64,000 nucleotides of DNA from Alphaproteobacteria bacterium (lineage in GTDB: Bacteria; Pseudomonadota; Alphaproteobacteria; Micavibrionales; Micavibrionaceae). Position numbers and translations under genes: made by a program. Below, piece after piece: positions 1-64,000 of the stretch. Below the pieces are notes generated by a model that made no database searches, was not told the DNA's origin, and saw only the letters and a program-made list of their open reading frames with translations. The stretch lies in assembly GCA_017999645.1 (NCBI GenBank), contig JAGNLJ010000007.1, positions 207 to 64,206 of the forward strand, in the 5' to 3' direction. Numbering within the stretch: position 1 is the stretch's first letter; each line of letters begins with the position of its first letter.

Positions 1-300
1 GTTTATGGCCGCCACGGCGCAGGCCGCGTGACGCTCCGCACGGCCCCCAAAGGTACGGGAATCATCGCCGGCGGCCCGATGCGCGCAGTGTTCGAAGCGC
101 TCGGAATTCAGGACGTCGTTGCGAAGGCACTCGGCTCCAGCAACCCTTACAGCATGGTGAACGCCACGTTCGCTGCGTTGGAGAATATGCAGAGCCCGCG
201 CCACGTCGCAAACCGCCGCAACAAAAAAGTCAGCGACATCGTTTCGAACCGCGACACGAAAATGGGCGATGACGCGGACGACAAAAAAGACACGGAATAA
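1..300 (+). CDS. rpsE: 30S ribosomal protein S5, C-terminal part (5' end outside window)
   Basis: Frame 1 is open from base 1. The translation [58 protein letters not shown] matches the S5 C-terminal domain. It is followed by rpmD-rplO, as in the spc operon. Confidence 0.9.
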
Positions 301-311
301 GGAACTGAGCA

Positions 312-566
312 ATGGCTGAGACGAAAGCAAAAAAAGCACCGGCAAAAGCTACCTCTAAGGGGGCGGAAGGTAAAAAATCTTCCGGCAAGACCGTGCGTGT
401 AACGCAGACCGGCTCGCCGATCGGTCGCCAGGAATATCAATACCGCACGCTGCTCGGCCTCGGCCTGAAAAAGCGCGGCGCGGTGAGTGAACTCGAAGAT
501 ACGCCGTCCGTTCGCGGCATGATCAACAGCGTCCGTCACCTGATTAAAGTTGAAGACGCGGCATAA
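312..566 (+). CDS. rpmD: 50S ribosomal protein L30 with Lys/Ala-rich N-terminal extension
   Basis: The core [53 protein letters not shown] is L30-like. It sits between rpsE and rplO. About 25 extra N-terminal residues read [22 protein letters not shown]. Confidence 0.85.
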
Positions 567-577
567 GGAAGACGACC

Positions 578-1087
578 ATGAAACTCAATCAACTCGCACC
601 GAAACCCGGCTCCAAAAAGAAACGCCTCCATGTCGGACGCGGTATCGGCTCCGGTAAAGGTAAAACCGCAGGTCGCGGAGTAAAAGGCCAGAAAGCCCGC
701 ACGGGCGTATCCGGCGTACGCGGCTTCGAAGGCGGCCAGACGCCTCTGTACCGTCGTCTGCCGAAACTCGGTTTCAGCAACGAAGCGTTCCGCACGAACC
801 TCGTCGAGATCAATCTCGGCCAGCTTCAGGACGCAATCGACGCGAAAAAAATCGATGCTAAAAAACTGATCGATGAAGACGCTCTCGTGGCATCCGGCAT
901 CCTCTCGCGCAAGCGCGACGGCGTAAAGCTGCTCGGTAACGGCGAGTTGAAAACGAAAGTCGACCTGAAAATCACAAAGGCCTCGAAATCCGCGCAGGCG
1001 GCTGTCGAAAAGGCCGGCGGCAAGATCGAGTTCATCGTGCGCGAAGTTGCGCCGGTAAAACGCCCGGTCCGTAAAAAAGCGGAATAA
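578..1087 (+). CDS. rplO: 50S ribosomal protein L15
   Basis: [43 protein letters not shown]...[15 protein letters not shown] is the canonical L15 N-terminus. The operon position also fits. Confidence 0.93.
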
Positions 1088-1111
1088 ACCGCTTTAAAAC
1101 AAGTATTTAGA

Positions 1112-1136
1112 AACCCCGCCCGCGCGGGGTTTTTTA
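1112..1136 (+). terminator. Rho-independent terminator after rplO
   Basis: Stem CCCCGC (1114-1119) pairs with GCGGGG (1124-1129), followed by a T-run at 1130-1135. Confidence 0.75.
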
Positions 1137-1164
1137 TTGACATAACGAACAGTTAAATTTTATT
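1137..1164 (+). promoter_or_regulatory. Candidate sigma70 promoter for the inserted lipoprotein genes
   Basis: TTGACA (1137-1142), 16-nt spacer, TTTATT (1159-1164). The 10-mer ATTGACATAA recurs at 2211-2220. Confidence 0.35.
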
Positions 1165-1196
1165 CTGCGCCTTGGGGAAAAGCCCGGAGTTTTAAA

Positions 1197-1703
1197 ATGA
1201 AACTGCTCACAAAATTAACAAACGTCTTTTTGCTGACCTCGGCCTTGAATATGACGGGCTGTGATGAGCAGCGCGTTCCGGTGCAGACTGAAATCGTCGA
1301 GCCAAAAATTCAGGCGCAAATTGAATCTCAGATCCGGCAGTGCAATGAACTTGACCAGCATGGGGTCAAGATGATGTGGGATATTTTTAACGGGTTCAGA
1401 AGTGCTACGCACAGCCAGTTTGATATCGTCTGGAGCGAGGAAGATGAAACCTACAAAGCGCTCATTCCTGTGAAGACGCCTAAGGGAACAGATTGGAATG
1501 CTGCCAGAACCTCCGAGCAATCTTTCCGTGATGCGGTGAAATGGCAGGATGCGAAGCGCGGCGAAACATCATGCGCATTGAAAAAATCGCTGTCGTTCAA
1601 AGAGCAGTTTGAAAAAACCCTTTATTATTACAAGGCACGCTCGATGCCTTCTTATTACGACAGAGCCGTCGCCTCGATTCCACCGAACGCGGAATTATCG
1701 TAA
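1197..1703 (+). CDS. Hypothetical lipoprotein
   Basis: The N-terminus MKLLTKLTNVFLLTSALNMTGC has a signal peptide plus a lipobox-like Cys. I recognised no family. Confidence 0.6.
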   Translation: MKLLTKLTNVFLLTSALNMTGCDEQRVPVQTEIVEPKIQAQIESQIRQCNELDQHGVKMMWDIFNGFRSATHSQFDIVWSEEDETYKALIPVKTPKGTDWNAARTSEQSFRDAVKWQDAKRGETSCALKKSLSFKEQFEKTLYYYKARSMPSYYDRAVASIPPNAELS

Positions 1704-1715
1704 GAGAGTTTTGCC

Positions 1716-2195
1716 ATGAATTCTGAAACCATCCAAAAATCGAGAATAGAAAAAATTATGTCCTCGAATTTAATTGCGTTTTGTCTGGCGTCGGGCGTGG
1801 CTCTTACGTCCTGCGCGCTTTTTGTCCATGGGGTCAAGATGTGCGATATGGAGGAAGAAAAAAATATCCAGCGCGCGAAAGATTATTTAGCCGAATTTAA
1901 CAGGGATACCGGCAAGGATTACCAAATCGTCGGCAGCAATGGACAATATATTGCCATTATCCCTTTTACCCCCATACCACTGCAGGGAGCTGCTTCTCCT
2001 TTCATGGACAAAGCAGAAATGATTGAAAAACATTCTCGCGCGCGAGCAAACTTCGAAGCTTCATACAGGGATTTGCAGGACGATGGTTGTGCGACGACCA
2101 AATCGGCTTCTATAGGAAAGGCTCTTATGGATATCCTTGACGATTACCAGAGTGGATCACAATTTTCCCGCAGACCTGTGCTGGATCAAATATAA
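1716..2195 (+). CDS. Hypothetical lipoprotein or membrane-anchored protein, possible distant paralog of 1197..1703
   Basis: The hydrophobic segment LIAFCLASGVALTSC is lipobox-like. It starts 12 nt after the previous gene. YIAIIPFTPIP resembles YKALIPVKTP, and a conserved late Cys is shared (DDGCATTKS versus GETSCALKKS). Confidence 0.55.
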   Translation: MNSETIQKSRIEKIMSSNLIAFCLASGVALTSCALFVHGVKMCDMEEEKNIQRAKDYLAEFNRDTGKDYQIVGSNGQYIAIIPFTPIPLQGAASPFMDKAEMIEKHSRARANFEASYRDLQDDGCATTKSASIGKALMDILDDYQSGSQFSRRPVLDQI

Positions 2196-2211
2196 CGTCC
2201 TTCCGTTTGTA

Positions 2212-2241
2212 TTGACATAAATAATAAGTTTCCCCTATGAT
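2212..2241 (+). promoter_or_regulatory. Candidate sigma70 promoter
   Basis: TTGACA (2212-2217), 18-nt spacer, TATGAT (2236-2241). The -10 element overlaps the ORF-track ATG at 2237, which favours the downstream start at 2261. Confidence 0.35.
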
Positions 2242-2260
2242 CTCTCTTAACAGGGAAATA

Positions 2261-2620
2261 ATGAAAAATATAACAAGCAGCATGTTTTGCGTTACGGCGC
2301 TTTCGGGCGCGCTCCTGGTTACGCCTTTCCAAGGGGCGCAGGCTGAACCCCCGTCTGCTGATTTCGACTTCTCTGAAGCCTGCAGGTTCAGTGTTAAAAA
2401 TGATGAAGAAAAGCCACTGATGATGGATGAAATTGTCATCAGGCCCGGAGATCAAGAGCCTCCTGCTGAGCTATGGATATGGGGGCAGATGGGAAATTGT
2501 CCGAAAAACCGGGGACAAGAAACAGAAAAAGCGGAAAAAAGAGAGCAAAGCTCACGTGAGCCACGACCAAAACTTGTAAAAAATGGCTGTGATCCGCAGA
2601 TGTCCGAGTGCCACATATAG
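2261..2620 (+). CDS. Small secreted hypothetical protein
   Basis: MKNITSSMFCVTALSGALLVTPFQGAQA is a signal peptide. AGGGA lies upstream of the ATG at 2261. The C-terminus is charged and Lys/Glu-rich. Confidence 0.5.
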   Translation: MKNITSSMFCVTALSGALLVTPFQGAQAEPPSADFDFSEACRFSVKNDEEKPLMMDEIVIRPGDQEPPAELWIWGQMGNCPKNRGQETEKAEKREQSSREPRPKLVKNGCDPQMSECHI

Positions 2621-2721
2621 TCTTATTGGGCCTCTTTTTATTTCCCTCAGTACCCTTGCCCCGGGGCCTTCTTTTCTTTATCTATCTGGGTCAGGAAACA
2701 GGGTAAAAAAGGACTATTCCA

Positions 2722-4058
<1,337 letters not shown>

Positions 4059-4059
<1 letters not shown>

Positions 4060-4631
4060 TGTCGCTGAACCTCGTTATTTTCGGACCGCCGGGCGCGGGC
4101 AAGGGCACGCAGGCCGCCCGCCTCCAACAGAATTACAAGATCAAGAAACTTTCGACCGGCGATATGCTGCGCGCGGAAGTGGCCAGCGACAGCGATCTGG
4201 GCCGCAAGATTCAATCGGTTCTCGATGCCGGCGAACTCGTATCCGACGAAATCATTATTGAGTTGATCGGTAACTGCATCGCAGGGCCGGACTGCGCGAA
4301 GGGTTTTATCCTGGATGGTTTCCCACGCACGGTGGCGCAAGCGGAGGCCCTCGATGAAATGCTCGGCAAGGTGAAGCGCAAGCTGGACCATGTTCTGGTT
4401 CTCGAGGTCGACGACAAGGCGCTGGTCGACCGTATCAAGGGCCGCGCGGCTGAAACCGGCGGTGCCCGCACCGACGATAACGAGGAAACGCTCAAGAAAC
4501 GCCTGAAGGTCTATCACGATCAGACCGCCCCGATTTTGCCCTATTACCAGGCAAAGAGCCTGCTGCGGGCTATTGACGGCATGAAGCCGGTCGATGAAGT
4601 CACAGCCCTTATCGGCAAAACGTTGAAATAG
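4059..4631 (+). CDS. adk: Adenylate kinase (short type, no zinc lid)
   Basis: P-loop GPPGAGKGTQ and the motif LSTGDMLR. 190 aa. The start overlaps the secY stop (ATAATG). Confidence 0.95.
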
Positions 4632-4712
4632 TCAGCGCCTCCCGTCGGCAGCGTCCATATAAGTCATTGTAAAACATTGAAAAAACTGGCTTGTGACAGG
4701 TCTAAATATATA

Positions 4713-4741
4713 TTGACGGGGCAAGCCCGAGTGCCTATATT
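4713..4741 (+). promoter_or_regulatory. Candidate sigma70 promoter of the rpsM-rpsK-rpoA-rplQ operon
   Basis: TTGACG (4713-4718), 17-nt spacer, TATATT (4736-4741). The roughly 120-nt leader has hairpins CTTCAA-GCCA-TTGAAG and GGGGCA-ATAG-TGCCCC. Confidence 0.5.
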
Positions 4742-4863
4742 CCGCGCATCTTCAAGCCATTGAAGACCATAAGTTTACAAGCCTACCGGGGGAAGCGTAA
4801 TGGGCAGACCCGGACCGGCTTGGCAGGGGCAATAGTGCCCCGGAAAATTGAAAGGAAAAGACC

Positions 4864-5247
4864 ATGGCACGTATCGCCGGCGTTAACGTACCGGATAAAA
4901 AGCGCATCGCTATCGCGCTCTCTTACATTCACGGCATTGGCCGTCCCACAGCCTTCAAGATTTGCGAAAAGCTCGGCATCGATTTATCGATGCGCATGGG
5001 CGAAGCGTCTGAAGATATTCTGAACCGCATCCGTTCGGAAATCGAAAAAGGTGGCTATGTTATCGAAGGCGACCTGCGCCGCGAAGTTTCGCTGAACATC
5101 AAGCGCCTGCAGGATATGCGTTGCTACCGTGGTCTGCGCCACCGCGCCGGTCTCCCGGTTCGTGGCCAGCGTACGCAGACGAACGCACGCACCCGCAAGG
5201 GCCCGGCAAAAACAGTCGCCGGCAAAAAACCAACGCCCGCGAAATAA
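4864..5247 (+). CDS. rpsM: 30S ribosomal protein S13
   Basis: [33 protein letters not shown] is canonical S13. Confidence 0.97.
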
Positions 5248-5259
5248 GGAGAAATAATC

Positions 5260-5658
5260 ATGTCATCAGAAAAGACAGCAGTCGCGCGCGTTAAACGCAA
5301 AGAGAAGAAAAATATCGTCTCGGGCGTTGCGCACGTCAATTCGACCTTCAACAACACGATGATCACGATCAGCGATGCACAGGGCAACGTTGTTGCCTGG
5401 TCGTCCGCCGGTCTGATGGGCTTCAAGGGTTCCAGAAAATCGACACCGTACGCCGCGCAGATGGCAGCAGAAGATGCTGGCCGCAAGGCGCAGGAACACG
5501 GCATGAAAGACCTCGAAGTCTGGGTCAAGGGTCCGGGATCGGGACGCGAATCCGCGCTGCGCGGTTTGCAATCCGCCGGATTCAACATCCGCTCGATCAA
5601 GGACATCACGCCGGTTCCGCACAACGGCTGCCGTCCGCCGAAGCGTCGCCGCGTTTAA
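5260..5658 (+). CDS. rpsK: 30S ribosomal protein S11
   Basis: [30 protein letters not shown]...[13 protein letters not shown] is canonical S11. Confidence 0.97.
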
Positions 5659-5670
5659 TCAATTCATCGC

Positions 5671-5693
5671 GCGGGGAACATGGTGTTCCCCGC
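5671..5693 (+). other. 10-bp intercistronic hairpin between rpsK and rpoA
   Basis: GCGGGGAACA (5671-5680), loop TGG, TGTTCCCCGC (5684-5693). No clean T-run follows. Confidence 0.5.
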
Positions 5694-5755
5694 ATGATTT
5701 ATCCAACGTAACCAGAGGCCGGCTAAGAACCGGATGAAGTGAAAGGAACCACCAA

Positions 5756-6769
5756 ATGATACAGAAGAACTGGCAAGAGCTGATCAAGCCGACCAAGCTC
5801 GACATCAACAAATCCGACGCGCCGAACACCGGCAAAGTCATCGCTGAACCTCTCGAGCGCGGTTTCGGCCTGACGCTCGGCAACGCGCTGCGCCGCATTC
5901 TGCTTTCTTCGCTGCAGGGCGCCGCTGTAACGGCTGTCCAGATCGACGGCGTTCTCCATGAATTCTCGTCCATCGAGGGCGTGCGCGAAGATGTCACCGA
6001 CATCATCCTGAACGTAAAAGCACTCGCCGTGCGTATGCATGCCGAAGGCCCCAAGAAAATGCGTCTTTCGGCTGTCGGCCCGTGCGAAGTCACCGCCGCG
6101 CAAATCGAAGCAGGCGCTGACATCGAGATCATGAACCCCGACCTCGTTATCTGCACGCTCGACAAGGGCGCGAAGCTGAACATGGAAATGACCGTGAACA
6201 ACGGCAAGGGCTACCGTCCTGCATCGCATAACCGCCCGGAAGAAGCGCCTGTCGGCCTTATCCCCGTGGACAGCGTGTTCTCACCTGTTCGTAAAGTCAC
6301 ATACGAAGTGGAAGACACCCGCGTTGGCCAGATCACTGACTACGACAAGCTGACACTGTTCGTTGAAACTAACGGCGTTATCACCCCGGAAGATTCCGTT
6401 GCCTACGCAGCGCGCATCCTCCAGGACCAGCTGCAGGTCTTCGTGAACTTCGAAGAGCCGGAAGAGGCACGCGGCAAGGAAGAGGGCGAAGAGCTCCCCT
6501 TCAACCGCAATCTCCTGCGCAAAGTGGACGAACTGGAACTTTCCGTTCGTTCTGCGAACTGCCTCAAGAACGACAACATCGTTTATATCGGCGACCTCGT
6601 TCAGAAATCCGAAAGCGACATGCTCCGCACGCCGAACTTCGGCCGCAAATCGCTCAACGAGATCAAGGAAGTGCTCTCCACCATGGGTCTGCATCTTGGC
6701 ATGCAGGTCGAGGGATGGCCGCCTGAGAACATCGACGAACTGATGAAGAAGGTCGACGAGCCATTCTAG
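5756..6769 (+). CDS. rpoA: DNA-directed RNA polymerase subunit alpha
   Basis: 337 aa with the motifs [22 protein letters not shown] and, in the C-terminal domain, [22 protein letters not shown]. Confidence 0.97.
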
Positions 6770-6894
6770 TAAAAGTTTAGGGCAGGTTGCCCGCCCCGCC
6801 TGTTTACGGCCGAAAGGCAAGTGGCAGGCGGTTATTTCAAGGTTCTCATACGTGAGGCCGCATCGCCAGCAGGCTGGCAGAAAGTAGTAAGATT

Positions 6895-7455
6895 ATGAAA
6901 CACCGCATTAAACATAGAAAACTCGGAAGAGTCTCCAGCCACCGTAAGGCGATGCTGGCGAACATGGCTGCCGCGCTGATCAAGCACGAGCAGATCGTGA
7001 CGACCCTGCCGAAGGCGAAAGAGCTTCGTCCCTACACGGAAAAGCTTATCACCCTCGGTAAAAAGGCGGCCGCAAATCCGAAAACCGCACTGGCGAAACG
7101 CCGTGAGGCAATCGCCACGCTGCGCGACCAGACGCAGGTGCGCAAATTGTTCGACGTCCTGGCCGAGCGTTATGCCGACCGTAATGGCGGTTATATCCGC
7201 ATCCTGAAAGCCGGTTTCCGTTACGGAGACGCCGCGCCGATGGCTGTGATCGAGCTCGTTGACCGCGATGAATCGGCCAAGGGCAAGGATAGCGGCACGA
7301 TCGAGATCGTCGCGTCCGAGCACGATGCGAAATCGCAGGAAAAAGCCGCGAAAGCACCGAAAGCCAAGGCCGAGAAAAAGCCTAAAGCCGACGTGCAGGG
7401 CTCCAGCAAATCCGCCGAGAAGAAAAAATCCAAAGTCCGCAAAGTGGGCGGTTAA
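6895..7455 (+). CDS. rplQ: 50S ribosomal protein L17 with a roughly 55-aa Lys/Ala/Glu-rich C-terminal tail
   Basis: [46 protein letters not shown] matches L17. The tail reads [40 protein letters not shown]. Confidence 0.93.
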
Positions 7456-7480
7456 TTTTTTCAGAAATGAATTTGAAAAA

Positions 7481-7504
7481 GCGGTCTTCGGACCGCTTTT
7501 TTTA
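7481..7504. terminator. Bidirectional terminator shared by rplQ (+) and panC (-)
   Basis: GCGGTC-TTCG-GACCGC, with an A-run at 7476-7480 and a T-run at 7497-7504. Confidence 0.8.
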
Positions 7505-8341
7505 TACAGCCACGTTATCAATCAGCCTTGTTTTGCCGATATGGGCGGCGGCGAGAAGGCGGGCGGGGCCAGTGAGTTTTGTCAGCGGCTTGAGCGTATC
7601 GGCCTCGCGAAGCTCGACGTAATCGACTTTATCAAATCCCGCCTCCTGCAGACGCGAAACACCGGATGAAACGAGATCGTAAGCCTCGGTCGGGAATTCT
7701 TTCAGCTTCTCTGCCAGTGCATAGAGTGTTTTATTCAGGCGTCGCGCGATTTTCAATTCGGTTTCGGAGAGATAGGCGTTGCGCGATGAGAGCGCTAGCC
7801 CTTCCGCATCCCGGATGATTGAACCGGACATGACTTCGATCGGGCTGTTCATCTCGCGCACCATTTCACGAATGACACAAAGCTGCTGGTAATCTTTCTC
7901 GCCGAACACGGCGACATCGGGCATCACCTGGTCGAACAGCCGCGCGACAACACTGACGACGCCGTTAAAAAAATGCGGGCGGAATTCGCTCTCGAGCCCC
8001 GTGGAAACAGGCCCGGCGCGCAGATCCGCCACAGGCCCCGCTGGATAAATTTCCTTCTCCTGCGGGAGGTAAACAAGGTGAACACCAGCCGCCTCAAGCT
8101 TCGCAAGGTCGGCTCCTTCCTCACGCGGATAAGAGGAAAAATCCTCAGTAGGAGCGAACTGTGCCGGGTTCACAAAAATGCTGGCGACGCATTTGTTGGC
8201 GTTGTCTAAACCGATTTTCATCAACGACATATGGCCCTCATGCAGCGCGCCCATCGTGGGCACGAACGCGATGCGGCGCTTTTCTTTTTTCCAGGCGCCG
8301 ATGGATTGCTCAAGCTCGGTATAGGAGCGTGCGACGATCAT
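7502..8341 (-). CDS. panC: Pantoate--beta-alanine ligase
   Basis: IAFVPTMGALHEGHMSLM is the HIGH-like PanC motif. 279 aa. It overlaps the panB stop. Confidence 0.93.
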   Translation of the reverse strand: MIVARSYTELEQSIGAWKKEKRRIAFVPTMGALHEGHMSLMKIGLDNANKCVASIFVNPAQFAPTEDFSSYPREEGADLAKLEAAGVHLVYLPQEKEIYPAGPVADLRAGPVSTGLESEFRPHFFNGVVSVVARLFDQVMPDVAVFGEKDYQQLCVIREMVREMNSPIEVMSGSIIRDAEGLALSSRNAYLSETELKIARRLNKTLYALAEKLKEFPTEAYDLVSSGVSRLQEAGFDKVDYVELREADTLKPLTKLTGPARLLAAAHIGKTRLIDNVAV

Positions 8342-9192
8342 GACGCCTTGTCTTTCATTGGGTCTTTCACGGAAACCGGGCGCGGGCGGGTATAGACATG
8401 CTCGGAGTCGGGGAATTTTTTCGCGCGGACATCGGCAGAAAATGCAGCAACGGCCTTCTCGATCTCGCCAGCGACGTCAGCGTATTTCTTCACGAATTTA
8501 GGCACGCTTGCTGTGAGGCCGATCATGTCGTCGATCACCAGAACCTGTCCGTCGCATGCGCTGGATGCGCCGATGCCGATGGTCGGGATTGAAATACTCT
8601 TGGTCAGTTTCGCGGCGACATCTTCGACCGTGCCTTCGATCACGACGGCGAATGCGCCGGATTTTTCGACGGCTTTTGCATCAAGCAATAGGCGCGTTTC
8701 ATCTTCATTCGTGCGGCCCTTGATTTTATAGCCGCCGTCTTTCAGAACCGATTGCGGCTGCAGCCCGATATGCGCCATGACAGGAATGTTGCGTGAGGTC
8801 AGATACTGGATTGTTGCGGCCATGTCCTGCCCGCCCTCTAGCTTTACGGCGTCGCACCCTGTTTCTTTCATAACGCGGAGCGCATTGCGGAAGGCCTGCT
8901 CGGCGTTTTCTTCATACGTGCCGAACGGCATGTCGATAACGACGCAGGCATTGCGTGAGGAGCGGGTTACAGCCTGGCCGTGACGGATCATCATCTCGAG
9001 ATCCACGGCGAGCGTGTTTTCAAGCCCATAGACAACATTACCGACGGAATCGCCGACGAGAAGAATATCGGCATAACGGTCGAGAATATGGGCGACGGGA
9101 GCGGTATAGGCCGTCAGACACACCAGCGGCTGCGCGGCGCCCTTGGCGGCACGGATTTCCGGGATGGTCTTGCGTCCCGACGGTGTATCCAT
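8338..9192 (-). CDS. panB: 3-methyl-2-oxobutanoate hydroxymethyltransferase
   Basis: PLVCLTAYTAPVAHILDRYADILLVGDSVGNVVYG is the PanB signature. Confidence 0.93.
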   Translation of the reverse strand: MDTPSGRKTIPEIRAAKGAAQPLVCLTAYTAPVAHILDRYADILLVGDSVGNVVYGLENTLAVDLEMMIRHGQAVTRSSRNACVVIDMPFGTYEENAEQAFRNALRVMKETGCDAVKLEGGQDMAATIQYLTSRNIPVMAHIGLQPQSVLKDGGYKIKGRTNEDETRLLLDAKAVEKSGAFAVVIEGTVEDVAAKLTKSISIPTIGIGASSACDGQVLVIDDMIGLTASVPKFVKKYADVAGEIEKAVAAFSADVRAKKFPDSEHVYTRPRPVSVKDPMKDKAS

Positions 9193-9234
9193 AATTAAAT
9201 CCCCGCAAAAAGGCCATTTTCAGGCCCTTGATAT

Positions 9235-10671
9235 TTGCCAATAGCAAGCCTAAATTTCCGTTCCATGTTTACCAGAATTCTCATTGCCTTGCTAGCGATA
9301 ACCCTGCCTTTGCAGGCGCTGGCGCAGGACACGGAGCGGGCTTTGCCCGAGAGCCGCACCGAGATGCAGCTGTCATTTTCGCCGCTGGTGAAGAAGATCG
9401 CACCCGCAGTGGTGAATATTTACACCAAGCGCGTCGTGACGCGCTCATACCATCCTTTCATGAACGACCCGATGTTCGCGCCGTTTTTCGAGAACCAGCA
9501 ATTCGGCGGCCGTATGAAAAAGCAGGTCGAGGGCGCGCTGGGCTCCGGTGTCATTATCGACAGCAGTGGCCTCATCGTTACCAACTCGCATGTCGTTCGT
9601 GAGGCACAGGAAATCACGGTCGTGCTGAATGATGGAAGAGAATTTGATGCAACGGTGGCACTGGTTGATGAGCCATCCGATCTTGCCTTGCTGCGCGTGG
9701 AGACGAAAGGCGAAACGCTGCCTGCCGCTGCATTGAAACCGAGTGAATCATTGGAAGTCGGCGATATGGTGCTGGCAATCGGCAACCCGTTCGGCGTCGG
9801 CCAGACGGTGACAAGCGGGATCGTTTCGGCGCTGGCACGCTCGTCTTTGAACATTTCCGATTTCAATTTCTTCATACAGACCGACGCCGCGATCAATCCG
9901 GGTAATTCCGGCGGTCCGTTGGTTTCGATGGATGGCGGCGTCATCGGCATCAACTCGGCGATTTATTCACGCGATGGCGGCTCGCTCGGTATCGGTTTTG
10001 CAATTCCTTCGGAAATGGTCGCAAGCGTCATTGCTGCGGAAAAGGGCGGCGGCGAGGGCGTTGTGCGCCCATGGCTCGGTGTTACAGCGCAGCCTGTAAC
10101 CAACGATATCGCGCAGTCGCTAAATCTGGTGCGGCCGGTCGGCGCATTGATCACTGTATTACATGAAGCGAGCCCGCTGGCGAAAGCGGGCCTTAAGGTT
10201 GGCGATGTCGTAACGTCGGTGAACGGCAAGGAAATCCATGATCCGTCCGAGATGAAATTCCGCATGGCGACGGTGCCGCTTGGCCAGAAAGCGACGATGG
10301 AAGCCATCCGCGCCGCTGTCAAAAAAACGTATGAGGTTGAGGCCATGGCGGCGCCTGATACACCGGCCCGCGATGAAACGAAATTGCAGGGCGCGCATTT
10401 GCTGAACGGCGCGGTTATTGCCAACATGAATCCGGCGGTTGCGGTGGAGCTTGGACTCTTTGGTAAAGAAGAAGAGGGTGTCGTCGTTCTAAAAGTAAGC
10501 GAGGGCACATCGGCTGCGCGCATCGTTGCGGCAGGCGATATTCTCGTCGAAATCAACGGCGCGAAAATAATGAAAACCGCCGATGCAGAAAAGGCGCTTA
10601 AGAATTCGGGGCAGGGATTGTCACTGATTGTCCGCAGCCAGGGCCGTACGCGAAGACTGCTTATCCGCTAA
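9235..10671 (+). CDS. DegP/HtrA-family periplasmic serine endoprotease (trypsin fold plus 2 PDZ)
   Basis: Catalytic context TNSHVV, DLALLRV and GNSGGPLV, followed by two PDZ-like regions. The signal peptide is MFTRILIALLAITLPLQALA, so the start could be 9265. Confidence 0.9.
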   Translation: MPIASLNFRSMFTRILIALLAITLPLQALAQDTERALPESRTEMQLSFSPLVKKIAPAVVNIYTKRVVTRSYHPFMNDPMFAPFFENQQFGGRMKKQVEGALGSGVIIDSSGLIVTNSHVVREAQEITVVLNDGREFDATVALVDEPSDLALLRVETKGETLPAAALKPSESLEVGDMVLAIGNPFGVGQTVTSGIVSALARSSLNISDFNFFIQTDAAINPGNSGGPLVSMDGGVIGINSAIYSRDGGSLGIGFAIPSEMVASVIAAEKGGGEGVVRPWLGVTAQPVTNDIAQSLNLVRPVGALITVLHEASPLAKAGLKVGDVVTSVNGKEIHDPSEMKFRMATVPLGQKATMEAIRAAVKKTYEVEAMAAPDTPARDETKLQGAHLLNGAVIANMNPAVAVELGLFGKEEEGVVVLKVSEGTSAARIVAAGDILVEINGAKIMKTADAEKALKNSGQGLSLIVRSQGRTRRLLIR

Positions 10672-10679
10672 AACATAAA

Positions 10680-10706
10680 GGCGCTGATATCATCAGCGCC
10701 TTTTTC
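10680..10706 (+). terminator. Rho-independent terminator after the protease gene
   Basis: GGCGCTGAT-AT-CATCAGCGCC followed by TTTTT. Confidence 0.8.
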
Positions 10707-10725
10707 AGATTTTATGCCTGGCAGT

Positions 10726-10956
10726 CTAGACCGGGACAGGCTCCGGCTGCTGGGCCAGATTGTTGAAGTAGTTCTCTCTGCTCATCTCGAACATCCAGCT
10801 CCAGAACTTTTCTTCGCCTTCTTCAAATTTCGAATCGATGAGCGTCAGGCGGCGCTGGAACCAGGCTTTTAAGTTATTTCGCATGGCTTCTTCTTTTTTA
10901 CTTAGAAAGCTTCCAAGGTCGGTGATTTCATTGACATAGTCATAAAGATTACTCAT
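10726..10956 (-). CDS. Small hypothetical protein (76 aa)
   Basis: The start was moved to MSNLYDY (10956) because AAAGGAAC lies 5 nt upstream. No family recognised. Confidence 0.45.
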   Translation of the reverse strand: MSNLYDYVNEITDLGSFLSKKEEAMRNNLKAWFQRRLTLIDSKFEEGEEKFWSWMFEMSRENYFNNLAQQPEPVPV

Positions 10957-11050
10957 ATCCGTTCCTTTCACCATCACATTACCAAAAACCCCGCAAAAGC
11001 GCAAAAATCGCGCCGGGATTTTCCGTTTAAGTTATTGTTTTTATTTAATT

Positions 11051-11200
11051 TTATAGGCCAAGCGAAGGCCCATTAAAAGCCATCATGACATTGTGACGTT
11101 GAGCGTCTCGCATATAGTTTGCGTTTTGGGATTTACGCTCTTCAGTCTCAACGCGGGCCGCGCCGGTATCAACACCATTCCATACTCCAACCTGGGACAT
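11051..11200 (-). CDS. Unlisted 49-aa ORF (MSQVGVWNGVDTGAARVETEERKSQNANYMRDAQRHNVMMAFNGPSLGL)
   Basis: Below the ORF-track size cutoff. A strong SD, AAGGAG, lies 7 nt upstream of the ATG at 11200. It is co-oriented with 10726..10956. Confidence 0.4.
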   Translation of the reverse strand: MSQVGVWNGVDTGAARVETEERKSQNANYMRDAQRHNVMMAFNGPSLGL

Positions 11201-11302
11201 GCTCGATCTCCTTCAGCTGATTTAAAAAACAGTTATTGAAGTAAAAAATAGATGAAAATAGAAAAAGAGTCAAATATAGGAAATAATTCCAGTATTATAT
11301 GT

Positions 11303-11324
11303 CTCTAATACTATAGTATTAGAG
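11303..11324. repeat. Perfect 22-bp palindrome in an AT-rich intergenic island
   Basis: CTCTAATACTA|TAGTATTAGAG read directly. It is flanked by repeated GTATTA and AATAATT/AATTATT words. The region 11215-11415 is far more AT-rich than the rest of the window. Confidence 0.9.
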
Positions 11325-11523
11325 TAGTATAAATTATTAATTATTTGGTATTATGGAATTTTTATTCAATAATTATTTTAACAAATGAGCTATAAAAAAT
11401 ATTTTACTATGCCGACTACAGTAGAAAAACGGGCCATGACTTTATTCGCTTTAAGGCCACGCCAGCCTTGTTTTCAGCAGGCCGGATCGCCATTATAACC
11501 GCCTGAAATAAGGAAAAGACGCC

Positions 11524-13080
11524 ATGAACCAGCCTGCCGCCACCGTACCCGCCATGAAGGACATCGTTGCCCTGTGCAAGCGCCGTGGCTTTATTTTCGC
11601 AGCGTCTGACATCTATGGCGGCATCAACGGCTTCTGGGATTACGGCCCCCTTGGCGTCGAACTGAAGAACAATCTGCGGGACCTCTGGTGGAAGTCGATG
11701 GTGACCTGCCCGCCGATCGGCCCGGACGGTGCGCCCGTTGAAATCGTCGGACTTGATTCCTCGATCATCCAGAACCCGAAAGCATGGGAGGCCTCCGGCC
11801 ATGTCGGCGGCTTCTCCGACCCGATGGTGGACGACAAGGAAACCAAGCTCCGTTACCGCGCAGACCATTTGTATGTGCTGGTACCGAAAGACGGCAAGGG
11901 CAAATGGCTGGCCTTGCATCAGGATGCCGAAGCCGAAGACGTGGCGAAACGTATCAAGAAAGAAGGCGGTGGGAAATCATCAAGCGATCAGTACGAAAAA
12001 AAACAATTCACCTCGATTGATAAAAACGATTACGCGAATATTTTGGGGCCTGATGCCAAAACACCCGGCACGCTGACGGAACCGAAACAATTCAATCTCA
12101 TGTTCCACACATTCGTCGGCGCGACGGCGGGGGATGAAAACAAGGCTTACCTGCGCCCCGAAACCGCGCAGGGCATTTTCCTGAATTTCAAAAATGTGCT
12201 GGATTCATCGCGCGTTCGCGTGCCATTCGGTATCGCGCAGATCGGTAAAGCCTTCAGAAACGAAGTCACGCCGCGTAATTTTATCTTCCGCTCCCGTGAA
12301 TTTGAACAGATGGAAATGGAATGGTTCTGTCATCCGAAAGAAGCCAAGATGTGGCGCGATTTCTGGTTCACGGAGCGTCAGAAATTCTGGCGCAGCATTG
12401 GCCTGTCGAGTGAAAACATCCAGATGCGCGACCACGACAAGGACGAACTCTCGCACTACGCGAAAGAAGGCTACGGTACGGCGGATATTGAATACCGATT
12501 CCCCTTCACCGCGCCGGGTTATGGCGAACTTGAGGGCATTGCGCACCGCTGCGATTTCGACCTGACGCAGCATCAGAAAGTCTCCGGCACAAAGCTGGAA
12601 TATATGGACCCGGTGACGAACGAGAAATTCATGCCGCATGTCATCGAGCCCGCAGCGGGCCTGTCGCGCGGCGTTCTCGCTCTGATCTGCGAGGCTTACA
12701 CGATCGATGCATCGCGCCCCTCGGGTGTATACTTAAATTTCCACCCGTCTGTTGCCCCGATCAAGGCCGCCATCCTGCCGCTCACGGCGAAAGAAGATCA
12801 CGTGCCGATTGCGACGAAATTGTATCTGGAGCTGCGCGAGGAATTTACTGTCGAGCTTGATGTGAAACAGAATATCGGCAAGCGTTACGCCCGCCAGGAT
12901 GAAATCGGCACACCGTACTGCTTCACCATCGACAACGACACGATTACCGACAAAACCGTGACCGTGCGCGACCGCAACAGCATGGCGCAGGAGCGCATTC
13001 ATATCGACAAGGTCGCCGAGTACCTGCGCGAGAAAATGAAGCCCTCGGCGCAAAAAGCAAAGCTTAAGGCCGTTGGCTAG
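11524..13080 (+). CDS. glyQS: Glycine--tRNA ligase, homodimeric (alpha2) type
   Basis: IVALCKRRGFIFAASDIYGGINGFWDYGPLGVELKNNL, class II motifs (FRNEVTPRNFIFRSREFEQMEMEWF) and a C-terminal anticodon-binding domain. Confidence 0.9.
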   Translation: MNQPAATVPAMKDIVALCKRRGFIFAASDIYGGINGFWDYGPLGVELKNNLRDLWWKSMVTCPPIGPDGAPVEIVGLDSSIIQNPKAWEASGHVGGFSDPMVDDKETKLRYRADHLYVLVPKDGKGKWLALHQDAEAEDVAKRIKKEGGGKSSSDQYEKKQFTSIDKNDYANILGPDAKTPGTLTEPKQFNLMFHTFVGATAGDENKAYLRPETAQGIFLNFKNVLDSSRVRVPFGIAQIGKAFRNEVTPRNFIFRSREFEQMEMEWFCHPKEAKMWRDFWFTERQKFWRSIGLSSENIQMRDHDKDELSHYAKEGYGTADIEYRFPFTAPGYGELEGIAHRCDFDLTQHQKVSGTKLEYMDPVTNEKFMPHVIEPAAGLSRGVLALICEAYTIDASRPSGVYLNFHPSVAPIKAAILPLTAKEDHVPIATKLYLELREEFTVELDVKQNIGKRYARQDEIGTPYCFTIDNDTITDKTVTVRDRNSMAQERIHIDKVAEYLREKMKPSAQKAKLKAVG

Positions 13081-14014
13081 GATCCTCATTTTTATCGTGT
13101 TTCTGACCGCGCTTGTAAGCCCTGCGCGGGCCGAGGAAGCCATTTCAGCCTATAAGCCCGGCACGGTCGGCTATCTCTATGATAATTGCCGCCTCGCGCT
13201 TGAAGGCGCCACAAAATATACCGAATTACAGGAAACCTATTGCGGCGCGTTTTCCGAAGGCTATTTCTGGGGCGCATCGGCATCGAACTGGATCCTTCCG
13301 ATGACTGTGGAAGAAGGCCCCTGCGCCGAGGATAAAAAGCGTGAGTGGGAGCGCGTCAATAACCGCTTCTGCGGTAATTTTCCCAAGCTCGATGACAAAA
13401 CAACAACCGGGGACGCACTGAAAAGTGCGACGGATATCGTCACGCGCTGGATTTCATTTGAAAAGCAAATGAGCGACAGCGACCCACTTAAGCGCGGCAC
13501 GCTGCGCGAAGTGAACGGGTTAGTGCAGCCGGGGCCTTTCTGTGACTCCCTTTCAAAAACTTACGTGGTGCAGGAATCACCTTTCGCGATCAACCCGCCG
13601 CTGATGAAAATGAATTTGCGTGATTTCATGAAGGCCAAATCGAACATGACGATGAAGGCGAAATACGAGCGTTGCCAGCGGGACGTGGAATATGCGGCGG
13701 GTGATCCCGCGAAATTCCTCTCGACCAAGTGCGGCGCAGAAATTTCCGGCTATATTTCTGGCGTGCATTCAACGCAGCATCTACAGAAAAACCGCGCGGA
13801 ACTGACTGAGGAGTGCCGTAAGCCTATCGACCGCCTCTACAAAAATCTCGACGTCACCCAAAGCATGTGCGTGAGTTACGACACGAACCCGCTCTGGGTC
13901 GCTGAACTGTTTATTAAAAAGTTCCCTGAATTCAAAAATATCGAGAAAGAGCAGGGCGGAATCGGCGGGTTGATTATCTGGAAAGGCTTTCTCTGCGCGG
14001 AAAAAGCCGACTAA
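13073..14014 (+). CDS. Secreted Cys-rich protein with an internal duplication (possible tandem Rap1a/Tai4-like domains)
   Basis: TTG start and signal peptide ARILIFIVFLTALVSPARA. The motif C-x17-20-CGA-xxx-GY-xx-G occurs twice (YCGAFSEGYFWG and KCGAEISGYISG). Confidence 0.6.
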   Translation: MARILIFIVFLTALVSPARAEEAISAYKPGTVGYLYDNCRLALEGATKYTELQETYCGAFSEGYFWGASASNWILPMTVEEGPCAEDKKREWERVNNRFCGNFPKLDDKTTTGDALKSATDIVTRWISFEKQMSDSDPLKRGTLREVNGLVQPGPFCDSLSKTYVVQESPFAINPPLMKMNLRDFMKAKSNMTMKAKYERCQRDVEYAAGDPAKFLSTKCGAEISGYISGVHSTQHLQKNRAELTEECRKPIDRLYKNLDVTQSMCVSYDTNPLWVAELFIKKFPEFKNIEKEQGGIGGLIIWKGFLCAEKAD

Positions 14015-14736
14015 TCTATAGCCTCGCCGCCGCGTAATATTTTATCTGCTGCTTCCGTATAGCTGCCGTCCATATTATGAAGAACTAACCCTGCATGAAT
14101 TTTTGCAGGCGTCTTGCGGTTTTTTAATGCGCGGATAATAACGCGCTTCGCCGTTTCGCCCGTGCGCGGCCACAGCGGAATAATCTCTATCGCGCCGAAT
14201 TTTTTTTCGAAGGATTGAATAATTTTATCCGTATGATCTGCGCGGTGAATAATTGTGAAGCTGCCGCCGTTTTTTAAGTTACGAAAACCGGCATCGACCC
14301 AGTCCTTCACGGATATATCTTCATCCGCATGGTAAAGCGCGGTTGCCTTCGGCGTGGAAGGCGAGGGCGTATGCGTTCCCGCGTCGAGATAAGGAGGGTT
14401 GCAAATTACATGATTAAATTCTTTTACAGTGAACGAGCGGATATCGCCGGCGAAGAACTTGGCGCGTTCTTTCATATTGTTGAGGGCAATGTTCTGGACG
14501 GCAAGATCAATATGATCCGCCTGGATGTCCACACCGGTGAGGCAAGTCCCCGGTACGCGCGCCAGCACGCAATACCCCGCGCCGCCCACACCGCAGCCAA
14601 GATCAAGCAGCGTCTCGCCTCTTTGCGCCGGGCAGGCGGCAGCCAGCATCACGGAATCGAGTGAAGTGCGGAATCCATCGGCGGGCTGCAATAGCCGCAC
14701 CCGGTGGTCCAGAACGTGAATTTCTTCAGAATTCAT
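14011..14736 (-). CDS. N6-adenine-type SAM methyltransferase (TrmN6/YfiC-like)
   Basis: SAM motif LLDLGCGVGGAG and catalytic NPPY (VICNPPYLD). Confidence 0.75.
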   Translation of the reverse strand: MNSEEIHVLDHRVRLLQPADGFRTSLDSVMLAAACPAQRGETLLDLGCGVGGAGYCVLARVPGTCLTGVDIQADHIDLAVQNIALNNMKERAKFFAGDIRSFTVKEFNHVICNPPYLDAGTHTPSPSTPKATALYHADEDISVKDWVDAGFRNLKNGGSFTIIHRADHTDKIIQSFEKKFGAIEIIPLWPRTGETAKRVIIRALKNRKTPAKIHAGLVLHNMDGSYTEAADKILRGGEAID

Positions 14737-14778
14737 ATCCCTTTAGAAAGGCCATAAACGGCCCGGGGTCAAGACAGT

Positions 14779-15702
14779 TTAGTCGTTCAGGCGGAAGGAA
14801 CTGGCCTTGCCAAAAGGCGAGTCCAGCTGGCTCAGCAGCATGATTTCGACGGGGTTAGTGGCGAGCTTCTGCGCGGCGAGGGACGCATAACCGCCATTCG
14901 GCGGTGTCGGCATATTCGCATAGAAGGCCTCGTCATAAAGGCTGCCCGTGCGGTTGACGCCGCCGATGAAAACATCGCTTGCGATGGCTTGTTGCGCCTC
15001 GGCAATCTGAACAGGTTTTTGCGGCGGCACTGGCGGCAGTTCAAAACCGGGAACGCCGGTTTCCTTCAGGTCGAACTTTTTATCGAAGAAGGCATAGACC
15101 TCGTCCATGCTTTTCGCGCGGCCCGTGGCGCGGTCGTAGAAAACATTGCGATTGGCTTTCGCGGCGGCGGGGAAAAGATAGGCCGCCTTCTGCAGGGGAT
15201 TTTCATCGCGCTCTTTGAGGAAAGCGGAAGCCTGCCCGGCGCCGAGAAAATGAGCGAAATAAAGCTCGGTCGAGCCGACGTCGCCGCCCCAGTGCGAATT
15301 CAGAAATTGTTCATTCTCGCGGGCAAATTCTGCCGCCATCGCCGAGGCTTTTTCAGGGTCGTTACGGAGGGCAAGGATTTCTTTCCTGGCGGCGCGGTTC
15401 GCGACCTTGCCGTTATCGCTGATTTTATCGGCCAGCGCGCCCATGCCGTGTTTGTCGCCGTGCTTTTTCACCATGTTCAGCCAGGTGCTTTCGATGAACT
15501 GGTAAAGGCCCGAGGCCGAGCTGGTCTTGGCCTTGATCTTGGGATTGAAGCTGCTTTCCGCGCCTGCCTGCTGCACCAGATAGGCAAAATTAACCCCTGT
15601 CCGGGCGCTGGCCTGTTTAATGGCGTTGACGACCTTGCCGGGCACCGGGGCCAGCATGGAGGCTAAAGCGTTGTTTTGTATTGAATTTGTGCCGTTATCC
15701 AT
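14779..15702 (-). CDS. Lytic transglycosylase (SLT) domain protein
   Basis: AESSFNP...ASGLYQF is the SLT catalytic signature. The start was set at MDNGTN (15702); the upstream 64 Arg/Pro/Trp-rich codons look non-coding. Confidence 0.75.
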   Translation of the reverse strand: MDNGTNSIQNNALASMLAPVPGKVVNAIKQASARTGVNFAYLVQQAGAESSFNPKIKAKTSSASGLYQFIESTWLNMVKKHGDKHGMGALADKISDNGKVANRAARKEILALRNDPEKASAMAAEFARENEQFLNSHWGGDVGSTELYFAHFLGAGQASAFLKERDENPLQKAAYLFPAAAKANRNVFYDRATGRAKSMDEVYAFFDKKFDLKETGVPGFELPPVPPQKPVQIAEAQQAIASDVFIGGVNRTGSLYDEAFYANMPTPPNGGYASLAAQKLATNPVEIMLLSQLDSPFGKASSFRLND

Positions 15703-15776
15703 GAATAATAACTCTGTGTTTAAGAAACGCCTGCAGGGATATTTGCAACCCCTGTGCCAGCCGAAAGGTCCGCCCC

Positions 15777-17423
15777 ATGAGTGATTACCAGCCCCCCGTT
15801 CAGGACATGAAATTCCTCCTGACCCGCGTGCTCGGCTTCCAGAGCGAGAGCGTCGACGAGGCCACCATGGAAGCCATTTTCGACGAGGCGGCAAAGCTGG
15901 CCTCGGACGTGCTGGCGCCTATCAATCAGGCAGGGGACAAAACCAGCGCGAAACTGAAGGACGGGGAGGTTACGACCTCGCCGGGCTTCAAGGTCGCGTA
16001 CAAGCAATATTGCGAGGGCGGCTGGAACGCCGTGCCGTTCGACCCGGAATTCGGCGGGCAGGGGCTGCCCTATGCTGTGGCCTTTCCGGTTCAGGAAATG
16101 TGGCAGGGCGCCAACATGGCGTTCGGTCTATGCCCGCTGCTGAACCAGGGCGCGGTCGAAGCGATCAATCACCACGGCTCGGAGGAGCAGAAGAAATTCT
16201 ATCTGCCGAAAATGATTTCCGGCGAATGGACCGGCACGATGAACCTGACCGAACCGCAGGCTGGATCCGATCTTGGGTTGATCAGGACGAAGGCAGAAAA
16301 ACAGGGCGACGGTACTTACAAAATTTCCGGGCAGAAGATTTTCATTACGTACGGCGAACACGATTACACCGACAATATTATTCACCTTGTTCTCGCGCGC
16401 GCGACGAATGCGCCGGAGGATGTTAAGGGCATATCCCTGTTTATCGTGCCGAAATTTCTGAAAGACGGCAGCCGTAACACCGTTCAATGCATAGGGCTTG
16501 AGCATAAGCTCGGCATTCATGGCTCGCCCACCGCGACCATGGATTTCGCAGGCGCGACGGGTTATCTCGTCGGCAAGGAAAATGAAGGCCTGAAATATAT
16601 GTTCACCATGATGAACAATGCGCGGCTTTCGGTCGGATTGCAGGGCGTTGCGATTGCCGAGCGGGCCTATCAGCGCGCACTGGCTTATGCGAACGACCGT
16701 GTGCAGGGCAAATCATTCACGACCGGCGAGCGCGTTGCCATTTCGGCGCATGCGGATATGAAGCGCATGTTACTCACCATGAAATCGCAGATCGAGGCGG
16801 GCAGGGCACTTGTGTATGAGGCTGCTATCGCGCTTGATAACAAGGATCAGGCAAAGGTCGAATTGCTGACACCTATTGTTAAATCATGGTGCACGGACAT
16901 GGCCTGCGAGGTCACGTCGCTCGGCGTGCAGGTGCATGGCGGTATGGGATTTATCGAGGAAACCGGCGCGGCCCAATATTACCGTGATGCGCGCATTCTG
17001 CCGATTTACGAAGGCACAAATGGTATTCAGGCAGCCGATCTCGCTTTCCGCAAGATCCTGCGTGATGGCGGCGCGGCGGCCAAAAATTATATCGGTAATA
17101 TGCAGAAGCAAATCCCGGTGAACCGTAAAGATGCTTTTGCGCCGCCCATACAGACCTTGCTGAAAGCCACGGATTTCATCGTCAAGGCCGGTAGCGAGAA
17201 GAAAATGGATCTGGTAGCTGCGGCATCCGCACCCTATCTGAAAGCATTCGGCATTATCGCCGGAGGTGCATTGCTCACGCGCGTTGCGGAACAGGCGGGC
17301 GGAGAATCTGACAAGAATTTCGCGGTGCAAAAAGAAAAGATATCATCATTCTACGCATCGAATATCCTGCCGCTGGCGGAGGGAAATCTCCGTGCCGCCA
17401 CCGAAGGCTCTTCCAATATTTGA
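15777..17423 (+). CDS. Long-type acyl-CoA dehydrogenase
   Basis: 548 aa with ACAD motifs (GTMNLTEPQAGSDLG, FITYGEHD, IYEGTNGIQ) and an extra C-terminal domain. Confidence 0.88.
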   Translation: MSDYQPPVQDMKFLLTRVLGFQSESVDEATMEAIFDEAAKLASDVLAPINQAGDKTSAKLKDGEVTTSPGFKVAYKQYCEGGWNAVPFDPEFGGQGLPYAVAFPVQEMWQGANMAFGLCPLLNQGAVEAINHHGSEEQKKFYLPKMISGEWTGTMNLTEPQAGSDLGLIRTKAEKQGDGTYKISGQKIFITYGEHDYTDNIIHLVLARATNAPEDVKGISLFIVPKFLKDGSRNTVQCIGLEHKLGIHGSPTATMDFAGATGYLVGKENEGLKYMFTMMNNARLSVGLQGVAIAERAYQRALAYANDRVQGKSFTTGERVAISAHADMKRMLLTMKSQIEAGRALVYEAAIALDNKDQAKVELLTPIVKSWCTDMACEVTSLGVQVHGGMGFIEETGAAQYYRDARILPIYEGTNGIQAADLAFRKILRDGGAAAKNYIGNMQKQIPVNRKDAFAPPIQTLLKATDFIVKAGSEKKMDLVAAASAPYLKAFGIIAGGALLTRVAEQAGGESDKNFAVQKEKISSFYASNILPLAEGNLRAATEGSSNI

Positions 17424-18023
17424 TTAGTTTTTCCTGGCACCGTTGGGAAAAAGTCTTGCCGCCATATCAGGGTTTTTGCAGGTGAGGTAAGCCTGCGCCT
17501 GGAAGTGCGTAAAGACGCGCGCGCCCGGCCCGTCGTAACTGTTCTTCTCATAGAGCTTGGCAAAAGTATTGGCGTAGCAGGCGCAATATTCTTCAAGCGG
17601 AATATTATATGGCATCATCGCGCCGTTATTCACGCATTGTTCGTACTCGTAACCTGCGGCACGCGAAGCGTCGGCGCACTCGCCCCTGATATCAAGGATG
17701 ATAGACGTTTGCTCTGCTTCGGGGCCTAGCTTAATTCTTTGGTCCAGAAATTTTGAGCCCAGACATTTGCAATTGTAATAGAGGTACAAGGACGCATCAC
17801 CTTCGCACAGCGCATAATATTTCTGCGCTTCCACGATATATTCCTCGGGAAGATCCGCGTAAGGATCAAGGGCCGGAGTGGGATTCTGCGCCGGGGCGTT
17901 CTTGAGAGTTTCCTGCAGGATTTGTTTGTCGGACGGCGCGCCGTCCTGCGCCCACGCTGACAAAGAAGCGGTAAGGCACAGAAAAAGGCAGAGAAATGCA
18001 CAGCGGAAAACCCTGAGGTTCAT
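17424..18023 (-). CDS. Secreted Cys-rich hypothetical protein
   Basis: Signal peptide MNLRVFRCAFLCLFLCLTASLSAWA and 10 Cys in the mature part. Confidence 0.6.
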   Translation of the reverse strand: MNLRVFRCAFLCLFLCLTASLSAWAQDGAPSDKQILQETLKNAPAQNPTPALDPYADLPEEYIVEAQKYYALCEGDASLYLYYNCKCLGSKFLDQRIKLGPEAEQTSIILDIRGECADASRAAGYEYEQCVNNGAMMPYNIPLEEYCACYANTFAKLYEKNSYDGPGARVFTHFQAQAYLTCKNPDMAARLFPNGARKN

Positions 18024-18059
18024 GCCCCTATTATAGCATTTCGCGGTACGAAGTGGGAA

Positions 18060-18638
18060 TTATGAACCGGTGCCTTTAACGCGTTTCCACAGGCCTTTGA
18101 AGTTGAAGTTTTCCTCTTCGGCCTGGGCCTGGGCGTTTTCATTGCCGGGCTTCATTTTCTTGACGGTCTTTTCAGACTGCTTTTCCATCTGTTCGCGGCG
18201 GGCACGGGCACGGGCCTCGCGCTCTTTCAGTTCGGCGCGGAGTTCTTCGGCCTGTTTCTGGCTGAACTGACTGGTGATCAGAACCTGGCTTGCCTGCTTT
18301 TGCCACAAGTCGCGCTGGTCTTTCAGGTCTGCGATCTGGTTGTTGGCCATATCAAGCTGGTCTTCCAGCATCTTGATGCGCATTTTGAGGCGCTCGGTCT
18401 CTAACATGGCGGAGGCTTTTTCCAGTTCCTGTTCGACGCCTGCACCGGCATCGAAACCGTTGCTGCTGCTGCCAGCCTGACGGAGGCCAAGGGCGCGGTC
18501 GAGTTCGGAAACGTCAATGACACGGCGGCCATTGGGATCGACTTCATAAGAAAGCTTGCCGTTATTCATGGCACGCTGGATGGTGGATTTTGACCTGCCG
18601 GTGAGCTCAGCCGCTCTTTGTGCGCCTACTTTAGCCAT
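18060..18638 (-). CDS. HTH DNA-binding protein with a long coiled-coil tail
   Basis: The N-terminal AAELTGRSKSTIQRAMNNGKLSY is HTH-like. The C-terminal 120 aa are heptad-like and Glu/Lys/Gln-rich. Confidence 0.6.
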   Translation of the reverse strand: MAKVGAQRAAELTGRSKSTIQRAMNNGKLSYEVDPNGRRVIDVSELDRALGLRQAGSSSNGFDAGAGVEQELEKASAMLETERLKMRIKMLEDQLDMANNQIADLKDQRDLWQKQASQVLITSQFSQKQAEELRAELKEREARARARREQMEKQSEKTVKKMKPGNENAQAQAEEENFNFKGLWKRVKGTGS

Positions 18639-18769
18639 TGTTTCGAATCCCTTTTCTGCTGCGGAAGCGATAGCGTTACCACGAGTAACCGTCCTGAATC
18701 AAGAATCTATTACATAAAACAAAAAACCCTTTTGAAATAAGGGCTTTTTGCCACGACGAAACGCCCGGT

Positions 18770-19579
18770 TTAGGCCGCTTCTTTCGTCAGACGCTGATTC
18801 AGCAAATATGTTAGGCGTTGCCACTGCGCGCCGGAGAACAGGTGTGCGTAAATAAACGGCAGCCAGCCCTTGGTGCGCCACTCGAGGAACGTCTTGTCAT
18901 CGAGATCGGCAAGTTTCTGTTCGTCAACGATCCGGAAACCTGAGAAATTGATGCGGCGGTTGCCGGTGACATTGATTTGTGCCTCGCGCTGAACCAGCAG
19001 GCCGCTCTTCGCGATTGCTTTACTGAATTCCTGCGTCTGCTGCGCGGCAGCGTGATACGACTTGCAGAATTCCAGCGCGTTCTGCGCGAGCTGGCTCGGC
19101 TTTCCATCAGGATTGAAAAACGGCTGGGCGTCGCTTTTTTCAACGACGTCGTCACTCATGTCGACACACAGCGAAAGCTGATCTTTCGTCGGCATTTCCG
19201 AGAAAATAAACGGATAGCGGCGGATGTAAGCGGGGATGTATGTGGCATCTTCCCAGCGACCGCTTTTCTTGTCGAAGAACAGGTTTTCATTGTCGCGGAG
19301 GCCAAGGATCGCAACAGGTGTTGCATTCTCATCAGGGCCGAAAGCGATTGGGTAAAAATGGCAGATTTGCGGCATTTCGATCAGGTTGACCGGCACGGCA
19401 TTAACGTTTTCGGTGAAATTGAAACCGAAATTCTTGCGTAGGGAAAGATTGGCATGGGCCTTGGCATCCAGGGGCGTCGGCTTCGTGTAAAAGAGAGGAA
19501 GCACGCCTTTGGCGGCTCCGGCATCCTTGCCGTTTTCTTTGCTCTTTTTGTTGTCCGGTGCCTTGTCTTTCTTGGCCAT
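18770..19579 (-). CDS. SapC-family protein (tentative)
   Basis: PLFYTKPTPLDAKAHANLSLRKNFGFNFTENVNAVPVNLIEMPQICHFYPIAF resembles the SapC N-terminal pattern, from memory. Confidence 0.55.
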   Translation of the reverse strand: MAKKDKAPDNKKSKENGKDAGAAKGVLPLFYTKPTPLDAKAHANLSLRKNFGFNFTENVNAVPVNLIEMPQICHFYPIAFGPDENATPVAILGLRDNENLFFDKKSGRWEDATYIPAYIRRYPFIFSEMPTKDQLSLCVDMSDDVVEKSDAQPFFNPDGKPSQLAQNALEFCKSYHAAAQQTQEFSKAIAKSGLLVQREAQINVTGNRRINFSGFRIVDEQKLADLDDKTFLEWRTKGWLPFIYAHLFSGAQWQRLTYLLNQRLTKEAA

Positions 19580-19790
19580 CTGGGAAAATCCTTGGTTGTG
19601 TTCGTTTCGATCAGGGATATTAAGCGAAAGCCCCCTGGAAAGGCAATGGAATTTGGACCCTTTATAAACCCCGGAAAGACGAAAAAACGTTGATTTCAGG
19701 CCTTTTTGGCAGGGAAAGGGTCAGAAAATCCTTCCGCGCGGGTTAAAAATCGTCTAGTTTTTGCCAGTTCTTAAAAAACGGGGCCTTGAG

Positions 19791-21137
19791 ATGCGCATAG
19801 GAATGGTCGGAACGGGATATGTGGGGCTTGTCTCCGGAACCTGCTTTGCCGAATTCGGCATCGACGTCACCTGCATCGACCGCGACAAGAACAAGATCGC
19901 CCGCCTGAAAAAAGGCGAAATCCCGATTTACGAACCAGGCCTCGACGACCTCGTCGCCAAGCAGGTGAAAGCGGGCAGGCTCTCCTTCACCACCGATCTC
20001 GCAAGCGCCGTCAAAGACGCAGACGCAGTATTCATCGCCGTGGGTACGCCTTCGCGTCGCGACGATGGACATGCCGACATGTCGTATGTGTACGAGGCCG
20101 CGAAAGAAATTGCGCTCGCGCTTGAGGGTTACACATTAATCGTTACCAAATCGACGGTGCCTGTCGGCACGGCGCGCGAAGTTGAAAAAATCATTCGTGC
20201 GAATAATCCGAAAGCGGAATTCGATGTCTGCTCGAACCCGGAATTTTTGCGCGAGGGCGCCGCGATCAATGACTTCATGCGCCCGGACCGCGTTGTAATC
20301 GGCACGGATTCAACGCGCGCCGCCGATATGATGCGCGAGCTGTATCGCCCGCTTTACATCAACGAAACGCCGATGGTGGTGACGACGCCTGAGACTGCGG
20401 AGATTATCAAATACGCAGCGAACGCGTTCTTAGCTACCAAGATCACTTTCATCAATGAAATCGCGAATTTGTGCGAAAAAACCGGCGCAAACGTTCAGGA
20501 AGTTGCAAAAGGCATCGGTCTTGATGGACGCATCGGTAAGAAATTTCTGCACGCAGGACCCGGTTACGGTGGCTCTTGCTTTCCCAAGGACACGCTGGCT
20601 CTGACGCAGATTGGCCAGAAATACGGCGCGCCACAGAATATTGTTGAGACTGTGGTCTGGGTAAACGCTGAGCGTCAGCGCAGCATGGCACAGCGTGTAA
20701 TTGAATCCTGCGGCGGCAATATTGAGGGACAGAAAATCGCGGTACTGGGTGTTGCGTTCAAGCCGAACACAGATGACGTGCGCGATGCGCCGAGCCTTGT
20801 CATCATCCCGCTGCTGCAGGAAGAGGGCGCGAAAATTTCAGCCTATGACCCGGCAGCCATGGAGCATGCTGAATCGCATCTTGAAAATGTCGAATGGTGC
20901 AAGGATGCGTATGAAGCAGTCGAAGACGCTGATGCGCTTGTAATCCTGACCGAGTGGAATGAGTTCCGTGCTTTGGATCTTGATCGCATAGCGGGTATTA
21001 TGAAGACTAAACGTATTATTGATCTTCGTAACATTTACAAAGTCCGCGATATGAGGGAGTCAGGCTTCCATTATATCTCTGTGGGTCGTCCCGATGTCCT
21101 GCCACTGCCGGTTGTTGCTGTTAAAAAAATCGGCTAA
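19791..21137 (+). CDS. ugd: UDP-glucose 6-dehydrogenase
   Basis: MRIGMVGTGYVGLVSG Rossmann fold and the catalytic region GGSCFPKD. The ATG at 19791 is preferred over the TTG at 19761. Confidence 0.92.
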   Translation: MRIGMVGTGYVGLVSGTCFAEFGIDVTCIDRDKNKIARLKKGEIPIYEPGLDDLVAKQVKAGRLSFTTDLASAVKDADAVFIAVGTPSRRDDGHADMSYVYEAAKEIALALEGYTLIVTKSTVPVGTAREVEKIIRANNPKAEFDVCSNPEFLREGAAINDFMRPDRVVIGTDSTRAADMMRELYRPLYINETPMVVTTPETAEIIKYAANAFLATKITFINEIANLCEKTGANVQEVAKGIGLDGRIGKKFLHAGPGYGGSCFPKDTLALTQIGQKYGAPQNIVETVVWVNAERQRSMAQRVIESCGGNIEGQKIAVLGVAFKPNTDDVRDAPSLVIIPLLQEEGAKISAYDPAAMEHAESHLENVEWCKDAYEAVEDADALVILTEWNEFRALDLDRIAGIMKTKRIIDLRNIYKVRDMRESGFHYISVGRPDVLPLPVVAVKKIG

Positions 21138-21181
21138 TCTTTAGCCTTCTGCGTCCAATCGGACACTATCAAAGGCCCTCT

Positions 21182-21979
21182 TTGTCAGACTCTCTCGCCG
21201 GGCTGGAAGCCCGTACTATTTACATTCTCCGCGAGGCATACAGGAGTGTGCGACCGCTGGGCATGCTCTGGTCGGTGGGGAAGGATTCCACCGCGCTTCT
21301 CTGGATGGTGCGCAAAAGCTTTTTCGGGCGTGTGCCCTTTCCCGTCATTCTTCTCGATACTGGCATGGAATTGCCGGAAGTTTATGAATTTCGCGACCGG
21401 CTGATCAAGGACTGGAAGCTGGAATGCATCAATCATCCGTGCCCACCGGAAGAAGAAATGGATCAAAGCCTGAAGCCGGCCACACGCAGTGCAGCGCGCA
21501 AGACAGAAGGCTTAAAGACGCTGCTGGAGCAGCATAAATTCAAAGGCCTTATCGTTGGCATCCGCCGCGACGAGCAGGGGTTGCGCGCCAAGGAGCGGGT
21601 GTTTTCGCCGCGCCGCGCCGACGGGTCGTGGGATTTCAAAAACCAGCCCGCCGAGTTGTGGGACCAGTATAATACTGCATTGCCGCCGGACACGCATATG
21701 CGCATTCACCCGATTCTGCACTGGGCCGAGATTGATATATGGCGATACACGCAGCAGGAAAATATCCCCTGCGTCCCGTTATATTTTTCACGGGAGGGAA
21801 AGCGTTACCGCTCGCTCGGCGAGAGCAATATCACCTTTCCGGTTGAGAGCCATGCCTCCAGCCTGGATGAAATTATCGCCGAACTGGAAACAACAAAAAT
21901 TTCCGAGCGCGCGGGCCGTGCCATGGACCGCGAAAGCGAAGACAGCTTCGAATTACTGCGCACGCGGGGGTACATGTGA
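21182..21979 (+). CDS. cysD: Sulfate adenylyltransferase subunit 2
   Basis: [15 protein letters not shown] is the PP-loop. CysD-like throughout. It overlaps the next gene by 4 nt. Confidence 0.9.
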
Positions 21980-23712
21980 GCACCGCGTTGCGTGTCGTCA
22001 TGACCGGCGATGTCGATCATGGAAAATCCACCATCGCCGGGCGATTGCTGCATGATACAGGCTCGCTCACAGAAGGCCGGGTCGAGGAACTGAAGGAAAT
22101 ATGCGAGCGCCGGGGCGGTTTACAGGAATGGTCGTTCCTGCTGGACGCATTTCAGGCCGAGCGCGATCAGGCGATTACAATCGATACGGCGCAGGTGCGG
22201 TTCAGGACGGCGAAGCGCGGCTATGTTCTGATCGATGCGCCGGGACATCTGGAGTTTTTACGCAATATGTTTTCCGGCGCAGCCGAGGCTGATGCGGCTG
22301 TGCTCGTGATCGATGCGGAACGCGGGTTGCAGGAACAGACCATACGCCATGCGCAGGTTCTGTCGCTGGTTGGAATTTCGCAGGTGATTGTCGCGATCAA
22401 TAAAATGGATGCAGTGGCTTATGACCCGTATACTTTCGAAAAAATCACGGCAGAAATTTCAAAAATTCTGACACCTTTTGCTGTTATCCCGTTGTCTGCC
22501 CGCAATGGCGAGATGATCGTGGAACGCGGCGAAAATATGCCGTGGTACTCAGGCCAGACTTTAACAGGAGCATTCGACACACTGGCTATTCCAGAGGCGT
22601 TGACTGATGGACCATTGCGTTTCTCCGTACAGGATATTTACCGCGAGCGTGGCCAGCATATTTTTGTCGGCCGTGTGGAAAGCGGTATGCTGAAACGCGG
22701 AGATGAATTGCTGTTCGCGCCTTATGCGGAGGCAGCAAAGGTGGAATCCATTGCAGTCTGGCCGCATGATCCGGAAAAAATCGAGGCACAAGCCGGGGAG
22801 GCGGTCGGCATAACGCTGGATCGGCAGATTTTGGCCCGGCGCGGCGCGCTCGCCAGCCATGCGGATAATGCGCCCGCCATGTCGCATAGGCTTAAGACAA
22901 AAATATTCAGTCTGCGTAACAAGTCCCTGCTGCCTGGTGAAAGTTATATAGCAAGAACGGGAACGTCTTCTTTCAAGGTGAAAATTGCTTCAGTAGAACA
23001 GAATGAAGGTATGCTCTCCGAACTGACGCTCCTTACAGAAACACTTCAGCCCGTCGATCCCGGCAAGAAAATTGTTCTCTTTACTGATGCGGGCGCAGTC
23101 GGGGCAGGAGTAGTGCTCGGTGCAGGGAATTATTCAAGCCTCTCCGTTCCTGAAGGCTGCGTTTTTTGGCTCACCGGTCTTTCCGGCGCTGGCAAAACAA
23201 CCATCGCAAAAGGCGCTGAAAAGGTATTACGCAGCCGGGGGTACAAAGTCGAGATACTGGACGGCGACGAAATCCGCCGCACCATCAGCGCCGATCTGGG
23301 ATTTTCAGCAGAGGACAGGGAAGAGAACATCCGCCGCGCGGGCGATATTGCCGCCCGGATGGCCAATAAAGGTGCGATTGTCATTGCGGCCCTTATCTCG
23401 CCAAGCCGCAAGGGCCGAAAACAGGCACGAAAGGTTGCCAAAGGCCGCTTTCATGAGATCTACATCAGGGCCGACCTGGCGACCTGTGAAAAACGCGATC
23501 CGAAAGGACTTTACAAAAAAGCCCGGGCCGGGAAGATTACAGACTTCACCGGCATCGATTCCCTTTATGAGTTGCCGGAAAATCCCGACCTTGTGGTCGA
23601 TACGCAGAACGGCAATGTGGAGGAATGCGTGCACGCTGTCCTGCGTTTTATTGAAGAGCACGCCGCAATAAGCGAAGCCTCCGGGAAAGACAGGATTCTT
23701 GCCTTCAAGTGA
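21976..23712 (+). CDS. cysNC: Bifunctional sulfate adenylyltransferase subunit 1 / adenylylsulfate kinase (NodQ-type fusion)
   Basis: GTPase motifs [14 protein letters not shown] and NKMD. The C-terminal APS kinase has the P-loop GLSGAGKTT. Confidence 0.92.
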
Positions 23713-24526
23713 ACAATTGCTGAAAAATCCGGGCGCGCTGTGCAACATGGTGCGGCGCATCGCTGTCGCCGCCGGGCAGATCACGCTCAATTATTTCGAC
23801 ATGCTGGAATTGCCCTCGATTGGTGAAAAGAGCGACGGATCGCCTGTCACAACCGCCGACCGGGAATCTGAAAAATTTATTACCAGCAGCCTGCGTGATC
23901 TGATGCCTGATGTTCCCGTTATCGCGGAGGAGGAAACCGCAGGCGGGCTGGCGCAGGATTTGTCGGCGCATGAATATTTCTGGCTGGTGGATCCGCTGGA
24001 CGCGACGAAGGAATTTATGGCGGGCGGTGAAAATTACACGGTGAATATCGGTCTTGTGAAAAAAGACACGCCGGTGATGGGCGTAGTCTATGCCCCGGCG
24101 CTCGGTGTTTTATATGCGGGATATGGTGAGACGGCTTTGCGCTGGAGCGAGGAGACAGGCAAAGATAAAAAGATCAATGTGCGCCGCGCGCCTGCTGGCG
24201 GCCTAACGGTGATGTCGAGCCTTTATCATGCCGACGACGCGGCGATGGATAAATTTCTTTCTGCCTTCAAGGTGGAGAAGATTTTAAAACGCGCCAGTGC
24301 GCTCAAGATATGCGCAATAGCTGAAGGAAAAGCCGATCTTTATCCGCGCCTCGGACCGACATCGGAATGGGACACGGCGGGAGCCGAAGCGATTTTGCGT
24401 GCGGCGGGCGGCACGCTGACGGATTTACAAGGCAAAAACCTGGTTTATGGCAGCGCGGACAGGAAATTCGCCAATCCGCATTTCGCTGCCGCGTCTTTTT
24501 CCTGGTTCGAAGAAGAAGTGACCTAG
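23699..24526 (+). CDS. cysQ: 3'(2'),5'-bisphosphate nucleotidase
   Basis: IMPase-family motifs [12 protein letters not shown] and [10 protein letters not shown]. An alternative ATG start is at 23747. Confidence 0.85.
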
Positions 24527-25113
24527 ATCATCTCCAATTTTGCAATAACGCGACCGATCACGAGGAAATCGCCCGGTTTGAGAGTTTGCGGCTGAAAACG
24601 GTTTTTCCGCGCTGAGATCCTGATTTCAGTTTCACCGGATTTCGGCGTGTATTCGCAATAGCGCAGCATGTTGCTAAAGCCGTCTGAAATGATAAAGGCA
24701 CCGGGCGGCGAAGGTTTGCGGTCCGAGATATCAACGAGGACATGTTCGCCGCGTTTGAATTCCGGCTCCATGAAGCTTTCACGAACCTGGAAAACACGGT
24801 TCGTCTTGTTTGGTCCCGCTTGGGAAGAAATGACTGACGGGATCGCCCATTCAGCTGGCGGCGGCGACCCGTCATCGAACCCGTCCCGCCCATCATGCGC
24901 CTTGACGGTGTAGGTTTTGCGCGTTGCACCGTAGCCGTCGACAGGCAGGCCGAAATATTCCCGCATCTGGAGATATTCCTGCGCTTTGATCTGACGTGTG
25001 CCGTTGAGAATTTTGCTGATCGCGGGCGGCTCCAGCCCGATCGCAGCAGCCAGTCCGGCTTTTGACTTATCGGGATTGCTCGCGAACTGGGTCTTAAGCC
25101 ATTGGGAATCCAT
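24523..25113 (-). CDS. CI/LexA-like repressor (HTH plus S24 peptidase-like domain, catalytic Ser apparently replaced)
   Basis: N-terminal HTH (AGLAAAIGLEPPAISKILNG). The C-terminal ESFMEPEFKRGEHVLVD aligns with the canonical GDSMEP...GD..LVD, placing Phe at the Ser position. The Lys in IGRVIAKL is retained. Confidence 0.7.
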   Translation of the reverse strand: MDSQWLKTQFASNPDKSKAGLAAAIGLEPPAISKILNGTRQIKAQEYLQMREYFGLPVDGYGATRKTYTVKAHDGRDGFDDGSPPPAEWAIPSVISSQAGPNKTNRVFQVRESFMEPEFKRGEHVLVDISDRKPSPPGAFIISDGFSNMLRYCEYTPKSGETEIRISARKNRFQPQTLKPGDFLVIGRVIAKLEMI

Positions 25114-25128
25114 GACGGAAATATGTCA

Positions 25129-25232
25129 TGACTTAAAGTCCTAAAAAATTTCTATTTTAGAAATTATGGGTTGAAAATTGCCAAAAAGGAAAGTAATATA
25201 CAACCCATGATGTTAAAAAGAGGCTTAAGTCA
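25129..25232. promoter_or_regulatory. Divergent promoter/operator region with three nested inverted repeats
   Basis: TGACTTAA (25129-36) pairs with TTAAGTCA (25225-32). AATTTCTA-TTT-TAGAAATT lies at 25147-65. ATGGGTTG (25166-73) pairs with CAACCCAT (25201-08). Confidence 0.45.
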
Positions 25233-25586
25233 TTGATTTCAATATCTTCAAAAAGAGTGCCGCCCGAGGCACGTTTGATTGGTCGGAATTTCCGTACATT
25301 AAGGGAGCAGGCCGGTCTGACCCAGAAGGAGATCGCTCACAGGCTGGGCGTGAGCTTCCAGCAAATCCAGAAATATGAGCGCGGGGAAAACCGCCTGCCG
25401 GTCGACCGGCTGCACGCCCTTAAAAATATTCTGGGCGTTTCCTATCATGCGTTTTTTAAGGGAATGGATAAGGAGGATAATCCGGATAAATCCTGGCCGG
25501 AAAAACTATATCAACTTCTGACCGATATTGAAAATCCAGTCCTGCAGAATAAAATCGAGCGGGTGATCGCGATTATGGCGGAGTGA
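25233..25586 (+). CDS. XRE-family HTH regulator (Cro-like position)
   Basis: LREQAGLTQKEIAHRLGVSFQQIQKYERGEN is the XRE HTH. It is divergent from the CI-like gene. Confidence 0.75.
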   Translation: MISISSKRVPPEARLIGRNFRTLREQAGLTQKEIAHRLGVSFQQIQKYERGENRLPVDRLHALKNILGVSYHAFFKGMDKEDNPDKSWPEKLYQLLTDIENPVLQNKIERVIAIMAE

Positions 25587-26445
25587 CGAGGTTCTTATAA
25601 AGATCGGTGCGGCGATCGCGGAAGAAGCCCCACATCGGACGCTCGGCGTTGATCGCATCAAGGTCGAACGTGTGAACGAGCACGGCGTCTTTATCGCGTG
25701 AGCCTTCCTGCACAAGATCGCCCGAGGGCGCGGCGATGAATGACTTACCGTAGTAGCCTTGGTCGTTCCCGGGGTTTGCCGGGTTCTTCTCGACGCCGAT
25801 GCGGTTCGCGGCGACGACGGGCACGAAGTTGGAAACAGCGTGGCCCTGCATGGCGCGTTGCCATGACAACGCCGTGTCGAGGCCGGGCGTTGAAGGCTCG
25901 AAGCCGATAGCGGTTGGATAGAACAGGATTTCCGCGCCCTGCAGCACCATGCTGCGCGCGACTTCCGGGTACCACTGGTCCCAGCAGATGCCGACGCCGA
26001 TGCGCCCGAACTTCGTGTCCCAGACCTTGAAGCCGAGGTCACCGGGGCGGAAATAGTATTTCTCGCTGTAACCCGGACCGTCGGGAATATGTGTCTTGCG
26101 GTAGATGCCCAGAATCGTGCCTGTGTCATCGACGACGGCGACGCTGTTGTAATAATGCGCACCGGCTTTCTCAAAAAACGAAACCGGAATGACGATTTTT
26201 AGTTCTTTCGCGAGCTTCTGCATAGCGAGTACGGCAGGGTGTTCCTCAGCCGGAAAGGCCTCTTTGAACCAGCGCGGGTCCTGCGACGTGCAGAAATAAA
26301 TATTCTGGAAGAGTTCGGACGGCAGGACGATCTGCGCGCCTTTTTTGGCGGCGTCGCGCACGTAAGCAACCGTCTTCTCGATATTCTGATTCATATCGAG
26401 TCCGTACGATGTCTGGATCGCGGCGACTGTGGCGTTGCGGGTCAT
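25573..26445 (-). CDS. aguB: N-carbamoylputrescine amidase
   Basis: Nitrilase-superfamily CN-hydrolase with an E-K-C triad context (VLPSELF, YRKTHIP, GVGICWDQW). The ATG at 26445 overlaps the aguA stop (ATGA). Confidence 0.88.
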   Translation of the reverse strand: MTRNATVAAIQTSYGLDMNQNIEKTVAYVRDAAKKGAQIVLPSELFQNIYFCTSQDPRWFKEAFPAEEHPAVLAMQKLAKELKIVIPVSFFEKAGAHYYNSVAVVDDTGTILGIYRKTHIPDGPGYSEKYYFRPGDLGFKVWDTKFGRIGVGICWDQWYPEVARSMVLQGAEILFYPTAIGFEPSTPGLDTALSWQRAMQGHAVSNFVPVVAANRIGVEKNPANPGNDQGYYGKSFIAAPSGDLVQEGSRDKDAVLVHTFDLDAINAERPMWGFFRDRRTDLYKNLVTPP

Positions 26446-27473
26446 TCTGCTGGCTCCTGCTGCGTCATACAATGGAAGGAGCCGCCGCCATTCGTCAAGA
26501 TCGACGTGGATTTAAGCCCTTTCACTTTATGGCCGGGGAACAGTTTCTGGATCGCGGCAACGGCAGAATCAGCAGATTCTGTGCCATAGGTCGGCACGGC
26601 GATAGCGTTATTGCCGATGATGAAATTCATGTGGCTGGCGGCCATCGGTTCGTCTTCGTATCCCGTGACAAGGCCGGGCGAGGGCGCAAGCGCGACTTCA
26701 ATTTTCTTGCCGTTGGCGGCAGTCATTTTCTCTAAGTCAGCAGCGATTTTTTTCAGGACTTTTTCGTTCGGATCGTTCTTCACGGGTGACTGGCACAGAA
26801 CTTTGTTCGGACCGATGAAACGCGCGATATTGTCGATGTGGCCGTCGGTGTGGTCGTTGAGGAGGCCATCGTCGAGCCACAGGATTTTACCCGCGCCGAA
26901 GGCTTCTCTCAGAATGTCTTCGATCTGTTCCTGCGATTTGCCCGGGTTGCGGTTCGGGTTCAGCAGGCATTCTTTTGTTGTCAGGATTGTGCCTTCGCCG
27001 TCATTTTCCAGCGAGCCGCCTTCAAGCACGAGGTCAAAGGCCTTGATCGGCGAGCCTGATTTTTTCGCGATGAAATCCCCGATGACGCGATCGGCGGGGT
27101 AATCGTATTTTCCACCCCAGCCATTCACTTTAAAACGCAGCGCCGTATGCGCGCCGTTCACTGTTCCCCATATCGGGCCGGTATCGCGCAGCCAGATATC
27201 GCCGAATTCCGCAGGAACGACCTCGGTGTTTTTGCCGAGCAGCTTTTTGGCAGAAGCCACGGCCTCATCGCCGCAGGCCAGCATGTAAACCTTCTCGCCT
27301 TCGGCGATCAGGTTTGTCATCGCGGCAGCTTCTTCCTGCGCAGGCGCAAGATCCTCGAGCCATAATTCAGGGTTGGAGGGAAACGCAATCCACATAGCCT
27401 TGTGCGGCGCCCATTCAGGTTGAACGGTCACGGCACTTTGCGTTTTTTTCTGCGGTTGTGCGGTCATTTTCAT
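26442..27473 (-). CDS. aguA: Agmatine deiminase
   Basis: PEWAPHKAMWIAFP, WLRDTGPIW, DGHIDN and the C-terminal GGGSFHCMTQQ are the agmatine deiminase signature. The start is uncertain (27467, 27473 or 27482). Confidence 0.88.
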   Translation of the reverse strand: MKMTAQPQKKTQSAVTVQPEWAPHKAMWIAFPSNPELWLEDLAPAQEEAAAMTNLIAEGEKVYMLACGDEAVASAKKLLGKNTEVVPAEFGDIWLRDTGPIWGTVNGAHTALRFKVNGWGGKYDYPADRVIGDFIAKKSGSPIKAFDLVLEGGSLENDGEGTILTTKECLLNPNRNPGKSQEQIEDILREAFGAGKILWLDDGLLNDHTDGHIDNIARFIGPNKVLCQSPVKNDPNEKVLKKIAADLEKMTAANGKKIEVALAPSPGLVTGYEDEPMAASHMNFIIGNNAIAVPTYGTESADSAVAAIQKLFPGHKVKGLKSTSILTNGGGSFHCMTQQEPAE

Positions 27474-27489
27474 GTCTTCCAAAAAGTCA

Positions 27490-27507
27490 CCCCCGCAAAA
27501 GCGGGGG
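27490..27507 (-). other. Intercistronic GC hairpin between the DHS-like gene and aguA
   Basis: CCCCCGC-AAAA-GCGGGGG. On the mRNA strand it is followed by TGACTTTTT, so it may be a partial terminator or stabiliser. Confidence 0.5.
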
Positions 27508-27537
27508 CTTTGTAATATTTATATGCGGTTTGAACGA

Positions 27538-28587
27538 TTAATCAAACTGCTTCGCCAGTTCCCATTTCCTGCGCTTTTTGTGTGCGCCGTCATGGTAGGC
27601 GGCAGAGGCCAGCAGGGGCAGAACGCTGCCCGCTTCGGCGAAGACCATCTGTTCGTAGGCGACATCAACCTTGCCCCACGAGCATGCTTCCTTCAGCGTC
27701 GAGGAGGAGCAGGCGCCGTCGCGCACGTCGGCTACCGTGATCTGCACGGCGTATTTGTGCATCTCTGCGTGTTTGCCCAAAATTTCGGCGCAGACGACAG
27801 TGTCCTGCACGAAGTTTTTCGGCACCCCGCCGCCGATCATGAGAAGACCAGAGGTGCCCGCGTGGATTTTGAGGTCCGTCAGTTCGCGGAAGTCGGCGAT
27901 GGAGTCTAAAACCATGTGCTTCTTCGGATTATCGACCTGGTGCTTCACGAGGCCGAAACCGGCGGACGAGTCGGTGAAAGCCGGGCAGAAGATCGGCACG
28001 TTTTTCTCGTAGGCGAGCTTCACGAGGCTGTTCTTTTTCTTGCCGTGTTTGACGAGGTACTTGCCCATCTCCTTGATGAACTCGCGAGATGAGTAGGCGC
28101 GCGGCTCGAGGGAGTTGGCGATCTCAAGAATCGTCGCGTCGCAGGCCTGCAGATCTTCCTCATCGATATAGGTATCGTAAATGCGGTCGATATAAAGGTC
28201 GCGCAGTTCGCGGTCATCGACGGTTCCTGCGGCCTGGTAGTGCTTGAAGCCAAGGCCTTCGAAAAAGTCCATGTCGACGATGGATGCGCCCGTGGCGACG
28301 ATGCCGTCGATCATGTTGTTTTCCAGCATGGCGGCGTAAGCGTCCATGCAGCCGCCAGCGGACGTCGAGCCCGCCAGCGTCAGGAAAATCGCGCAGTCTT
28401 TATCATTGAGCATCATGTTGTAGATTTCGGTTGCACGCGCGAGGTCGCGGGACGTGAACGACATCTTGCCCATGGACTCGATAATCGGACGCGCATCGAA
28501 CGATGTGATGTCGATGTGCTCAACGACGTTTTGCAGCAGCTCCGCCTTGCGGTTGCTGGTGGATTTCTTCGGGGTTGAATTAGACAT
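27538..28587 (-). CDS. Deoxyhypusine synthase-family protein (bacterial DHS-like, possible homospermidine-type synthase)
   Basis: FLTLAGSTSAGGCMDAYAAMLENNMIDGIVATGASIVD and GGGVPKNF are DHS-fold motifs. Confidence 0.8.
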   Translation of the reverse strand: MSNSTPKKSTSNRKAELLQNVVEHIDITSFDARPIIESMGKMSFTSRDLARATEIYNMMLNDKDCAIFLTLAGSTSAGGCMDAYAAMLENNMIDGIVATGASIVDMDFFEGLGFKHYQAAGTVDDRELRDLYIDRIYDTYIDEEDLQACDATILEIANSLEPRAYSSREFIKEMGKYLVKHGKKKNSLVKLAYEKNVPIFCPAFTDSSAGFGLVKHQVDNPKKHMVLDSIADFRELTDLKIHAGTSGLLMIGGGVPKNFVQDTVVCAEILGKHAEMHKYAVQITVADVRDGACSSSTLKEACSWGKVDVAYEQMVFAEAGSVLPLLASAAYHDGAHKKRRKWELAKQFD

Positions 28588-29797
28588 TCTTTACAGCTCT
28601 CTTTTTAGCAGCGGGCATCATGCCCGGGCTGTAAAGACATAGCGCGTCCGAGCCGCCAAATCCATTAAAATTCGTGCGGAGGGAACGGCTGTAGGAGCCC
28701 AGATTTCCGATCTCGATCCAGTCGCCCATGTCGATATCGGCGGGCAGCATGAACGGGCCTTCCATGACGTCCAGCGCATCGCAGGTGGGGCCTGCGAAAC
28801 GGAACGCCGATTCAGGCTGTTCGAAGGCACCGTCAACGCGGTAGGCGCGGGCCGGGAACTTCGTCTTCAGGAGCGGACCGGCGTCAAACATGCCGCCATA
28901 GGTGCCGTCATTGATGTACAGCGTGTTGTCCTTGCGGAGTTCGACGCGCACGATCAGGGAGCCGGATTCGGCCACCAGCACACGGCCGGGTTCGGCCAGC
29001 AGGGGCATATTTTCAAGGCGGTTTTTGACCAGCGCGCCTTTCAGGGCATGAACGCAGGCCTCAACGGACGGGACGCTTTCGTCATAGCGGACGGGGAAGC
29101 CGCCGCCGACATCGAGTACGTCAACCGTAATGCCGGATTTCTTAATGACGGCAGCCGCCTTGTCGACGCCGCGTGCGTAGGCGGCCGGGTCGGTGGTCTG
29201 GGTGCCGACATGGAAGCACAGGCCGAGGCGCTGGGCGACCGGGCGGGAGGATTTCAGGAGTTTCACCGCTTCATCGGGGTTCGCGCCGAATTTCGACGAG
29301 AAGTCGATCGAGGCTTTGCCGTTGCGCGGCAGGGCGAGGCGGACGAACAGGTTCAGGTCCGAGGCGAGGTCGGTCTCGCGGACGATCTTGAACAGCTCGT
29401 CTTCCGAATCGAGCACGAAGTCGCGCACGCCGTAAACCGTGTAGGCTTCGCGGATGGCTTCAGGCGATTTGACCGGGTGCATGAAGTAGATGCGGGCTTT
29501 CTTCGCGTTCTTGCGGACAAGGCGCACTTCCTCGATAGAGGCCGCGTCAAAGCTTCTGACGCCCGCCTGGTACAGCGTGCGCAGGACATTTTCATCCGGG
29601 TTGGTTTTGACCGCGTACATGGTCTCGCCGGGGAAAGTCTGGACGAACGCTTTCGCTGTCGCAGCAATCTTCTCGGGCCACAGGACATAGAGGGGACGCG
29701 CCGGGCGGCGGGCGGCAATCAGCTCCTCGACGGAAGTGTAGCCTTCCTCGATCTCTGTCCGCATGGCGGGATTGTTCATAGAATAAAGTTTAGTCAT
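28580..29797 (-). CDS. Alanine-racemase-fold PLP-dependent ornithine/lysine/arginine decarboxylase
   Basis: YAVKTNPD carries the PLP Lys. Also present are FHVGTQ, DVGGGFP and the C-terminal GPTCDALD. 405 aa. Confidence 0.85.
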   Translation of the reverse strand: MTKLYSMNNPAMRTEIEEGYTSVEELIAARRPARPLYVLWPEKIAATAKAFVQTFPGETMYAVKTNPDENVLRTLYQAGVRSFDAASIEEVRLVRKNAKKARIYFMHPVKSPEAIREAYTVYGVRDFVLDSEDELFKIVRETDLASDLNLFVRLALPRNGKASIDFSSKFGANPDEAVKLLKSSRPVAQRLGLCFHVGTQTTDPAAYARGVDKAAAVIKKSGITVDVLDVGGGFPVRYDESVPSVEACVHALKGALVKNRLENMPLLAEPGRVLVAESGSLIVRVELRKDNTLYINDGTYGGMFDAGPLLKTKFPARAYRVDGAFEQPESAFRFAGPTCDALDVMEGPFMLPADIDMGDWIEIGNLGSYSRSLRTNFNGFGGSDALCLYSPGMMPAAKKRAVKNV

Positions 29798-30103
29798 CTC
29801 GTTAGTCCTTCAAATCTCAAATTTTGGAAATAATGGTCGTGTACCGGGCTGTCGCTAGCCCAATAGGGGGTCACCCGCTCCTTTGCGAAGGGAGCAGGGA
29901 GCCAGGGTTACCGGATGATTTCCAGTACGAAGGTCTTCTGAGATGGAATGGGGGATACTAAGCGGCCCCGCTTCTCTGCAAATCTCATCGTAAACTCTTT
30001 CAAAGCTTTGGGGCTTTCTCTTCACCCCAGGTTCAAAAATGTCTACGCCGTTGCATAACCATGCCTAGTTCAAGACTAGAGGGGGCCATCGGCACGTGCG
30101 TCT
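29798..30103 (-). ncRNA. Long GC-rich structured 5' leader of the decarboxylase operon (candidate speF-type cis-regulatory RNA)
   Basis: About 300 nt lack any long ORF. Stems seen on the mRNA strand include CCTGCTCC-CTTCGCAAA-GGAGCGGG and GGGCT-AGCGAC-AGCCC. A possible extended -10, TGTTATATT, lies at 30110-30118. Family assignment is not verified. Confidence 0.4.
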
Positions 30104-30243
30104 GCTTTTAATATAACATTTTTTCACGAAAGCAATAAAAATATTTTAGGTTTTCCGCGAAAAATTTGCGGCGCCTCTTAAGGAACTTTTAAGGTCGCCG
30201 GGGCCGGGTTGAAATCTACCCGGGAGAGGCCTATAGAACAGGT

Positions 30244-31344
30244 ATGACGCTGCGCCTCGAGCTGCCCCGCTGGTACGATCTCCACGCCCATTTCCGGCAA
30301 GGGCCTCTCATGAAGGCGCTGGTTGCCGATCACCTGGCGATGGGCTGCGCGGGCATCCTCGCGATGCCGAACACGAAGCCTCCAGTCTCCAAAGTTAACA
30401 AGAAGGACCCCGGCGAAGGCTGGAGCATCGAGGAATACCTCCAGATGCTGCGCAAGGCGGGCGGCTCGAGATTTACCGACATTATAGTGCCTCTCTATCT
30501 GACGAAGGACACAACGCCTGCCATGATTGAGGCGGGGGCCAGATCAGGCCTTTTGCGCGCTGCAAAATATTACCCCCCGCACGGCACCACCGGGGCCGAG
30601 CAGGGCGCGCCCTTTCAGACCTATATAGACAATGGCGTTTTTAAAGCCATGGAGCAGGCCGGGGTGGTGCTGAATATCCATGGCGAGGAGCACGGGCTGG
30701 ACGCTGTAAAGTACTTCGGCAAGACCAATGCCGAGGAGATCTTTTACAAAGAACGTCTACCTCACGCGGTCGACAAATTCCCTAAGCTCAAAATCGTCGG
30801 TGAGCACATTACCACCCGGGTGGCTGCCGAATTTATCGAGGCCGGGCCCTCTACGTTGGCCGCCACGGTCACTCCGCAGCATCTTATCTATACGGTCGGG
30901 CATTTGCTGAAGGGTCTTAAATACCACCTCTACTGCTTGCCGCTTCTTAAATACGAAGAAGATAGGCTGGCGCTCTGGGCGGAAGTGACGGCTGCCGACA
31001 ACACCAAGTTCTTCGCCGGGACCGACAGCGCCCCGCATGTTAAGAAATTAACGGAATGTGGCTGTGCGGCGGGTTGCTATACCGGCGGCGTCGCGCCGCA
31101 GCTTTACATTCAGGCCTTCGAGAAGGCGGGCATCAATATGGGCAGCGCGGCAGGCGTCCAGATGTTCAAAAAATTCCTGTGCACCAACGGCCCGGCTTTT
31201 TACGGCCTTCCCGTATCGAAAGAGACTTTCGTTCTCGAGAAGGTCGAGACGGAAGTGAAAGTCGGAAAGTCGTGCGTTGTGCCCCTGCCGCTCGGTGCGG
31301 CGGCTGACGGTGAAAAAGCCACACTTCACTGGCGCGTGGCCTAG
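30244..31344 (+). CDS. pyrC: Dihydroorotase (E. coli-type class II)
   Basis: DLHAHFRQG, AMPNTKPPV and FFAGTDSAPH parallel E. coli PyrC motifs. Confidence 0.9.
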   Translation: MTLRLELPRWYDLHAHFRQGPLMKALVADHLAMGCAGILAMPNTKPPVSKVNKKDPGEGWSIEEYLQMLRKAGGSRFTDIIVPLYLTKDTTPAMIEAGARSGLLRAAKYYPPHGTTGAEQGAPFQTYIDNGVFKAMEQAGVVLNIHGEEHGLDAVKYFGKTNAEEIFYKERLPHAVDKFPKLKIVGEHITTRVAAEFIEAGPSTLAATVTPQHLIYTVGHLLKGLKYHLYCLPLLKYEEDRLALWAEVTAADNTKFFAGTDSAPHVKKLTECGCAAGCYTGGVAPQLYIQAFEKAGINMGSAAGVQMFKKFLCTNGPAFYGLPVSKETFVLEKVETEVKVGKSCVVPLPLGAAADGEKATLHWRVA

Positions 31345-34289
31345 CTCGCCATTTTCCGGCTTTCCTGCAGCAATGCCGCGCGTGTCGTTTCGAAAATGGC
31401 CGTCATATCACTGAGCTTTTCCTTGAGCATTTCAGGCGGGCAATTTTCATCGTTGGCGGCCTGTTCCATGTCTTTGGCGAGATCAGAGAGTGTGGCCGCA
31501 CCCATCCTGCGGCTTGCGGATTTAATTGTGTGGGCGGGACGAATAGCGCCCTTGATGATCCCGGTTTCGAGCGCGGTTTTGATTTCCTGCATATAGCTCG
31601 TCACATCCTCAATATAATAGGAGAGGATGGAGGTATATTTATCTTTGAGCACTTCATGCGATTCGATGACGGCGGCGATGTCCAGTACAGCGTTGGTGGA
31701 AACTGTAGACGGCACCGTTATTTCGACATACTCCTCGACGTAAGGAGGGGATGTGCGGCCATTGACCCAGGTAAAGACTTTCTCCCGAAGGTCATTCGTG
31801 CGCACCGGCTTGGAAATGTAATCGTCCATCCCGGCATCCAGACAGCGCTGGCGGTCGCCCTTCATGGCGTTGGCCGTCAGAGCGATGATCGGCAGATCGG
31901 CCCGGATCGACCCGGCTTTTTTGAGATCGCAGATTTTCCGGGTGGCTTCGAACCCGTCCATGAGCGGCATCTGGCAATCCATCAGGACGAGGTCGAAATC
32001 TCCGGTATCAACGGCTTTCAGGGCTTCCTGGCCGTTCGAGGCAATGGTGATGACGCAGCCAAGCTGCTCGAGCACGTCCTGCGCGAAGGCCTGGTTGATA
32101 CGGCTGTCTTCAGCCAGCAGGACTTTAACGCCGTCGAGGCGGACAGGCGATTCCTTGCTGTCCTGCCCGATGCCGTATGTGTCCACCCGGATCAGGCTGT
32201 CGGTTTCGCCGCCTCGATATTTGCTCCAGACAACGGCGAGCGTTTCGATCAGCGCCTGTGTTGTGATGGGTTTGGCGATGTAGGACGAAAAGCCTTTGCG
32301 TGCAAGATTGTCGGAAGTCATGGAAGGCGTTCCCGCCGACGTCAGCATAATAAGGCATGTATTGGCGAAGGCAGGCTCATCATTGATGGCGCGGGCCAGC
32401 ATCTCGCCGTTCATGCCGGGCAGCAGGTAATCGATGATCACCATTTTATACGGGTCACTCATGGCCGCCGCTTCGTGCATCGTCTCAAGCGCTTCTTCAC
32501 CGCTGAAACAGGTAGCGCAACGCATGCCGGCGAATGTGAGCTGCTCGGTCATGAGCGTATGAATAACCAGGAGGTCGTCGACAATCAAAACTTTTACGTC
32601 TTTCAGTACCGGCGGCCGAATGGGTGCCTGGGTTTCCTTGGCGTTGCGCGTGAGCGGCAGGGTGAAGGTGAAGGTCGAGCCTTTGCCCGGCTCGCTCTGT
32701 AGTGTGATTTTACCGCCCATCATTTCAACGAGACGTTTGCAGATCGAAAGCCCGAGTCCCGTGCCCCCGAAATCGCGGGTAGTGGAAGAGTCCGCCTGCA
32801 CGAATTTTTCAAATATCTTCTCATGCGCTTCCGCCGCTATGCCGATGCCGCTGTCTTCTACGCTGAAGACAAGATTGACTTTGTCGGGTTGCGGATTGCT
32901 TTTGTCCTCGCGCACGGAAACGACAACGTAGCCTTTTTCGGTGAATTTGATTGCATTGTTGATAAGATTGCTCAAAGTCTGGCGTACTCGCACAGGGTCG
33001 GCGTAAACAAATTGCTCGCTGCCCGGAACATAACGCACGGCAAGTTCCAGCGCCTTTTCCCGCGCCTTCGGCGCATAAAGTGCGCATGTGTCATCTACAA
33101 CCTGCAGCATGTTGGTCGGGACAGGGTCTAGCACCATTTTGTCCGCCTCGATTCTGGAGAAATCGAGAATGTCTTCGATGATATTCAGCAGCGTTTCGCC
33201 CGAGCTTATGATGGTTTTTGTATAGCCGCGTTGTTCAGGCCCCAGCGGCGTTTGCATCAGAAGTTCCGCCATGCCGAGCACGCCGCTCATGGGGGAACGG
33301 ATTTCGTGGCTCATGGTCGCGAGAAATTCATTCTTCAGCCTGTTGGCTTCTTCGGCGCGGAATTGAGCCTCGCGCAGTTGCTGCATGTTAAAGCTCATCT
33401 GGCGAAGATAATAGGAAGCCAAAAGCGTAAGAACAGAAAGTGCCGAAAATAAAATGTAAGGGTAATAATTATGGTGTGATTCCAGAAAAGGAGTGGTCGG
33501 TAAAAAATTAAGACGAAGTGCCCTGTTTCCATCCAGTTTTATAAAATTGGAAGCATTATAAAAATTGCTGGATACGCCGGGCTCTCTTGTTTCATAAATG
33601 CGCATGGCTTGTTCGTCTGCGTGAACGAGGTCGATGGTAACGTGGTTATAAGGCACCAAGCCGCCTGCGCCGACCGCCATTTCCGCTATTTTGCCAATAT
33701 TAATGATGCCCACGGAGAAACCGAATAATTCGGCATCTTCATTTTTATAAACCGGATGAATTAGAAGAATGTGATTGCTGCCTAGAAAATTATTGTGTTC
33801 ATCATTCCTGAAGACGGAAAGATTATTGAAGAAAGAAACGCGGCTTTTAGAATTCGCCGCCTGCTGGAGCATTGAATTGAATTCTTGGTCTTTGGAAATT
33901 TCAAGTTTATGGTCGCTGTGCGATTTCCATGGGCTGGTGGAAGAGATGGCATAAAGCGGAATATTTTGATCGTTTTCTGACGGCATAACCCAGGCCAGAA
34001 TTTCATAATTCTCGTTACGCTTCAGGAATGGCGATGTAAAAGTATGGAATTCGTCGGGATCAACATATTTTGAAGCTAAAAAATAATTTCCGATATCTTC
34101 AAGCATCTGGATATGCGTAACAACGGCATTTTCTATCAAGGATAAGTTTTTAGCCGAAATTCTTTCGAAGGCTTCCCTGCTATCGGTGCTGGTAGATTTG
34201 TATATCTCAACCGAAAACATCGCCGAGATAATCATCCCTACGAAAAAAACTATAAAATGAAGGTATTTGCCGTGAGAAAGTCGGTGCAT
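31341..34289 (-). CDS. Hybrid sensor histidine kinase (periplasmic sensor-TM-HisKA-HATPase-REC-REC-Hpt)
   Basis: H-box FLATMSHEIRSPMSG and G-box GGTGLGLSICKRLVEMMGG. Two receiver domains (IIDYLLPGMNG and LMDCQMPLMDG). The C-terminal Hpt has PAHTIKSASRRMGA. Confidence 0.9.
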   Translation of the reverse strand: MHRLSHGKYLHFIVFFVGMIISAMFSVEIYKSTSTDSREAFERISAKNLSLIENAVVTHIQMLEDIGNYFLASKYVDPDEFHTFTSPFLKRNENYEILAWVMPSENDQNIPLYAISSTSPWKSHSDHKLEISKDQEFNSMLQQAANSKSRVSFFNNLSVFRNDEHNNFLGSNHILLIHPVYKNEDAELFGFSVGIINIGKIAEMAVGAGGLVPYNHVTIDLVHADEQAMRIYETREPGVSSNFYNASNFIKLDGNRALRLNFLPTTPFLESHHNYYPYILFSALSVLTLLASYYLRQMSFNMQQLREAQFRAEEANRLKNEFLATMSHEIRSPMSGVLGMAELLMQTPLGPEQRGYTKTIISSGETLLNIIEDILDFSRIEADKMVLDPVPTNMLQVVDDTCALYAPKAREKALELAVRYVPGSEQFVYADPVRVRQTLSNLINNAIKFTEKGYVVVSVREDKSNPQPDKVNLVFSVEDSGIGIAAEAHEKIFEKFVQADSSTTRDFGGTGLGLSICKRLVEMMGGKITLQSEPGKGSTFTFTLPLTRNAKETQAPIRPPVLKDVKVLIVDDLLVIHTLMTEQLTFAGMRCATCFSGEEALETMHEAAAMSDPYKMVIIDYLLPGMNGEMLARAINDEPAFANTCLIMLTSAGTPSMTSDNLARKGFSSYIAKPITTQALIETLAVVWSKYRGGETDSLIRVDTYGIGQDSKESPVRLDGVKVLLAEDSRINQAFAQDVLEQLGCVITIASNGQEALKAVDTGDFDLVLMDCQMPLMDGFEATRKICDLKKAGSIRADLPIIALTANAMKGDRQRCLDAGMDDYISKPVRTNDLREKVFTWVNGRTSPPYVEEYVEITVPSTVSTNAVLDIAAVIESHEVLKDKYTSILSYYIEDVTSYMQEIKTALETGIIKGAIRPAHTIKSASRRMGAATLSDLAKDMEQAANDENCPPEMLKEKLSDMTAIFETTRAALLQESRKMAS

Positions 34290-34290
34290 T

Positions 34291-35244
34291 TTACCATTCC
34301 AGTTGCGGGCTGCCGCCGACGAAGGCGATGGCCTGGTTGCCCTGTTGATTGTAGGTCAGCTTGTCGAAGCTGACGGCATTGGCCTGTGCGATGCCGCGCC
34401 CATGGTTGTCCCCCGCGCGCGCCGGCTCAATCGTCATATAACGTTTCCAGTTAAAGCCATTGCCCTGGTCAGTGATGATTGCGTAGAAGCCATCTTCCTT
34501 ACGTGTGATGATGAGTTCAGCCGTGCGGCTTCCGTAGGAATCAAGTTGTTGCCTGCGCTCAATTTCGGCTAGCCACGTACCATTATCCAGCAACTGACTT
34601 TTACGCTCATAGCCAATTTCGAGATTGCCGTGTTCGACGGCATTGGTCAGGAGTTCAGCAAGTCCCAAGAGAACGCGCTCGGGATCGGGAAAGCAATGTG
34701 CTGTGAACGCGGCGAGGCATTCCGCCTCGTTAAGTGTGCGGAAATTGAATTTGCAGGTTCGGATCAGATTGAAGCTGGTGTGATGGCGTTTCAGTTCATC
34801 ACTCAAAGTTCTGTTCTGTTGCGCTTCGCGTGTCGCGGCCAGAAGAACCGAGCGCAACACATCTTCATTCACCGGCTTTGCAAGATAGTAGAACACGCCG
34901 GCCTCAAGCCCTTCCTGCATCTGTTTAACGGTCGAGGCGCCGGTTACCATGATGACAGGGATTTTGCGCAAAGCCGGGTCATCTTTAATCAAACGAACGG
35001 CGCTGAGGCCATCCATGACCGGCATCAGGCGGTCCATCAGAACGACGTCGATGCCGCCCTTCGCGCGGCGCAGGATTTCCAGCGCCTGCTGTCCGTCGGC
35101 GGCCTCTTCCATCATGTGGCCCATCTGCCTGATCTGCTCGCCAAGGAAGGCGCGCTCCAGCCTGTCATCCTCAACGGCGAGAATAGTTAGCGGGCGATCC
35201 TTGGCGCTTAGGAAAGGGATAACGTTTTCGGCAAGTTGTTTCAT
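34291..35244 (-). CDS. Response-regulator receiver fused to an RsbW/SpoIIAB-like ATPase (Ser kinase/anti-sigma-type HATPase)
   Basis: REC domain (ILAVEDD...VLMDRLMPVMDG...K). C-terminal N-box ELLTNAVEHGN, G1 DQGNGF and G2 GRGI. Confidence 0.75.
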   Translation of the reverse strand: MKQLAENVIPFLSAKDRPLTILAVEDDRLERAFLGEQIRQMGHMMEEAADGQQALEILRRAKGGIDVVLMDRLMPVMDGLSAVRLIKDDPALRKIPVIMVTGASTVKQMQEGLEAGVFYYLAKPVNEDVLRSVLLAATREAQQNRTLSDELKRHHTSFNLIRTCKFNFRTLNEAECLAAFTAHCFPDPERVLLGLAELLTNAVEHGNLEIGYERKSQLLDNGTWLAEIERRQQLDSYGSRTAELIITRKEDGFYAIITDQGNGFNWKRYMTIEPARAGDNHGRGIAQANAVSFDKLTYNQQGNQAIAFVGGSPQLEW

Positions 35245-35253
35245 AAATTCTCC

Positions 35254-36576
35254 TTATCGTTCCGTGAAGGCGGTTTTCATCGCCGTGTGAACCGGCTTGA
35301 GCAGGTATTGCAGGATGGTTTTTTCGCCGGTGATGATTTCTGCCATGGCGGTCATGCCGGGCACGACAAGGTTGCGCTGGTCATGGCCGACGTGGTTTTG
35401 TGAAAGATCGACCCGGCCACGATAATAGCGCTCGCCATTTTCACTGGTAAAAGTCGTAGCCGAGATCTGGTCCAGTTGGCCGGTGATGAAACCGTAGCGT
35501 GAGAAATCGAAGCTGCTGAATTTCACCTGTACCTTCTGGCCGGTTTTCAGGTGGCCGATATGTTGCGGCGGGATTTTTACCTCGACGATCATTTTTTCAT
35601 CCATTGGCACGATTTCCATCAAGGTTTGACCCGGCTGCGCGACGGCACCGACCGTATTGATCGCAAGACCTTTGACGAGGCCGCGAGCGGGAGAGCGGAC
35701 TTCAAGCCTGCCCACGCGGTTCTTCAGTTTTTCGATCAGTTCGGTATTCTGCGCTTTTTCGGCGATGACCTGGTCGATGCGCTCATAGGCATCGTCCTGC
35801 TGGCTGGCACCCAGAGAGCTCAGGCGGTTTTCGAATTCACTGATTTCCGCTCTTGCGCCGCCGATGCGGTTTTTAAGCTGTTTAACTTCGCCGTCGATTT
35901 CATTGAGGCGCTGTTTTGTCTCAAGAAACTGCACGTCTGAGGTATAGCCCTTGCGGTTAAGTTCCGCGCGGCGGTCATACAGGTCTTTCGTAATAGTATA
36001 ATTGCTGCGCGCCGTATCAAGCTCGGCCTGCAAGGCTGAAATCATATTTTTCTTCTGCTTGATCTGTTCCTGGATGATTTTCTGTTCTTCGCTGCGGGCC
36101 TGCACCATGGAATCGAAGAATGATTTCTGATCCTTGATCAGGGCAGCGTCTTTTATCTCCGCATCCGAAAATTTAGGCTCGCGGCTTTCCGCGAAAGCGC
36201 GGAGACGTTCTTCCTGCATGGCAAGGCTGGTTTGCTTGCTGAGGGCGCGGTTCAGGTCATCCTGCGATCCGGCGCCATCGAGAACCATCAGTACCTGACC
36301 TTTCTCGACCTGCTGGCCTTCATGGATCTTGATCTCGCGGACGATGCCACCTTCAAGGTGCTGGACGACCTGCTGGAATCCTTGCGGTACTACTTCGCCC
36401 GGCGTGCGTGCGACTTCGTTGATGTTCGTCACGCCCGCCCACGCGATGAAGGCAAAAATTGCAAGGCTGGTTGTCACCATCGTCAGTTTGATGATGGTGG
36501 GGTTTGCCGCTTCCTCAAGCTGGACAGCCTGGGAAAGATAGCGGGTTTGTTTGTCGTGCGTTTGTGATCTGGTCAT
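35254..36576 (-). CDS. HlyD-family type I secretion membrane-fusion protein
   Basis: N-terminal TM segment, lipoyl-like hairpin (GGIVREIKIHEGQQVEKGQVLMVLD), long coiled coil and beta-barrel C-terminus. AGGAGG lies 7 nt upstream of the ATG at 36576. Confidence 0.9.
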   Translation of the reverse strand: MTRSQTHDKQTRYLSQAVQLEEAANPTIIKLTMVTTSLAIFAFIAWAGVTNINEVARTPGEVVPQGFQQVVQHLEGGIVREIKIHEGQQVEKGQVLMVLDGAGSQDDLNRALSKQTSLAMQEERLRAFAESREPKFSDAEIKDAALIKDQKSFFDSMVQARSEEQKIIQEQIKQKKNMISALQAELDTARSNYTITKDLYDRRAELNRKGYTSDVQFLETKQRLNEIDGEVKQLKNRIGGARAEISEFENRLSSLGASQQDDAYERIDQVIAEKAQNTELIEKLKNRVGRLEVRSPARGLVKGLAINTVGAVAQPGQTLMEIVPMDEKMIVEVKIPPQHIGHLKTGQKVQVKFSSFDFSRYGFITGQLDQISATTFTSENGERYYRGRVDLSQNHVGHDQRNLVVPGMTAMAEIITGEKTILQYLLKPVHTAMKTAFTER

Positions 36577-38756
36577 CACGCGGCCTCCTGTTTGTTTATG
36601 GTTTCTGTAACTGCTTCACGCGCACCGGCCATCGGTGTTTCGCCGCGGCGCAAGACAACAAGCGTGTCTGCAAGATTGATGAAGTCTTCGCGGTAACTGA
36701 TCATAATGCAGGTGCGCTTGCCTTTCGTGTGGGCGAGATAATCCTTGAGATTTTTCCCCGCGCGGCTGCTGAGCAGAGCGTTGGGAAGCTCATCGATAAG
36801 CATAATAGGTGCGCTGTGGAGATAGGCGCGCGCCAGCGAAAGCCGCGTAGCAAGGCTGGAAGGCAGCGCATCGGCACCGTAACGACCGATAATGGTGCCC
36901 AGCCCGGCGGGCATGGCGGCGATCTCGTTCCAGACATCGGCCATCTGTAATGCTTTCTCGATGTCTTCCTGGCTCGCCATCGGATTGCCGAGACGGAGAT
37001 TTTCAAAAATCGTGCCCTGGAAGAAATCGGCCTGCTGCGGGATATAGGCGATCTGGCGCCGAAGGTCCGGCGCATCCAGTTGGCGGATATCGAAGCCGTC
37101 AATCTGCACGGCACCGGAAGTGGTTTTGTACAATCCTTTGATCAGTTTCAGCAAAGTTGTTTTGCCGGAACCGTTCTCACCCGTGACGATGACGAAATCG
37201 CCGGGGCGTGCGTCGAAGGTCAGGTTGTTGAAGACAGGATCGGTGTCTTCACCGTAATTAATTCCGGCGTTTTTAAAACTGACCTGGCCGCGCATTTTCG
37301 GCACGCGCGCAGCGGTGACAGCCTCCATCGCCTCAGTGTCTATATCCATGAGCTTGTTGACCTGCATGATGCTGTTGCGCAGCTGTTCAAGGCGCGGGAT
37401 CATTGTGCACAGGCTGTAGAACGGCATCAGTACGCGCCAGACGAGGATCATTGTTGCGACCAGTGCACCCGTACTCATCATGCCTGCCCAGATCATGTGA
37501 ACTCCGAAGCCGACCGTGGCAACGGCGGCAATCAGTGTAATCGCATGGGCCATCGTCTCCGCCATCATGCCAAGCCAGTTCAGGCGGAAATGTGCAAGCA
37601 TTTCGCGGCCTGAAAGCTCGCGGAACTTGGCCTGCCATGTTTTCGAAAGGCCGTTGCCACGCACGCCCTGGATTTTTTCAAAAGTCTCAATCGCGAATTG
37701 CTGGCGTGCCGAACTGGCTTTTGCAGCGAGACGGATGGTAATTTTCACTTTTTTGTGAATGCCCCACAATAGCAACCCATAACAGGCAACCATCGCCAGC
37801 GGCACAAGAACGAGCGGCCCGGCAACGGCATAAATGGCAAGCGCGGCAATGGCAACAAAGGGAAGTTCCAGCATCGACAGGAACACCGATCCGCTGAAGA
37901 AATCGCGTACGGATTCGAATGTTTTAATACGGGCGATCTGCGCGGCGACGGACGCTCGCTCAATCAGGGAGGGAGGAAGGCCGATCAGGTGGGCAAATAT
38001 TTTATTACTGACAATATTGTCCATGCGCGCGGCAAGCCATGACAGCCCCTGCGAACGGATGCGGCGGAGAACCCATTCGAATCCAATTGCAATGCACGCG
38101 CCGACAGCGAGCATCGGCAGGATTTCAGGCGCACCTGCTGCGATAACGCGGTCGTAAATAAGCATAATGAAAAGCGGCGTCGAAAGCGCAATAACATTCA
38201 GCATGAAGCAGCCCAGCAGAATCTGGCCGAATGTACCGCGGAAGCGGCTCAGCAGGGCAGAGAACCAGCTTTTGCCTGAACCTGCGCGCATAAATTTGGA
38301 AGTGACGACGCGGTTTTCATCGTAGCGCTCGAATATCCACGCTTCGCCGGTTTCAGCCGCCATATGGTCCTTTGATATTTTTTTGATATGGCCGTTGGCG
38401 TAAACTTTAAAATGCCCGCCTTTTTGTTCAAGAATGATAACAGGATGACCGCTGTCGCCGATGAACAGGCAGGGCAGCAGGCGCGGGTCTATATCTCTTA
38501 ATTGTGTTGTCACAGGGCGTGCAAAATAACCGAGATGCGCGAAGGTATTCAACGTCGATTGCTGCGTCATCTTGCCAGGGTCATAAGGCAACGCTTCAAG
38601 AAGACGGTAAGTCCTGCAGCGCGGCTCAAGTGCGAGCAGGAGCACGCAGAGGCCGCTCTCCCATTGATTTTTTTCGATGAAATTGTCACGGCCTGATTGC
38701 TGCAGGACGCCCATCATCTGTGAAACGGGATTTACTTCGGCGGTAGTATCGGTCAT
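36576..38756 (-). CDS. T1SS-type ABC exporter subunit A (N-terminal C39-like domain plus TMD plus NBD)
   Basis: 726 aa. Q-x5-C (NQWESGLC) and a downstream GHPVIIL resemble the C39 Gln/Cys/His arrangement. Walker A GENGSGKTT, Walker B IMLIDE, degenerate signature LPSSLATR, and Tyr in place of the H-loop His (ISYRE). Confidence 0.9.
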   Translation of the reverse strand: MTDTTAEVNPVSQMMGVLQQSGRDNFIEKNQWESGLCVLLLALEPRCRTYRLLEALPYDPGKMTQQSTLNTFAHLGYFARPVTTQLRDIDPRLLPCLFIGDSGHPVIILEQKGGHFKVYANGHIKKISKDHMAAETGEAWIFERYDENRVVTSKFMRAGSGKSWFSALLSRFRGTFGQILLGCFMLNVIALSTPLFIMLIYDRVIAAGAPEILPMLAVGACIAIGFEWVLRRIRSQGLSWLAARMDNIVSNKIFAHLIGLPPSLIERASVAAQIARIKTFESVRDFFSGSVFLSMLELPFVAIAALAIYAVAGPLVLVPLAMVACYGLLLWGIHKKVKITIRLAAKASSARQQFAIETFEKIQGVRGNGLSKTWQAKFRELSGREMLAHFRLNWLGMMAETMAHAITLIAAVATVGFGVHMIWAGMMSTGALVATMILVWRVLMPFYSLCTMIPRLEQLRNSIMQVNKLMDIDTEAMEAVTAARVPKMRGQVSFKNAGINYGEDTDPVFNNLTFDARPGDFVIVTGENGSGKTTLLKLIKGLYKTTSGAVQIDGFDIRQLDAPDLRRQIAYIPQQADFFQGTIFENLRLGNPMASQEDIEKALQMADVWNEIAAMPAGLGTIIGRYGADALPSSLATRLSLARAYLHSAPIMLIDELPNALLSSRAGKNLKDYLAHTKGKRTCIMISYREDFINLADTLVVLRRGETPMAGAREAVTETINKQEAA

Positions 38757-40459
38757 ATGCGGAGCTCCGTGTACGGCTTTACTTGATTGGTGCTGTAGGA
38801 TTCGTCGGTTTCAATCAGCTTGCCGTTTTCAAGGCGGCAGAAGCGCGTTGCCAGTCCACGAATATTGCAATCGTCAGAAACCAGGACCATGCTCGCACGT
38901 CCTTTCAGCCGGGCGAGAAGGCTGTAAACGAGATTGTATCCTTCGCGATCAAGTGCGCGGTCGGCATTGTCGAAAAGGATGATGCGCGGCTTGGGTGCCA
39001 GCACGCGCGTCATGGCGATGCGCTGCTTGAGACCCGGCGGAATACTGTCGGTGTTGGTGCCTGTGAGCAACGTGTCAAAACCAGAAGGCAGGCGGGCGAT
39101 ATCGCGGTCGAGTTTCAGCAGCGCGGCAATTTCCTGTACTTCTTTTTCAGGAATCTGACCGAAGCAGGTCATGTTGTCGCGAATTGTGCCGCGGAAAATC
39201 ACACCTTCGGAACGGATCAAGCCGACATGACGGATCAAATCTTCCGAAGCGTAGCGCAGGATGTTGCGGCCATCGATATTGATAGTGCCTTTTCCGGGCG
39301 GGTAAATACCGGCAAGAAGCTGGAGAAGAAGCGTTTTGCCCGAACCATGCGCGCCGGAAAGCAGGATGCTTTCCCCGCGTTTGAGGTCGAGATCGAGATT
39401 GTCGAGCAACCAGGGCTTGTCGTCGGAATGACGGAAAGAAAGTTTTTCAATTTTGATGGTGCCTTCGCGCACAGAATTTGCATCGTTAGCGGGCGTGCCG
39501 GGATATTGCGGTGTTTCAAAAATCGCCTCGACCTTCTGGCGTGCCAGCGCGTAATCCTGGTACCTAGCCCAGAGGCCCAGCGCGCGTTGAATTGGTTGCA
39601 TCATCCGTCCGGAAAGCAAGATAGTGGCGATCAGCGCGCCTGTCGTGATATGGCCGTGCAAGGCAAACAGCGCCCCGGATACAATGACGGCGGCAACCAT
39701 GATGTGCGAGAAAACAGCGCCAGAATCAAAGGTGCCGGATGTCGCTTTTGTAACGTTGTAATTGGAAAGTGTAGAAGTTTCCTCGAGCTTCTCATAGCGG
39801 CGCGCAAAATTATTCTCCAGCGCGAAGGATTTGATCGTATGAACGCCATCCAGTCCCTCAATCAGGAAGTTATAACGTTCATCGTCCGTTTCATCGCGCT
39901 CTTTCAGTGCACTGCGCAATCTCTGGCCCTGCGCCAGCGAAACAATCGTAAAAACCATCAGCACGGCGCAGGGTACGGCGGCGAGAGGACCCGCGATATA
40001 AATGATAAGGCCGAGAAAAACTGGCACGAAAATCATTTCGAACAAAACCGTCAGCGCATAGCCGTTATAAAAATCCTTCAGCTTGGTCACTGCGCTCATG
40101 CGGTGAAGATGTTCGCCGATGCCGTAAGGGCCGAGGCGCGAAAGATCGGCCTCAAGAACATGATTCATCGCCGAGCAGGAAAGACGGTGTTCGTAAGCCG
40201 CCCCCGCCCAGCCCATGATATAGGCACGGGCCAGGCGCAGGGTCGCTTCCAGGGCAACGGCCAGTCCCACGCCTGTAATCAGGACAGGTAGCGTGCCGGA
40301 GCCGGGGTTGGGAAGGATCCGGTCATAGACCTGAAGGGTCATAACCGGCAGGGCAAGAGAGAGAATGTTGATGGCGAGGGTTGAAAGCAGGAGACTGCCC
40401 GTGCTCACGCTGTAGCCGTCAGGGCGAAGCAAATCTTTGTTGTGTTTGTGCTGGCTCAT
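38753..40459 (-). CDS. T1SS-type ABC exporter subunit B (TMD plus NBD, no peptidase domain, catalytic Glu missing)
   Basis: 568 aa. Walker A GAHGSGKT (39332-39355), signature-like PPGLKQRIAMTRV (39020-39040), Walker B IILFDNAD (38960-38983, Asn where the catalytic Glu is expected) and D-loop ALD. Confidence 0.88.
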   Translation of the reverse strand: MSQHKHNKDLLRPDGYSVSTGSLLLSTLAINILSLALPVMTLQVYDRILPNPGSGTLPVLITGVGLAVALEATLRLARAYIMGWAGAAYEHRLSCSAMNHVLEADLSRLGPYGIGEHLHRMSAVTKLKDFYNGYALTVLFEMIFVPVFLGLIIYIAGPLAAVPCAVLMVFTIVSLAQGQRLRSALKERDETDDERYNFLIEGLDGVHTIKSFALENNFARRYEKLEETSTLSNYNVTKATSGTFDSGAVFSHIMVAAVIVSGALFALHGHITTGALIATILLSGRMMQPIQRALGLWARYQDYALARQKVEAIFETPQYPGTPANDANSVREGTIKIEKLSFRHSDDKPWLLDNLDLDLKRGESILLSGAHGSGKTLLLQLLAGIYPPGKGTINIDGRNILRYASEDLIRHVGLIRSEGVIFRGTIRDNMTCFGQIPEKEVQEIAALLKLDRDIARLPSGFDTLLTGTNTDSIPPGLKQRIAMTRVLAPKPRIILFDNADRALDREGYNLVYSLLARLKGRASMVLVSDDCNIRGLATRFCRLENGKLIETDESYSTNQVKPYTELRI

Positions 40460-42405
40460 CCGAACAGCCCTCCGCCGCCGAATAATCCGCCGCCGCCGTG
40501 GTGATCGTTACCCAGCAGGCTTCCAAGGCCTTCCGCAACATCGCCCACAGGTTCAGGCAGGACGCCGCCAAGCGCATCGCCAAGCCCGCCGCCGATGATG
40601 TCACCGGCATCGGGCAGGATATTTTCCGGCCACGAAAGCGGGCCTTCACCGCCGCCAACGCCACCGGCGATATCGCCAAGGCCGCTGCCGGGCAGGCTGC
40701 CGATCAAATCAAGCGCAGCATCTATATCGAGATCGATATCACCGACAATATCCTCGACGGGATCGAGTTCGATATCAGCCAGATCAATATCAGGCGTATC
40801 AATGCCAAGCGGATCGAGATCTATGTCGAGGGCGATATCGGTATCGCCTGCGCCATTATCGGTTTCATAGTTGCCGAGAAGATCGAGATCAAAATCCGTC
40901 GCAACGCCGCCGTCGTTATCTAGTCCGGGCAGTAAGCCGTCGATAACATCGCCCCCTATATCTTCGAGAAATTCACCCGCTTCAGCGAGAAGACTGTCCT
41001 CGCCTGTGCCGCCAGCAAAATTGTCAACCAAACCGTCGGCTGTATTGCCGAGCAGGTCAGTCGCCACGCCTAGATCGATGTCGATATCGCCGACAATATC
41101 CTCAACCGGGTCGAGACCGATATTGAGTGTCGAATCAAGAAGTCCGTTATCCACGATATCAAGATCGAGGCCGAGATTGAGATCTGTGTCACCAGCACTG
41201 TGGTCCGGAGCGAACAGGCCGAGGCCGATGTCACCGAGTATGTCGACATCGCCGACAATATCCTCAACCGGGTTGAAGACGACATCCACAATGCCGTCGA
41301 TAAAATGCGCGTCACCGAGCAACGGCAATTCAATACCCAGGCCCAGATCCGTATCGCCAGGACGATGATCGTTATTACCATCCAGAATACTCAGAATGGA
41401 ATGCAGATCGACCAGCACAAGATTTTCTGTGCCCAGGATGGGGTCAAGGAGATTTGTAACAGGCGAAAGATCAATCACCTCATTGACAACATTAAAAACG
41501 GAATCGCCCGAGAGAATGTCGAGATCCAGATTCGTGACTTCGCCAAGGATCGTGTCGAGATGAACCGTAAGCCCGTCGCCGCCGAATATATTATTGAAGA
41601 AGTTATTGACGATATTGGTGACGTTATTCGTGATTTCGGTCAGGTTCAGGATATCAACGATATTTGTAATTTCCGTGATGGTCGTCGTGATAAGATTCGT
41701 GACGTCGCCCAGATCGATAATCGTCAGATCGCCAAGATCAATATCTCCAAGCTTGATAATGATGTCTCCAATGTCGATGTCGAGGAAATTGTCGATATCG
41801 ATATTGATGATATTGTGGCCGCCTTCGCCATTTGTTCCGTTAAGGCCGTCCGCGCCGTCGACACCGTTAAAGCCTTCGCCGTCGATTCCGTTAGTCGGTA
41901 TGAAGGGGGTGCCGCCGCCACCATTAAATACAAAACCGGAAGCTGCGAGCGGCAGAACTGTCGAAGCTGTGTAGCCGCCATTGTTACCTGCGCCAATGTC
42001 ACTAAAAGAAGTCGCATCTTCGGCAACATTGCGATCGGTGCTGATATCGTTGTTATTGGAATCGAGCGCGAACGGGCTGCTGGCGTTTGTGAATCCTGCC
42101 GCGAATGAAATCGCCGAGGCAATACCGCCTGAAGCTCCGGGCGCTTCGCCTGTGATAATGAATGGATCGGTGAGGGCCATAGCCTCGTTGGTCTGGCCAG
42201 CCTGCATCATAAGAAAATTCAGGTTACCGGAACCGAACAGGCTCTCGGTGACGCCGTCGAGATCTTCGGCGCTGTACTGATCAGCATCAAGCTTCGTGAC
42301 TGGCACGCTCATCTCAAAATAATCCGTGGCCGCAGATGAATTTTGCGGTTCAAGGCTGAGAGCGAGACCGCCCGAAGAGGGCGAATTGATCGGTGACTTT
42401 TCCAT
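40456..42405 (-). CDS. Hyper-acidic Asp/Gly/Ile/Leu/Asn/Thr repeat protein, presumed cargo of the adjacent exporter
   Basis: 649 aa. AGGAGG lies 8 nt upstream of the ATG, and the stop overlaps the next start (ATGA). About a fifth of residues are Asp/Glu, with only about 6 Lys/Arg and no Cys. It contains 3x GDTD(L/I)xL and 3x PVEDIVGD(I/V)D, and ends GGGGLFGGGGLFG. Confidence 0.8.
   Translation of the reverse strand: MEKSPINSPSSGGLALSLEPQNSSAATDYFEMSVPVTKLDADQYSAEDLDGVTESLFGSGNLNFLMMQAGQTNEAMALTDPFIITGEAPGASGGIASAISFAAGFTNASSPFALDSNNNDISTDRNVAEDATSFSDIGAGNNGGYTASTVLPLAASGFVFNGGGGTPFIPTNGIDGEGFNGVDGADGLNGTNGEGGHNIINIDIDNFLDIDIGDIIIKLGDIDLGDLTIIDLGDVTNLITTTITEITNIVDILNLTEITNNVTNIVNNFFNNIFGGDGLTVHLDTILGEVTNLDLDILSGDSVFNVVNEVIDLSPVTNLLDPILGTENLVLVDLHSILSILDGNNDHRPGDTDLGLGIELPLLGDAHFIDGIVDVVFNPVEDIVGDVDILGDIGLGLFAPDHSAGDTDLNLGLDLDIVDNGLLDSTLNIGLDPVEDIVGDIDIDLGVATDLLGNTADGLVDNFAGGTGEDSLLAEAGEFLEDIGGDVIDGLLPGLDNDGGVATDFDLDLLGNYETDNGAGDTDIALDIDLDPLGIDTPDIDLADIELDPVEDIVGDIDLDIDAALDLIGSLPGSGLGDIAGGVGGGEGPLSWPENILPDAGDIIGGGLGDALGGVLPEPVGDVAEGLGSLLGNDHHGGGGLFGGGGLFG
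40731..41278 (-). repeat. Three roughly 35-bp near-identical coding repeats (PVEDIVGDIDI units)
   Basis: GTCGA(T/C)ATCGCCGACAATATCCTCAACCGGGT occurs at 41080-41115 and 41242-41278. The variant GATATCACCGACAATATCCTCGACGGGAT lies at 40731-40770. Confidence 0.85.
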
Positions 42406-42593
42406 TGGGTTTTCCTCCTGGTACTCAGTAACGCATCATAAAAATTTACAACCATTAGTTTAATAACGTGTAAAAATTAGATGGCATTATTGTCATTGAA
42501 TACAGGCGTATTTGGCTAAAATTGAGAAAAGCAGGCGCGCTTGTATTTTCTTGAATATAAACTTATAGTTGTATATCTTCCGCAACGGAAGAC

Positions 42594-44006
42594 ATGGGTA
42601 TTCAGAACCGCCAATCCGGGGGAAATAACGTGCGCCGCTTCATATTTTTTTGCCTGCCATTTCTTATTTACGGGATCCCGCCAGCCATAGCGGAGGATTC
42701 GTCTCAGTCCGGGAACGCTACGCTCGAGCAGGTGCTCAGGCATGTCTATGTGAACAGCCCGGAACTTGAGGCGTCTCGTGCTGAATTACGGGCTTTGCAT
42801 GAACTTCATCCGCAGGCGCTGGCAGGTTGGAAACCGACAGCTGAAGTGGAAACCAGTGTCTATGCTACCGATATCGATAGTAGCAATTTTGCGAATGCCG
42901 ACGGCGCAACCACCAAGGACATTAATGTCAGCATCAACCAGCCTTTATATCGCGGCGGTAAGACGACGGCGGAAACGGAACGGTCTTACAGTCTTATCAA
43001 AGCAGGCTATGCGCGGTTTTTACAAAAAGAGCAGGAGGTTTTCCTGCGCGCGACGACAGCGTATATGGATGTTCTGCGCGACCGCACATTATTGAATCTG
43101 CGCATTAACAATGAAAAAATCCTGGGCGAAGAACTGGCGGCTGTGCGCGAACGTCATAACGCCGGCGATGTCACGCAAACCGATGTGCGGCAGGCCGAAG
43201 CTCGTCTTGCGCGTGCACGGGCCGAGCATGTCGCGGCCTCCGGGCAGCTGGAAAGCAGCCGCGCAGCGTTTGAGGCAATCACAGGCTTTGCGCCGAATGA
43301 AACATTATATGTACCCGGCACGTCGTTCCAGTTCCCGTCGGTCATCGAAGAAATGGTCAGCCGCGCCGAAACGGAAAACCCGGCGCTTGCCATATCTGTG
43401 AACCAGCATGAAGCCGCCCAGAATGATATCGACGCGCGTTTCAGCGAATTGCTGCCGCAGGTCTCGGCATTTGCTTCCTACAACAAGCAATTCGATCCCC
43501 AGCCGGGCGTGATTGATGAATCCGAAACGAAAACGATCGGTGTGCGTGCCAAGATTCCACTCTATGAGGCCGGCTTTGTCCGTTCGCGGGTGCGCGAAGC
43601 CAAAAGCATCGCCAGCCAGCGCAACCAGGAAGTGAATGAACAACGCCGCCTGATCCGGAGAGACATAACCGATAACTGGAAAACACTGGAATCGGCGCGT
43701 GCAGAGATCGCGGCGCGGAACGCGGAGACCGATGCTGCGCGCGCGGCGCTGGAAGGCGTGCGCGAGGAAGCGAAAATGGGTGAGCGCACGGTCCTCGATG
43801 TTCTGGACGCCGATCAGGATGTCCTGAGCGCCGAGGCGGCGCTGGCCCGCGCGCATCATGACGAGGTCATCGCATCCTATGCTCTGGCGGCGGCGATTGG
43901 CTGGTTGCTACCTGAAAAAATGGGCATGGCAGACATTGCGTACCAGCCCGGGCCGCATTACCGCGCGATGAGCAGGAAAATATTCAGCATGAACGCGGAA
44001 AAGTAA
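42594..44006 (+). CDS. tolC: TolC-family outer-membrane channel
   Basis: 470 aa with a signal peptide. Tandem TolC repeats are present, with LEQVLRHVYVNSPELEASRAEL and a second ...AEIAARNAETDAARAALEGVREE. Confidence 0.9.
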   Translation: MGIQNRQSGGNNVRRFIFFCLPFLIYGIPPAIAEDSSQSGNATLEQVLRHVYVNSPELEASRAELRALHELHPQALAGWKPTAEVETSVYATDIDSSNFANADGATTKDINVSINQPLYRGGKTTAETERSYSLIKAGYARFLQKEQEVFLRATTAYMDVLRDRTLLNLRINNEKILGEELAAVRERHNAGDVTQTDVRQAEARLARARAEHVAASGQLESSRAAFEAITGFAPNETLYVPGTSFQFPSVIEEMVSRAETENPALAISVNQHEAAQNDIDARFSELLPQVSAFASYNKQFDPQPGVIDESETKTIGVRAKIPLYEAGFVRSRVREAKSIASQRNQEVNEQRRLIRRDITDNWKTLESARAEIAARNAETDAARAALEGVREEAKMGERTVLDVLDADQDVLSAEAALARAHHDEVIASYALAAAIGWLLPEKMGMADIAYQPGPHYRAMSRKIFSMNAEK

Positions 44007-44082
44007 GGTTTCCGGCCTTTTCAAGGGCTTTTGTCGGCAGGAAAACTCGTTTAGAATCGTCTAATTCATGGAGGCGATTTAT

Positions 44083-45150
44083 ATGACAAGGTTATTGGCA
44101 GTTCTTGCGCTTTTTGCATTGTTGAGTGGGGCGCAGGCTCAGGCAGAAGCCCCGACGCTCGAACAGATCCGTGCCGACCTCAACCTCCAGCTTCGGACCG
44201 ATAACCCGCCCGCACCCATTGAGATTCTGAACGTTTCTTATGATCCTACGCGCGAGCTTTATACCGATTATAATGCAGCCTTCAAAAAATTCTGGAAAGA
44301 AAAATCCGGGCAGGACGTCGAGATCAAGCAATCGCATGGCGGCTCCGGCAAGCAGGCGAGGGCTGTTATATCCGGATTGAAAGCGGATGTCGTCACGCTC
44401 GCGCTGGCTTATGACATCGACAGGATTGCGGTCGAGAAGAAAGACAGCATGCCCGCAAACTGGCAGGCAAGACTGCCGAACAACAGCGCGCCTTATACTT
44501 CGACGATTGTGTTCCTGGTGCGTAAGGGTAATCCGAAGAACATTAAAGACTGGGGCGATCTCGTGAAAGATGATGTCCAGATTGTTACTCCTAACCCGAA
44601 AACCTCGGGCGGTGCGCGGTGGAATTACCTCGCGGCATGGGCCTATGCCGAAAAAGCTTTCGGCGGCGATGAGGCGAAAGTGAAGGAATTTGTCGGCAAG
44701 CTGTTTAAAAACGTGCCGGTTCTCGACTCCGGCGCTCGTGGTTCCACCATGACCTTTGTACAGCGCAATATCGGCGATGTTCTGCTGGCATGGGAAAATG
44801 AAGCGTTTCTGGCAATCAATGAACTCGGTCCCGATAAATTTGAGATCGTCATGCCCTCTATCAGCATCCTGGCCGAGCCTCCTGTCGCAATGGTCGATGG
44901 CAACGCCATTAACAAAAACGCAATAGAGGTTGCCCGCTTTTATCTCAGCTATCTTTATTCAAAAGAAGGGCAGGAGCTGGTGGCGAAGCATTATTTCCGT
45001 CCCGTAGATCCCGTAGTCATGGCAACTAAACGTGAAATGTTCCCGGAAATTGAAATGGTGACAATCGACAAGGATTTCGGCGGCTGGGCGGAAACGCAGA
45101 AAATCCATTTCGATGACGGCGCTATATTCGACCAGATCTACAAACCGTAA
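44083..45150 (+). CDS. cysP: Sulfate/thiosulfate ABC transporter substrate-binding protein
   Basis: [23 protein letters not shown]...[24 protein letters not shown] matches the Sbp/CysP family. GGAGG lies 8 nt upstream of the ATG at 44083. Confidence 0.9.
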
Positions 45151-45163
45151 ACGGATTTAAATA

Positions 45164-46018
45164 GTGGCCACCCTCGCATTATCACTGAAAAAACCAGGCG
45201 TAATTCCGGGATTTGGAATTACGCTGGGATTTACGCTGCTTTATCTTGCGCTGATCGTCATGATTCCGCTGGCGGGTCTTGTGATCAAGACACTCGAGCT
45301 AAGCTGGCAGGAATTCGTGGCGACCATTACCGACCCGCGGGTCGTTGCCGCCTTTGAAATCAGCTTCGGCATTTCATTTATAGCCGCGCTGATCAATGCC
45401 GTGTTCGGTCTGCTCGTGGCATGGGTGCTGGTGCGTTACGATTTTCCGTGGAGAAAAGCGATCGATGCCATGGTCGACCTGCCTTTCGCCTTGCCGACTG
45501 CCGTGGCCGGTATCGCATTAACCGCTCTTTACGCTCAAAATGGCTGGATTGGTCAGGTTTTTGCAAAATTTGGTATTGAAATAGCCTTTACGCCCGCAGG
45601 TATCGCTATAGCCCTTGTCTTTGTGGGCCTGCCGTTCGTTGTGCGCACTGTCGAGCCGGTCTTGCGCGATCTCGATCCCGAAATGGAAGAGGCCGCAGCC
45701 TGCCTCGGCGCTACACGCCTGCAGGTTTTCACACGCATTATCCTGCCGCAGGTTCTGCCTGCCTTGATGGCGGGGTTTGCAATGGCATTTGCCCGCGCTC
45801 TCGGCGAATATGGCTCGGTCATCTTTATTGCAGGCAACATGCCGTACAAATCTGAGATTGTTCCGCTCATCATCGTTATCAAACTCGAGCAATATGATTA
45901 TGCAGGCGCGACGGCGATTGCTCTCGTAATGTTGATCGCTTCGTTCATTATGCTCCTGATTATCAATCTCCTTATGAAATGGAGCCACGTGAGACGTGGC
46001 GGGGGGATGCGCGCATGA
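45164..46018 (+). CDS. cysT: Sulfate ABC transporter permease CysT
   Basis: GTG start, 6 TM segments and an EAA-loop region ([21 protein letters not shown]). Confidence 0.9.
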
Positions 46019-46860
46019 CCGATTATGCTCTTAATATACGCACCAATCACCCACTTGCGGAAACGCGCTCGGTCCGCCTTACATTAATTGGTACGGCATT
46101 GTTTTATATTGGCGTGATGATTTTTTTACCGCTAGTCGTCGTATTCATCGAGGCGTTGAGGCAGGGCATGGGCGCGTATATTGACGCAATCACCGAGCCT
46201 GACGCGCAGGCAGCAATCAAGCTTACTTTGCTAACCGCTTCTATTGCCGTTCCTCTCAATCTCGTTTTCGGTCTTGCCGCGAGTTGGGCCATCGCCAAGC
46301 ATGATTTCCGCGGCAAGCATTTGCTCATTACTTTTATCGATCTTCCTTTTTCGGTTTCCCCGGTGATTTCTGGTCTTATCTACGTGCTATTATTCGGCTC
46401 GCAGGCCGCGTTGGGCCAGTGGCTGGATTCCCAAAATATCCAGATACTGTTCGCTGTGCCGGGTATCGTGATTGCCACCATTTTCGTCACGTTCCCGTTC
46501 GTTGCACGTGAAATGATTCCGCTGATGCAGGAGCAGGGCATCGAGGAAGAGGAGGCGGCGATCCTGCTTGGCGCCACAGGCTGGCAGACATTCTGGCGCG
46601 TGACACTACCGAACGTCAAATGGGGGCTGCTCTACGGCGTTCTGCTTTGTAATGCCCGCGCCATGGGCGAATTCGGCGCGGTTTCGGTGGTCTCGGGCCA
46701 CATCAGGGGCGTTACGAATACCATCCCCTTGCATGTCGAAATTCTTTATAATGAGTATAATTTTGTCGCGGCCTTCGCAGTGGCATCGCTGCTTACCGTT
46801 CTCGCGCTTGTCACATTACTCATTAAAGAATGGCTGGAACCGAGGCTGGAGAAAGAATAA
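46015..46860 (+). CDS. cysW: Sulfate ABC transporter permease CysW
   Basis: The ATG at 46015 overlaps the cysT stop (ATGA). The EAA loop reads [22 protein letters not shown]. Confidence 0.9.
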
Positions 46861-47903
46861 TGGGAATACGCGCCGATAATATTTACAAAATCTTCCGCGA
46901 CTTCATGGCGCTCGACGGCGTCAGCCTGAATGTAGGCACCGGCGAGTTGGTGGCGCTGCTCGGGCCGTCGGGCTCAGGTAAAACCACGTTGCTGCGGATT
47001 ATCGCTGGGCTGGAATTCGCCGATCTCGGCGAAATCTATATCGACCGCGAGGAGGCCAGCCATACGCCGGTCAAGGAGCGCCGCGTCGGCTTCGTGTTTC
47101 AGCACTATGCGCTGTTTCGCCACATGACCGTTTTCGAAAATATCGCGTTCGGTCTGCGGGTCAGGCCGAAGGAGAGCCGCCCGAGCGAAGGTGAGATCCG
47201 CAAAAAAGTTATGAAACTTATAGACCTGATTCATTTATCGGGTCTGCATAACCGCTATCCCGCGCAGCTTTCCGGCGGCCAGCGCCAGCGGGTTGCGCTT
47301 GCGCGTACGCTCGCTGTGGATCCGAAAGTTCTACTACTGGATGAACCATTTGGCGCCCTGGACGCAAAAGTGCGTAAAGAATTGCGCCGTTGGTTGCGAA
47401 AAATCCATGACGAGTTGAATATCACGACTATTTTCGTCACGCACGATCAGGAAGAAGCGCTCGAATTGGCCGACCGCGTCGTCGTCATGAACAGCGGAAA
47501 AATCGAACAGGTTGGCAGCCCTGAAGATGTCTATCACAACCCGGCCAACGCGTTCGTTTACGACTTCTTGGGTAATTACAACGCGTTTGATGGTTTTGTG
47601 GGAGAGGACGGCGAGTGCCGCTTGCTGAAGAACGGCGAGAAACTACCCGCAGGCACCGAGCGCGTCCGGCTTTTCGCGCGTCCGCATGACATGGAGATTA
47701 CGCCGCAGCCGCAGGATAAAAACGCAATCCCTGCGCGCATCATTCACATCAATCCGGCCGGGCCGATGGTTTCAATAGAGTTGGAGAACGAGCAGGGTAA
47801 ATTGCTGCAGGCAGCCGTAACGAAAGAACGTTTCATGGAGCTTGGGCTGGAAAAACGCCAGAACGTTTACCTGAAGGCGCGTGACATGCGCCTGTTCAAC
47901 TAG
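46860..47903 (+). CDS. cysA: Sulfate ABC transporter ATP-binding protein
   Basis: The ATG overlaps the cysW stop (TAATG). Motifs [22 protein letters not shown] and [11 protein letters not shown], plus a C-terminal regulatory domain. Confidence 0.93.
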
Positions 47904-47904
47904 A

Positions 47905-48627
47905 TTATCTCTTTTTGTTTTTTTCTATTTTTTCCAGCTTGATAACGACGCGGCGGTTTTGCGATTGGTTTGCCGCAATGGGGTTGCCGTTTGAATCCCG
48001 GTTGGGAACTTTTGGAAAAACATCGGCGTAACCGGCGGCGCGCAGGCGCTCGGGGTCTATCCCGTGCTCAAGGAAAAACCTTACAACAGAGGCTGCCCGT
48101 GACGTGGAAAGTTCCCAGTTCGAAGGAAACTGCGTGGTATGGATAGGATTATCGTCGGTGTGTCCTTCAACCGTAATTGAATAATTGATGTAATCCTTGC
48201 CGGTCAGTTTCGCCTGGAGCTCGCCGAGGATCTTCTGACCCTCGTCGCTCAGCACCGATGATCCGCTGGCGAAGAACGCGCTGCTATCCATTTCAATCGT
48301 GGTGATGCGGTCGCCTTCCTGCTCGATATGAACGCCTTCACCTTTATTGTACATGTCGACAATCGAGGGCAGGCGATCGTAAATCTCTTTCTCGCTGCTA
48401 TTCGCTCCAACCGGTGAAATGGGATCAAGCACAAATTGATCGATTACGTTCTGCGCGGCGAAGCGTTCACGCACTTTTTCGCGGGCTTGTTCCATTTGCT
48501 CGTCTTTGGGAACGGATACTGAAAGGAAAATGGCGAAGAAGCAGAGCAGCAGCGTGATCATGTCCGCATAGGTCATGAGCCAGTCGTCTGTACGGGGTCC
48601 GCGCCGTCTGCCTTGTCTCTTATACAT
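47905..48627 (-). CDS. motB: MotB/OmpA-family stator protein
   Basis: The N-terminal WLMTYADMITLLLCFF carries the plug/TM Asp. The C-terminal OmpA-like region reads VEGHTDD...SNWELSTSRAASV. Confidence 0.8.
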   Translation of the reverse strand: MYKRQGRRRGPRTDDWLMTYADMITLLLCFFAIFLSVSVPKDEQMEQAREKVRERFAAQNVIDQFVLDPISPVGANSSEKEIYDRLPSIVDMYNKGEGVHIEQEGDRITTIEMDSSAFFASGSSVLSDEGQKILGELQAKLTGKDYINYSITVEGHTDDNPIHTTQFPSNWELSTSRAASVVRFFLEHGIDPERLRAAGYADVFPKVPNRDSNGNPIAANQSQNRRVVIKLEKIEKNKKR

Positions 48628-49543
48628 TCTTTGTTGCGCTCAGACCTGAAGCTGCTGTTGCTGTCGCGCCCGGCGTTGTTCCAGGCGGTGGTGTCGGGGT
48701 CGGATCGGGCAGCGTCACGCGGCTGTGCAGGCCAGGTTTCAGGAAGCTATTCAGCTTGTCCTGAATGTAACGCGGTGATTTGTTGGCCACCAGCATCGCC
48801 ATACCTTCGGTGATGAGGTGGTTGCGGAAGCGCAAATTATCCTGTTTTTGCATGATTTTCGTGGCGGCGGGCAGGTAAAGCATCCGCGCCGTTACGACAC
48901 CATATAATGTCGCAAGCAGGGCGACCGCGAGACCGTGGCCGATGCCGGACATGTCGCCCGAGAAATTACCAAGCATGATAACCATCCCGATCAGCGTTCC
49001 GACCATGCCGAAAGCGGGCGCGTGGCTGGCCATCGCAAGCAGGATGTTTGCGGGGATCGTATCGCGCTCGTAGAATGCTTCAGCGGCTGTTTCCATCATG
49101 CCGCGCACTTCTTCACCAGTGTAATTGCTGACAACCATATCAAGTCCGTAGCGTACGAAGGGGTCGTTGATGCCTTCGTCGTCGACCTGGTTTTCAAGGC
49201 CGCGTAACCCTTTTTCCTTCATGATGCGCGCCCATGCGATGATGTTGATCAGGTCGCGGTACAAATTTTCGTGCGTGACGTTCGCTTTTTTGAACATGAG
49301 GCCGACGCCGCGTAGTGCTTCCATGACGTCGCTGGCCTGGTAACTCATGAACGCGACAGCCAGCGTGCCGCCGATGACGATCATGAAACCCTCGATACTG
49401 AGGAAGGCCATAAAATTCGATGTGCCGACCAGAATGGCGACAATAATAAGCGCGAATCCGAACGCGGCCCCGGCTATGGAGGCTAGCGAGAACGGATGGG
49501 ATGTACGCAAGGTAAACAGGGATTTGCTGTCGCTTTTAGCCAT
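48620..49543 (-). CDS. motA: MotA/PomA-family proton-channel stator protein with a Pro/Thr-rich tail
   Basis: 4 TM segments with the conserved PAFGMVGTLIGMV and LATLYGV segments. The tail reads PDPTPTPPPGTTPGATATAAS. It overlaps motB by 8 nt. Confidence 0.8.
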   Translation of the reverse strand: MAKSDSKSLFTLRTSHPFSLASIAGAAFGFALIIVAILVGTSNFMAFLSIEGFMIVIGGTLAVAFMSYQASDVMEALRGVGLMFKKANVTHENLYRDLINIIAWARIMKEKGLRGLENQVDDEGINDPFVRYGLDMVVSNYTGEEVRGMMETAAEAFYERDTIPANILLAMASHAPAFGMVGTLIGMVIMLGNFSGDMSGIGHGLAVALLATLYGVVTARMLYLPAATKIMQKQDNLRFRNHLITEGMAMLVANKSPRYIQDKLNSFLKPGLHSRVTLPDPTPTPPPGTTPGATATAASGLSATKNV

Positions 49544-49628
49544 AATTAATTATGCCACCGTGTTTTTTGTCTGGCTACCTTACTATGAAGTTTTGCCGGG
49601 CGAAAGACCCGTGACCCCCTGATTTCAT

Positions 49629-49654
49629 GAAACTTTTAAGGCTTTGGCACCGTT
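49629..49654 (+). promoter_or_regulatory. Weak ECF-type promoter variant upstream of exoD
   Basis: GAAAC-N17-CGTT lies 20 nt upstream of the exoD ATG. Confidence 0.3.
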
Positions 49655-49674
49655 GGTGAGTAAAGAGGTATATT

Positions 49675-50262
49675 ATGCGAAGTACCAAGCTGACGAAATT
49701 GCTGGATAATCTGGATGAGAGCATAGAAGGCCAGAAGGAGGTATCTCTGGCCGATATTGTTGAAGCCCTTGAAAAAAGGGGCTTTGGCGCGCTTTTGCTG
49801 GCACCCGCCTTGATTACCGTATTACCGACGGGTGCCATTCCTGGAGTACCGGCTGTGTGTGCGGTCGTAATCTGCCTGATAGCAGGGCAACTGGTGATCG
49901 GCCTTAAAAAGCCATGGGTGCCGTCCTTGCTGGGTAAGGTTTCCATCAGCCGTAAGAAGCTTTCTCATGCCATCGAGAAATCCAAACCTTACGCCGAGGT
50001 CGTGGATGGATTTGCCGCTCCGCGCTATGAATTCCTGACGAAAGATGTTTCGCAGCGCGTGATCGCTGTTTTGTGCATGGCATTGGCTGTAATGATGGCG
50101 ATGATCGGCTTCGTGCCGTTCGTACCCGCGCTTTTCTCTCTGCCTGTGTTGCTATTCGCTGCAGGCATATGCCTGCGGGATGGTTTGCTGACGCTTTCCG
50201 GTTTTGCGTTCTGCTTTATTGCAGCGGTGGCGTTGCCCTTCCTGATCACTCTTCTGAAATAA
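49675..50262 (+). CDS. exoD: ExoD-family membrane protein
   Basis: LADIVEALEKRGFGALLLAPALITVLPTGAIPGVP is ExoD-like. Multiple TM segments. Confidence 0.8.
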   Translation: MRSTKLTKLLDNLDESIEGQKEVSLADIVEALEKRGFGALLLAPALITVLPTGAIPGVPAVCAVVICLIAGQLVIGLKKPWVPSLLGKVSISRKKLSHAIEKSKPYAEVVDGFAAPRYEFLTKDVSQRVIAVLCMALAVMMAMIGFVPFVPALFSLPVLLFAAGICLRDGLLTLSGFAFCFIAAVALPFLITLLK

Positions 50263-50268
50263 AAAAAA

Positions 50269-50308
50269 TCACGGAAGGAGCGATTGGCTCACCTTCCGTG
50301 ATTTTTCT
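50269..50308. terminator. Bidirectional terminator
   Basis: 11-bp stem ATCACGGAAGG / CCTTCCGTGAT, flanked by an A-run and a T-run. Confidence 0.8.
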
Positions 50309-50318
50309 ATTCATAAAT

Positions 50319-50555
50319 TTAGTCGAGGTTAATGTCGTCCTCGTCAGTCAGTGCGCCAGTTGCTGCACCGGCTGCGCCGCCGATAGCCGCACCAGCCCAT
50401 GGGCTGCCGCCTGTCAAAGCGCCGCCTACTGCGCCTGCACCAGCACCAATGGCACCGCCGCTGAGGGCGCGTTCAGTTTTGGACGTACCGCAACCCGTAA
50501 CGCCGAGTGATACGGCGAGGAATGCAGCGATTAAAATTGGGTGTCTGATAGACAT
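50319..50555 (-). CDS. Glycine-zipper lipoprotein (Pcp/SlyB-like)
   Basis: Lipobox LGVTGC, then repeated GxxxG zippers (GGAIGAGAGAVGGALTGG...GAAIGGAAGAATGAL). Confidence 0.75.
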   Translation of the reverse strand: MSIRHPILIAAFLAVSLGVTGCGTSKTERALSGGAIGAGAGAVGGALTGGSPWAGAAIGGAAGAATGALTDEDDINLD

Positions 50556-50578
50556 GATGGTTCTCCTTTATTTCAGTC

Positions 50579-50776
50579 TTATTGAGTCATTTCAGTTTGG
50601 TGGTAAAACTCGGCTTCGATTTCATGGATCGGTTTACCGGTCATCTCCTGCATCAGGTCGATGACAACACCGTCATCATCGCTTATCTGAGGAAGATCGG
50701 CCCCGTCAGGACTTGCAAAACACACAAAAACAACGTTTTCAAAATCCTCTACTTCGCGCATAAGGCTGCTTTTCAT
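50579..50776 (-). CDS. Small acidic hypothetical protein (65 aa)
   Basis: AAGGAG lies 7 nt upstream of the ATG at 50776. An ECF-type promoter sits 32 nt upstream. Confidence 0.5.
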   Translation of the reverse strand: MKSSLMREVEDFENVVFVCFASPDGADLPQISDDDGVVIDLMQEMTGKPIHEIEAEFYHQTEMTQ

Positions 50777-50808
50777 GATAGGTCTCCTTTGCATTCGTAT
50801 GATTTACA

Positions 50809-50833
50809 AACGTGTAGATGGCACTGAAGTTCC
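50809..50833 (-). promoter_or_regulatory. ECF (EcfG-type) promoter GGAAC-N16-CGTT
   Basis: The plus strand reads AACG-tgtagatggcactgaa-GTTCC. The -10 element ends 32 nt before the start at 50776. Confidence 0.6.
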
Positions 50834-50858
50834 CGTCTGGAAAATTTACTCATAGCCA

Positions 50859-50893
50859 TAAAAAAGAGCGCGGACATACGAATCCGCGCTCTT
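50859..50893 (-). terminator. Terminator after csbD
   Basis: 10-bp stem AGAGCGCGGA / TCCGCGCTCT, with a T-run on the minus strand. Confidence 0.7.
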
Positions 50894-50912
50894 CTAAAAA
50901 TATGCAGAGTGA

Positions 50913-51116
50913 TTAGGCAGCTCTGGATTTATTCCACTCATTCAGTTGCTTTTCAGCTTCTTCACGGGCAACACCATAGCTTTCTTGAATCTTGCCGAGC
51001 AGCTTCTCGCTGTCGCCGTTGATCTCATCAAGAGTGTCATTGGTCAGAAGGCCCCATTTTTTCTGAACGTCGCCTTTTACCTGTTTCCATTTACCTTCAA
51101 AAATATCCTTGTTCAT
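50913..51116 (-). CDS. csbD: CsbD-family general stress protein
   Basis: FEGKWKQVKGDVQKKWGLLTNDTLDEINGDSEKLLGKIQESYG is the CsbD signature. Confidence 0.9.
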   Translation of the reverse strand: MNKDIFEGKWKQVKGDVQKKWGLLTNDTLDEINGDSEKLLGKIQESYGVAREEAEKQLNEWNKSRAA

Positions 51117-51194
51117 AGTCTTCTCCTTTTTTTCATGTTGTTTAAGAATGGCGGCCCAGCCCGGAAAGGGGGGCGGGCCGCCTTGGGGGTAAAC

Positions 51195-52049
51195 TTAGTT
51201 TGTGGCCGTCTTCTTGAAGTTTTCGAAGTTGGCTGTCTGGCTCGCCGTCAGCTGAACGTCGAGGTCGTTCTTCTCACGAACAATTCTCGAACCTTCAAAG
51301 CTCATGGCTGCTTTCTCGCCACCAAGACCCAGCGTCTTGTCGAAGCCGATAATGATCTGGCTGGCTTCGCCATTGCTGAAGGAGATGTTGTCGATTTCAG
51401 CGACATTTTCCTTCTTCTGGTTCAGGACCTGGCCTTCGAGAAGGCGGGCAACGCTGATTCCGTTAGCAGGAACGATGCGGACTTTTGCATCCTTCTCGGC
51501 ATCTTTCGGCTCATACGAGAACGGCGCGACTTTATTCAGCGTGTCCTGTGTAATCGGCATGATCACATCGCCATCCTTCTGGCGCTGGGATACAAGGTTA
51601 TAGTCAAAGGCAGCCAGTTTGGTGCCGATGCCCATGAAACCGCCATCTGCAAGGACGACCATCTGTGCATTGCCATCAGCGTCAAGGATGATGTCCTGAA
51701 CGCTGGCGATCTTTTTGCCGCTGGTGTCGAGAACCGGCTGGCCGATCATACCGGACGCGGTGTTGCGCGAATCGATGGTCACGCTTGATGAGGTCGAAGT
51801 TTCTTCCTCGCCGATTACAGTGGCCTTGATATCTTCATAAGCCTCTTCGACGGCCTTGGATGTTTTATCCGCGGCTTCGGAAGCGCCTTCTTTTACATTT
51901 TCCCATTCACGCTTTGCATCCTGCGAGAGGGAAGGAGCATCGGCTTTAACTTCAGCATTTGCATTGGCCGAGGTTTCCGCCCATGCGGGCACGCTTGCTG
52001 CCATCGCAACAGCGGACGCGGCAATCAAAAACTTGTTCTTCGTAATCAT
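51195..52049 (-). CDS. Secreted protein with two PRC-barrel domains
   Basis: Signal peptide MITKNKFLIAASAVAMAASVPAWA. MIGQPVLDTSGKKIASVQDIILDADGNAQMVVLADGGFMGIG is PRC-barrel-like, and a second copy lies near the C-terminus. Confidence 0.8.
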   Translation of the reverse strand: MITKNKFLIAASAVAMAASVPAWAETSANANAEVKADAPSLSQDAKREWENVKEGASEAADKTSKAVEEAYEDIKATVIGEEETSTSSSVTIDSRNTASGMIGQPVLDTSGKKIASVQDIILDADGNAQMVVLADGGFMGIGTKLAAFDYNLVSQRQKDGDVIMPITQDTLNKVAPFSYEPKDAEKDAKVRIVPANGISVARLLEGQVLNQKKENVAEIDNISFSNGEASQIIIGFDKTLGLGGEKAAMSFEGSRIVREKNDLDVQLTASQTANFENFKKTATN

Positions 52050-52088
52050 GACTTTTTCCTTCATTTGGATAGGGTTGTTCGGGTTACA

Positions 52089-52113
52089 AACGCTTTTTTC
52101 AATAAAATGTTCC
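52089..52113 (-). promoter_or_regulatory. ECF (EcfG-type) promoter GGAAC-N16-CGTT
   Basis: The plus strand reads AACG-cttttttcaataaaat-GTTCC, 39 nt from the start at 52049. Confidence 0.65.
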
Positions 52114-52185
52114 CAAAAAATAAGCCGGACAGCCCCGAAGGACTGTAACCGGCCTGAGGTGGTTGGGTGGGGGAGGGAAAACTTT

Positions 52186-52437
52186 TTAGCAGGTCCTGAT
52201 GTCGACGCGGTCGAAATGGCCTATTTTTTCTTCAGCCTGAATCTGCAAATCTTTGAGATCGTACAGCAGCTCAGATAAACGAGAATCAAAATCCTCTTCC
52301 GCGTCACTGTTCGAAAAATTCGTTTCAATCACCAGCACATCCTCGGGATCGTGCATACCGCTATAATTCTTTTTGAGGTATATGGATGATACCAGCGGAT
52401 GTGTAACGCTATTCAGTATTTCCGGGACGTTCATCAT
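52186..52437 (-). CDS. Small acidic hypothetical protein
   Basis: An 83-aa ORF with GAGGAG upstream. No family recognised. Confidence 0.45.
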   Translation of the reverse strand: MMNVPEILNSVTHPLVSSIYLKKNYSGMHDPEDVLVIETNFSNSDAEEDFDSRLSELLYDLKDLQIQAEEKIGHFDRVDIRTC

Positions 52438-52550
52438 AATTTGGTGCTCCTCTTTGTTCTCTTTAAAGCTTACGAAGCCCCGGTAACCTTAATATGTCCC
52501 TTGTGTAAGCCTTTTGAAATATTTTGTTTCAGTTGTGTAACAAAGGAATT

Positions 52551-52575
52551 GGAACCTAAAAACGTATATAACGTT
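52551..52575 (+). promoter_or_regulatory. ECF (EcfG-type) promoter GGAAC-N16-CGTT
   Basis: GGAAC-ctaaaaacgtatataa-CGTT, 37 nt before the ATG at 52613. Confidence 0.65.
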
Positions 52576-52612
52576 AGCTCGGCACAACAACCATCTCGAA
52601 GGGAGAATGATT

Positions 52613-53158
52613 ATGAAGACTATGTATCTGATGACGGCGGCTGCCGTAGCGTTGATCGGTTTCAGCGCCGTAGCCCAGGCAGAGACAGTGACCACCAAGG
52701 TCAATGTCCAGCAAAAAGACATTCCTGATGTTAATAAAGTGAACCTGATCGTATTCGACACCGATAAAAACGGCATTCTGTCGATGAAGGAAGTAGGCCA
52801 ATACCTGTTCGATGTTTTTGATAACGACAAGAACGGCTCGATCGACAATATCGAATTCAAGCAGAAACGTTTCATGACCATCATTCCGATGGAAAAGGAA
52901 ACCACGCTGCAGGTTGACTTCAATGATGACGGCATTCCTGAGAAAGTCGATCACACTGAGGAAACTTTCATCAAGCAATCGCAATTGATGCGTTTTGACG
53001 GCAATATGGATGGCCTGTCAGCTAACGAATTCATCAACACGGGCTATGAAAAGCTCGATGACGATGAAGACAAGCTGATCAATGCCGAGGAATGGGATGA
53101 AGCTTATATGGAGCTTACCCGCGCCCCGGTAAACGAGCCGGAACGCTACCAGAATTAA
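52613..53158 (+). CDS. Periplasmic EF-hand calcium-binding protein
   Basis: Signal peptide MKTMYLMTAAAVALIGFSAVAQA. EF loops DTDKNGILSMKE, DNDKNGSIDNIE and DGNMDGLSANE. GGGAG lies 7 nt upstream of the ATG at 52613. Confidence 0.8.
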   Translation: MKTMYLMTAAAVALIGFSAVAQAETVTTKVNVQQKDIPDVNKVNLIVFDTDKNGILSMKEVGQYLFDVFDNDKNGSIDNIEFKQKRFMTIIPMEKETTLQVDFNDDGIPEKVDHTEETFIKQSQLMRFDGNMDGLSANEFINTGYEKLDDDEDKLINAEEWDEAYMELTRAPVNEPERYQN

Positions 53159-53181
53159 GCCCACTGTGGCTTATGAACAAA

Positions 53182-53209
53182 GCCGCCCTTGAAAAAGGGC
53201 GGTTTTTTT
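53182..53209 (+). terminator. Rho-independent terminator
   Basis: GCCGCCCTT-GAAA-AAGGGCGG followed by T7. Confidence 0.8.
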
Positions 53210-53211
53210 AT

Positions 53212-53237
53212 GGAACGGTTCTATTAGGGGAACCGTT
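53212..53237 (+). promoter_or_regulatory. ECF (EcfG-type) promoter GGAAC-N17-CGTT
   Basis: GGAAC-ggttctattaggggaac-CGTT, 26 nt before the ATG at 53264. Confidence 0.6.
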
Positions 53238-53263
53238 GGGAAGAGTAGAAAGGAAGAAAAAAT

Positions 53264-53485
53264 ATGAAAATAATACGCTCGACTTTCTACGGGCCCGTGC
53301 AAGGCCTGCAAAACTGGGCCGTATCCTTGCAACGATATTTCTTTCAGAGCAAAGACCACGATTCTGCCATGTATGAGTTTAGGGATCCTTACCATGATCT
53401 GCAGTATATGCACGATACGGAAATGGAGCGCCTCGTAAAAGTTATAGAGGACATGAAAGGCGATAGTCGCCATCATTATCAGTAA
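53264..53485 (+). CDS. Small hypothetical protein (73 aa, His/Tyr/Asp-rich)
   Basis: AGGAAG lies upstream. The ORF sits between an ECF-type promoter and a terminator. Confidence 0.5.
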   Translation: MKIIRSTFYGPVQGLQNWAVSLQRYFFQSKDHDSAMYEFRDPYHDLQYMHDTEMERLVKVIEDMKGDSRHHYQ

Positions 53486-53511
53486 CTGCTCCTCATCAGG
53501 AATAAAAAAAC

Positions 53512-53539
53512 CCGCCAGGTTATAACCGGCGGGTTTTTG
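53512..53539. terminator. Bidirectional terminator
   Basis: CCCGCC...GGCGGG, with a flanking A-run and T-run. Confidence 0.75.
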
Positions 53540-53540
53540 T

Positions 53541-53747
53541 TTAACCTTTAGGAACGTTGGCTATAGCCAGCTCCTGGGCCTGTTTCAGGTCATTGACGCT
53601 ACCTGTCGATACGATGGCACCTCCGAATGAAACAATCCATTTCCATGATTCTTTTTTTTGGGAGCATTGAGCGATACTCTTCTGTCTCTCAACGACCAGT
53701 TCGTATTTGTTTACGTCAGTGCATAATTTTTGTGTTTCCCAGTTCAT
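53541..53747 (-). CDS. Small hypothetical protein (68 aa)
   Basis: GGAGAA lies upstream. An ECF-like promoter variant sits 32 nt upstream. Confidence 0.5.
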   Translation of the reverse strand: MNWETQKLCTDVNKYELVVERQKSIAQCSQKKESWKWIVSFGGAIVSTGSVNDLKQAQELAIANVPKG

Positions 53748-53779
53748 TTCAATTCTCCGTATTAAGGTTGCAGCTATCC

Positions 53780-53804
53780 AACGCCTGAAACGAAGGATTG
53801 TTCT
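53780..53804 (-). promoter_or_regulatory. ECF-type promoter variant AGAAC-N16-CGTT
   Basis: The plus strand reads AACG-cctgaaacgaaggatt-GTTCT. Confidence 0.4.
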
Positions 53805-53808
53805 AAAA

Positions 53809-53832
53809 AAAGCCCGGAAAAACCGGGCTTTT
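53809..53832. terminator. Bidirectional terminator
   Basis: AGCCCGG-AAAAA-CCGGGCT, flanked by A7 and T5. Confidence 0.7.
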
Positions 53833-53834
53833 TG

Positions 53835-53906
53835 TATTAGAAGAAAATGTTGTAAAGAATGATGATGGGGATGGGGACCCCGACCAAAAACATAAGAAAG
53901 CTTTTC
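53835..53906 (-). CDS. Unlisted 23-aa hydrophobic peptide (MKSFLMFLVGVPIPIIILYNIFF)
   Basis: TAGGAGAA lies 6 nt upstream of the ATG at 53906. It is a single TM-length peptide immediately downstream of another small membrane-protein gene. Confidence 0.35.
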
Positions 53907-53917
53907 ATCTCGTTCTC

Positions 53918-54085
53918 CTATCTCGCTGTTGTATTGTCATCTATCTCGTCGCCGATTTCCTCGACAACTTCACCGACGCTGCCCGCAATGCCGTCATCCT
54001 TCGGCTCGTTGTATTGCACGAACAATACTGCGAGAATGGCGACAAGCAACACTGCAATCAGTGTCAGTAAGCCTTTGTCAGTCAT
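53918..54085 (-). CDS. Small single-pass membrane protein with an acidic tail (55 aa)
   Basis: The start was set at MTDKGLLTLIAVLLVAILAVLFV (54085), with GAGAGGA upstream. Confidence 0.5.
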   Translation of the reverse strand: MTDKGLLTLIAVLLVAILAVLFVQYNEPKDDGIAGSVGEVVEEIGDEIDDNTTAR

Positions 54086-54118
54086 TGTAGTGTTCCTCTC
54101 TGTGGTTCTGTAACATCC

Positions 54119-54144
54119 AACATCCACCGATAGGAGTAAGTTCC
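54119..54144 (-). promoter_or_regulatory. ECF-type promoter variant GGAAC-N17-TGTT
   Basis: The plus strand reads AACA-tccaccgataggagtaa-GTTCC, 33 nt from the start at 54085. Confidence 0.45.
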
Positions 54145-54164
54145 CTTCGGCTAAAAACCCGGAA

Positions 54165-54587
54165 TTAATGCAGCAGCTTTTCCGCGGCGATATAACCAGC
54201 CAGGCTGGCGATCATTACGGCCGTTTTCGGGTTTTCCCTGATGGGTTCTTCCAGTTCCTCACCCACGACTTCGAGGGCTGAGTGGAGGTTGTTTTTTAGT
54301 ACGCTGTAATAACCCTGCAATTGCTTACGCTTTTCGGCGTATATGCTGTAAATAACGATCGCAATGATTATTCCCAGAGACATCGTGCCCGCGCCTACGA
54401 CGAGGCGGGCAGTCTGTAGATCGTAATGCGTAACCAGCCAGTCATAACCGGCGGCCACAAGGAAACCGCCGCCCGCCACCGCGAGGAAACCTGCGAAAAG
54501 TAACGCAGGTCCCATCTGGGTGCGGACGGGCCGTGATTCCTGCATCAGCAGCGAAATAATCGCATGCTCAAGCGAGGGCGCGGCCAT
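54165..54587 (-). CDS. Hypothetical membrane protein (occupies the YqjE position after a DUF883 gene)
   Basis: 2-3 TM segments. It starts 3 nt after the DUF883 gene. Family not verified. Confidence 0.55.
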   Translation of the reverse strand: MAAPSLEHAIISLLMQESRPVRTQMGPALLFAGFLAVAGGGFLVAAGYDWLVTHYDLQTARLVVGAGTMSLGIIIAIVIYSIYAEKRKQLQGYYSVLKNNLHSALEVVGEELEEPIRENPKTAVMIASLAGYIAAEKLLH

Positions 54588-54590
54588 TGG

Positions 54591-54950
54591 TTACCGGCGC
54601 TTTCCAAGCAGGAAGCTGGCGGCTAAGCCTGCAAAGAATGCAATCGCCAGAGCCTGTCCTGGTTTTTCGGTGACGCGGTGCTCAAGTTTGTGCAGCGTGT
54701 CTTCGCCTGCTTTACGCGCTTTCTCAAGCTGTTTGCCTGCAAAGCGCTTCGCATCGTCGACGTGCTTGCCGCCGTTTGATTTTACATGCTGCGTCAGGGA
54801 CACAACATCATCTTTCAGGCTGGCGAGATCGTCTTTGATGTTATCGATTTCAGGATATTCATCTTTCAGTGCGTTCGGGCTGAGCGCGCGGAGCGATGAG
54901 TAATCGCTGTCCTGATTCGAATTATTGTAGTCGGGTTTGCTTTTTGCCAT
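54591..54950 (-). CDS. DUF883 (ElaB/YqjD/YgaM) membrane-anchored stress protein
   Basis: The C-terminus EKPGQALAIAFFAGLAASFLLGKRR parallels E. coli ElaB EKPWQGIGVGAAVGLVLGLLLARR. Confidence 0.85.
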   Translation of the reverse strand: MAKSKPDYNNSNQDSDYSSLRALSPNALKDEYPEIDNIKDDLASLKDDVVSLTQHVKSNGGKHVDDAKRFAGKQLEKARKAGEDTLHKLEHRVTEKPGQALAIAFFAGLAASFLLGKRR

Positions 54951-54983
54951 GGGGATTCTCCTATTGTTGATAGCGCAATGACC

Positions 54984-55008
54984 AACAGTCTTAGAGGAGA
55001 AAAGTTCC
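54984..55008 (-). promoter_or_regulatory. ECF-type promoter variant GGAAC-N16-TGTT
   Basis: The plus strand reads AACA-gtcttagaggagaaaa-GTTCC, 33 nt from the start at 54950. Confidence 0.45.
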
Positions 55009-55030
55009 GGCCCGGCAGGCTTTTAAAGGC

Positions 55031-55771
55031 CTAGTTCTCAATCTGGCCGGTGAACATATAGCCAATGCCGCGCACGGTTTTAACGAATTTGGGGTCCTGC
55101 GGGTCGTCCTTGAGTTTCTTGCGGATTCGGCCGATCTGGATGTCGATGGCGCGGTCGTACGAATCGAAATTGCCAGTGCGGGTTAATTCGAAAAGAAATT
55201 CCCGGCTGAGTGCCCGGTTCGGAGAAAGCAGCAGCGCTTCAAGAAGCTTGAACTCTCCGGTTGTCAAATCAGCCGAGCGATTCTTTTCATCAAACAATTG
55301 ATACTGCGTGCGGTCGAGGCACCATCCTGCGAAGCGAATTTTATCCGGGCCATTCTGCTGCGGATTATTCTCGTTAGTAACTTCGACGTTAGCACGGCGA
55401 AGAACTGCTTTGATTCGTGCAGACAGTTCGCGCATTTCGAAAGGCTTTGTAATGTAATCGTCCGCGCCCATCTCTAAACCGACGATCTTTTCTGTTGTAT
55501 CGCTCTTGCCGCTGACGATGATAATCGAAGCTTTGCTTCTTTCACGAATATGACTGATAAGACTAAAGCCTTCAGCGTCCGGCAAAACGAGATCAAGCAG
55601 CACAACATCAGCCGCGCAGTTTGGCAGCTTCTCCTGCAGGTCTTTTCCGCTGACCGCTTTAAGGACTCGGTACCCGTCATCCTCCAGGTATTGTCCTACG
55701 ACCAGTTGCAGATTTTCATCGTCATCGACGCTGAGTATTGTCGCTTTCGGCAATGTCTCTGCCCTTTTCAT
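55031..55771 (-). CDS. OmpR/PhoB-family response regulator
   Basis: REC domain (ILSVDDD...LLDLVLPDAEG...K) plus a winged-helix C-terminus (VRGIGYMF). Confidence 0.9.
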   Translation of the reverse strand: MKRAETLPKATILSVDDDENLQLVVGQYLEDDGYRVLKAVSGKDLQEKLPNCAADVVLLDLVLPDAEGFSLISHIRERSKASIIIVSGKSDTTEKIVGLEMGADDYITKPFEMRELSARIKAVLRRANVEVTNENNPQQNGPDKIRFAGWCLDRTQYQLFDEKNRSADLTTGEFKLLEALLLSPNRALSREFLFELTRTGNFDSYDRAIDIQIGRIRKKLKDDPQDPKFVKTVRGIGYMFTGQIEN

Positions 55772-55921
55772 ATCTTAAGAAGTTGAAATGACTATATATT
55801 CTTATTTACAAAAAAGAAACAAACTTTTTCCACTTTAATACAAGAGCGACAAACAGACGTTACAGCCGGGGGCTAATCTTTAATCAGGATTAACCAACAC
55901 TGAGAAAAAAGGAAACCTGTC

Positions 55922-56473
55922 ATGTTTGAACAAACCGCTCTCGTTACCGAGATGAAAAATCTCCGGAAGTTTGCTTTCCGGCTGACCGGCAACCCCAGCG
56001 ATGCCGAAGACCTTCTGCAATCTACGGTTCTTCGCGCCCTGGAGAAAAAGCATCTGTTCCAGAAGGATACGGATCTCTTCAAATGGACATCAAAGATCAT
56101 GTTCAACTTGTTCGTGTCGGAATACCGCCGCCGGACCAAGTTTGAGACGCAATATGACCCCGAAACCTACCTGGAGCGTCAGAGCGTCGAAGGCTCGCAG
56201 GAAGTGAAACTGGAATTGTCCAAGGTTAAAGATGCCATGAAGCAGCTTTCCGCCGACCACCAGGAGATTCTTGTCCTGGTCTGCGTCAAGGGCATGCGTT
56301 ACGAGGAAGTCTCGGAAGCGCTTGAAATTCCGGTTGGAACGGTTCGCTCGCGCCTTGCTCGCGCGCGTGAAAACCTCCAGATCATTCTCGACACACCAGT
56401 CAAGAAAGATGCCGGTCGCTTTACACCCCCTTACCGACTGGGCAATGAAAAGAATATGCGCGCTGCCGCTTAA
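55922..56473 (+). CDS. ECF-type RNA polymerase sigma factor
   Basis: Region 2 reads DAEDLLQSTVLRALEKKHLFQKDTDLFKWTSKIMFNLFVSEYRRR. Region 4 reads MRYEEVSEALEIPVGTVRSRLARAR. Confidence 0.9.
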   Translation: MFEQTALVTEMKNLRKFAFRLTGNPSDAEDLLQSTVLRALEKKHLFQKDTDLFKWTSKIMFNLFVSEYRRRTKFETQYDPETYLERQSVEGSQEVKLELSKVKDAMKQLSADHQEILVLVCVKGMRYEEVSEALEIPVGTVRSRLARARENLQIILDTPVKKDAGRFTPPYRLGNEKNMRAAA

Positions 56474-56497
56474 TGAGCAGGCAACCGCATACAAAAA

Positions 56498-56525
56498 ACC
56501 CGGCTTCCCCCGCCGGGTTTTTTTA
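56498..56525. terminator. Bidirectional terminator between the sigma gene and the kinase gene
   Basis: ACCCGGC-TTCCCCC-GCCGGGT, flanked by A6 and T8. Confidence 0.8.
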
Positions 56526-56533
56526 TGGGCTGA

Positions 56534-58822
56534 TTAAGCCGCCTTACGATTACGGTCGAGATATTTCAGGATCTGGGTTTTGAGGTCGACTTCGACGATC
56601 GGCTTCGGCAGATAGGCATCCATGCCGGCTGCGATGCATTTGTCCTTATCGCCGATAAGCGCATGAGCCGTCATGCCGATAATCGGTGTGCGGGGCATGT
56701 CTTTCTCGCCTTCCATGATCCGGATCTGCGTGGTGGCAGTAAAACCGTCCATCTCCGGCATCTGGATATCCATCAGGATCAGGTCGTAATGTTTATCTTT
56801 CCAGAGATTGAGCGCCTCAAGGCCCGTGCGTGCGACGTCATAGCTGCAGCCGATCTCGTCGAGGATATAGCCGATGACGACGATATTGCCTTCGTAATCT
56901 TCGACCATCAGGATGCGGTTCTCGCCGCTGAGGGTTGTTTTGATTTTATCCGAAAGCTTCTGGCTCAGGATCTTGGCGTCACTGTCCTTGGCGCCTGCGG
57001 GCGCATTGACGTCCTGCATGGGTAGTAGAAGTGTAAAGACCGAGCCTTTGCCTTGTTCGCTGTCGAGTAGGATGCTGCCGCCCATAATCTGCGCGAGATT
57101 CCGCGAAATCGGTAGGCCAAGGCCTGTGCCGCCGTAACGGCGCGAAACGGATGAATCGGCCTGTTTGAAACGTTCGAAAATAATGCTGTGGTTTTCAGGC
57201 GCAATGCCTATACCCGTGTCCTGAACGCCGACCTCAAGGAATTTGATCCCCTCGCGTTCTTGTATATCGGCAGTAACATTAACACTGCCTTTTTCGGTGA
57301 ACTTGACTGCGTTGCCGATAAGATTAATCAGGATTTGGCGAAACCTGGTTTTATCGCCGAAGAAATTCGTGTCTTTCGTGTTGCCGTAGTCAAAGGTAAA
57401 GCCGAGACCTTTTTCCTTCGCATTGACAGACATGATGCTGATGACCTGCTGGAACACGGCATCGAGTCCAAAATTCTCTTTGGTCAGCTCGAGTTCGCCG
57501 CTCTCGATTTTCGAGAAATCCAGGATGTCGCTGACGAGATCTTTCAGTGTAGAGGTGCTGGACGACAATGTTTTCGCGAGCTGTTTTTGCTTTTCGTTAA
57601 GGCTGTCGCGGTCCTTCTGGAAGATCTCGGCAATGCCGCTGATGGCGGTCAAAGGCGTGCGGATTTCATGGCTCATATGCGCAAGGAAATCACTTTTCGC
57701 CCTGTTGGCTCGTTCAGCCATTTGCTTCTCGGATTTAAGTTTTTCCTGATATTCCTTCATGTATGTGATGTCGATATTGGCGCCCACCATGCGGATCGGC
57801 TCGCCGTCGCGGTTGAAAATCGCCTTGGCACGGGAATTGACCCATACCCAGCGGCCATTTTCATGACGCAAGCGGAAGCTGTTGGAATACTCGGACAGTT
57901 CGTGCCGCAGGTAACGCTCGATATATTGCCAGACTTTATTTAAATCTTCAGGGTGGATCAGGTTTCGGAAGTCATCAATTGTTCCTATGAAAGCTTCGCG
58001 GTCCTGTCCCAGCATGCCGAAAAACTGCCGCGAATAGAAAACCTTGCCGTTCTTTATATCCCAGTCGAAAATACCATCATTTGTGCCTTGTATGGCAAGA
58101 GCAAAGCGCTGTTCGGTATCCTTCAACGATTGCTCGGCATCATGACGTCGATTCTGCGTGTGGAACAGCATGATGTTGAAGACGATGACAGCCATGGCCG
58201 TCAGGATTCCGCCGATGCACAGCGTGTAAAAATAATCGCTCTTTTTTTCGTCAAGCAGCGCGATCTGATTATTAAGAATCTGGTGCTCCTCCTTCAAAAC
58301 AGCACTGTTGATTTTTAGCATATCATTTTTGGTGTTTGTAATGACGTCGACTTCATTGACGAAGCCTTCCGGCACGCCGACCGGTTTGTACATCTTGGCG
58401 CGTTCTTCAAGGCGTATTGTCAGGCCGCGGAACAGCTGGCGCAACTCGTCGATACGGCTGCTCTGGGAGCGGTTGTCTTTTACAAGCTCGCTAACAGTTG
58501 CGAGAAACTCCGAAATGGCCATTTTACGGTTGTTATATTCATCGAAGAATTTTTCTTGGCCGGTCATGACATAAGCGCGCTGGCTTGAAATCATGCCTTC
58601 GACATGGGCTGAAAATTCTTCCGCCTGCAGGATTGTTTTATAGGTATGGCTGATCCAGTAATCGGTCCGCTGGATCTGGCGGTCGCCTGAAACAAGGATG
58701 TAGCCGAGCCAGAGCGTGCAGGTGAAAACCAGTGCCATAATAACCAGAATCCGCCTGACGAGCTGGCGATCCTGTGTCATGGCGATGACCACGCGGCGCA
58801 TATTGGCGATTTTTGTTCTCAC
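56534..58822 (-). CDS. Hybrid sensor kinase (CHASE3-TM-PAS-HisKA-HATPase-REC)
   Basis: CHASE3-like ISHTYKTILQAEEFSAHVEGMISSQRAYVMTGQEKFFDEY. H-box FLAHMSHEIRTPL, G-box GGTGLGLPISRNLAQIMGG and REC LILMDIQMPEMDG. Confidence 0.9.
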   Translation of the reverse strand: MRTKIANMRRVVIAMTQDRQLVRRILVIMALVFTCTLWLGYILVSGDRQIQRTDYWISHTYKTILQAEEFSAHVEGMISSQRAYVMTGQEKFFDEYNNRKMAISEFLATVSELVKDNRSQSSRIDELRQLFRGLTIRLEERAKMYKPVGVPEGFVNEVDVITNTKNDMLKINSAVLKEEHQILNNQIALLDEKKSDYFYTLCIGGILTAMAVIVFNIMLFHTQNRRHDAEQSLKDTEQRFALAIQGTNDGIFDWDIKNGKVFYSRQFFGMLGQDREAFIGTIDDFRNLIHPEDLNKVWQYIERYLRHELSEYSNSFRLRHENGRWVWVNSRAKAIFNRDGEPIRMVGANIDITYMKEYQEKLKSEKQMAERANRAKSDFLAHMSHEIRTPLTAISGIAEIFQKDRDSLNEKQKQLAKTLSSSTSTLKDLVSDILDFSKIESGELELTKENFGLDAVFQQVISIMSVNAKEKGLGFTFDYGNTKDTNFFGDKTRFRQILINLIGNAVKFTEKGSVNVTADIQEREGIKFLEVGVQDTGIGIAPENHSIIFERFKQADSSVSRRYGGTGLGLPISRNLAQIMGGSILLDSEQGKGSVFTLLLPMQDVNAPAGAKDSDAKILSQKLSDKIKTTLSGENRILMVEDYEGNIVVIGYILDEIGCSYDVARTGLEALNLWKDKHYDLILMDIQMPEMDGFTATTQIRIMEGEKDMPRTPIIGMTAHALIGDKDKCIAAGMDAYLPKPIVEVDLKTQILKYLDRNRKAA

Positions 58823-58890
58823 GATTGCCTTTCTTTGAAGGATTCTTATAAAAGCCGATCAAGACCGTCGATGCAAATAAAAAACACGCA

Positions 58891-58916
58891 AAAAAGGCGC
58901 TGAAACAGCGCCTTTT
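58891..58916 (-). terminator. Terminator after the DUF1328 gene
   Basis: GGCGCTG-AAA-CAGCGCC, with T6 on the minus strand. Confidence 0.7.
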
Positions 58917-58932
58917 AAGGATATCGACCCCT

Positions 58933-59109
58933 CTAGGCCGGTGGCATTCTGCCGCGCACGACATGCGCGACCATAGCTATCAGGAAGAGGACGATGAAGA
59001 TAAAGAACAAGATTTTAGCCATCTCTACGGATACGGCGGCAACACCGCCAAATCCCAATAGGCCAGCAATCAAGGCAATAACCAGAAATGTAACAGCCCA
59101 TTGCAGCAT
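58933..59109 (-). CDS. DUF1328 (YtjA/UPF0391) small membrane protein
   Basis: [24 protein letters not shown] is the family signature. AAGGAGAA lies upstream of the ATG at 59109. Confidence 0.85.
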
Positions 59110-59143
59110 GGTGTTCTCCTTTGTTAGAACATTATGGACATCC

Positions 59144-59168
59144 AACGCGGAAAACATGAAAAAGTTCC
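59144..59168 (-). promoter_or_regulatory. ECF (EcfG-type) promoter GGAAC-N16-CGTT
   Basis: The plus strand reads AACG-cggaaaacatgaaaaa-GTTCC, 34 nt from the start at 59109. Confidence 0.65.
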
Positions 59169-59175
59169 TAAAACT

Positions 59176-59201
59176 GGAACCCCTCAGGGTGTAGAGTTGT
59201 T
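59176..59201 (+). promoter_or_regulatory. ECF-type promoter variant GGAAC-N17-TGTT
   Basis: GGAAC-ccctcagggtgtagagt-TGTT, 43 nt before the ATG at 59245. It lies back-to-back with the promoter at 59144-59168. Confidence 0.4.
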
Positions 59202-59244
59202 ATAGTTATATGGCCTTATCGTATTTATATTTCAGGGATAAATA

Positions 59245-59442
59245 ATGAAAACGACGACCCGGCAGACGATAACGGATTTCGATATCCAGGCCCTGGTGGA
59301 TAACGAACTGGGCTGGGAAGAGAGAAAATCAGTACTAGCCTTTGTTGAATCCGATTCTGACGCTCGTCGCCGTTATGAAGAGCTTGTCCGTCAAAAACGT
59401 CTGCTTCTGGAATGGTGGGCGAGCGGCGGCTTCGCGCATTGA
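59245..59442 (+). CDS. 65-aa protein resembling only the N-terminal sigma-binding helix region of an anti-sigma factor
   Basis: ITDFDIQALVDNELGWEERKSVLAFVESDSDARRRYEELVRQKRLL follows the LxAYVDGELxxxE...DPxAR..YE.L pattern. There is no TM or extracytoplasmic part. Confidence 0.5.
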   Translation: MKTTTRQTITDFDIQALVDNELGWEERKSVLAFVESDSDARRRYEELVRQKRLLLEWWASGGFAH

Positions 59443-59449
59443 ATAAATT

Positions 59450-60172
59450 TTACGCTGCCTTGTGCGGCAGGGCGTAGGTTTCGCCTTCAAGCAATATTGC
59501 AGGAATGGGTGAAGGGCTCGCGACCGCGATGATTTTATGCATCGCTGCGGGGTGATTGATCCGCGGATAGAAAATACCATTCTTGTAACAGATGACCGCG
59601 ACATGATCGAAATGTTTCCGAAGACGCTGCTCCAGTGATTTGGCCGTGTAGAATGTCACGTGCGTCGGATCGTCCAGAATACGTTTCCATTTACGATTAA
59701 CAACAACTTCAAAAAAATCATTAAAACGCTTTACCGGGTAATTCGGCGTACTAACAAAAAGAATGCCGTCGTTTTTCATGATGCGGCGCATGTCCTTGAG
59801 GTAAAAATCCGTCTTGGCCGCAGGAATATGCTCGATCACTTCCATCAGGTTGACGACGTCGAACAGGTTATCAGCGAAGGGCACATGGTTGTTCAGAGGA
59901 ACATGCACGACATTCTTCCAGCCGCTGTCATGACATCGCTGCACACGTTTGGCTGAAACCTCGTTTCCAAAAATATTGTCGCGGGGCAGTCCGTGATGCT
60001 CAAAGCGCGGCAGGTGCTTGCCGTCGCCGCACCCGTAATCGAGCGCCTTGATCTGGCCGGGTTGCTGTTGTCTGTTTTGTAGAAACCTAGTGAACACACG
60101 GTCCCAGACAGGATTGATATCACTGTTGAACTGTTTCACATCCGCGTATTTCTCAAAATCCTGCTTGTCCAT
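59450..60172 (-). CDS. Class I SAM-dependent methyltransferase
   Basis: Motif I ALDYGCGDGKH. The start was set at MDKQDF (60172); the upstream ORF extension is Arg/Leu/Asn-rich junk. Confidence 0.75.
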   Translation of the reverse strand: MDKQDFEKYADVKQFNSDINPVWDRVFTRFLQNRQQQPGQIKALDYGCGDGKHLPRFEHHGLPRDNIFGNEVSAKRVQRCHDSGWKNVVHVPLNNHVPFADNLFDVVNLMEVIEHIPAAKTDFYLKDMRRIMKNDGILFVSTPNYPVKRFNDFFEVVVNRKWKRILDDPTHVTFYTAKSLEQRLRKHFDHVAVICYKNGIFYPRINHPAAMHKIIAVASPSPIPAILLEGETYALPHKAA

Positions 60173-60332
60173 AGGCTTCCGCTCTTCATTCGGGGGTCTG
60201 CGCAGACTATACAGATTAAGATTAGGCGGATTCAACCGTAACCGCCCGGTATTAAAGGATTTGTTTTTGAGGGAACGGCGCTGTATAAAAAGCCACACGG
60301 ACTTTTTTGGACAAAATAAATCAATAAAAACA

Positions 60333-61610
60333 ATGGCTTACGATTTAAAAACATCCCATATTGGCGTCGTAGGGCTCGGCTATGTGGGCATGCCGCTGGC
60401 TTTAATGCTGGCCCGGCACATGAAGGTTACGGGCTTTGACGTATTTGAGCGCCGTGTCAAAGAACTCAAGAGCGGGCAGGATTCCAATCGCGAGATCAAA
60501 GACGCGGATCTCAAGGCGACAAGCTGCAAATTCACCAGCTATCCGGGCGACCTCGAAGCCTGCAATGTTTACATCGTTACCGTGCCGACGCCATTGGATG
60601 ATTCAAACAATCCTGATCTGAATGCTGTCGAGTCCGCTTCGCGCACGGTCGCAAGCCATCTGAAAAAAGGTGACATCGTCGTTTATGAAAGCACCGTTTA
60701 TCCCGGCGTGACAGAAGATGTATGCGGTCCCATACTGGAAGAGGGCAGCAATCTTAAGTGCGGCGTTGATTTCTTTCTTGGCTATTCGCCTGAGCGCATC
60801 AATCCAGGCGACGCAGAACACACTGTGCAGAAAATTACAAAGGTTGTCGCAGGCCAGACGCCGGAAGTTGCCGATTTTCTCGCGGATCTTTACGGCACGA
60901 TTAACAATAATAACACTTTCAAGGCGCGCGATATCCGCACAGCCGAAGCCGCCAAGGCCATTGAAAATGCGCAGCGAGATATCAATGTTGCCTTTATCAA
61001 TGAAATTACAATGGTGCTGAGCAAGCTCGGCCTTTCGACTTATGACGTGCTGCAGGCTGCAGGGACGAAGTGGAATTTTCTTCCTTTTACGCCCGGTCTT
61101 GTCGGCGGCCACTGCATCGGCGTCGATCCTTATTACCTCGCGCACTGTGCCACGAATATCGGTCATCACCCGGAAATCATTCTCGCGGGCCGCAAGATCA
61201 ATGACCGCATGGGCCTGTTTGTCGCAGACCAGATCGCGGCAAAAATAGAGGGCAAGGGTCGCGTGCTTTTGCTCGGTTTTACTTTCAAAGAGAATATCAA
61301 CGACATTAGAAATACGAAGGTCGTCGATATCATCAAGCGCCTGCAGGAATTGGGCCATAGCATTGATATTCATGACCCGCATGCGCGTCCTGAGGATGTC
61401 GAGCATGAATACGGCATGAAGCTCGTCGGCGATTTGCCTGTCAAAGGCGATTATGACGGTATTGCCCTGGCTGTTGCGCACAACGAATATAAGATTTTAA
61501 AGCCTGGGGCTTTGGAGGCTTTGTTGAAGCAGTGCGGATTTATTTATGACTTAAAAGGTGCATGGCGCGACCATAAATTTTCCGCCGGCACCGATTATCA
61601 GACTTTGTAG
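60333..61610 (+). CDS. TviB/WbpO-family UDP-N-acetylhexosamine 6-dehydrogenase
   Basis: 425 aa. IVVYESTVYPGVTED, YSPERINPGD, AEAAKAIENAQRDINVAF, WNFLPFTPGLVGGHCIGVDPYYL and LGFTFKEN closely parallel S. Typhi TviB as I recall it. Confidence 0.88.
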   Translation: MAYDLKTSHIGVVGLGYVGMPLALMLARHMKVTGFDVFERRVKELKSGQDSNREIKDADLKATSCKFTSYPGDLEACNVYIVTVPTPLDDSNNPDLNAVESASRTVASHLKKGDIVVYESTVYPGVTEDVCGPILEEGSNLKCGVDFFLGYSPERINPGDAEHTVQKITKVVAGQTPEVADFLADLYGTINNNNTFKARDIRTAEAAKAIENAQRDINVAFINEITMVLSKLGLSTYDVLQAAGTKWNFLPFTPGLVGGHCIGVDPYYLAHCATNIGHHPEIILAGRKINDRMGLFVADQIAAKIEGKGRVLLLGFTFKENINDIRNTKVVDIIKRLQELGHSIDIHDPHARPEDVEHEYGMKLVGDLPVKGDYDGIALAVAHNEYKILKPGALEALLKQCGFIYDLKGAWRDHKFSAGTDYQTL

Positions 61611-61616
61611 GGGCAC

Positions 61617-62597
61617 ATGAGCGATCCAGTTCTCGTTACAGGCGCCGCGGGATTTATCGGATTTCACACAACGCTGCGCCTTCTGCAGCGCGGCGAGAAA
61701 GTCATCGGCATCGATAACCTGAATGATTATTACGACGTCTCGTTGAAAGAGGCCCGTCTCGAACAGCTCGCGAATTTCACCGGTTTCAAATTTATCAAGC
61801 AGGACATCGCCGATAAAACCGGCATGGAAGATCTGTGGAGCAAGCACGGACCATTCAAGCGTGTTGTGCATCTGGCAGCCCAGGCGGGTGTGCGCTATTC
61901 GCTGCAAAATCCTTACGCCTATATCACCAGCAACTGCATGGGCCACCTGACGGTTCTTGAGATGTGCCGTCACACCGAAGGATTCAAGCATCTTGTTTAT
62001 GCAAGCTCTTCCTCGGTTTACGGCGGCAACACGAAGCTTCCCTTCTCGGTAAAAGACCCGGTTGATAACCCGGTTTCATTATATGCCGCAACCAAGCGCA
62101 GCGACGAGCTGATGAGCCAGGCTTATTCAAATCTGTATGGCATTCAGCAAACGGGCTTGAGATTTTTCACGGTTTACGGTCCATGGGGTCGTCCGGATAT
62201 GGCGCTTTTCATTTTCACGCGGGCCATTTCGGAAGGCAAAAAAGTTCCTGTCTTCAATAACGGCAATATGAAGCGCGATTTCACTTATGTCGATGATATC
62301 GTCGACGGCGTTCTCGCAACGCTCGATAGTCCGCCCCCCAAAGAGTCTGTGCCGCACCGTGTTCTGAATATCGGCAACACGCGCAGCGAAAATCTCATGG
62401 ATTTCATTCGCATCATCGAAAAAGAAATCGGCAAAAAAGCCGAGATGGATATGCAGGATATGCAGGCGGGCGACGTTAAGGAAACCTATGCCGACGTCTC
62501 CGAAACCACTGCCGTCAGTGGCTTCAAGCCCAGAACCCCCATCACCGAGGGCGTGCCGCGCTTCATCGCGTGGTACAAGGATTATTATAAAGTTTAA
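61617..62597 (+). CDS. NAD-dependent UDP-uronate 4-epimerase (SDR family)
   Basis: VLVTGAAGFIGFH Rossmann fold, SSSSVYG and YAATK catalytic motifs, and RFFTVYGPWGRPDMA. Confidence 0.88.
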   Translation: MSDPVLVTGAAGFIGFHTTLRLLQRGEKVIGIDNLNDYYDVSLKEARLEQLANFTGFKFIKQDIADKTGMEDLWSKHGPFKRVVHLAAQAGVRYSLQNPYAYITSNCMGHLTVLEMCRHTEGFKHLVYASSSSVYGGNTKLPFSVKDPVDNPVSLYAATKRSDELMSQAYSNLYGIQQTGLRFFTVYGPWGRPDMALFIFTRAISEGKKVPVFNNGNMKRDFTYVDDIVDGVLATLDSPPPKESVPHRVLNIGNTRSENLMDFIRIIEKEIGKKAEMDMQDMQAGDVKETYADVSETTAVSGFKPRTPITEGVPRFIAWYKDYYKV

Positions 62598-63670
62598 GCC
62601 AGAATTTCCTGCAGAAGTTTTTCGAAATTCTCTATCACCGCTTTTTTCTCATAGCGCGCCGGTAGAAGGGATTTTTTCTCCTGTGCGGGCGTGATCTTCT
62701 CCATCGCCTTCAGAAAATCCTGCATCGTATGAGCAAGCGTAACCGCATCGCCCGGCGCCTCGGCGGCAATTTCAACAATGCCGCCTGCATCCCGCATGGC
62801 AATAATTTTCGTGCCGCAGGCGAGTGATTCAAGGGCTGCGTTTGGCAATCCTTCCCAGCGTGAAGGCAACAAAAAACAATCTGCCGCAGAAAATTCCTGC
62901 CAGGGCTCGCGTCGGAAACCGGGAAGACTGACCTTGTCTTCGAATTTTAGCGCCCTGATCATATGTTCAAGCTGTTCGCGCTGCTCACCTTCGCCCAGAA
63001 TAGTCAGGTGCCATGGGGGGCCGCGATAATCCTTAAGCGCCTTGATCAGGCGGTCGAAGCCTTTTTCCGGGTGCAGGCGCCCGGCGGCAATAAAACGGAT
63101 TGCTCCATCATTCGTAGTCGGCGGTGCTGATATGGTAATCATGCTTGTATCGACAGGGTTTGGCAGAACGGCCATGGTCTTTGACGGGACTTTGAGCTGC
63201 GAATGCATTTTATCGAGAATAATCCGGGCGGGTGCGATGATTTTGTCTGCGAATCTATAAAGTACAGGATAAAGAGCGCGAATAACGGGTCCCAGCGCGC
63301 CTCGCGCCTCTAATGTGCAGTCGGGGACTGTCGACTCCCGCACGATGAATTTTGTTTTCTTGAAAAACGGGCGAAGCAACAGAACAGAGAAATTCATATG
63401 CGCCATGGTTGAAACGACGACATCCGGATTTAATTCACTTAGCTTTTTGTAAAGCTTGGGCAGTGCTGCAATAACATTGATCGCTCCAAGAGTATGAAGG
63501 GGAATGCCCGGAGCGATAAAATCTTTCAGAACACCGTCATTTCGGACTGCCATTAAAACGGGACTATATTTTTCACGCGGCAATGCATTCATCAGCCGGA
63601 TAAGCACCATCTCCGCGCCGCCGGCGGTCAGATCGGGAAGAGCAAAAACAATGACAGGTTTAGAAGTCAT
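62594..63670 (-). CDS. GT4-family glycosyltransferase
   Basis: The start is at MTSKPVIVFALPDLTAGGAE. The C-terminal EGLPNAALESLACG is the GT4 EX7E region. Confidence 0.8.
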   Translation of the reverse strand: MTSKPVIVFALPDLTAGGAEMVLIRLMNALPREKYSPVLMAVRNDGVLKDFIAPGIPLHTLGAINVIAALPKLYKKLSELNPDVVVSTMAHMNFSVLLLRPFFKKTKFIVRESTVPDCTLEARGALGPVIRALYPVLYRFADKIIAPARIILDKMHSQLKVPSKTMAVLPNPVDTSMITISAPPTTNDGAIRFIAAGRLHPEKGFDRLIKALKDYRGPPWHLTILGEGEQREQLEHMIRALKFEDKVSLPGFRREPWQEFSAADCFLLPSRWEGLPNAALESLACGTKIIAMRDAGGIVEIAAEAPGDAVTLAHTMQDFLKAMEKITPAQEKKSLLPARYEKKAVIENFEKLLQEILA

Positions 63671-63680
63671 AACGATGACT

Positions 63681-63980
63681 TTACTCTTTCCCGGAGCCGG
63701 ACTCAAACCCGTCAATATAGGCGTTTACAGACGCTGTTAGTTGGCGGATGTTCGTTTCAACGCTTGAGGCGCGCAGCCTGCCTTTACCGGCGGCCATGGA
63801 ATCGATGATTTTGTTGCTTATTTCCTGGCTGTAATGGCCATCCTGGTCTTTGTAATTATCCAGATTGGCCGTTACCGCCCAGCCATCGAAAGAGAAGAGG
63901 CGCGCATGGGGGTATTTTTCGACTTCACGCGCCAGTTTTATGCGCATGGCCATGAGCTGGCTAAATTCTTCTTGCGTCAT
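63681..63980 (-). CDS. Hypothetical protein, possibly the C-terminal part of a longer gene
   Basis: A 99-aa ORF close to the window end. DGHYSQEISNKIID weakly resembles the end of an SGNH/AlgJ-like domain. Not verified. Confidence 0.4.
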   Translation of the reverse strand: MTQEEFSQLMAMRIKLAREVEKYPHARLFSFDGWAVTANLDNYKDQDGHYSQEISNKIIDSMAAGKGRLRASSVETNIRQLTASVNAYIDGFESGSGKE

Positions 63981-64000
63981 GACGGCGTAAAAATGCCGGG

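Follow-up and report, generated by a model that had tools for sequence, protein, structure and literature searches.

The window (the whole 64-kb stretch of DNA analysed) contains a self-contained, conserved stress islet at 49.6–59.5 kb, about 10 kb in length, with about ten small stress-protein genes. Judging by their sequence, the sites preceding these genes are real ECF-sigma-type promoters with the EcfG consensus core. The ECF sigma factor encoded in the islet (55922–56473, + strand) is proposed to be the reader of these GGAAC..CGTT promoters; by its sequence features, it is not a canonical EcfG.

Promoter sites and genes of the islet

The preliminary description listed five exact GGAAC-N16/17-CGTT sites and five one-mismatch variants, with 20–43 nt between the -10 element and the start codon. 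All ten sites and these distances were reproduced; the variants are three GGAAC..TGTT sites and two -35 variants, GAAAC and AGAAC, and a Shine-Dalgarno sequence is present at every start codon behind the sites. The core matches the published EcfG consensus, GGAAC-N16-CGTT (PMC3892343, PMC7083833), as had been claimed. A position weight matrix (PWM) was trained on the orthologous loci alone, leaving out the window and its 96% twin. With a cut-off of at least 13 bits, it gave eight matches in the window, every one among the ten sites and none outside the islet; the sites at 53780(-) and 59176(+) are under this threshold.

The first site, a GAAAC-N17-CGTT gg variant (49629–49654, +; 20.0 bits), is located 20 nt upstream of the start codon of an ExoD-family membrane protein gene (49675–50262, +; Pfam ExoD, E 3e-45). 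The exact site at 50809–50833(-) (20.7 bits) precedes the gene of an unknown 65-aa protein (50579–50776, -), the first in the two-gene unit 50319–50776, and probably also serves the second, encoding a YMGG Gly-zipper lipoprotein (50319–50555, -; Pfam Gly-zipper_YMGG, E 1.5e-9); the same gene order is found in two related loci. The exact site at 52089–52113(-) (21.0 bits) stands before the unit 50913–52064, where a PRC-barrel protein gene (51195–52064, -; Pfam PRC, E 2e-10) is followed by the CsbD gene (50913–51116, -; Pfam CsbD, E 2e-16). The PWM scan found no separate motif directly upstream of the latter. Exact sites also precede the genes of a secreted EF-hand protein (site 52551–52575, +, 16.4 bits; gene 52607–53158, +; Pfam EF-hand_6, E 5e-6) and of a 73-aa protein of unknown family (site 53212–53237, +, 17.7 bits; gene 53264–53485, +). 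The top score, 23.7 bits, belongs to the exact site (59144–59168, -) of the DUF1328 membrane protein gene (58933–59109, -; Pfam DUF1328, E 2e-15), which has its own terminator downstream, a hairpin followed by a T-run. Back to back with this promoter lies the GGAAC-N17-TGTT variant (59176–59201, +) of the a65 gene discussed below.

As for the other variants, GGAAC-N17-TGTT gg at 54119–54144(-) (15.5 bits) precedes the gene of a 55-aa membrane peptide (53918–54085, -), and GGAAC-N16-TGTT gg at 54984–55008(-) (16.9 bits) precedes a gene pair. The pair encodes a YqjD/ElaB-like tail-anchored 119-aa protein (54591–54950, -; sub-threshold Pfam matches DUF883, 14.4 bits, and DUF883_C, 12.2 bits) and a YqjE-like 140-aa membrane protein (54165–54587, -; sub-threshold Phage_holin_3_6, 11.7 bits). 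Confidence is lowest for the AGAAC-N16-CGTT gg variant (53780–53804, -) of a gene encoding a 68-aa protein of unknown family (53541–53747, -); among all ten it is the weakest, and its conservation is loose. Of the stress-regulon families named earlier, CsbD, PRC-barrel, Gly-zipper, DUF1328 and EF-hand were confirmed by Pfam, while DUF883 was seen only below the threshold. Most of the genes do stand directly behind a promoter, as described, with the exception of the CsbD and Gly-zipper genes, which have no site of their own and sit behind others.

Frequency and conservation of the motif

The earlier estimate of about one exact site by chance in 64 kb agrees with the computed value of 1.1; five were observed, a number reached in 0.7% of 1000 Markov simulations. 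The placement of the sites is much stronger evidence than their count. All five are correctly oriented and precede a gene start by 10–60 nt, whereas the simulated mean of such sites is 0.036, with a maximum of 1 (n = 1000). The cluster is compact, as had been noted: all five exact sites fall within 8.4 kb, and none occurs in the other 54 kb of the window. The pattern and PWM check suggested in the preliminary description was run on the window and 17 related loci and revealed enrichment of the motif, which in the window is confined to the islet. The 17 loci (284 kb) contain 42 exact sites against 4.1 expected, a ten-fold excess (P about 1e-27).

The same gene families (DUF1328, 119-aa gene, PRC, EF-hand, a65) follow the motif in about ten related genomes, and it stays in front of the orthologous genes where the surrounding sequence diverges. 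It precedes the orthologues of the DUF1328 gene and of the 119-aa/140-aa pair in eight loci each, of the PRC gene in seven and of the EF-hand gene in four. The 50809–50833(-) promoter is conserved in three loci. Two loci, L001 and L081, have both an exact site before the 73-aa gene and a GAAAC site at the equivalent place before ExoD; the site of the 55-aa peptide gene was also found in L001. Orthologues of the 68-aa gene are preceded by CGAAC..CGTA (L001) and GGAAC..AGTT (L082). The a65 promoter has the exact CGTT in three loci and TGTT in two, and 9 of 10 loci retain the -35 GGAAC of the 59176(+) site before their orthologue. Three members of the sigma factor clade (L003, L009 and L013) have the sigma gene and no motif clusters nearby, which speaks against the model proposed below.

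The islet sigma factor and its partners

The gene at 55922–56473 encodes an ECF sigma factor (Pfam Sigma70_r2 and Sigma70_r4_2) of a distinct alphaproteobacterial clade, which is separate on the phylogenetic tree. The level of identity is 33–41% with EcfG-type and anti-sigma-linked relatives and only about 33% with bona fide EcfG; the match to Pfam PhyR_sigma2 (24.5 bits) is under the family cut-off. The nearest solved relatives found by a PDB search are the B. quintana sigma factor 5uxx_A and M. tuberculosis SigH and SigE, which recognise promoters of the form GGAAC...(C)GTT. This similarity points to the local sigma factor as the reader of the islet promoters, and so does the persistence of its gene inside the islet in at least ten genomes, though the flanking genes vary. 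Its predicted anti-sigma gene carries the motif, and an anti-sigma gene under the promoter of its own sigma factor is the usual ECF feedback arrangement. In addition, the islet-type promoters have a clade-specific -10 extension, CGTT(g/t)G, which argues for the same reader: the G two bases after CGTT is present in 32 of 42 clade sites versus 7 of 29 comparison sites (Fisher P 2e-5), the latter taken from loci with PhyR (two also with NepR) or otherwise showing EcfG-type motif clusters.

The proposed anti-sigma factor, a65 (59245–59442, +), is a soluble protein of 65 aa. In at least eight loci its profile matches the N-termini of ORFs directly following related ECF sigma genes, and its hhalign comparison with anti-sigma N-termini gives a probability of 98.1% (E 8e-14). 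Its presence in the module is conserved across nine loci, and in L011 the sigma gene is followed by a65 after 4 bp. Because of this homology and linkage, we propose that a65 is a soluble remnant of the classical anti-sigma domain and a predicted sigma binder. It has no Pfam NepR match and no sensing domain.

The preliminary description linked its EcfG-type promoters to the sigma gene 55922–56473. A canonical EcfG identity of this gene was not supported, given the separate clade, the low identity, the HisKA kinase, the motif-free sigma gene and the absence of NepR and PhyR nearby; ECF-type promoters with the EcfG consensus at stress-type genes are the part that stands. Nevertheless, the islet promoters might be read mainly by a canonical EcfG, under NepR/PhyR control, from another part of the genome; we regard this as possible but rather unlikely. 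The local sigma would then be an accessory EcfG-like paralogue resembling SigU, R. etli EcfG2 or S. granuli EcfG2, with overlapping specificity or a place within the same cascade. The shared core motif agrees with this, as do DUF1328, Gly-zipper and CsbD genes that have the motif next to PhyR in L017, and also in L019, L037 and L053. L017 is a Sneathiellaceae genome, and the islet module occurs in Sneathiella MAGs (L005, L006). About half of alphaproteobacterial genomes have an extra EcfG without neighbouring NepR/PhyR (PMC3892343), and S. granuli ecfG2 likewise has neither an EcfG promoter nor an adjacent anti-sigma gene (PMC7083833). However, NepR and PhyR were found neither in the 64-kb window nor in the 10-kb flanks of 18 orthologous sigma genes, and the best 120 PhyR matches include none from the clade's three megabase contigs, which is a weak negative. 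The weak similarity to bona fide EcfG, the presence of a predicted anti-sigma factor not of the NepR type whose gene bears the motif, and the CGTT(g/t)G extension, which is not typical of the PhyR-containing comparison loci, also argue for the local sigma factor as the reader.

Motif and PWM scans revealed no GGAAC..CGTT promoter for the sigma gene, which is flanked by both members of a two-component pair in at least nine loci. The OmpR-family response regulator (55031–55771, -; Pfam Response_reg and Trans_reg_C; best NCBIfam matches OmpR and TorR) is divergent from the sigma gene and adjoins it in the window and 12 related loci. The CHASE3-PAS-HisKA-HATPase-REC kinase (56534–58822, -; Pfam) is a hybrid histidine kinase with a receiver domain, conserved beside the sigma gene in nine loci; no Hpt domain was found within the module. 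The regulator–sigma intergenic region contains the array TTTACA-N5-GAAACA...TACA-N5-GACA...GTTACA-N9-TAATCT (55805–55879, +), conserved in an alignment of 13 loci. A pattern search revealed a similar array, GTTACA-N5-GAAACA...TTACA-N5-GACA...GTTACC-N9-TAAGCT (52467–52541, -), upstream of the u83 gene, conserved in two loci. TTACA-N5-GAWACA occurs exactly twice in the 64 kb, in front of these two genes. The GTTACA-like direct repeats are spaced about 11 bp, and in most of the printed array instances, inspected by eye without a script, TAnnnT follows after 9 nt. Both arrays are candidate response-regulator boxes with a -10 hexamer. Two-component control of ECF transcription has precedents in ECF39 and ECF32 (PMC7826278). 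Together with the linkage of the pair, the motif-free sigma gene and the rarity of the conserved array, these precedents suggest a two-component input to the sigma factor. The second gene behind an array, u83 (52186–52437, -), encodes an acidic 83-aa protein with no function assigned; it has the array in place of an ECF promoter and no Pfam match, the protein collection contains just 35 clusters of it, and its AlphaFold2 model has no fold match in PDB.

That the sigma gene is autoregulated, as is usual for ECF factors, with the two-component pair being an unrelated neighbour or acting downstream of sigma, seems improbable to us. The array would then be a degenerate ECF promoter or a binding site of another factor. 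Its last box is often CGTTAC, and in L003, L008 and L082 it reads GAAAC-N16-CGTT, a fortuitous match that may allow weak autoregulation. However, the -35 position is mostly TAC and not AAC (AATAC in the window), and conservation of the 'spacer', seen here for CGACAAA, is not usual in ECF promoters. The same array also stands before u83, including two more boxes farther upstream that are spaced by 11 bp, and nine or more genomes keep the regulator and kinase linked to the sigma gene. A chance or compositional origin of the motif cluster, to which the islet G+C of 47–50%, lower than in the rest of the window, and the one of 100 dinucleotide shuffles of the whole window with at least five exact sites might point, is effectively refuted by the simulated placement, the independent PWM, the cross-locus enrichment and the retention of the motif amid diverging sequence.

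Proposed circuit and comparison with known systems

We modestly favour the following model as a whole. The signal sensed by the CHASE3-PAS hybrid kinase and the OmpR-type regulator would be of an envelope or redox type. Once phosphorylated, the regulator would bind the GTTACA-like array 9 nt upstream of the TAnnnT hexamer at only two targets, the sigma gene and u83, and in this way drive transcription of the sigma gene. The sigma factor would guide RNA polymerase to some ten promoters of the form GGAAC-N16/17-(C/T)GTT(g/t)G, driving ExoD, the 65-aa protein with the Gly-zipper lipoprotein, PRC-barrel with CsbD, the EF-hand protein, three tiny proteins, the YqjD/YqjE-like pair and DUF1328. One islet promoter would drive a65, a protein that may attenuate the response through binding to the sigma factor.

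The array with its hexamer resembles PhoB/OmpR-type activation, in which activator boxes take the place of the -35 element. The core of the islet promoters is identical to the EcfG consensus, and the islet gene families are typical of general-stress regulons; for csbD and a PRC-barrel gene, control by EcfG is documented (PMC7083833 and a further source). Unlike the PhyR-NepR system, the islet has a kinase of the HisKA/CHASE3/PAS type and not HWE/HisKA_2, and the partners of its sigma factor are apparently an OmpR-type pair and a short anti-sigma-domain protein; the CGTT(g/t)G extension is lacking or rarer in PhyR-holding loci. An EcfG-type promoter core appears here to be paired with regulatory hardware other than the PhyR-NepR partner switch.

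Promoters and genes of the conserved stress islet

The 64-kb window contains five exact copies of the motif GGAAC-N16/17-CGTT, with coordinates identical to those claimed in the preliminary description of this sequence. The three GGAAC-N16/17-TGTT variants that it listed were also recovered where it had placed them, as were both of its remaining variants, which carry GAAAC and AGAAC. Downstream of each site there is a Shine-Dalgarno sequence and, at the distance of 20-43 nt already described, an ATG; in nine of the ten window sites a G stands two bases past (C/T)GTT, the exception being the site at 59176 (+). For the window as a whole, the number of exact sites is only moderately unusual (5 observed versus 1.1 expected); at least five were reached by 1 of 100 shuffles and by 0.7% of 1000 Markov simulations. 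All five exact sites are intergenic and oriented towards a gene, with 10-60 nt between the end of the site and the start codon. The mean number of correctly placed exact sites in the 1000 Markov simulations was 0.036 and never exceeded one; chance cannot account for this placement.

A position weight matrix (PWM) was built from sites of related genomes alone, leaving out the window and a relative locus 96% identical to it. The scan of the window gave eight matches, every one of which is a site already listed in the preliminary description, and none lies beyond the block of stress genes at 49.6-59.5 kb (the islet). The sites at 53780 (-) and 59176 (+) are under the PWM threshold; the former is doubtful, while the latter is rescued as a predicted promoter by its conservation across loci. 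A crude scan for sigma-70 promoters before the small genes of the islet found 8 sites versus 9.7 expected, none convincingly placed, and no known RNA families were detected by Rfam in the 48-61 kb region at E values up to 0.1. The promoters of the DUF1328 gene and of the gene of a 65-aa protein (59245-59442, +; below, a65) are located back to back (59144-59201). Their two GGAAC -35 elements, one on each strand with 7 nt between them, make up a near-palindrome, which is what the terminator scan called as a hairpin at this place.

Pfam confirmed ExoD, the YMGG Gly-zipper lipoprotein, CsbD, PRC-barrel, EF-hand and DUF1328 proteins among the products of the islet, as well as three regulatory genes encoding an OmpR-type response regulator, an ECF sigma factor and a CHASE3-PAS-HisKA-HATPase-REC hybrid kinase. 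No family was found for five small ORFs of the islet. The 119-aa protein encoded at 54591-54950, called DUF883 in the preliminary description, scores 14.4 bits with DUF883 (cut-off 25.4) and 12.2 bits with DUF883_C (cut-off 27), both below threshold; the two domains follow each other in the right order, and the neighbouring 140-aa protein has a faint likeness to YqjE-type proteins. The window scan revealed no promoter motif belonging to the CsbD or the Gly-zipper gene itself; the CsbD gene lies behind the PRC gene and the Gly-zipper gene behind another 65-aa gene (50579-50776). A hairpin with a T-run, missed by the terminator scan, follows the DUF1328 gene at approximately 58890-58925 (-). Co-transcription of the kinase gene with DUF1328 was rejected in view of this structure, and the kinase gene downstream therefore probably has its own promoter.

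The closest relatives of the islet sigma factor are found in uncultured Alphaproteobacteria, Sneathiella MAGs and Micavibrio-like MAGs (44-96% identity); beyond them, identity falls under 41%. The gene order regulator (-), sigma (+), hybrid kinase (-), DUF1328 (-), a65 gene (+), together with the genes of the 119/140-aa pair, PRC, CsbD, EF-hand, Gly-zipper and ExoD on the other side, recurs in nine loci of related genomes (L001, L002, L005, L006, L008, L010, L016, L081 and L082), and the genes bordering the islet vary between loci. In 17 islet loci (284 kb, the window and its 96%-identical relative excluded), the exact motif was observed 42 times versus 4.1 expected. It precedes the DUF1328 gene, the 119-aa gene and the PRC gene in seven or eight loci each, and the EF-hand gene, the a65 gene and others in several loci. 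Since the motif is conserved upstream of the same families, it is a phylogenetic footprint, which marks the predicted islet promoters as real. The core idea of the preliminary description, namely, ECF promoters serving a stress islet, was right.

The G+C content of the islet (52000-60000) is 47-50% versus 52-57% in the remainder of the window. Depending on the genome, the islet is flanked by MotAB or BipA on one side and by a methyltransferase, Usg or an RND pump on the other. The lower G+C content and the differing flanks suggest that the islet moves or is kept as a unit. In the related locus L081, a gene encoding LpxR (lipid A deacylase) is located inside the islet (7109-8101), at the position taken in the window by the 68-aa and 55-aa genes.

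The sigma factor and the EcfG system

The PhyR-NepR-EcfG system is regarded as the defining, nearly universal general-stress pathway of Alphaproteobacteria. The best PDB matches of the islet sigma factor (55922-56473, +) are 5uxx_A (E 1e-21) and, nearly equal to it, SigH of M. tuberculosis (5e-20). Because sigma factors of both kinds read GGAAC...(C)GTT promoters, the same specificity is plausible for the islet sigma. The core motif of the islet is the published EcfG consensus of R. etli (PMC3892343) and S. granuli (PMC7083833), and csbD and a gene for a PRC-barrel protein have been documented as targets of EcfG (sources including PMC7083833).

The sequence of the sigma factor is 33% identical to 5uxx_A and equally to the NepR/PhyR-linked sigma of the comparison locus L019, while these two share 58% with each other. 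Relatives linked to PhyR/NepR and those linked to classical anti-sigma factors are alike in their identity to it (33-41%), and in a neighbour-joining tree the islet sigma belongs to a separate clade beside the supercluster of EcfG-type and anti-sigma-linked proteins. The Pfam PhyR_sigma2 profile gives 24.5 bits against a cut-off of 27.

The partners of EcfG were searched for at several levels. No sigma-like domain besides that of the islet sigma factor occurs in the 64-kb window, which therefore encodes no PhyR. With the PhyR of the comparison locus L017 as query, PhyR was found in neither the window nor the orthologous loci L001-L016, and the only matches were in L017, L019, L021, L037 and L065; domain listings of the orthologous loci L081 and L082 contain no PhyR domains either. 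None of the best 120 matches of the same query in a collection of 5.8 billion proteins comes from the three megabase contigs of the clade, these 120 ending at 45% identity, where thousands of proteins tie. NepR is not encoded next to the sigma gene, the upstream gap being 150 bp, and the EP[VIL]P-type NepR motif is absent from the window and from L001-L016. The locus has no HWE/HisKA_2 kinase, the adjacent kinase being of the CHASE3-PAS_3-HisKA-HATPase_c-REC type. Neither the PWM nor reading of the sequence revealed a GGAAC..CGTT promoter upstream of 55922 through which the sigma gene might be autoregulated; ecfG2 of S. granuli likewise has no EcfG-type promoter, yet it encodes a master regulator (PMC7083833). 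The sigma factor of the islet thus misses most of the features that define the EcfG system, and the specific EcfG label of the preliminary description is not established.

Which sigma factor reads the promoters can be considered from three sides. Wherever the islet was observed, the sigma gene lies within it. The a65 gene, which encodes the predicted anti-sigma, is itself preceded by the motif: 9 of 10 loci have the -35 GGAAC, and the motif is exact in L006, L008 and L010 and ends in TGTT in the window, L081 and L082. A G two bases past CGTT was found in 32 of 42 clade sites versus 7 of 29 sites of the comparison loci (Fisher P 2e-5), which comprise five loci with PhyR and three others with clusters of EcfG-type motifs and which have higher G+C than the clade loci despite fewer Gs at this position. 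All three link the promoters with the local sigma and not with an unseen EcfG; judging from the sequences, the local sigma probably reads them. The main alternative is that a canonical EcfG with PhyR, encoded elsewhere in the genome, reads the promoters and that the local sigma is a paralogue, for which EcfG2 of R. etli and of S. granuli are precedents (PMC3892343, PMC7083833); we regard it as the less likely of the two.

Predicted anti-sigma factor and possible two-component control

The candidate for the anti-sigma factor of the local sigma is a65. The a65 family consists of soluble proteins of 54-65 aa that end in an invariant WW. Its profile matches the N-termini of ORFs that come right after related ECF sigma genes in at least eight loci; hhalign of the family with these N-termini gave a probability of 98.1% and an E value of 8e-14 over 56 columns. 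The a65 protein can therefore be regarded as what remains of a classical anti-sigma domain in a short, soluble form. Pfam zf-HC2 is matched faintly at best (E 0.065, by the a65 homologue of L011), and the family contains no zinc ligands, no transmembrane or sensor part and no NepR-like EPVP helix. A PDB sequence search with a65, as a single sequence and as a profile, returned spurious repeat and coiled-coil matches only. The a65 gene is 4 bp downstream of the sigma gene in the orthologous locus L011, the sole adjacent case; in the window it is 2.8 kb away, with the kinase gene between, and approximately 2.8 kb is the usual distance. We consider it quite likely that a65 binds the local sigma and acts as its anti-sigma factor. 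It is not NepR, having neither a Pfam NepR match nor the EPVP motif; its homologues do not match Pfam NepR either, whereas the NepR of L019 scores 48.9 bits.

Proteins of 70-110 aa adjoining ECF sigma genes were found in which a classical anti-sigma N-terminus (DLQDYIEGRL...) is combined with a NepR-like C-terminal helix (L..EPVP..LLDIL). Such hybrid proteins are encoded in loci L037 (10502-10816), L031 (10500-10850), L040 (1827-2159), L053 (9062-9319) and L021 (8531-8989). The two of them scanned with Pfam NepR, from L037 and L031, score 24-25 bits versus a cut-off of 25.7. These small proteins may represent an evolutionary link from classical anti-sigma domains to NepR; of their architecture, a65 retains only the first half.

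The sigma gene is flanked by the regulator (55031-55771, -) and the hybrid kinase (56534-58822, -) in the window and in all nine loci sharing the islet gene order. The divergently encoded regulator belongs to the PhoB/OmpR family, and the intergenic region between it and the sigma gene is conserved across 13 loci. This region contains GTTACA-like hexamers in direct orientation (55805-55879), of which the first two have a spacing of 11 bp and another three are approximately in helical phase; as read by eye, N9 and TAnnnT follow the last box in most instances. The whole array, including N9 and TAnnnT, is repeated at 52467-52541, upstream of the gene of an 83-aa protein (u83; 52186-52437, -), and the u83 copy also occurs in L001 and L082. 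The core TTACA-N5-GAWACA has exactly two copies in the 64 kb of the window, one before the sigma gene and the other before u83. The arrays cannot be read as a sigma-70 -35/-10 pair, the last box being just 9 nt from TAnnnT and the GACA box more than 20 nt off.

Helically spaced direct repeats that abut a -10 element and replace the -35 element are the classic layout of PhoB/OmpR-family activators. Because the arrays have this layout and the regulator is of this family, we infer that the two-component pair may control transcription of the sigma gene and u83, for which the two arrays would be candidate regulator sites. That the regulator itself binds the arrays and drives the sigma gene has, on the sequence patterns, roughly an even chance. 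ECF39 and ECF32 are precedents for ECF sigma genes transcribed under a two-component system (PMC7826278).

The u83 protein is acidic, and its family comprises 35 clusters in the collection of 5.8 billion proteins. No Pfam or NCBIfam domain matches it. The AlphaFold2 model (pLDDT 78) has three strands, two helices and one strand, and a Foldseek search of the PDB with it gave nothing better than an E value of 0.05 and a TM of 0.4. The u83 proteins of the window and L001 are 100% identical, and neighbouring proteins are 79-97% identical.

The islet kinase has no Hpt domain; the sole Hpt domain seen in the window belongs to a 982-aa HisKA-HATPase-REC-REC-Hpt hybrid kinase located 22 kb away. Its gene adjoins that of a 317-aa REC + HATPase_c_2 protein, the HATPase_c_2 domain of which has an RsbW-type kinase-like fold; the two genes together span 31341-35244 (-). 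Next to them (35254-44006) is a type I secretion set with an HlyD-family adaptor, two ABC exporters and an outer-membrane OEP protein; a 649-aa ORF within it (40456-42405) has no Pfam match.

Proposed regulation and comparison with known systems

The locus looks like EcfG-like output wired to different input hardware. A tentative reading of the whole is that the PhyR-NepR switch has been replaced in this clade, which includes Sneathiella-like, Micavibrio-like and further Alphaproteobacteria lineages. A diverged EcfG-like sigma would keep the ancestral GGAAC-CGTT promoter and a compact stress regulon, the OmpR-type regulator and the CHASE3-PAS kinase would switch it on transcriptionally, a minimal three-helix anti-sigma remnant would buffer it, and u83 might be a further partner. 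If this is true, the lineage, with its promoter code and regulon type under different control hardware (a two-component system with a truncated classical anti-sigma), would show how the output of a sigma regulon can be preserved when its input is rewired. If a PhyR system exists elsewhere in the genome, the finding is smaller: another non-canonical EcfG-like paralogue with an unusually tidy regulon. The islet is a compact test bed, with approximately ten near-consensus promoters, the genes of the sigma factor, the predicted anti-sigma and the two-component pair, and two candidate regulator sites within 10 kb. It is small enough to be cloned for a heterologous assay, which matters for organisms known only from metagenomes.

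Among known systems, ECF246 is an uncharacterised group for which an anti-sigma and a DNA-binding regulator were predicted from the gene neighbourhood (Casas-Pastor et al.; PMC7826278), a three-part design as in the islet; it was not adopted as the group of the islet sigma, the only named member found being from Leptospira. Sigma-E of S. coelicolor with CseB/CseC (ECF39) resembles the islet in having an OmpR-family regulator and a histidine kinase beside the sigma factor and in the control of sigma transcription (PMC7826278), as proposed here. According to PMC7826278, however, no anti-sigma factor accompanies those ECF39 subgroups that have a two-component system, whereas a short anti-sigma-type protein is present in the islet; the phylum and the regulon differ as well. 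Classical ECF anti-sigma factors of the zf-HC2 type, the partners of related alphaproteobacterial sigmas, are homologous to a65 over the first approximately 56 residues, but they are encoded directly downstream of the sigma gene, while the a65 gene is usually beyond the kinase gene.

EcfG2 of R. etli, EcfG2 of S. granuli and SigU of C. crescentus are, like the islet sigma, EcfG-like proteins without adjacent NepR/PhyR. Alongside these paralogues, a PhyR-NepR switch is present and still governs the response, whereas none is present at the islet locus, and they have no dedicated anti-sigma or OmpR-type two-component pair next to them, while both are conserved partners in the islet. With the EcfG-NepR-PhyR system proper (ECF15; SigT, RpoE2, RpoE4/EcfG1), the islet shares the promoter core GGAAC-N16/17-CGTT and the regulon type (CsbD, PRC-barrel, small membrane proteins and lipoproteins, many unknowns), and its sigma is within the same broad alphaproteobacterial ECF supercluster, the nearest solved structure being the B. 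quintana sigma 5uxx_A. Unlike that system, the islet has a predicted anti-sigma that corresponds to a fragment of the classical domain, a -10 element that extends to CGTT(g/t)G, and a regulon packed round the sigma gene rather than scattered.
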